Virus record (IMG/VR): IMGVR_UViG_3300029705_006209
DNA from: an uncultured virus (IMG/VR IMGVR_UViG_3300029705_006209)
Lineage: Duplodnaviria > Heunggongvirae > Uroviricota > Caudoviricetes
Direction: 5' to 3' (one strand)
Length of the DNA: 20,000 bases
Positions 1-20,000 of this stretch are shown here, piece after piece (positions within the stretch are counted from its first letter, which is position 1; each line of letters starts with the position of its first letter). The translations under genes were made by a program, and so were the position numbers. The notes under the pieces are model-generated. The model was not told the origin of the DNA, searched no databases, and worked only from the letters and a program-made list of their open reading frames with translations.

Positions 1-2860
1 TTTCCTTTTCTTTTGCGAGTCTTATATTTTTCTCAAAGTTCCTGACGTTCGGTAAAGCATGTCTTTCCGGTTTCTCATCTTCAAACCCTTCCATCTGGAA
101 CAGGCTTATCTGATCTTTCGCCCGCGTCCTTGCCCTTTTCTGTGCCTGCTTTACGGCGTCCTCGCTTACAGCAAGAAGCTGCGCCCTGTTAGGATTTATG
201 TCATCAAAGGCCCCGGATTCAACAAGAGATTCTATCGTTCGCTTGTTGAGTTCTTTCGCTTCGATATGATCGATGAAGTCGTAGAAGTCATCTCCATCAC
301 GGAAGTCTTTCCTTGCATCAAGAATAGCCCTGACGGGTCCTTCGCCAACATTCTTAACTCCGATAAGCCCGAATCTGATCCGTCCGTTTTCGGCTGTAAA
401 TTTTGCAGAACTCTTGAGAACTGATGGCGGATCAACCGGCACGCCCATATCCTTAGCATTCCTGACATATGAAGATATGAACTCTGCTTTTCCGGCCATG
501 CTTGTCATAAGCGCCGCAAGAAACTCCGCCGGATAATGTGCCTTAAGATATGCTGTTTGATAAGAAATGACAGCATATGCGGCAGCGTGGCTTTTGTTGA
601 AAGCATAAGCGGCAAAGGTCACCATGTCGTCAAATATGGCTTTAGCCGCCTCCTCGGATACTCCGTTTGCTATGCAGCCTGGTATTTCTACGTTGCCGTT
701 ATCATCTTTCTTGCCGTAGATGAAGTATTTCTTCTCCTCAAGCATTACCTGCGCCTTCTTTTTAGACATGGCACGGCGAACAAGATCCGAGCGTCCGAAC
801 GAATAGCCGCCGAGATCTCTTACTATGCTCATAACCTGTTCTTGGTATATTAAACACCCGTATGTTACATCAAGGATGTGTGAAAGCTGCGGATCTACAT
901 ACTGTATGTTTTCCGGATGCCTCTTGTTTTCAAGGTACTTCGGGATAGAATCCATCGGGCCCGGTCTGTAAAGGGCTATGCCCGCAATTATATCTTCGAA
1001 GCAGCTCGGCTTAAGCTGTTTCAGGAAGTCGGTCATTCCACCGCCCTCAAGCTGAAAAACGCCTGCGGTGTTACCTGAAGATATGAGCCGGTATACTGCC
1101 GGGTCGTCGAATCCGATCTTGTTCCAGTCTATTTCAACGCCGTGATTCTTTCGTATCATCTGAAGGGCGTCTTCAATTACAGTAAGGTTTCTGAGCCCCA
1201 AAAAATCCATTTTCAGAAGTCCGAGCTCTTCGATTGTCGTCATGTTGAACTGTACGGCAAGTCCCTTGTCCGACGCATAAAGCGGCACATAGTTCTCCAA
1301 AGGTTCTCTGGATATTACTACGCCCGCTGCGTGTTTTGACGCATTCCTCGGAAGGCCCTCAAGCATTCTCGATAAATCGATGACCTGTTTTACCAGAGGC
1401 TCCCTTTCATAGCGCTCTCTAAGCTCCGGATTGAGCTCTAGCGCCATGTCTATGGTCACGTCCTTGACGTTTGGAATCGCCTTTGCGATCTGATCTCCCT
1501 CCTGGTATGTCGCACCGAGAACTCTGGCAACATCCCGCACCACGGCCTTCGCCTTCAGCGTTGTGAACGTGATAATACCCGAAACTTTATCCTTGCCATA
1601 CTTTTCCGTTACATAGTCGATGACTTCCTGACGTCTGTCGATGCAGAAGTCGACGTCTATATCCGGCATGCTGACACGCTCCGGGTTGAGGAACCTTTCG
1701 AATACGAGAGAATACCTGATCGGATCAAGCTCTGTTATAGCAAGGCAGTACGAAACGATGCTTCCTGCAGCTGAGCCTCTGCCCGGACCGACCGGAATAC
1801 CGTTGGTTTTAGCGTAGTTGATGAAGTCCCAGACAATAAGGAAATACTCCACAAAGCCCATGCTTTCGATCGTAGAAAGCTCTGTTTCAAGACGCTTTCT
1901 CAGGTCAGATGCCGGATCAAGGGCCTCTTTGCCGTATCGTCTTTCAAGACCGGCATAGCAGAGTTTTCTCAGATATTCATCACATGTCATTCCTTCAGGC
2001 GGATCGTATTTTGGAAGACGGTAATTGCCGAACTCGAATTCGACATGGCATCTGTCCGCGATCTCCTGTGTTCTGTGGACCGCATCTGGTATGTCCGGGA
2101 AAAGCTCCAGCATCTCAGCTTCAGACTTGAGATAGAACTCATCATTCTCAAAGCGCATTCGGTTCTCATCAGTTACCTTCGCCTGAGTCTGGATACACAT
2201 AAGAATATCCTGCGCCTTTGCATCGCTGCGTCTAAGATAATGCGCATCATTCGTGGCAACAAGCGGGACGTCTATATCAGCAGAGAGCCTCTTAAGTCCC
2301 TCGATAACCGGGACATCATCATCGAGATGATGATTCTGGATCTCGAGAAAGAAGTTTCCTTCCCCGAATATATTAAGAAGATCCAAAGCTTCGGCTTTTG
2401 CTTTACCGTAATCGCCATTAAGAAGATGGCGCTGTACATTACCGGCAAGACAGCCGGAAAGGCATATGAGCCCCTTGTGATACTTACTTAGGAGGTCCTT
2501 GTCTACACGAGGCTTGAAGTAAAAGCCGTCAGTATAACTCTCGGACACGATCTTTACGAGATTGCTATAGCCTTCCTGTGTTTCGGCAAGCAAAATGAGA
2601 TGCCCGGATTTCTTGTCCTCTGACGGCTCCCTGTCGTGCATCGTACGTGCAGCGGTATAGACCTCGCAGCCTATGACCGGGTGGATGCCTTCTTTCTTGC
2701 AGGCCTTATAAAAATCAACCACTCCGAACATTGTACCGTGATCCGTGATCGCACACGCGGTCATGCCGAGCTCTTTTGCTCTTTTAGGGAGTTCCGAGAT
2801 TCGACACATTCCATCGAGGAGGCTATATTCAGCGTGATTATGCAGGCTTGAGTAGCTCAT
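1..2860 (-). CDS. dnaE: DNA polymerase III alpha subunit (DnaE type), partial; 3' end runs off the window
   Basis: Hand translation from ATG at 2860: MSYSSLHNHAEYSLLDG...AITDHG...GCEVY (PHP domain), RGSAAGS, MPDIDVDF (catalytic palm), KMDFLGL, and ...ESLVESGAFD...DQISLF near the left edge. Absent from the ORF track, consistent with no stop codon inside the window. Confidence 0.96.
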   Translation of the reverse strand, partial: MSYSSLHNHAEYSLLDGMCRISELPKRAKELGMTACAITDHGTMFGVVDFYKACKKEGIHPVIGCEVYTAARTMHDREPSEDKKSGHLILLAETQEGYSNLVKIVSESYTDGFYFKPRVDKDLLSKYHKGLICLSGCLAGNVQRHLLNGDYGKAKAEALDLLNIFGEGNFFLEIQNHHLDDDVPVIEGLKRLSADIDVPLVATNDAHYLRRSDAKAQDILMCIQTQAKVTDENRMRFENDEFYLKSEAEMLELFPDIPDAVHRTQEIADRCHVEFEFGNYRLPKYDPPEGMTCDEYLRKLCYAGLERRYGKEALDPASDLRKRLETELSTIESMGFVEYFLIVWDFINYAKTNGIPVGPGRGSAAGSIVSYCLAITELDPIRYSLVFERFLNPERVSMPDIDVDFCIDRRQEVIDYVTEKYGKDKVSGIITFTTLKAKAVVRDVARVLGATYQEGDQIAKAIPNVKDVTIDMALELNPELRERYEREPLVKQVIDLSRMLEGLPRNASKHAAGVVISREPLENYVPLYASDKGLAVQFNMTTIEELGLLKMDFLGLRNLTVIEDALQMIRKNHGVEIDWNKIGFDDPAVYRLISSGNTAGVFQLEGGGMTDFLKQLKPSCFEDIIAGIALYRPGPMDSIPKYLENKRHPENIQYVDPQLSHILDVTYGCLIYQEQVMSIVRDLGGYSFGRSDLVRRAMSKKKAQVMLEEKKYFIYGKKDDNGNVEIPGCIANGVSEEAAKAIFDDMVTFAAYAFNKSHAAAYAVISYQTAYLKAHYPAEFLAALMTSMAGKAEFISSYVRNAKDMGVPVDPPSVLKSSAKFTAENGRIRFGLIGVKNVGEGPVRAILDARKDFRDGDDFYDFIDHIEAKELNKRTIESLVESGAFDDINPNRAQLLAVSEDAVKQAQKRARTRAKDQISLFQMEGFEDEKPERHALPNVRNFEKNIRLAKEKE

Positions 2861-2876
2861 TTCTCAACCTCTTCTC

Positions 2877-3524
2877 TTATTTTTCATCGCCTTCGGAAGG
2901 AACTTCCTCTACATCTACGCCTGGCTCTTCAGCATTTTCAGCTTCTTCAGCGGCCTTCTTTTCTTCTTCTTTCATGTATTTCTTTGCCTGTCTGTAAGTC
3001 ATTTTGACGTAGTTTATGGTCTTGTCACCCTGCTTTACGCCTACCTTGACTGTTCCGCTGAGCCCCTGTGTAGCCGGCTTCATCGAAGTCAGCAGATATG
3101 CGCCGGTTGACTTAAGATACTCTTTTCCGTCCTTTCCCTGCAGCTGATCAAGTTCTTCCTTTGGTGCATCTTCAGCTACAGTGAAGAGAACTTTGAGGAG
3201 ATTTCCCTCAGCTTTGACCTTCATAGTCGTATATTCAGTAACAGGCATGTTCGAATACATTTCAGCGATGCCGTTATCTTCCATGTACTTCTCGATCGAA
3301 GCAGGCTTTGTAAAGTAGTCATAGCCATAGATAAATGCAAACATTCCCGCTATGACTCCGAAAATCAGCACGGCCAGCAGGATATTGTTAGGTCTGCTCT
3401 TCTTATCTTCCACTTTGTTGGCGGCTTTGCGAGCTGCTTTTGCCTCGCGTCTTTCAGCTTTTTTATTCCTGTTGTTTTCAGTCGCTACACGTACATCCGA
3501 CACTTTGTTGTTTTCGTTGCTCAT
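2877..3524 (-). CDS. Hypothetical single-pass membrane protein
   Basis: 215 aa: Lys/Arg-rich N-terminus, one hydrophobic helix (ILLAVLIFGVIAGMFAFIYGY), acidic C-tail; AAGGAG RBS upstream; tightly packed with neighbours. Confidence 0.8.
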   Translation of the reverse strand: MSNENNKVSDVRVATENNRNKKAERREAKAARKAANKVEDKKSRPNNILLAVLIFGVIAGMFAFIYGYDYFTKPASIEKYMEDNGIAEMYSNMPVTEYTTMKVKAEGNLLKVLFTVAEDAPKEELDQLQGKDGKEYLKSTGAYLLTSMKPATQGLSGTVKVGVKQGDKTINYVKMTYRQAKKYMKEEEKKAAEEAENAEEPGVDVEEVPSEGDEK

Positions 3525-3541
3525 TTGTTGTCTCCTTTTAT

Positions 3542-3943
3542 CTATTCTCTGTTGTTTTTTCTGTTTTCCTTAAACATCTTGTCCAGCCATACATCGTTCT
3601 CGTCCCTATATGATGCAATATTCCCGGTAAAGGCATCTCCCGGCTCGGATATGTACATTACGTGCTTCGAGCGGCTTTTTTTCAGTTCCGCAATTATCAT
3701 CTTGCTCTTTCTGATAATAAAGACCAGAAAAACGAAAACTACTACGGCAAGGATTCCTTCCCATGCAGAAGAAACGATGTTGTGCAATACAGACTCTTTC
3801 ATGCTCATCAGATGTCCGCTTTCACTTGCCGGATCTGTAAGCACATATGAGCCCAGATCGATCAGAGACGATCTGATTGTGGACACTACAGTAGATACGA
3901 CAAATAAGATCACGCTTATTATTGCTACCAGCTTATTACTCAT
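3542..3943 (-). CDS. Hypothetical membrane protein with two hydrophobic segments
   Basis: 133 aa with LVAIISVILFVVSTVV and GILAVVVFVFLVFII segments; GAGAGG upstream; co-oriented and 17 bp from the next gene. Confidence 0.7.
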   Translation of the reverse strand: MSNKLVAIISVILFVVSTVVSTIRSSLIDLGSYVLTDPASESGHLMSMKESVLHNIVSSAWEGILAVVVFVFLVFIIRKSKMIIAELKKSRSKHVMYISEPGDAFTGNIASYRDENDVWLDKMFKENRKNNRE

Positions 3944-4022
3944 AAAAACTCAGCCTCTCTTTTTGTTTGTCTGTAACCCGTCTATTTTTGGAGGTTTTTT
4001 GACTATTCCCCAAAAAATTTTT

Positions 4023-4037
4023 TTTGGTTACTCCCGT
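4023..4037 (-). promoter_or_regulatory. Recurrent intergenic motif ACGGGAGTAACCAAA (minus strand), function unknown
   Basis: Exact 15-bp match (TTTGGTTACTCCCGT on +) to 11991-12005; both copies are intergenic and in the same orientation. Confidence 0.45.
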
Positions 4038-4042
4038 TCCTG

Positions 4043-6331
4043 TTATTTACGCTTTTTCGGAAACGTCATCTCAATTCGGGAATTTTTCTTATCCCAAGAA
4101 AGCATGGCGCTGTAATATTTCTGCCGCTTATCAGACCATAAGTCCTCTACATAGATGCTGCGATCCGCCTTCTTGGCTTTCGAAAGGAGAATGGCCTTTT
4201 CTTCTTCCGTGAATGTATGCTTGTTGAAAGTCTCAGGGAACTCCCTCTCTCGCACATTCAGATGGAAGCCCCAGAATGTCTTTCCTTTATACTTCTGCTT
4301 CTGGAGGGAACCTTCCGCAGTATATGTATTCCCTTTAGAGGAAACTGCCTCGAAGCTGATCTCTTCGCCGGCGAGAAGCTTTGCGACCTCTTCATCGGTA
4401 AAGGTGTGTCCTCCCCACTCCTTGTTGAATACGACTTCCTCTCCCGTAGGAGCATATACCTGAGCCGTCGTCTTTTCTTTGGCGACATATTCTCCTGCTC
4501 CGCCTACTGCTGCCGAGTCCTTTGGGGCGATGCGGTTCTCGCTGATGATGCGTGCAATATCCGTTCTGTTGGCATTGAGCACGTCCATGATCCCGATGTT
4601 CCCACGGCCTACAGACTTAAGGTCACGGCCCATATCTGCCGTCATTCTTGCAGAGAAGTCGATCCCAAGAGCCTTCGTTGCCTCAACAAGAAAGCGTCCT
4701 CTCGGCTCTATATGATAGGCTTTCTTCGTAAGGCTGATATAGCCTTTGTCAGCAGCCTTTTCCAGAATATTGGCTCTTGTTGCGACCGTTCCGATCTCAA
4801 GGCCGGCAAGGATGTTTTTGTAATCCTCTTCATCTGTCGAGTCCTCTTTTCGGAAGGGATTTTCCATCCATTTACCGAGGGCTTCCACCGTATAGTGCTT
4901 CGGCGGCTTTGTCTCGGCTGATACGGCCTGGAAATCCGTTGTTACGATGTCCCCTACGGAAACCTTAGGAAGGGTTCTTTCGTCGTCTTCCTCTTCACTG
5001 TCGTCCTTCTTCTGCTCTGCTTTCTTCTTCGGCTCGAAGCGCTGCCAGCCCTCCTGGACCAGAACCTCGCCCGACACCTTGAACTGCTCAAGAGGATTAT
5101 CTATAACAACAGTAGTCTTGTTGTATATGCAAGGCTCTTTGCAGAAGACAGCCATGAAGCGATAGAGAACAGTAAGGAAACAGTTTTTTTCTTCTTCCGT
5201 CAGATCGGATGAAGAGGGCCTTTTGCCTGTTACTGTGATAGCACTGTGCCCGTCTATCTTTGAATCGTCAAAGATAGCTTTACTGTCCTTGAACTCCAGG
5301 TATCCATCCCGGTTGATCTTGCTGATAATGCCTTTGACGGCAGACTTTTCAGCTTCGGCAATATATTCGGTGTTTGTCCTCGGATAGCTTGTAAAGCCTT
5401 TTTCATAGAGACTCTGTGCCAGTGCAAGCGTCTTGTCCGGTTTGTACCCGTAGCGTTTCGACATGACAGCCTGCAGCGAAGTCTGAGAAAACAGCTTCGG
5501 TGCTTTCTTGGTCACCTTCTTTTCCTGTATATCGGAAACAACCGATTTACCCGCCTGCAGTCTTGCTGCCCAGTCCTCTGCTTTTGCCTTTTCGTTCTTA
5601 TCGAATCGTTCCTTTGATGTCAGCTTGAAGCCGTTCTCCACATCGGATACGACCTTGAAGTACTCTTCTGGCACGAAAGCTTCTATTGCCGTGTCCCTGT
5701 TATAGATCTCTGTAACGATGGCACCGATTACACGCCCGATATTAAGAGCCGGACGCGCCTCCGTTTTGACCGTTGCATACTGGCTTAAGTTGATTCCATA
5801 ATCCCAGTCAAAACACATTCTGGTCATGCCCTCGTTGAAAACGAGCTTATACTCCGAATTAGGCTTAGCGATGCGAAAAGCTTCAACGATAGCCTCGTCG
5901 GTAAGCGCCTTAAGCTGAGGTCTCATTACGGGTTTTGTGTTCCCGCATTCTCTGAGTACCAGATCGACAAGGATCTGCCCCTCTCTGTCCGGGTCGCCGC
6001 AGTGATATATCATGTCTACCGCAGGATCTTTTACCAGCTTCTTTATGGTGTTGAAGCGTTTCTTGGCATCATCTCTGATGCTGTACTCATACTTTTTCGG
6101 AAAGAACGGCAGATTCTCGATTCTCCACGAACCAAGATTTTCACGGCCCGGATACTTTTCAGGCATTTTAAGCTCCAGAAGATGTCCGAACTGAGCCGTA
6201 GCTATGTAGTGCTCTGACTCGTTGTACTCTCCGTTATCTCTGCCTGCAAAATGCTCCCCTTGTGTTCCAAGAGCATGCATTATCGTTCGCATAAGGCTAG
6301 GTTTTTCCGCAATTACGAGCTTCTTTCCCAT
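4043..6331 (-). CDS. topB: Type IA DNA topoisomerase (topoisomerase III-like) with two C-terminal repeats
   Basis: TOPRIM motifs IAEKPS and GDPDREGQ, catalytic SYPRT, GTVATRA; C-terminal repeats HTFTDEEVAKLL and HTFTEEEKAILL. Start moved to ATG 6331 (MGKKLVIAEKPS), with AAGGAGG RBS at 6344-6350. Confidence 0.9.
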   Translation of the reverse strand: MGKKLVIAEKPSLMRTIMHALGTQGEHFAGRDNGEYNESEHYIATAQFGHLLELKMPEKYPGRENLGSWRIENLPFFPKKYEYSIRDDAKKRFNTIKKLVKDPAVDMIYHCGDPDREGQILVDLVLRECGNTKPVMRPQLKALTDEAIVEAFRIAKPNSEYKLVFNEGMTRMCFDWDYGINLSQYATVKTEARPALNIGRVIGAIVTEIYNRDTAIEAFVPEEYFKVVSDVENGFKLTSKERFDKNEKAKAEDWAARLQAGKSVVSDIQEKKVTKKAPKLFSQTSLQAVMSKRYGYKPDKTLALAQSLYEKGFTSYPRTNTEYIAEAEKSAVKGIISKINRDGYLEFKDSKAIFDDSKIDGHSAITVTGKRPSSSDLTEEEKNCFLTVLYRFMAVFCKEPCIYNKTTVVIDNPLEQFKVSGEVLVQEGWQRFEPKKKAEQKKDDSEEEDDERTLPKVSVGDIVTTDFQAVSAETKPPKHYTVEALGKWMENPFRKEDSTDEEDYKNILAGLEIGTVATRANILEKAADKGYISLTKKAYHIEPRGRFLVEATKALGIDFSARMTADMGRDLKSVGRGNIGIMDVLNANRTDIARIISENRIAPKDSAAVGGAGEYVAKEKTTAQVYAPTGEEVVFNKEWGGHTFTDEEVAKLLAGEEISFEAVSSKGNTYTAEGSLQKQKYKGKTFWGFHLNVREREFPETFNKHTFTEEEKAILLSKAKKADRSIYVEDLWSDKRQKYYSAMLSWDKKNSRIEMTFPKKRK

Positions 6332-6338
6332 ATCAGCC

Positions 6339-6569
6339 TTAAGCCTCCTTTGTGAGGTCGATGATGTCGAACCCGAAGTCCATAGCATTAAGAAGCTTGA
6401 TATACGTTCCGATTGTCGGATTACTTTTCCCGTTTTCGATGTAGCCTATCTGCTTACGGCTTATATCTGCAAGATCACTGAGAGCGCGTATAGAGAGGCC
6501 TCTCTCTTCTCGGCATTCGCGAAGGCTCGCTCCGGCAATAATTGCCTCCAAATTTTTCTTTTCGATCAT
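6339..6569 (-). CDS. XRE/Cro-C1 family helix-turn-helix regulator
   Basis: LRECREERGLSIRALSDLADISRKQIGYIENGKSNPTIGTYIKLL is a typical HTH_3 pattern. Confidence 0.88.
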   Translation of the reverse strand: MIEKKNLEAIIAGASLRECREERGLSIRALSDLADISRKQIGYIENGKSNPTIGTYIKLLNAMDFGFDIIDLTKEA

Positions 6570-6609
6570 GTCGTGAATTCCTTTTCAGTTTTTTCTTCCG
6601 TTTCGCTGA

Positions 6610-6909
6610 TCACTTCCACTCTTCTGCAAAGCTGACTCTGTATTTTCTCATTATTGCTGCCGTGTACGGGAGCACGTCGTCGCGCTCCATTCCCGCAAAT
6701 ACGCTCTCTGCAAGCACATACTCGGCCGGATATCCGAAGTTCAGCTTATTTACGCACCTCTCGCAGGCCTTTTCCAAAGCCTCCGTATCGGGCTCAACGC
6801 CGAGCTCTGTGCAAAGATCCTCTACATCTTTTTTGAACACGGCATTATGTGCACGTGCCCAGCGAGCTCTGATCTCGCGGTACGCATCAATTCTTTTTTC
6901 TTCTTCCAT
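6610..6909 (-). CDS. Hypothetical protein
   Basis: 99 aa ORF with GGGAG RBS, filling the gap between co-oriented genes; no recognisable motif. Confidence 0.65.
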   Translation of the reverse strand: MEEEKRIDAYREIRARWARAHNAVFKKDVEDLCTELGVEPDTEALEKACERCVNKLNFGYPAEYVLAESVFAGMERDDVLPYTAAIMRKYRVSFAEEWK

Positions 6910-6930
6910 ATTTCTTCTCCCGTTTTATCT

Positions 6931-7737
6931 CTAATGTGCGATGCTCTTGCAGGCATCTTCAAACGCCTGCCGGCTTTCCTCAGAGAGATTCTCCGCTTCA
7001 GATTCGTCAGTCTCGTCAAAGTGAAGATGATACATGCGTATCTCATAGTCTTTGCCGTCAATTGAAAGTTTTTTCGACAGCGGATTCTTGTCTCCTGTCA
7101 GATCCATGCTCAACGTATCATTTTCATTCTTCCATTGATAGAGAAGCTCCAGCGCAGCATCTTTGTCGTTGATCCACTCCTTTAACACGCAAAGGCTTCC
7201 GTCATCATTCTTCCCCCACGAGATAGTAGTCGGAAAGAATCCGTTCGGAGTATCGATATCCGCCATGCCGTTGATTTCTTCGTGTTCTTCCGATAGTCCG
7301 GAGTCTCTTTCCTTCAGACTCGAATAAAATTCATCAAACACCTGACGGTCTTCCTTGCTAAGAGGCTGTCTGTCTTCTCTGGACATGTACAGAGCCATTC
7401 GGTAACCGGCCTTTTCGAAGTGTTTATCATAGACCTGCTCCCCGTAATTTTCGTATTCATCCTTCCCGGAGCCTATATCCGGTGCTTTCTGAAGAAGCTG
7501 GAGACAGATATCGATATCTTTACATGCCCAGTGCGCCTCTGAAAGCGGAGCCTGATCCCCGTCGACATACTCTGTCTCGTAATCGAATTCGTAGCCGTCC
7601 GGGGCCGTAACATCGACAACATCACACAGATAAGATTCCGTGCTCATGTCACGAATAACCGGCTCGTCCTTTTCAGCCGCACATGCAGAAGCAAAAACCA
7701 TAGCTGCGGCAATCGCAAGTATAGCTATTTTTCTCAT
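6931..7737 (-). CDS. Putative lipoprotein
   Basis: Start reassigned to ATG 7737 (GGAGG upstream): MRKIAILAIAAAMVFASAC is a signal peptide with a lipobox-like Cys; the mature domain is acidic. Confidence 0.75.
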   Translation of the reverse strand: MRKIAILAIAAAMVFASACAAEKDEPVIRDMSTESYLCDVVDVTAPDGYEFDYETEYVDGDQAPLSEAHWACKDIDICLQLLQKAPDIGSGKDEYENYGEQVYDKHFEKAGYRMALYMSREDRQPLSKEDRQVFDEFYSSLKERDSGLSEEHEEINGMADIDTPNGFFPTTISWGKNDDGSLCVLKEWINDKDAALELLYQWKNENDTLSMDLTGDKNPLSKKLSIDGKDYEIRMYHLHFDETDESEAENLSEESRQAFEDACKSIAH

Positions 7738-7834
7738 AATCACGTCTCTTCCCTCCAACAATGTCAAACTCCACAAATACATTTGTACTTTCACAGCATG
7801 GGACATATATACTTTACAAAATGTCAAAAATACC

Positions 7835-9181
7835 TTACTTCATCCTCTGTATAGCGCTTTTTGCGAGTGAACTGCGCACCGACTGTGCTTCCCCGAAGCG
7901 GACGATTGCACAAGGCCCACCTTTCATCTTATCTGCAGCATACACAAGTCCGTTGTTCTTGGCGTCAAGATGCGGTGCATCGACCTGATCCGGGTCTCCG
8001 CAAAGAACGATCTTTGTTCCGACACCAGCTCTTGTAATTACATCTTTTATGAGTCCTCTGCTGGCGTTCTGTGCTTCATCGCAGAACACATAAGTATTTC
8101 GCAGTGTTCTTCCTCTTATATACGAAAGAGCGGTTATCTCAATGATGCTCTCGAATATATCTTCCACATGAATCTGCACCTGTCTCCTGTCGGTATTCCC
8201 TTTTTCAAGGAGAAGGCTCTCCATATTGTCGTAAAGCGGTGCAAGCAGCGGCTCCATCTTCTCGTTCATATCACCCGGCAGGTACCCGATACCCGGATCT
8301 GAGCTGAGGTTATTCGGTCTGCTCACAAGCATCTTGTAGTATCTGCTTTCTCCGCCCACGGACGAAGCGTACGTATCTTCGAGTCCCGCAGCAAGCGAAA
8401 GGAAAGTCTTGGCAGTCCCCGCCGGGCCGAGAAGGCATACAAGAGGAATCTCTTCCGGCGAAGCCTTAAGTGCATAAATCGCGTATGTCTGCAGATGATT
8501 GAGAGGCTTTATGCCGCCATAGAGAGACTGATCTTTTACAAGATGAAGTTCTCCCTTTCTTGCGATGGAAAGTCCCGACTGCTTTCCTGCGTGCAGCGTG
8601 ACAAATTCGTTCTCGAACAGCTTGAGTCCGTCCGGAATGAGAACCTTCTTCTTCGAATACAGCTCATCGATAACAGAACCCGCAACATCAGCATCCGTAT
8701 ATCCGCAGTAATCAGTTTCAACTTCTGTGTTCTTGTATGTCTGTACGTCGAGGTTGACTCCGGCATATCGGGCGCATATCGTGGCATTTACCCTCATAAG
8801 TATGTCGTTCGTCACAAGAATGACCGGCAGCTCGGATTTCTTGGCAATATTTATGCATGCAGAGATGATCCTGTTGTCTGGCTTATCTATGCTGAAGTCC
8901 GAAGGAAGAAATTCCCTGCTTGCCTCGTTGATCGTAACCACAAGACTTCCACCCGACTCATTTTCAACACCTGCAACAAGGTCTCCTCTCGTTCTCATTT
9001 CATCAAGAAGCCTGCTCGCTTCGCGGGCCTTTGCTCCGATTTCACCGGAAGCATTTTTCTTTGAATCAAGCTCCTGAAGAGAAGTATCTGTTACGATGAC
9101 GATATTATCCTCAAATCCGCAAACCATAGATGCCGGGTCTGCGAGAATGATATTTGTATCAAGCACGTATTTTTTCTGCAT
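7835..9181 (-). CDS. PhoH-family ATPase with N-terminal PIN domain (PhoH2/YlaK type)
   Basis: PIN motifs YVLDTNI and LVTND; P-loop GPAGTAKT; GYLPG, RGRTL, DEAQN, GDPDQVD. Confidence 0.92.
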   Translation of the reverse strand: MQKKYVLDTNIILADPASMVCGFEDNIVIVTDTSLQELDSKKNASGEIGAKAREASRLLDEMRTRGDLVAGVENESGGSLVVTINEASREFLPSDFSIDKPDNRIISACINIAKKSELPVILVTNDILMRVNATICARYAGVNLDVQTYKNTEVETDYCGYTDADVAGSVIDELYSKKKVLIPDGLKLFENEFVTLHAGKQSGLSIARKGELHLVKDQSLYGGIKPLNHLQTYAIYALKASPEEIPLVCLLGPAGTAKTFLSLAAGLEDTYASSVGGESRYYKMLVSRPNNLSSDPGIGYLPGDMNEKMEPLLAPLYDNMESLLLEKGNTDRRQVQIHVEDIFESIIEITALSYIRGRTLRNTYVFCDEAQNASRGLIKDVITRAGVGTKIVLCGDPDQVDAPHLDAKNNGLVYAADKMKGGPCAIVRFGEAQSVRSSLAKSAIQRMK

Positions 9182-9236
9182 TTCTTTGCACTCCTTTTGA
9201 TATGTTTCAGTCTTTGTTGCCCGCAGGTAAGAGAAT

Positions 9237-9620
9237 CTACCGCATTATGGTCGAAATCAATGGCGGCCCTTCTTCAATCCTGACATCCCAGTCAGCAAAT
9301 CCTGCATTTTTAAGATCTGAAAGAAAAGCTTCTGCTACAGCAAGGGCCTTCTCATTTCGTTCTTTAACGCTATCAGGGGTTTCTCCTCCGATAGCGGAAA
9401 GCGTATAAATCTCTCCGTAAACAAGATCAGAGAAAACTCGGAGATCGAGTCTGATAGTGTTTTCCGGCTCGAGTCCTGCCGCTACTATCGGGAAAATAAG
9501 GTTTGCTGACTTTTGCTGCTCGAACAGTCTCCTGCTTCCGAGTGCAAACTCGTAGACACCCTTCTTCTTCGGCACGAATTTGAAGCAGTGCGTCGGTTTT
9601 AATGAAAATCCGGTCAACAT
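9237..9620 (-). CDS. Hypothetical protein
   Basis: 127 aa ORF, GAGGAG RBS, co-oriented; no recognisable motif. Confidence 0.65.
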   Translation of the reverse strand: MLTGFSLKPTHCFKFVPKKKGVYEFALGSRRLFEQQKSANLIFPIVAAGLEPENTIRLDLRVFSDLVYGEIYTLSAIGGETPDSVKERNEKALAVAEAFLSDLKNAGFADWDVRIEEGPPLISTIMR

Positions 9621-9679
9621 TTTTCTAGTCTCCTCTTATACCTGCACATTAACTTCATGATTCTGCGGAGCCGGACCGA

Positions 9680-11944
9680 TCAGGCCCGGACTCCATCATT
9701 TCTTTCCCTTTTGTTTTGTTTTTTCTGGCTTTGACGTTCGTATTTCGAAAGGCCCTCTTTCTTTGTCAGCTCATAAAATACAGGGCTGCAGAGGAAGATG
9801 GACGAATACGTACCTGTGAACACGCCTATCATCAATGGAATCAGGAATGATCTGAGTTCTGAAGACGCCATGATGAACAGCGGGATCATTACGATAAGTG
9901 TTGTGAGCGATGTCATAAGTGATCTGGACATCGTCTGGTTGATGCTTGTGTCGATAAGCTCGATACCCTGTTTGCGCTTGAAGAACTTCGAGTTCTCTCT
10001 TATGCGGTCAAATACTACGATCGTATCGTTGATCGAGTAACCTACAACCGTGAGGATACCTGCGATGAACGGATTGTTGATCGTGATACGGAATATCGCA
10101 TAAAGAGAAAGAGTCACAAGTACGTCATGCGCAAGTCCCGCAACAGCTGCAAGACCATACTGCCAGTTCTTGAATCTGAATCGTATGTAGATAAGCATGC
10201 ACAGAGCCGCTATAAGTATCGACTTTATAGCGTTCTTTCTGAGATCCTTACCGACCGTAGGGCCGAACTCTTCGGAAGCAAGAACGTCGTTGTCATCGAA
10301 TCCGTATTTCTGCTGAAGCGTATCTACTACCCGGCTTCTCTCGTCGGATTTCAGATCCTTGATGGTCCTGATGATGACCTGTGAATTATTGTCCGTTGCA
10401 TATACAATGGTTGGATCAAGGTTGTATTCGGCGATAGCATCTTTGACCTCTTCTATCGTGACTTCCTTGCCGAGTTCTATCTGCATCATCGTGCCGCCGG
10501 TGAAATCAATACCGTAGTTGAAGCCCTTAAAGGCAAATACCGAGGCACCAACAAGGATAACCGCAAGACTCAGAGCGTAGAACTTCTTTCTGTTTTCAAT
10601 GAACTTGAAATTGAATTTCCAGTTGAATCTTGGAGTTCCGTCTTCTCTGATGCCGAACATCGCAGGTGTTCCGAATTTCTCGCTTCCGGCAAGCAGATTG
10701 ACGAAGAGCTGAGTGATGAATACGGCAGTAATGACGGAAACGACAGTACCTATCATCAGCGTAAGAGCGAAGCCCTTTACTGAAGTTGTTCCGAATGTGT
10801 AGAGTACAAATGCCGCTACAAGCGTTGTTGTCTGCGAGTCGACTACCGTGCTGAGTGCAGCATGGTATCCTGTATCCACAGCCACCCTTACGGACTTTCC
10901 TTTCTGTATCTCTTCTCTTATTCTGGTAAAGATGATGACATTGGAATCAACAGCCATACCGATGGACAGGATGATACCTGCAATTCCCGGAAGTGTAAGA
11001 ACAGAGCCCATGCCCGCCATAATCCAAAGCACTACCTGTATGTAAAGAAGAAGAGCAAGGTCGGCAACAAGGCCAAGCATTCCGTAGGCAATCACCATCA
11101 GGATGAGCACCAGTCCGAGACCTATGGCTCCAGCCTTGACCGAAAGCTGCAGTGCGTTCGCTCCGATGGTAGCAGTCTGTACCGATGAATTGATTTCGGT
11201 CAGATTAGCCGGAAGAGCACCGCCTCTGATGAGAGCGGAAAGCTGAGATGCTTCCGTCTCACTGAATCCGCCCGGTCTTGTAATCTCGCAGCTTCTTGAA
11301 TTGATCTTCTCGTGAACAAGAGGTGCCGAAATAACTTCATCGTCGAGTGCTATGACGATCGCTGTGCTGTCCACAGGATTGCCCGCCTCGTCTGTCATCG
11401 TAGCCGCTACCTGGCCCTGATACGCTTTCTCAGTAGCTTCTGCAAAAGCGTTGCTGCCGTCAGGAGTAAAATCAATGGTGATCTTATATCCGCCATTGGT
11501 CGTGTCATTGGCAACCTGTGAGTCGCTGATGCCATCGCCCGTAAGAGCAAGTGACCCGTCAGCGAGGAAGAACTGAAGCTGAGCCGTACGCCCGATCTGC
11601 GAGATAGCTTCTTCGGCGTCTTCTACTCCAGGCATCTCTACTCTGATGCGCCTGTCGCCTTCAATCGAAACCTGAGCCTCACTTATGCCCATAGCGTTTA
11701 CTCTGTTTTCAAGAACGCTCTTTGTCTGATTCATGATCGCAGCAAGCTCTGTGCCGGTCTCCTTTGTATCAGCTTCAAGCAGTACATAGACTCCGCCATT
11801 GATGTCGAGTCCGTACTTCAGCTGCTTTCCGAGATTCCCGAACTTGCCCGGTATGCCGAATATGGCAATGGCCCACGAACCGATCAGCAATGCGATGATC
11901 AGGACCGCCAGAACGGCATTTCTTGTTTTACTTTTCTTTGTCAT
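9680..11944 (-). CDS. secDF: Fused protein translocase subunit SecD-SecF
   Basis: YGLDINGG, IRVEMPG, GALP, LTLPGIAGIILSIGMAVDSN (SecD half); GIDFTGG, GYSINDTIVVFDRIRE, QTMSRS, GTYSSIF (SecF half); GAGGAG RBS. Confidence 0.96.
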   Translation of the reverse strand: MTKKSKTRNAVLAVLIIALLIGSWAIAIFGIPGKFGNLGKQLKYGLDINGGVYVLLEADTKETGTELAAIMNQTKSVLENRVNAMGISEAQVSIEGDRRIRVEMPGVEDAEEAISQIGRTAQLQFFLADGSLALTGDGISDSQVANDTTNGGYKITIDFTPDGSNAFAEATEKAYQGQVAATMTDEAGNPVDSTAIVIALDDEVISAPLVHEKINSRSCEITRPGGFSETEASQLSALIRGGALPANLTEINSSVQTATIGANALQLSVKAGAIGLGLVLILMVIAYGMLGLVADLALLLYIQVVLWIMAGMGSVLTLPGIAGIILSIGMAVDSNVIIFTRIREEIQKGKSVRVAVDTGYHAALSTVVDSQTTTLVAAFVLYTFGTTSVKGFALTLMIGTVVSVITAVFITQLFVNLLAGSEKFGTPAMFGIREDGTPRFNWKFNFKFIENRKKFYALSLAVILVGASVFAFKGFNYGIDFTGGTMMQIELGKEVTIEEVKDAIAEYNLDPTIVYATDNNSQVIIRTIKDLKSDERSRVVDTLQQKYGFDDNDVLASEEFGPTVGKDLRKNAIKSILIAALCMLIYIRFRFKNWQYGLAAVAGLAHDVLVTLSLYAIFRITINNPFIAGILTVVGYSINDTIVVFDRIRENSKFFKRKQGIELIDTSINQTMSRSLMTSLTTLIVMIPLFIMASSELRSFLIPLMIGVFTGTYSSIFLCSPVFYELTKKEGLSKYERQSQKKQNKRERNDGVRA

Positions 11945-11990
11945 GTTACATCTCCTCGTTTGATGTTTTATTTTTTAAGGGTTGCAGCCC

Positions 11991-12063
11991 TTTGGTTACT
12001 CCCGTGGTAGGTGCATACCTGTGGCGTTGGTTGCTTCCGTGGTAGGTGATTACCTACTCCCGT
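11991..12063. repeat. Imperfect 29-bp tandem repeat (period 35) plus a partial third copy in the secY-secDF spacer
   Basis: 11992-12020 TTGGTTACTCCCGTGGTAGGTGCATACCT vs 12027-12055 TTGGTTGCTTCCGTGGTAGGTGATTACCT (25/29 identical); TACTCCCGT again at 12055-12063; each unit contains an AGGT-N4-ACCT mini-hairpin. Confidence 0.8.
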
Positions 12064-12072
12064 ACGCCCATT

Positions 12073-13329
12073 TTACCTAAGAAAGCCCTCGTATTTATTC
12101 ATAAGCTGACGCTCGTTGACCTGTCGTACGGTTTCAGTTGCGACGCCCACCAGGATAAGCAGACTAGTTCCGCCGAAACTTAAGTTAAGCGGAGTAAAGG
12201 CTCCTATAGCAGTAGGCAAAGTGGATATTGCCGCAAGGAACAGTGCATCGAGCACGCACAGCCTTTTGGATATGCTTGACAGATACTCAACTGTCGGCTT
12301 GCCCGGTCTGATTGCCGGAATAGCACCGCCGTTGTTCCTCAGGTTGTCCGCAATATCATTCGGCTTGAATACGATCGCTGTATAGAAGAAGGTGAAGAAT
12401 ATCACCAGCAGCACATTCAGCGCCATGTACACCCATACACCGACGGAACCGTTAGGCGACAGATATTTGCTAACAAAATCCGCATATGCCGAGTGCGGGC
12501 AGAAGTAAGTAATTGTCAGCGGAAGCTGCAGAACTGAAACTGCAAAGATGATCGGAATAACACCGGATGCGTTCAGCTTCATCGGAATATGAGTGCTCTG
12601 TCCCCCGTACATCTTCCTTCCGACAACCTTCTTTGCATACTGCACAGGAATCTTTCTGACACCGCCCTGCACATACAGGATGACAACGATCACCGCTACT
12701 GATGCAACAGCAATACCAGCGATGGCTACCCACGAAAGCGTTCCCTCGATACCTTTTCTGATCAGATCTCTTACTGCAACAGGCAGTCTCATTACGATGC
12801 CTGCAAAGATGAGCAGAGACATACCGTTTCCGACACCATACTCATTGATCTGCTCGCCCAGCCACATAAGAGCCGTAGTTCCTGCAGTCAGTGTAAGAAC
12901 GATGCTGATGGAAGTAAGCGCCGTCTGATCGATAAGGGCTGACCTGAAAAGTCCGAACGTCATTCCTGCAGCCTGTACCAGCGCAAGAACTATCGTTACA
13001 TATCTTGTTATGGCAGCCATCTTCTTGCGTCCGGTCTCACCCTCTTCCGCCAGCTTCTCAAAGTATGGGAAGGCTATGGTCAGAAGCTGAATGATGATGG
13101 ATGCTGTGATGTATGGCGTTACACCCAGAGCAAACAGCGTGAAATTCTGAAAGCTTCCGCCTGTAAATAGATTGTACAGATCGAAAAGTCCCGAATTAGT
13201 CCCCGTAAACACCTGTGCAAGAGCCTCTTTGCTCACTCCTGCAACCGGAATGTTGGCTCCTATGGCAAATACCGAAAGGATGAGAACCGTAAATATGATT
13301 CTTGATCTTGTTTCTTTGTTTATCTTCAT
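12073..13329 (-). CDS. secY: Preprotein translocase subunit SecY, canonical type but outside the spc ribosomal operon
   Basis: LFALGVTPYITASIIIQLL, MWLGEQI, GVGNGMSLLIFAGIV, KLNASGVIPIIFA, IPAIRPG, FGGTSLLILVGV, C-terminal YEGFL; many hydrophobic segments. Confidence 0.96.
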   Translation of the reverse strand: MKINKETRSRIIFTVLILSVFAIGANIPVAGVSKEALAQVFTGTNSGLFDLYNLFTGGSFQNFTLFALGVTPYITASIIIQLLTIAFPYFEKLAEEGETGRKKMAAITRYVTIVLALVQAAGMTFGLFRSALIDQTALTSISIVLTLTAGTTALMWLGEQINEYGVGNGMSLLIFAGIVMRLPVAVRDLIRKGIEGTLSWVAIAGIAVASVAVIVVILYVQGGVRKIPVQYAKKVVGRKMYGGQSTHIPMKLNASGVIPIIFAVSVLQLPLTITYFCPHSAYADFVSKYLSPNGSVGVWVYMALNVLLVIFFTFFYTAIVFKPNDIADNLRNNGGAIPAIRPGKPTVEYLSSISKRLCVLDALFLAAISTLPTAIGAFTPLNLSFGGTSLLILVGVATETVRQVNERQLMNKYEGFLR

Positions 13330-13356
13330 TTCACTAAAAACCTTTCTCGTAACGTA

Positions 13357-13398
13357 GCGCAGAAGACCTCGACTTCTGTAAGCCGCGGAGGAATGCGC
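13357..13398 (-). repeat. Subterminal imperfect palindrome at the 3' end of the IscB element (putative TnpA recognition hairpin)
   Basis: Minus strand GCGCA-TTCCTCCGCGGCTTACAGAAGTCGAGGTCTTC-TGCGC, a few nt after the iscB stop. Confidence 0.7.
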
Positions 13399-13406
13399 CC
13401 GTGGAA

Positions 13407-14756
13407 TTAAACTGCTTGTCTCCAGCCACCAACGTGATGGTGGAGTTTTATCTTTCTCGGCGAAATATCGCCACCTCCAATAAGCTGTACGCTTGCACCC
13501 TTGTTGTGAGTACCTTTGACCATGCGCTTCTCTCCACCGAAGATGACAATATCGCCTGGCTGATACAGATACCGCTGCATGCGGATACTGCGTCTGCCTT
13601 TCGAGCTCTTCTTCCCGCGGAAGATGCGCTCGTTCTGCGGATTACTTCTCGGTGTGGATCTTGAGGTGCGGTTACACCCGAGCTCCGCCGCCTTCTTCGT
13701 CTTGCCGTCACGTACATCCACATATTTCGCATCGTAGAACTTCTCAAGTATGCGGTTGTTGCGGCGGCGCTTCTCGAAGTGAAGTGTCTTCGTCCGGTGC
13801 CTCGGTTTCATACTGCCGATGCAGTAGGCATCGTTTGCGTGAGACTTTTCGATATTGAGATCAAGTCTCGTACGCTTAGTTACGGCACCATAGGTGATGC
13901 GGATTTCGACACCGAAAGCTTTGACCCTCTCGTAGATGTGCCACTTTACGGTGTTCATATACGCTGCGGATGCCGTACCTTTCGGCGGCTTCAGATCCCA
14001 GAGCTTTCCACCTGGCTTATGGTTCTTCGGGCTGTGGCACTTCTCGCATACTGATGCGAGATTACTAAGTCGGTTACTTCTGTCGCCTGTACGGAAGCCG
14101 ACGTGATGGACGCGAAGGATGACTCCGTCTTCTATAGCCGACTTACCGCAGCAGAGACATCTGTAGCCGTCTCTTGCGAAGACTGCCTCTCTCAGCGTAT
14201 CATAGCCGTAACGCGGGCCGTGCTGGTAATCAGCTCCCTCAGGTACAGGCTTCCCCTGCTCTACAGCATCAAGGACCGCCGTATCGAACTGGCCCATCTC
14301 CAGCGAGACGCTCGTTATTGGGCATACCGCATAGTACATCCTGAAGATGTCAACGTGGCGGTCCGCCTTGTTTTTAAGCGACGGAGCGAGCCAGCCTTCA
14401 GGTCTTCTCCTGTTATCAAAGCGCGCCTTGCGGTGGTGCTTCCTGTTTCGCCGGGGGCGTCTTGCCTCGCGGCGCTGATCATCGTGATGCTGCTTCTCGT
14501 TTTTAAGGAGTGTATACTCGGCGCTCACGTATTCGTGTTTCTCCGACTTGAGAGAGACTCCGATATACTGATAACCGGTATCCTCCGTTAATTCGATCGG
14601 CTGCACAGCGTTTCCGCTCTCGTACAGAAGCTGTACGGTGAACGGCATATGCTTTACGATCTTTGCTCTTCCGGATCGGAGGAGCTTTCTTATCTTCCTG
14701 ATGTTTGTCGTCGGCATCAGCTTTTCGCCCTCTGCCGAGATGACGAAGGTCGTCAT
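13407..14756 (-). CDS. iscB: RNA-guided endonuclease IscB (PLMP/RRXRR, split RuvC, HNH)
   Basis: KLMPT (PLMP-like); RuvC-I EDTGYQYIG; Arg-rich bridge helix RRPRRNRK...ARFDNR; RuvC-II SLEMGQFD; CLCC...HHVG...SNLASVCEKCH (HNH); RuvC-III KSHANDAYCI; AAGGAGG RBS. Confidence 0.95.
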   Translation of the reverse strand: MTTFVISAEGEKLMPTTNIRKIRKLLRSGRAKIVKHMPFTVQLLYESGNAVQPIELTEDTGYQYIGVSLKSEKHEYVSAEYTLLKNEKQHHDDQRREARRPRRNRKHHRKARFDNRRRPEGWLAPSLKNKADRHVDIFRMYYAVCPITSVSLEMGQFDTAVLDAVEQGKPVPEGADYQHGPRYGYDTLREAVFARDGYRCLCCGKSAIEDGVILRVHHVGFRTGDRSNRLSNLASVCEKCHSPKNHKPGGKLWDLKPPKGTASAAYMNTVKWHIYERVKAFGVEIRITYGAVTKRTRLDLNIEKSHANDAYCIGSMKPRHRTKTLHFEKRRRNNRILEKFYDAKYVDVRDGKTKKAAELGCNRTSRSTPRSNPQNERIFRGKKSSKGRRSIRMQRYLYQPGDIVIFGGEKRMVKGTHNKGASVQLIGGGDISPRKIKLHHHVGGWRQAV

Positions 14757-14769
14757 GCGCTCCTCCTTT

Positions 14770-15148
14770 CTCTTCTTACTTTTGCTTTAACGTACTTTGC
14801 CTTACGGCTTCCGCATACCGTTTCTCTATAGAGGCGTGTGTACGGATCCTCGCTACTTGCTTTTCAGCGTTCACGGTTGTCCACATCGCCAATGTTATCC
14901 TGCGGTTTTTACATAGCACACTTCGCCTACCCGTCAGCGATGTTTAATACTATGCCGTAGTGCCCGGGACTTGTGGAGCATCCCGGGGTACCTATGCTTG
15001 ATACAAGGAGGGACCCGCTATGCGGGAGGATTCCTTATATCGTTATTCGCAGATAACGTAGTGCCCTGAGCACTTAGGCTAATCAACTGACTTGTTTTTA
15101 CAAGCCCCCGCTTCAAGAGCTGAAAGCTCTAAGCGGTGGGTAGTTGAC
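14770..15148 (-). ncRNA. omegaRNA (HEARO-like) scaffold of the IscB element
   Basis: Contains blocks typical of HEARO/omegaRNA: GTCAACTACCC...GGGGCTTG...GTTGATTAGCCTAAG...CTACGTT...ATAGGTACC...TTAAACA...AAAAACC...AACATTGGCGA; non-coding, directly upstream of iscB; 3' end approximate. Confidence 0.85.
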
Positions 15149-15321
15149 TACCCCACAATCAGAGAAATCAGCTTGATAACGACCTCGCTAACACCCCAGA
15201 GAAAGACAGCGGATGCCGCACAGAACGCAATAGTAACAGCGGAATTTCTTGTAAGTTCCTCTTTTTCAGGGAAGATTGTCTTTTCTGCTTCTTTGCGTAC
15301 GCTCTTGAAAAACTCGAACAT
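15148..15321 (-). CDS. secE: Preprotein translocase subunit SecE (57 aa, below the ORF-track cutoff)
   Basis: MFEFFKSVRKEAEKTIFPEKEELTRNSAVTIAFCAASAVFLWGVSEVVIKLISLIVG*: amphipathic helix, hinge Pro (FFK.V..E..K..xP...EL), then one TM helix; AGGAGG RBS at 15330-15335 overlaps the secG stop. Confidence 0.85.
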   Translation of the reverse strand: MFEFFKSVRKEAEKTIFPEKEELTRNSAVTIAFCAASAVFLWGVSEVVIKLISLIVG

Positions 15322-15333
15322 ATATCCTACCTC

Positions 15334-15567
15334 CTATTTGATAATCAAAGCTGCAAACGCAAGTATGAAGTACAGAACGAGGCAGACAGAAGTGATCCTG
15401 TGAAGTATCACATCATAGCCCTTGCTCTTCTTCTTACCGAAAAGCTGTTCTGCACCGCCTCCGATAACACCGGAAAGACCATCAGACTTGCTCTCCTGCA
15501 GGGAGACGGAAACCACAAGCAAAACGCTCACGATTATCGCTCCGATCTTAATAACGCTTCCAATCAT
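15334..15567 (-). CDS. secG: Preprotein translocase subunit SecG
   Basis: VSLQESKSDGLSGVIGGGAEQLFGKKKSKGYDVILHRIT with two TM segments, a typical Bacillota SecG; GGAGG RBS. Confidence 0.95.
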   Translation of the reverse strand: MIGSVIKIGAIIVSVLLVVSVSLQESKSDGLSGVIGGGAEQLFGKKKSKGYDVILHRITSVCLVLYFILAFAALIIK

Positions 15568-15681
15568 AAATAACCTCCGTTCTTGATATCATCAACTTAC
15601 TTTATCCCCCAATGCTCTCTCTTATTGAGAAAGCCCTTCTTCTCAGGAATCATCATCTTCCGTATATCTTTCCGTGCCACC

Positions 15682-17952
15682 CTAATCGCTGCCGTCATTG
15701 AAGAACTCGTAGCGGTTAGCATCAGGATTGTAGTGGACATTTGAGCCAGAGTCCGAGTCGTCGTCATCGTCATCGGATCTGCTTCTGGAACTGCTGTGAT
15801 TGCCTCCCGATCTTCTTGGCGAAGATGATTTCGGTACATATGTCGCTCTGGCAGGAACGGTCCCTTCCGTGTAATATTCTCCATACTGACTCACGACATC
15901 ATCCGGCTGTGACGGATACTCTCCGTCAGTAACATCAGGAACCTGCCGCATTATCTGCGACCAAAGCGCAGCCGCTGTGCTTGACGTTGTTCCCATCGCT
16001 TTGTTGTGATCGGTGCCGATCCATAAGGCAGCAGAATACTTCGGCGTGAATCCGCAAAACCAGATATCGTAAGTATCGTTCGTTGTTCCTGTTTTGCCTC
16101 CGACAGAGACCCCGCTTATAGCTGCCGCTGACGCGATACCCCGGGAAACGGCGCTCTGCAGCACATCGGTCATGATGTAAGCTACGCCCTCGTCGAGGAC
16201 CTGAGTCCTTTCCGCTTCTCCCTTAAGGATGGTATTGCCCTCGCTGTCTACGACCTTCTCGTAGCATACGGCGCTGCATCTTACTCCTCCTGCAGGAAAT
16301 GTCCCGTATGCCAGAGCCATATCCAGAGGCGTTACCCCGTACGTCATTGCCCCCAGAGCCATTGCTGCCGGGTTCAGATCATTTGCCGCCTGACTGCTGT
16401 CATCCACAGCAGTAGAGATGCCGTATTTTTTAAGCATCTCCATTGAATAGTCAGTGCCGACCTGCATCTGTATCTTTACAGCACAGGTGTTGATCGACTT
16501 CTGAAGTGCGGTTCTGAATGTATTCCAGCCCGAATAATACCTGTTTGCATTAAGCGGCCAGACCTGCCCGTTCATAACGACCCTTTCATCAGCTACATAA
16601 CTTGATGCCGTTATGTAATCGCCCCAGTTGCTTGCACCCTGCCGGTCGATCCCGTAGTTTTCAAACGGGAACTTCTTGCCTTCCGATTCAAGCTCGAAAC
16701 TCTTTTGGAGCGCCGCGCTGTATACGGTAAGCGGTTTTATGGATGATCCGGGCTGTCTCGGCGACACAGCTCTGTTGAAGAGTTTGCGCCCGACTGCGCC
16801 CCTGCCGCCGACCATAGCACGTATCCTGCCCGTGTCCGCTTCGGTTATGACCATTGCCGCCTGCGGCTCCTCTTCAGACCACGGGAAATTGTAATCGTTG
16901 GAGAACTCTTCCCTTATTACCGTCTGTGCCTCTGGGTCGATAGTCGTATAAATATGGAGCCCGCCTGCATGTACGGTTCGGTCAGCTTCGTCTTCAGACA
17001 TCCCGTATTCTTTCATCAGATCTCTGACCACAGCGGAAGTAACATAGTCGGTAAAGTAGGTATATTTAGAAGACGACTTGTCGAAATGCGGGTGGAGGAT
17101 GTCGATAATGTCCACGGTGGCTTCTTTCGCCTCTTCATCCGTGATATACCCCTGCTCCACCATGAGAGACAGAACAAGGTCCCGTCTGTCCTTCGACATG
17201 TCGTTTGCATACAGCTTCAGCTTCTTCATATAGGTCGTATGCTCGCCCTCTTCATTCTGAAGAAGCGCATACATATCCGGTGCCTGTGGAAGGGCTGCAA
17301 GCGCTGCAGACTCTGCAAGAGAAAGGTCCTTAACTTCCTTGCCGAAATATGTATTCGCCGCAGCATTCAGTCCATAGCAGCCGTAGCCCAGATATATGGT
17401 GTTCAGATATGCCTCCAGAATTTCATCTTTTGACAGGATCTGCTCTATCTGGAAGGCGTAGTACATTTCCCGCACTTTACGCTCTATTGTCCGGTCGCTT
17501 TTTATTTCAGCCAGGAAAACGTTTCTTGCAAGCTGCTGCGTTATGGTGCTTGTTCCGCTGATTTCTGCCGATTTACCAATCAGCTTATAAAACACCGCAC
17601 CGGCCATCCTGCGGAAGTTGAATCCGTGATGCTTATAAAAGGTCTTGTCTTCTATAGCAATAAAGGCGTTTTTCGTGATTTCCGGGATTTCTTCGGATGA
17701 AAGAAGTGTTCTGTCTTCCGTATAATAGAGTTTATCTATCTCTTTCCCGTTCCTGTCATATACATACGAAGTCTTGTCGACTTTGCTGTACAGTGCCTCC
17801 GGATCTATCGGTTCGCTTTCGGATGCGATATAAAGGACATACCCGGCCGCCGCCGCTGAACACAAAATGAAGGCAGCAAGAAGTAATTTGAAAATAGCGC
17901 CGATGATGCGTCTTGCTTTACCTTTTCTTTTCTTTTTCCTTTTCCCCTTCAT
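15682..17952 (-). CDS. Class A penicillin-binding protein (PBP1A family; transglycosylase + transpeptidase)
   Basis: N-terminal TM anchor; glycosyltransferase motifs EDKTFYKHHG, GTSTITQQLARN, RKVRE, YLNTIYLG; transpeptidase motifs SSIK, SIN, KTGT; Ser/Asp-rich tail. ATG 17952 preferred over GTG 17961. Confidence 0.95.
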   Translation of the reverse strand: MKGKRKKKRKGKARRIIGAIFKLLLAAFILCSAAAAGYVLYIASESEPIDPEALYSKVDKTSYVYDRNGKEIDKLYYTEDRTLLSSEEIPEITKNAFIAIEDKTFYKHHGFNFRRMAGAVFYKLIGKSAEISGTSTITQQLARNVFLAEIKSDRTIERKVREMYYAFQIEQILSKDEILEAYLNTIYLGYGCYGLNAAANTYFGKEVKDLSLAESAALAALPQAPDMYALLQNEEGEHTTYMKKLKLYANDMSKDRRDLVLSLMVEQGYITDEEAKEATVDIIDILHPHFDKSSSKYTYFTDYVTSAVVRDLMKEYGMSEDEADRTVHAGGLHIYTTIDPEAQTVIREEFSNDYNFPWSEEEPQAAMVITEADTGRIRAMVGGRGAVGRKLFNRAVSPRQPGSSIKPLTVYSAALQKSFELESEGKKFPFENYGIDRQGASNWGDYITASSYVADERVVMNGQVWPLNANRYYSGWNTFRTALQKSINTCAVKIQMQVGTDYSMEMLKKYGISTAVDDSSQAANDLNPAAMALGAMTYGVTPLDMALAYGTFPAGGVRCSAVCYEKVVDSEGNTILKGEAERTQVLDEGVAYIMTDVLQSAVSRGIASAAAISGVSVGGKTGTTNDTYDIWFCGFTPKYSAALWIGTDHNKAMGTTSSTAAALWSQIMRQVPDVTDGEYPSQPDDVVSQYGEYYTEGTVPARATYVPKSSSPRRSGGNHSSSRSRSDDDDDDSDSGSNVHYNPDANRYEFFNDGSD

Positions 17953-18008
17953 AGGCAGCACCCTTTTTAATTAAGTCCTTCCCGATACAACGAAGTCACA
18001 ACTGCAGT

Positions 18009-18329
18009 CTACCGACCGTATGCGTAGTCACTACGCTTGCTGTCGTCGTACATCCATGTTGTCCCAAATCTCTCAGATCCCTCAACAACCTTCAAAAACT
18101 CAGCCAGAGCATATCTGTTTAGAGAGAACAGGATAGTTCTGGTCTCCGTTGAGACGACATCTATGGCAACGCCTGAAAACATGATGCCGTATCTTACTAC
18201 TCCTTCATTCAATTCCTTATTGACTACAAGGCCGGAGTCCTCGATATTGCGTCTGCATATATCAGGGCGGACCGTACCGACCTCAAGTCTCGTGACTCCG
18301 CTCATCTTGTCGTGTGATTCTGTTATCAT
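18009..18329 (-). CDS. Hypothetical protein
   Basis: 106 aa, starts 3 bp after the upstream stop, with GAGG RBS. Confidence 0.65.
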   Translation of the reverse strand: MITESHDKMSGVTRLEVGTVRPDICRRNIEDSGLVVNKELNEGVVRYGIMFSGVAIDVVSTETRTILFSLNRYALAEFLKVVEGSERFGTTWMYDDSKRSDYAYGR

Positions 18330-18332
18330 TTT

Positions 18333-18719
18333 TTAAACCTCTTCGATTTCAATCCCCAGAAGAGCCAGCATGAGCTTCTTTTTCAGCTTATATACATCAG
18401 TCTTAACGCCTTTGGCATCAAGAACCTTCAGTTCTCCGTCCTGCATATAGGAAAAATCGGCCTTATACGTGATCGCTCTCTGGATAGGCTTCCCGTCCCG
18501 TCGCACCGCCGGCACAAGTTCAAAGGCAGGCTGAAGTTTCAGCTCACTGATCTCACCTGCCCGCTCGAGGATCTTCAGCTCGGCATATATATCTCTCTCA
18601 TGCTCTGAGTCGAACCGGTGTCCGTCCAGGTAGACCGGCTTGTTCCGATACTTTCTTGTTGCGGTACCCTCTTCACCAAGAAGATCTCTGTATTCTTTTT
18701 CCGAAAACCTTACAGCCAT
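18333..18719 (-). CDS. DUF1064-family protein (phage-associated, PD-(D/E)XK nuclease-like)
   Basis: KYRNKPVYLDGHRFDSEHE...LKLQPAFEL...ITYKADFSY...VLDAKGVKTDVYKLKKKLM matches the family pattern as I recall it. Confidence 0.85.
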   Translation of the reverse strand: MAVRFSEKEYRDLLGEEGTATRKYRNKPVYLDGHRFDSEHERDIYAELKILERAGEISELKLQPAFELVPAVRRDGKPIQRAITYKADFSYMQDGELKVLDAKGVKTDVYKLKKKLMLALLGIEIEEV

Positions 18720-18778
18720 AGTCTTCTGTATTCTTCAGGCGATACAAACAGTATCCCGTCAGCTTCCTCTACCTTTTT
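18710..18778 (-). pseudogene. Probable 3' remnant of a gene interrupted by the second IscB element
   Basis: Open frame (KK)VEEADGILFVSPEEYRRLWL* with no in-frame start codon; its end overlaps the DUF1064 start (ATGGCTGTAA). Confidence 0.45.
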
Positions 18779-20000
18779 AGCGGCAAGAGAGCCCCGACCT
18801 CTAAGCGTTAGCGTAGGTGGAGGGATGAATTGCCGTTTTATGTGTAAACTAATCCTTGATTATATTTCACTATTTGACATTCCCTTGCAGGAATGCGGGT
18901 TCCATTGACCTTATAGTAGCAACCGTTATTTTCCTGCGAGGTAAGAATGAATATCCTGCCGTCATGGCGAACGATCGCACCCGGCATGATACGCTCCGGG
19001 TTGTTGTAGCGTCTGTAGGACTTCCTTACCTTCAGCCTCGACAGCATGCGGTCAGCTTCTTTCCTGCCGCAAAGTCTGACCTGCTTTTCATACCACTGCG
19101 ACAATGCCAGTCCTTTCTGATCGATGCGAGGCTTTCGGTTCCTCGCAACGGTCTTGCCGTCAAGCTTGTATGTGCGTTCAGGCTGATTATTGATCTTCGC
19201 TCTGTTGTGGCGCCTGAACTGCTTCACGCTGAAAGTTTTGGCCTCAGGCTGCATTGGTATCACGCCTGTCGCCATCGACGCGATGCACAGAGCATCGATA
19301 TCGTGGTCCTTGTCAAGGCCGGCTGCATAGCGCATCTCTTTCGTGTCGTATCCGGCGCAGATGAAGACGTTCTCTTCACCGAAACGTTCGACAAGACCCA
19401 GATAAATGTACGGTATCGCCTGATTCAGCACGCTCAGCGCCTGATACTTCTTGCCGAAGCCCTCGACATCGAGCTCGAGCTCACCGATATGTATCTTAGT
19501 GTGGCAGCTGTTGCACAGACCCACCTTGTTCTCCGGTCCGTCAAAGCCGTTGTCGTTTTGCTCCTTCACATGATGGTACTGCTCGATCGGTGCTCCGCAG
19601 CAGAAGCACCTGCCTTTCTGACGCTCGTACACGAAATCATCGACCGAGGCGTAGCCTTTCAGTCTGCCGTTCTGGAAGTCGATACCTCTGATCGCTCCGT
19701 CCTCCAGCTTCATGAAAGCGAAGCGGTTCGCCTCAAGGCACCAGCCTTTGACCGGAAGTATCTTTCTTATCTGATCGACGTGGTTCAGATGCGTGTCGAC
19801 AAGATGTTTAACACTCGGCGTTATGAGCTGCCTCTTCTTCCGGTTCCTGAACCTTGCCTCCTGATTGATGATATCCTTCACGAGCGTAGGTTTTTTCGTC
19901 CCCGGGATAAGTCTGCCGCTTCCGAGCTTTGTCGACAGAGTATTGTGCTTTTTGGCGAGACGCTTTCTCGCGAGGCGTCTTCCTCTGCGGCGCGCCTGAC
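18773..20000 (-). mobile_element. Second IscB (IS200/IS605-superfamily) element, partial
   Basis: iscB followed by subterminal hairpin CGGCAA-TTCATCCCTCCACCTACGCTAACGCTTAGAGGTCGGGGCTCTC-TTGCCG (18835-18781); 5' end and omegaRNA lie outside the window; boundary approximate. Confidence 0.8.
18838..20000 (-). CDS. iscB: IscB endonuclease, OgeuIscB-like subfamily, 5'-partial
   Basis: The frame continues upstream of the tracked GTG (QARRRGRRLARKRLAKK...LIPGTKKP...INQEARFRNR); RuvC-II LEANRFAF; HNH CFCC...YHHV...ENKVGLCNSCH; ALSVLNQ; RuvC-III KDHDIDALCIA; QFRRHNR. Confidence 0.92.
   Translation of the reverse strand, partial: QARRRGRRLARKRLAKKHNTLSTKLGSGRLIPGTKKPTLVKDIINQEARFRNRKKRQLITPSVKHLVDTHLNHVDQIRKILPVKGWCLEANRFAFMKLEDGAIRGIDFQNGRLKGYASVDDFVYERQKGRCFCCGAPIEQYHHVKEQNDNGFDGPENKVGLCNSCHTKIHIGELELDVEGFGKKYQALSVLNQAIPYIYLGLVERFGEENVFICAGYDTKEMRYAAGLDKDHDIDALCIASMATGVIPMQPEAKTFSVKQFRRHNRAKINNQPERTYKLDGKTVARNRKPRIDQKGLALSQWYEKQVRLCGRKEADRMLSRLKVRKSYRRYNNPERIMPGAIVRHDGRIFILTSQENNGCYYKVNGTRIPARECQIVKYNQGLVYT

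Follow-up and report, generated by a model that had tools for sequence, protein, structure and literature searches.

A consecutive secG-secE-secY-secDF set, probably carried by a conjugative-megaplasmid-like element of gut Anaerovoracaceae

In a 20,000-nt stretch of DNA (hereafter the window), secG, secE, secY and a fused secDF lie side by side and in the same orientation. Our analysis supports that this cluster is not the ordinary housekeeping arrangement, and we consider it probable that a conjugative-megaplasmid-like element carries it as an accessory SecYEG operon, to which secDF was recently added from the host. In phylogeny, and in scoring how complete or contaminated a genome is, SecY is taken as a marker that occurs in one copy and is inherited vertically. 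If true, a SecYEG set that is mobile, evolves fast and is joined to SecDF would imply that elements are able to supply an export channel of their own, and contigs with such sets would likely be thrown out as contamination.

Organization of the sec gene cluster

The four sec genes are encoded on the minus strand and all pass curated models (scores are followed by cut-offs in brackets):

15334..15567, minus strand: secG, 77 aa, first gene of the cluster; PF03840 61.1 bits (29.2), TIGR00810 56.2 (30.85)
15148..15321, minus strand: secE, 57 aa; PF00584 46.2 bits (22.7), TIGR00964 52.4 (27.55)
14876..15148, minus strand: HEARO / IscB omega RNA; Rfam RF02033, 121.2 bits (gathering score 83), full model 1-211
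13332..15146, minus strand: polymorphic IscB/omega-RNA insertion between secE and secY, absent from one contig of run X14
13407..14756, minus strand: IscB RNA-guided nuclease, 449 aa; PF14239 RRXRR and HNH; NF040563 285.9 (175)
12073..13329, minus strand: secY, 418 aa; PF00344 E 5.8e-106; TIGR00967 380.3 (253.6)
9680..11944, minus strand: fused secDF, 754 aa; TIGR01129 378.5 (244.4), TIGR00966 365.1 (160)

The consecutive and co-oriented order that a sequence-only reading had described was thereby borne out. The 57-aa ORF proposed as secE exceeds both SecE cut-offs, SecE and SecG are canonical bacterial subunits (TIGR00964 and TIGR00810 above cut-off), and SecY is of the canonical type, as had been claimed. 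SecDF unites SecD_1st, the P1 head, Sec_GG and SecD_SecF_C (PF21760, PF22599, PF07549, PF02355) in one protein. Within the secG-secE-secY part (12073-15567) the genes are tightly packed: a GGAGG lies 7 nt upstream of the secG ATG, and the GGAGG of secE overlaps the secG stop codon TAG (TAGGAGGTAGGATATATG), as previously noticed, with a spacer of 12 nt between the two genes. The secE-secY spacer is about 6 nt once the IscB insertion is left out, and secDF starts 128 nt past secY. A scan for promoters and terminators gave counts as in shuffled sequences (9 vs 9.4 and 11 vs 7.4) with none in the intergenic gaps, and thus neither supports nor opposes co-transcription. The window DNA was present at a depth of 9-19 in sequencing runs of 14 studies, from animal gut and faeces, and no RNA run was among those listed.

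The unit between secE and secY consists of an IscB ORF and an upstream HEARO RNA, whose first base coincides with the final one of the secE stop codon. One contig of run X14 joins position 13331 to 15147 with 2 letters (TT) between them, skipping 1815 bases. Since this contig is devoid of 13332-15146, the insertion of the IscB unit is polymorphic; where it is missing, secE directly borders secY, and nothing else separates the two genes in the window. Like known IscB/omega-RNA (HEARO) elements of the IS200/IS605 kind, and with no notable difference from them, the unit, about 1.8 kb long, is found in some strains and missing from others; IscB copies of 86-88% identity occur in 2 of 67 genomes of the Mogibacterium-like host genus. 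The IscB unit interrupts the operon as a passenger and does not belong to the export machinery.

Genomic context of sec genes in the nearest genomes

In the nearest genomes the sec genes are scattered over their usual contexts: rpsE-rplO-secY-adk-map, secE-nusG-rplK, pgk-tpi near secG, and polA-coaE-yajC-secDF-relA-hisS. No SecDF, SecE or SecG match was found beside the closest SecY genes in any of the best 80 GTDB loci. This substantiates the view that the cluster stands outside the normal chromosomal contexts, and the possibility that close relatives share its order on the chromosome did not hold for the nearest genomes. In the genus genome G249 yajC directly precedes secDF; the window secDF has no yajC in front. 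We also considered the window as a compacted host segment, as secDF, secG and a penicillin-binding protein (PBP) gene keep this order in hosts, spread across about 70 kb. This was ruled out, because the window PBP is nearer to a non-colinear paralogue (61-62% vs 55%) and divergence differs greatly between the genes.

Divergence and distribution of SecY, SecE and SecG

The window SecY is 60-65% identical to the SecY proteins of 52 genus genomes, which are 81-90% alike mutually, and SecG shows 56-69% identity to its counterparts in five genus genomes, whose SecG proteins are 71-90% alike. Relative to G001 and G249, SecY identity is 64-65% and SecG identity 64-69%, both proteins being 90% alike between these two genomes. 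By tblastn, secE gave 29-36% identity in three genus genomes and no match in G001 or G249. SecDF, on the other hand, is 82-88% identical to its counterparts in the genus (88% in the best genome), including 82-83% to G001 and G249, which are 84% alike. Three genomes (G418, G450 and G433) combine a SecDF of 87-88% identity with a SecY of 64-65%. Judged from these comparisons, SecY, SecE and SecG are far more diverged than the neighbouring SecDF and DnaE would predict. The core of SecY is nonetheless conserved in the alignment, in which 165 columns are conserved in window-type and host-type proteins alike and 6 show fixed differences.

The sequence-only reading had suggested building phylogenetic trees against the housekeeping copies. 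In such trees the window SecY falls outside the genus in a 17-row clade (stem 0.36, SH-aLRT 100) whose members are metagenome proteins only. SecDF is nested among host SecDFs, in the G001/G249 subclade as sister to G249 and within a clade of 8 rows, NCBI MAG proteins among them. Given this nesting and identities that reach 88%, secDF is host-like and seems to have joined the cluster recently.

Identities of the window SecY to its relatives grade smoothly between 62% and 86%, and contigs that hold its protein cluster reach 127,773 nt. Window-type SecY was found neither in the best 80 GTDB loci nor in 401 family genomes or 67 genus genomes (best 65% in both). Six small window-type clusters have no NCBI members, nor were any among the 40 members read of a 375-member cluster; both host-type SecY clusters looked up contain Mogibacterium MAG proteins. 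In 14 cases, SecG relatives and window-type SecY clusters have longest contigs of exactly equal size, some only 3.2-6.5 kb; on our reading of both tables, such a match with SecG relatives exists for none of the roughly 12 host-type SecY clusters. These equal contig sizes, rather than read sequence, suggest that secG-secY linkage is kept across the window-type clade. The synteny proposed for metagenomes is thus indicated for secG and secY by 14 matches, and for secDF by one case only.

Searches of mobile-element collections returned no relatives. Five scans of IMG/VR with SecY, SecDF, the clade motif, the topoisomerase and P0098 found none, window relatives were absent from both IMG/VR and PLSDB, and megablast of positions 9000-16000 against the phage and plasmid collections detected no near-identical DNA. 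In the same collections tblastn with SecY gave matches of at most 52% identity, which were rejected as misfiled chromosomes rather than relatives; one 'Bacteriophage sp.' record (L137) has a run of short ORFs around secY, as expected of an spc operon. The degenerate motif FDLYNLFTGGSFQNF had 0 matches in JGI metagenome contigs, though the window itself matches it; therefore the JGI relative P0004 is not in that collection.

Neighbouring genes and kin contigs

The cluster is flanked by the following genes:

2..2860, minus strand: dnaE (Pol III alpha); NF005298 1475.9 vs 1260; the 3' part runs off the window start
4043..6388, minus strand: topoisomerase III-like gene of the plasmid-associated kind; PF01131 and Toprim
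7835..9181, minus strand: PIN-PhoH (PhoH2-like) ATPase, downstream neighbour; PF13638 and PF02562
15682..17961, minus strand: class A PBP (transglycosylase and transpeptidase), upstream neighbour; PF00912 and PF00905
18333..18719, minus strand: DUF1064 / phage-type Holliday junction resolvase-like; PF06356, phrog_190
18838..19998, minus strand: second, unrelated IscB; RRXRR and HNH; cut by the window end

Part of this neighbourhood is host-like. The GC content of the window matches the host genus, and its PBP is 55-68% identical to several paralogues in genus genomes. DnaE is 68-76% identical to that of 66 of 67 genus genomes (72-73% to G001 and G249, themselves 82% alike) and has an end branch of 0.57 vs a median of 0.06 in its tree (about 10x); on these comparisons dnaE is host-derived and sits on a long branch. 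Other neighbours are foreign to the genus. The DUF1064 gene is present in 1 of 67 genus genomes, and the topoisomerase was found in 1 of 401 family genomes. PIN-PhoH has matches in genus genomes of only 35-39% over the C-terminal half, mostly in frames of 320-360 aa, and only partial matches of 32-36% in IMG/VR. The best PLSDB matches of the topoisomerase are C. perfringens plasmids (40-42%), and 4165 of the best 5000 records are conjugative. In G011 a 53% relative has surroundings that are clearly chromosomal, with the dnaE of that genome 8 kb away. For the lipoprotein ORF of the window, the Protein Atlas offered weak leads only.

Closer relatives of the non-host genes were found on three kin contigs. 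The topoisomerase is 72% identical to that of G439:C42, 71% to L139 and 63% to L138. L138 shares PBP, topoisomerase and PIN-PhoH (45% identical) with the window, amid helicases and orphan genes. G439:C42 (162,836 nt; GC 0.483 vs 0.485 for the window) additionally shares both IscB types (86-89%; 89% for the second, which is 28.5% identical to the first) and a 40% relative of orf127. This contig encodes Rep_3, ParA, ParB, two VirD4/TraG-type coupling proteins and a TraG P-loop ATPase, together with a 1755-aa M23/NlpC/CHAP hydrolase, a sortase, giant surface proteins and several integrases. It carries no Sec gene, and no SecY match was obtained anywhere in the incomplete G439 genome. By these sequence relationships, the non-host neighbours point to a conjugative-megaplasmid-like element.

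Among the Pfam and PHROG matches of the 20-kb window there was no gene for replication, partition or transfer, and no phage gene. The description of the cluster as a portable module was upheld in part, by the match of its non-host genes to the plasmid-like 163-kb contig, and weakened by the lack of such genes in the window itself. The genes secA, yidC, yajC, ffh and lepB, which the sequence-only reading had proposed to look for on the contig, were not found among the 17 ORFs of the window. With SecYEG and SecDF present and YajC and YidC missing from the window, the term "holo-translocon core" is overstated.

Proposed origin and alternative explanations

We favour the reading of an accessory SecYEG operon on a large mobile element, most likely a conjugative megaplasmid that resides in Mogibacterium-like Anaerovoracaceae of animal guts; the replicon type, the coexistence with the host's own sec set and the function are what we infer. 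The channel subunits would have been acquired long ago from an ancestor of the host genus and then diverged together, and SecDF, the proton-driven pulling factor, would have been added or replaced more recently from a host chromosome. Since secG, secE and secY are closely packed for coupled translation (12 nt, and about 6 nt without IscB), their products may be made in matched amounts and assemble into a complete SecYEG channel in the host membrane. As no secA, yidC, yajC, ffh or lepB accompanies them in the window, this channel would depend on SecA, SRP and YidC of the host. By analogy, its likely use would be extra or private export of element-encoded envelope proteins, for example giant sortase-anchored surface proteins; such proteins are encoded on the related plasmid-like contig G439:C42.

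That dnaE, the class A PBP gene and secDF are typical chromosomal genes speaks against a plasmid. A second sec set in a genomic island, integrated conjugative element or chromid of a Mogibacterium-like chromosome would account for the interleaving of these host-like genes with mobile-type genes, and both the several integrases on G439:C42 and the chromosomal location of the related topoisomerase in G011 are in line with it. We regard this explanation as unlikely, however: window-type SecY is missing from the 67 genus and 401 family genomes, an integrated copy would usually bin with its chromosome, and the window has no integrase or attachment site. It is likewise improbable that the cluster is the sole, rearranged housekeeping set of an uncultured, fast-evolving and perhaps reduced relative of the genus that has escaped binning. 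Such an origin would fit four genes that look intact and conserved, the proximity of dnaE and PBP, and the smooth series of SecY relatives from 62% to 86%. But 88% identity for SecDF and 65% for SecY to the same genomes are incompatible with vertical descent, because SecY is more conserved than SecDF within the genus, yet the window SecY is the more diverged, and SecDF is nested inside the genus with SecY outside. Moreover, a lineage found at this depth in 14 studies would be expected among 199,900 species genomes, and PIN-PhoH, DUF1064 and the topoisomerase are not genes of the genus.

A huge phage genome with host-derived export and replication genes seems very improbable. PHROG matches exist for dnaE, PhoH, the topoisomerase, the DUF1064 resolvase and the HNH/IscB genes, and one jumbo-phage pipeline is described as explicitly discarding contigs annotated 'preprotein translocase' and could miss such phages (PMC13037316). 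Against this, no capsid, portal, terminase or tail match was found in the window, L138 or L139, the IMG/VR scans yielded no close relative, with only partial matches for PIN-PhoH, and the closest related contig is plasmid-like, with genes for replication, partition and conjugation. Extending the megaplasmid reading, we tentatively suggest, as a possibility that we would not rate as high, an old and widespread megaplasmid-like lineage of Anaerovoracaceae whose private SecYEG exports its own giant surface proteins, with the subunits co-evolving away from those of the host and SecDF swapped in from hosts. If true, hundreds of window-type SecYs in gut metagenomes would mark elements that genome binning and virus pipelines discard.

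Comparison with known export systems

All four window proteins pass the models of canonical SecYEG and SecDF, and SecDF is close to chromosomal copies. The window set differs from the canonical one in that its genes are clustered instead of scattered, yajC is missing before secDF, and SecY, SecG and SecE are on long branches. With the accessory SecA2/SecY2 system it would have in common a second SecY-type channel beside the housekeeping one. However, the SecY2 models score below their cut-offs (NF009082 170 vs 353; TIGR02920 162.5 vs 249.6), therefore the cluster is not SecA2/SecY2; its SecE and SecG are of canonical types. The Pfam matches of the 17 window ORFs included no SecA2, Asp1-5, glycosyltransferase or serine-rich substrate, in agreement with the original distinction from this system.

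The statement that no system with this arrangement had been described does not stand. Hodor conjugative megaplasmids of the human gut, reported in a 2026 preprint, carry a SecY-SecG-SecE operon, which is reported to be co-transcribed and proposed to export giant surface proteins encoded by the element (PMC12934698). According to the preprint, Pol III alpha is present in 27 of 38 Hodors (supplementary table 2), TnpB-type nucleases are frequent, and surveys of plasmids and MAGs had missed these elements, which were found only in human gut and wastewater (PMC12934698). If our reading of the window is right, the two cases share a cluster of secY, secG and secE that is separate from the host's genes and located on a large mobile element of gut Bacillota. 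The order is listed as SecY, SecG, SecE for Hodors and is secG-secE-secY in the window, where secDF directly follows secY; the words SecDF and SecD are absent from the text and table of the preprint. Trigger factor and sortase B are described for Hodors, whereas the window has no trigger-factor or sortase match, and its DNA comes from animal gut and faeces runs instead of human gut or wastewater. Rep_3, ParA, ParB and a T4SS are reported on the Hodor megaplasmid; in our case the window has none of these, and they are present on the kin contig G439:C42, which has no Sec genes. The Sec set of the window is probably of independent origin, because its SecY has 418 aa and Anaerovoracaceae descent and the Hodor SecY has 447 aa and is nearest to Faecalibacterium, a comparison of size and nearest relative rather than of sequences. 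Together with Hodor, this second, probably independent case from another host family and from animal guts suggests a recurrent strategy. The cluster also provides a natural test of whether a SecYEG that has diverged is able to function alongside the channel of the host, or independently of it.

Identity and packing of the sec cluster

The sequence-only reading placed secG, a 57-aa secE, secY and a fused secDF consecutively and in the same orientation, and this was borne out: all four lie on the minus strand, as do all large ORFs of the window, and all four passed curated cut-offs (secE, TIGR00964, 52.4 versus 27.55; secG, TIGR00810, 56.2 versus 30.85). SecY matched the canonical model and failed both SecY2 models, in agreement with the earlier view that this is not a SecA2/SecY2 system.

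Window genes in order of transcription (minus strand)
18838-19998, second IscB, truncated by the window end
18333-18719, DUF1064 resolvase-like gene
orphan ORF, 106 aa
15682-17961, class A PBP
15334-15567, secG
15148-15321, secE
first IscB
12073-13329, secY
9680-11944, fused secDF
orphan ORF, 127 aa
PIN-PhoH ATPase
6931-7737, predicted lipoprotein
orphan ORF, 99 aa
topoisomerase III-like gene
two small membrane-protein ORFs
dnaE

GC content is about 0.48 and even along the window, except at the IscB genes. No tRNA was found in the window, and a family scan of its ORFs detected none of secA, yidC, yajC, ffh and lepB, which had been suggested as genes to look for.

The spacer between secG and secE is 12 nt, and the GGAGG ahead of secE overlaps the secG stop, as had been noted. 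It was also correct that only an IscB insertion splits secE from secY: the interval holds just the IscB gene and its HEARO/omega RNA, which begins at the final base of the secE stop codon. A contig from sequencing run X14, representing a strain about 95% identical to the window, joins 13331 to 15147, leaving the secY start about 6 nt after the secE stop. This junction without the 1.8-kb IscB unit indicates that the unit is a recent, polymorphic insertion. The two IscB genes are 28.5% identical and thus represent two different families within 6 kb. The 128-nt spacer between secY and secDF (11945-12072) varies across strains (joints 11993 to 12073 and 12020 to 12073, with 22 and 20 other letters), which is compatible with a junction made when secDF was added.

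Chromosomal contexts and discordant divergence

Among the matches listed from a search of 185,579 species genomes, the closest SecY proteins were at most 65% identical and belonged to Mogibacterium-like Anaerovoracaceae, mostly from ruminants. These nearest genomes have the textbook contexts, supporting the claim that sec genes are normally scattered on chromosomes: rpsE-rplO-secY-adk-map, secE-nusG-rplK, secG adjoining pgk-tpi, and polA-coaE-yajC-secDF-relA-hisS. SecDF, SecE or SecG matches occurred within 10 kb at none of the 80 loci of the best SecY matches listed. Three genus contigs (G249:C9, G002:C19, G357:C1) carry secDF, secG and a class A PBP in the order and strand of the window, over about 70 kb. 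The idea that the window is a compacted form of this host segment was rejected and the likeness judged coincidental, since the window PBP is closer to another paralogue.

Identity of window proteins to the Mogibacterium-like genus (67 species genomes) and within it
SecDF: window 69-88% (best, genome G418, 88%); within genus, G001-G249 84%, others 69-74%
DnaE: window 68-76% (66/67 genomes); within genus, G001-G249 82%
SecY: window 60-65% (all 52 genomes with a match); within genus 81-90%
SecG: window 56-69%; within genus 71-90%

SecE went unmatched in G001 and G249; three other genus genomes gave 29-36%. Genomes G418, G450 and G433 share 87-88% identity with the window in SecDF, yet 64-65% in SecY. 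As SecY is more conserved than SecDF within the genus, ordinary vertical descent cannot yield the window's identities.

Trees ('quick' or FastTree builds, whose long branches make exact attachment points unsure) nested the window SecDF in the G001/G249 subclade, sister to G249 (SH-aLRT 97 and 100); with 125 sequences it fell in an 8-row clade (support 99) including MAG proteins at NCBI. DnaE joined the same subclade on an end branch of 0.57, against a median of 0.06. The window SecY belonged to a 17-row clade (stem 0.36, SH-aLRT 100) made up solely of unnamed metagenome proteins and placed beside Mogibacterium-like genomes, within Anaerovoracaceae. A further SecY-like frame was seen in G431 (C115:1635-2906, 41% identical to the window SecY), two host-type copies each in G413 and G415 (63-64%), and a second match, a partial one, in G428 (57%); contamination, duplicate bins or real paralogues could account for them.

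The window-type SecY clade

A large protein collection held relatives of the window SecY at 84-86%, 72-79% and 62-67% identity. NCBI members were absent from the six small window-type clusters looked up and from the 40 entries read of a 375-member cluster (417-aa proteins). Of the host-type clusters, two were looked up, and each contains MAG proteins from Mogibacterium. The longest contigs were below about 149 kb for window-type clusters and up to 287 kb for host-type ones. An alignment of window-type (44) and host-type (14) sequences has 165 columns with the same conserved residue in either group and just 6 fixed differences; window-type SecY is under constraint.

For 14 SecG relatives the longest contig had exactly the length, in nucleotides, of the longest contig of a window-type SecY cluster (15,980; 27,393; 52,573; 12,390; 4,299; 3,216; 27,283; 62,940; 5,329; 6,464; 7,797; 19,035; 3,956; 43,856). 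On several of them, which are very short, no more than a few kb can separate secG from secY. Such a match was found for 10 of the 23 non-self clusters at 72% identity or above and, as read from the two tables, for none of about 12 host-type clusters. For SecDF a single contig-length match of this kind was seen (62,940), and that SecDF belongs to a different subclade from the window's. From these table entries, rather than from sequence, we infer an old secG-secE-secY core to which secDF was later added, or in which it was exchanged, from the host at hand.

Carrier and habitat

The best PLSDB matches of the topoisomerase III-like protein are Clostridium perfringens plasmids (40-42%), and 4165 of the best 5000 records are conjugative; the gene is of a plasmid-associated kind and occurred in only one of 401 family genomes. 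PIN-PhoH has no counterpart in the genus, where the only matches were to frames of lesser length, 320-360 aa in most cases, at 35-39% across the C-terminal half. The DUF1064 gene occurred in 1 of the 67 genus genomes and IscB copies in 2.

Tracing the IscB copies led to G439:C42 (162,836 nt, GC 0.483; loci L165-L167 and L169-L174), a contig binned in a genus genome that shares with the window the topoisomerase (72%), both IscB types (86-89%) and, at 40%, a protein related to the 127-aa ORF. Its gene content is that of a conjugative-megaplasmid-like contig: Rep_3, ParA, ParB, two VirD4/TraG-type coupling proteins and a TraG P-loop ATPase are accompanied by a giant cell-wall hydrolase (1755 aa, M23/NlpC/CHAP), a sortase, surface proteins (with lengths of 1549 and 1019 aa, and with SpaA/TQ and Big domains, among them), SSBs, helicases, Cas12a, restriction systems including type I, GmrSD, TnpB, integrases (three tyrosine integrases in tandem) and many orphan genes, about half of its ORFs having no Pfam match. 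The JGI contig L139 (156 kb) matches parts of it at 78-92% identity; another, L138 (115 kb), carries relatives of the window PBP, topoisomerase (63%) and PIN-PhoH (45%) amid helicases and orphans.

Cluster DNA was present in 20 listed runs from 14 studies, all animal faeces or gut metagenomes, with half or more of its words in 9 of them. The four runs compared kept the dnaE-to-PBP order at 90-100% identity.

We consider it fairly likely that the window's SecYEG operon is an accessory one, located on a conjugative-megaplasmid-like element of Mogibacterium-like animal-gut bacteria, with a recently recruited host-type secDF and split by a recent IscB insertion. Counted against a plasmid are the lack of sec genes on G439:C42, the lack of plasmid hallmark genes in the window and a chromosomal topoisomerase relative in genome G011 (53% identity). 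An integrated island is unlikely in our judgement. Window-type SecY was not found in the 401 family or 67 genus genomes searched. We hold it quite improbable that a fast-evolving lineage, not yet binned, has this cluster as its sole sec set. A huge phage seems highly improbable. One jumbo-phage survey dropped contigs annotated 'preprotein translocase' as prokaryotic (PMC13037316). L137 (MT835508.1), filed as 'Bacteriophage sp.' in a phage collection, has a short-ORF run around secY as in the bacterial spc operon and, judged from ORF sizes only, is probably bacterial DNA.

Of the portable second SecYEG-SecDF holo-translocon core proposed earlier, the four-gene cluster stands, most likely as an accessory set, while yajC and yidC are not part of the window. 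An accessory SecYEG would depend on host SecA, SRP and YidC and, by analogy, would probably give extra export capacity for envelope proteins encoded on the element.

Precedent and further observations

A full-text literature search returned no description of a mobile secG-secE-secY-secDF cluster; the sole precedent it gave was the preprint on Hodor megaplasmids (PMC12934698), with which the earlier remark of knowing no described system no longer holds. The preprint describes Hodors as human-gut plasmids with Rep_3, ParAB and T4SS genes, about 357 kb in size, whose co-transcribed SecY-SecG-SecE set adjoins trigger factor and sortase B. The suggested cargo of the set is proteins of more than 7300 and about 2600 aa. 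SecY, with Faecalibacterium nearest, occurs in all 38 curated genomes, and Pol III alpha in 27 of the 38; 'SecDF' and 'SecD' do not appear in the text and supplement 1 as accessible. The window differs in host family, habitat, gene order and the presence of SecDF, and these are the new elements in a kind of arrangement, a Sec set on a mobile element, first reported in 2026.

The resolvase-like DUF1064 gene is the second one upstream of the gene for the class A PBP, which is reminiscent of the recU-ponA pair of Bacillus subtilis; DUF1064 is not the RecU family. The lipoprotein (268 aa, signal ending ...VFASAC) had no Pfam, PHROG or NCBIfam match, and the Atlas gave weak leads only, to PsbP/Mog1p-like lipoproteins of Bacillota. 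A 215-aa membrane-anchored ORF (2877-3524) has genus relatives at 65-70% nucleotide identity (G249:C16, G001:C9, G357:C25) and is therefore another host-derived gene. Between it and dnaE, 2794-2938 is replaced by 813 (run X10) and 834 (X14) other letters, an insertion or variable cassette in related strains.
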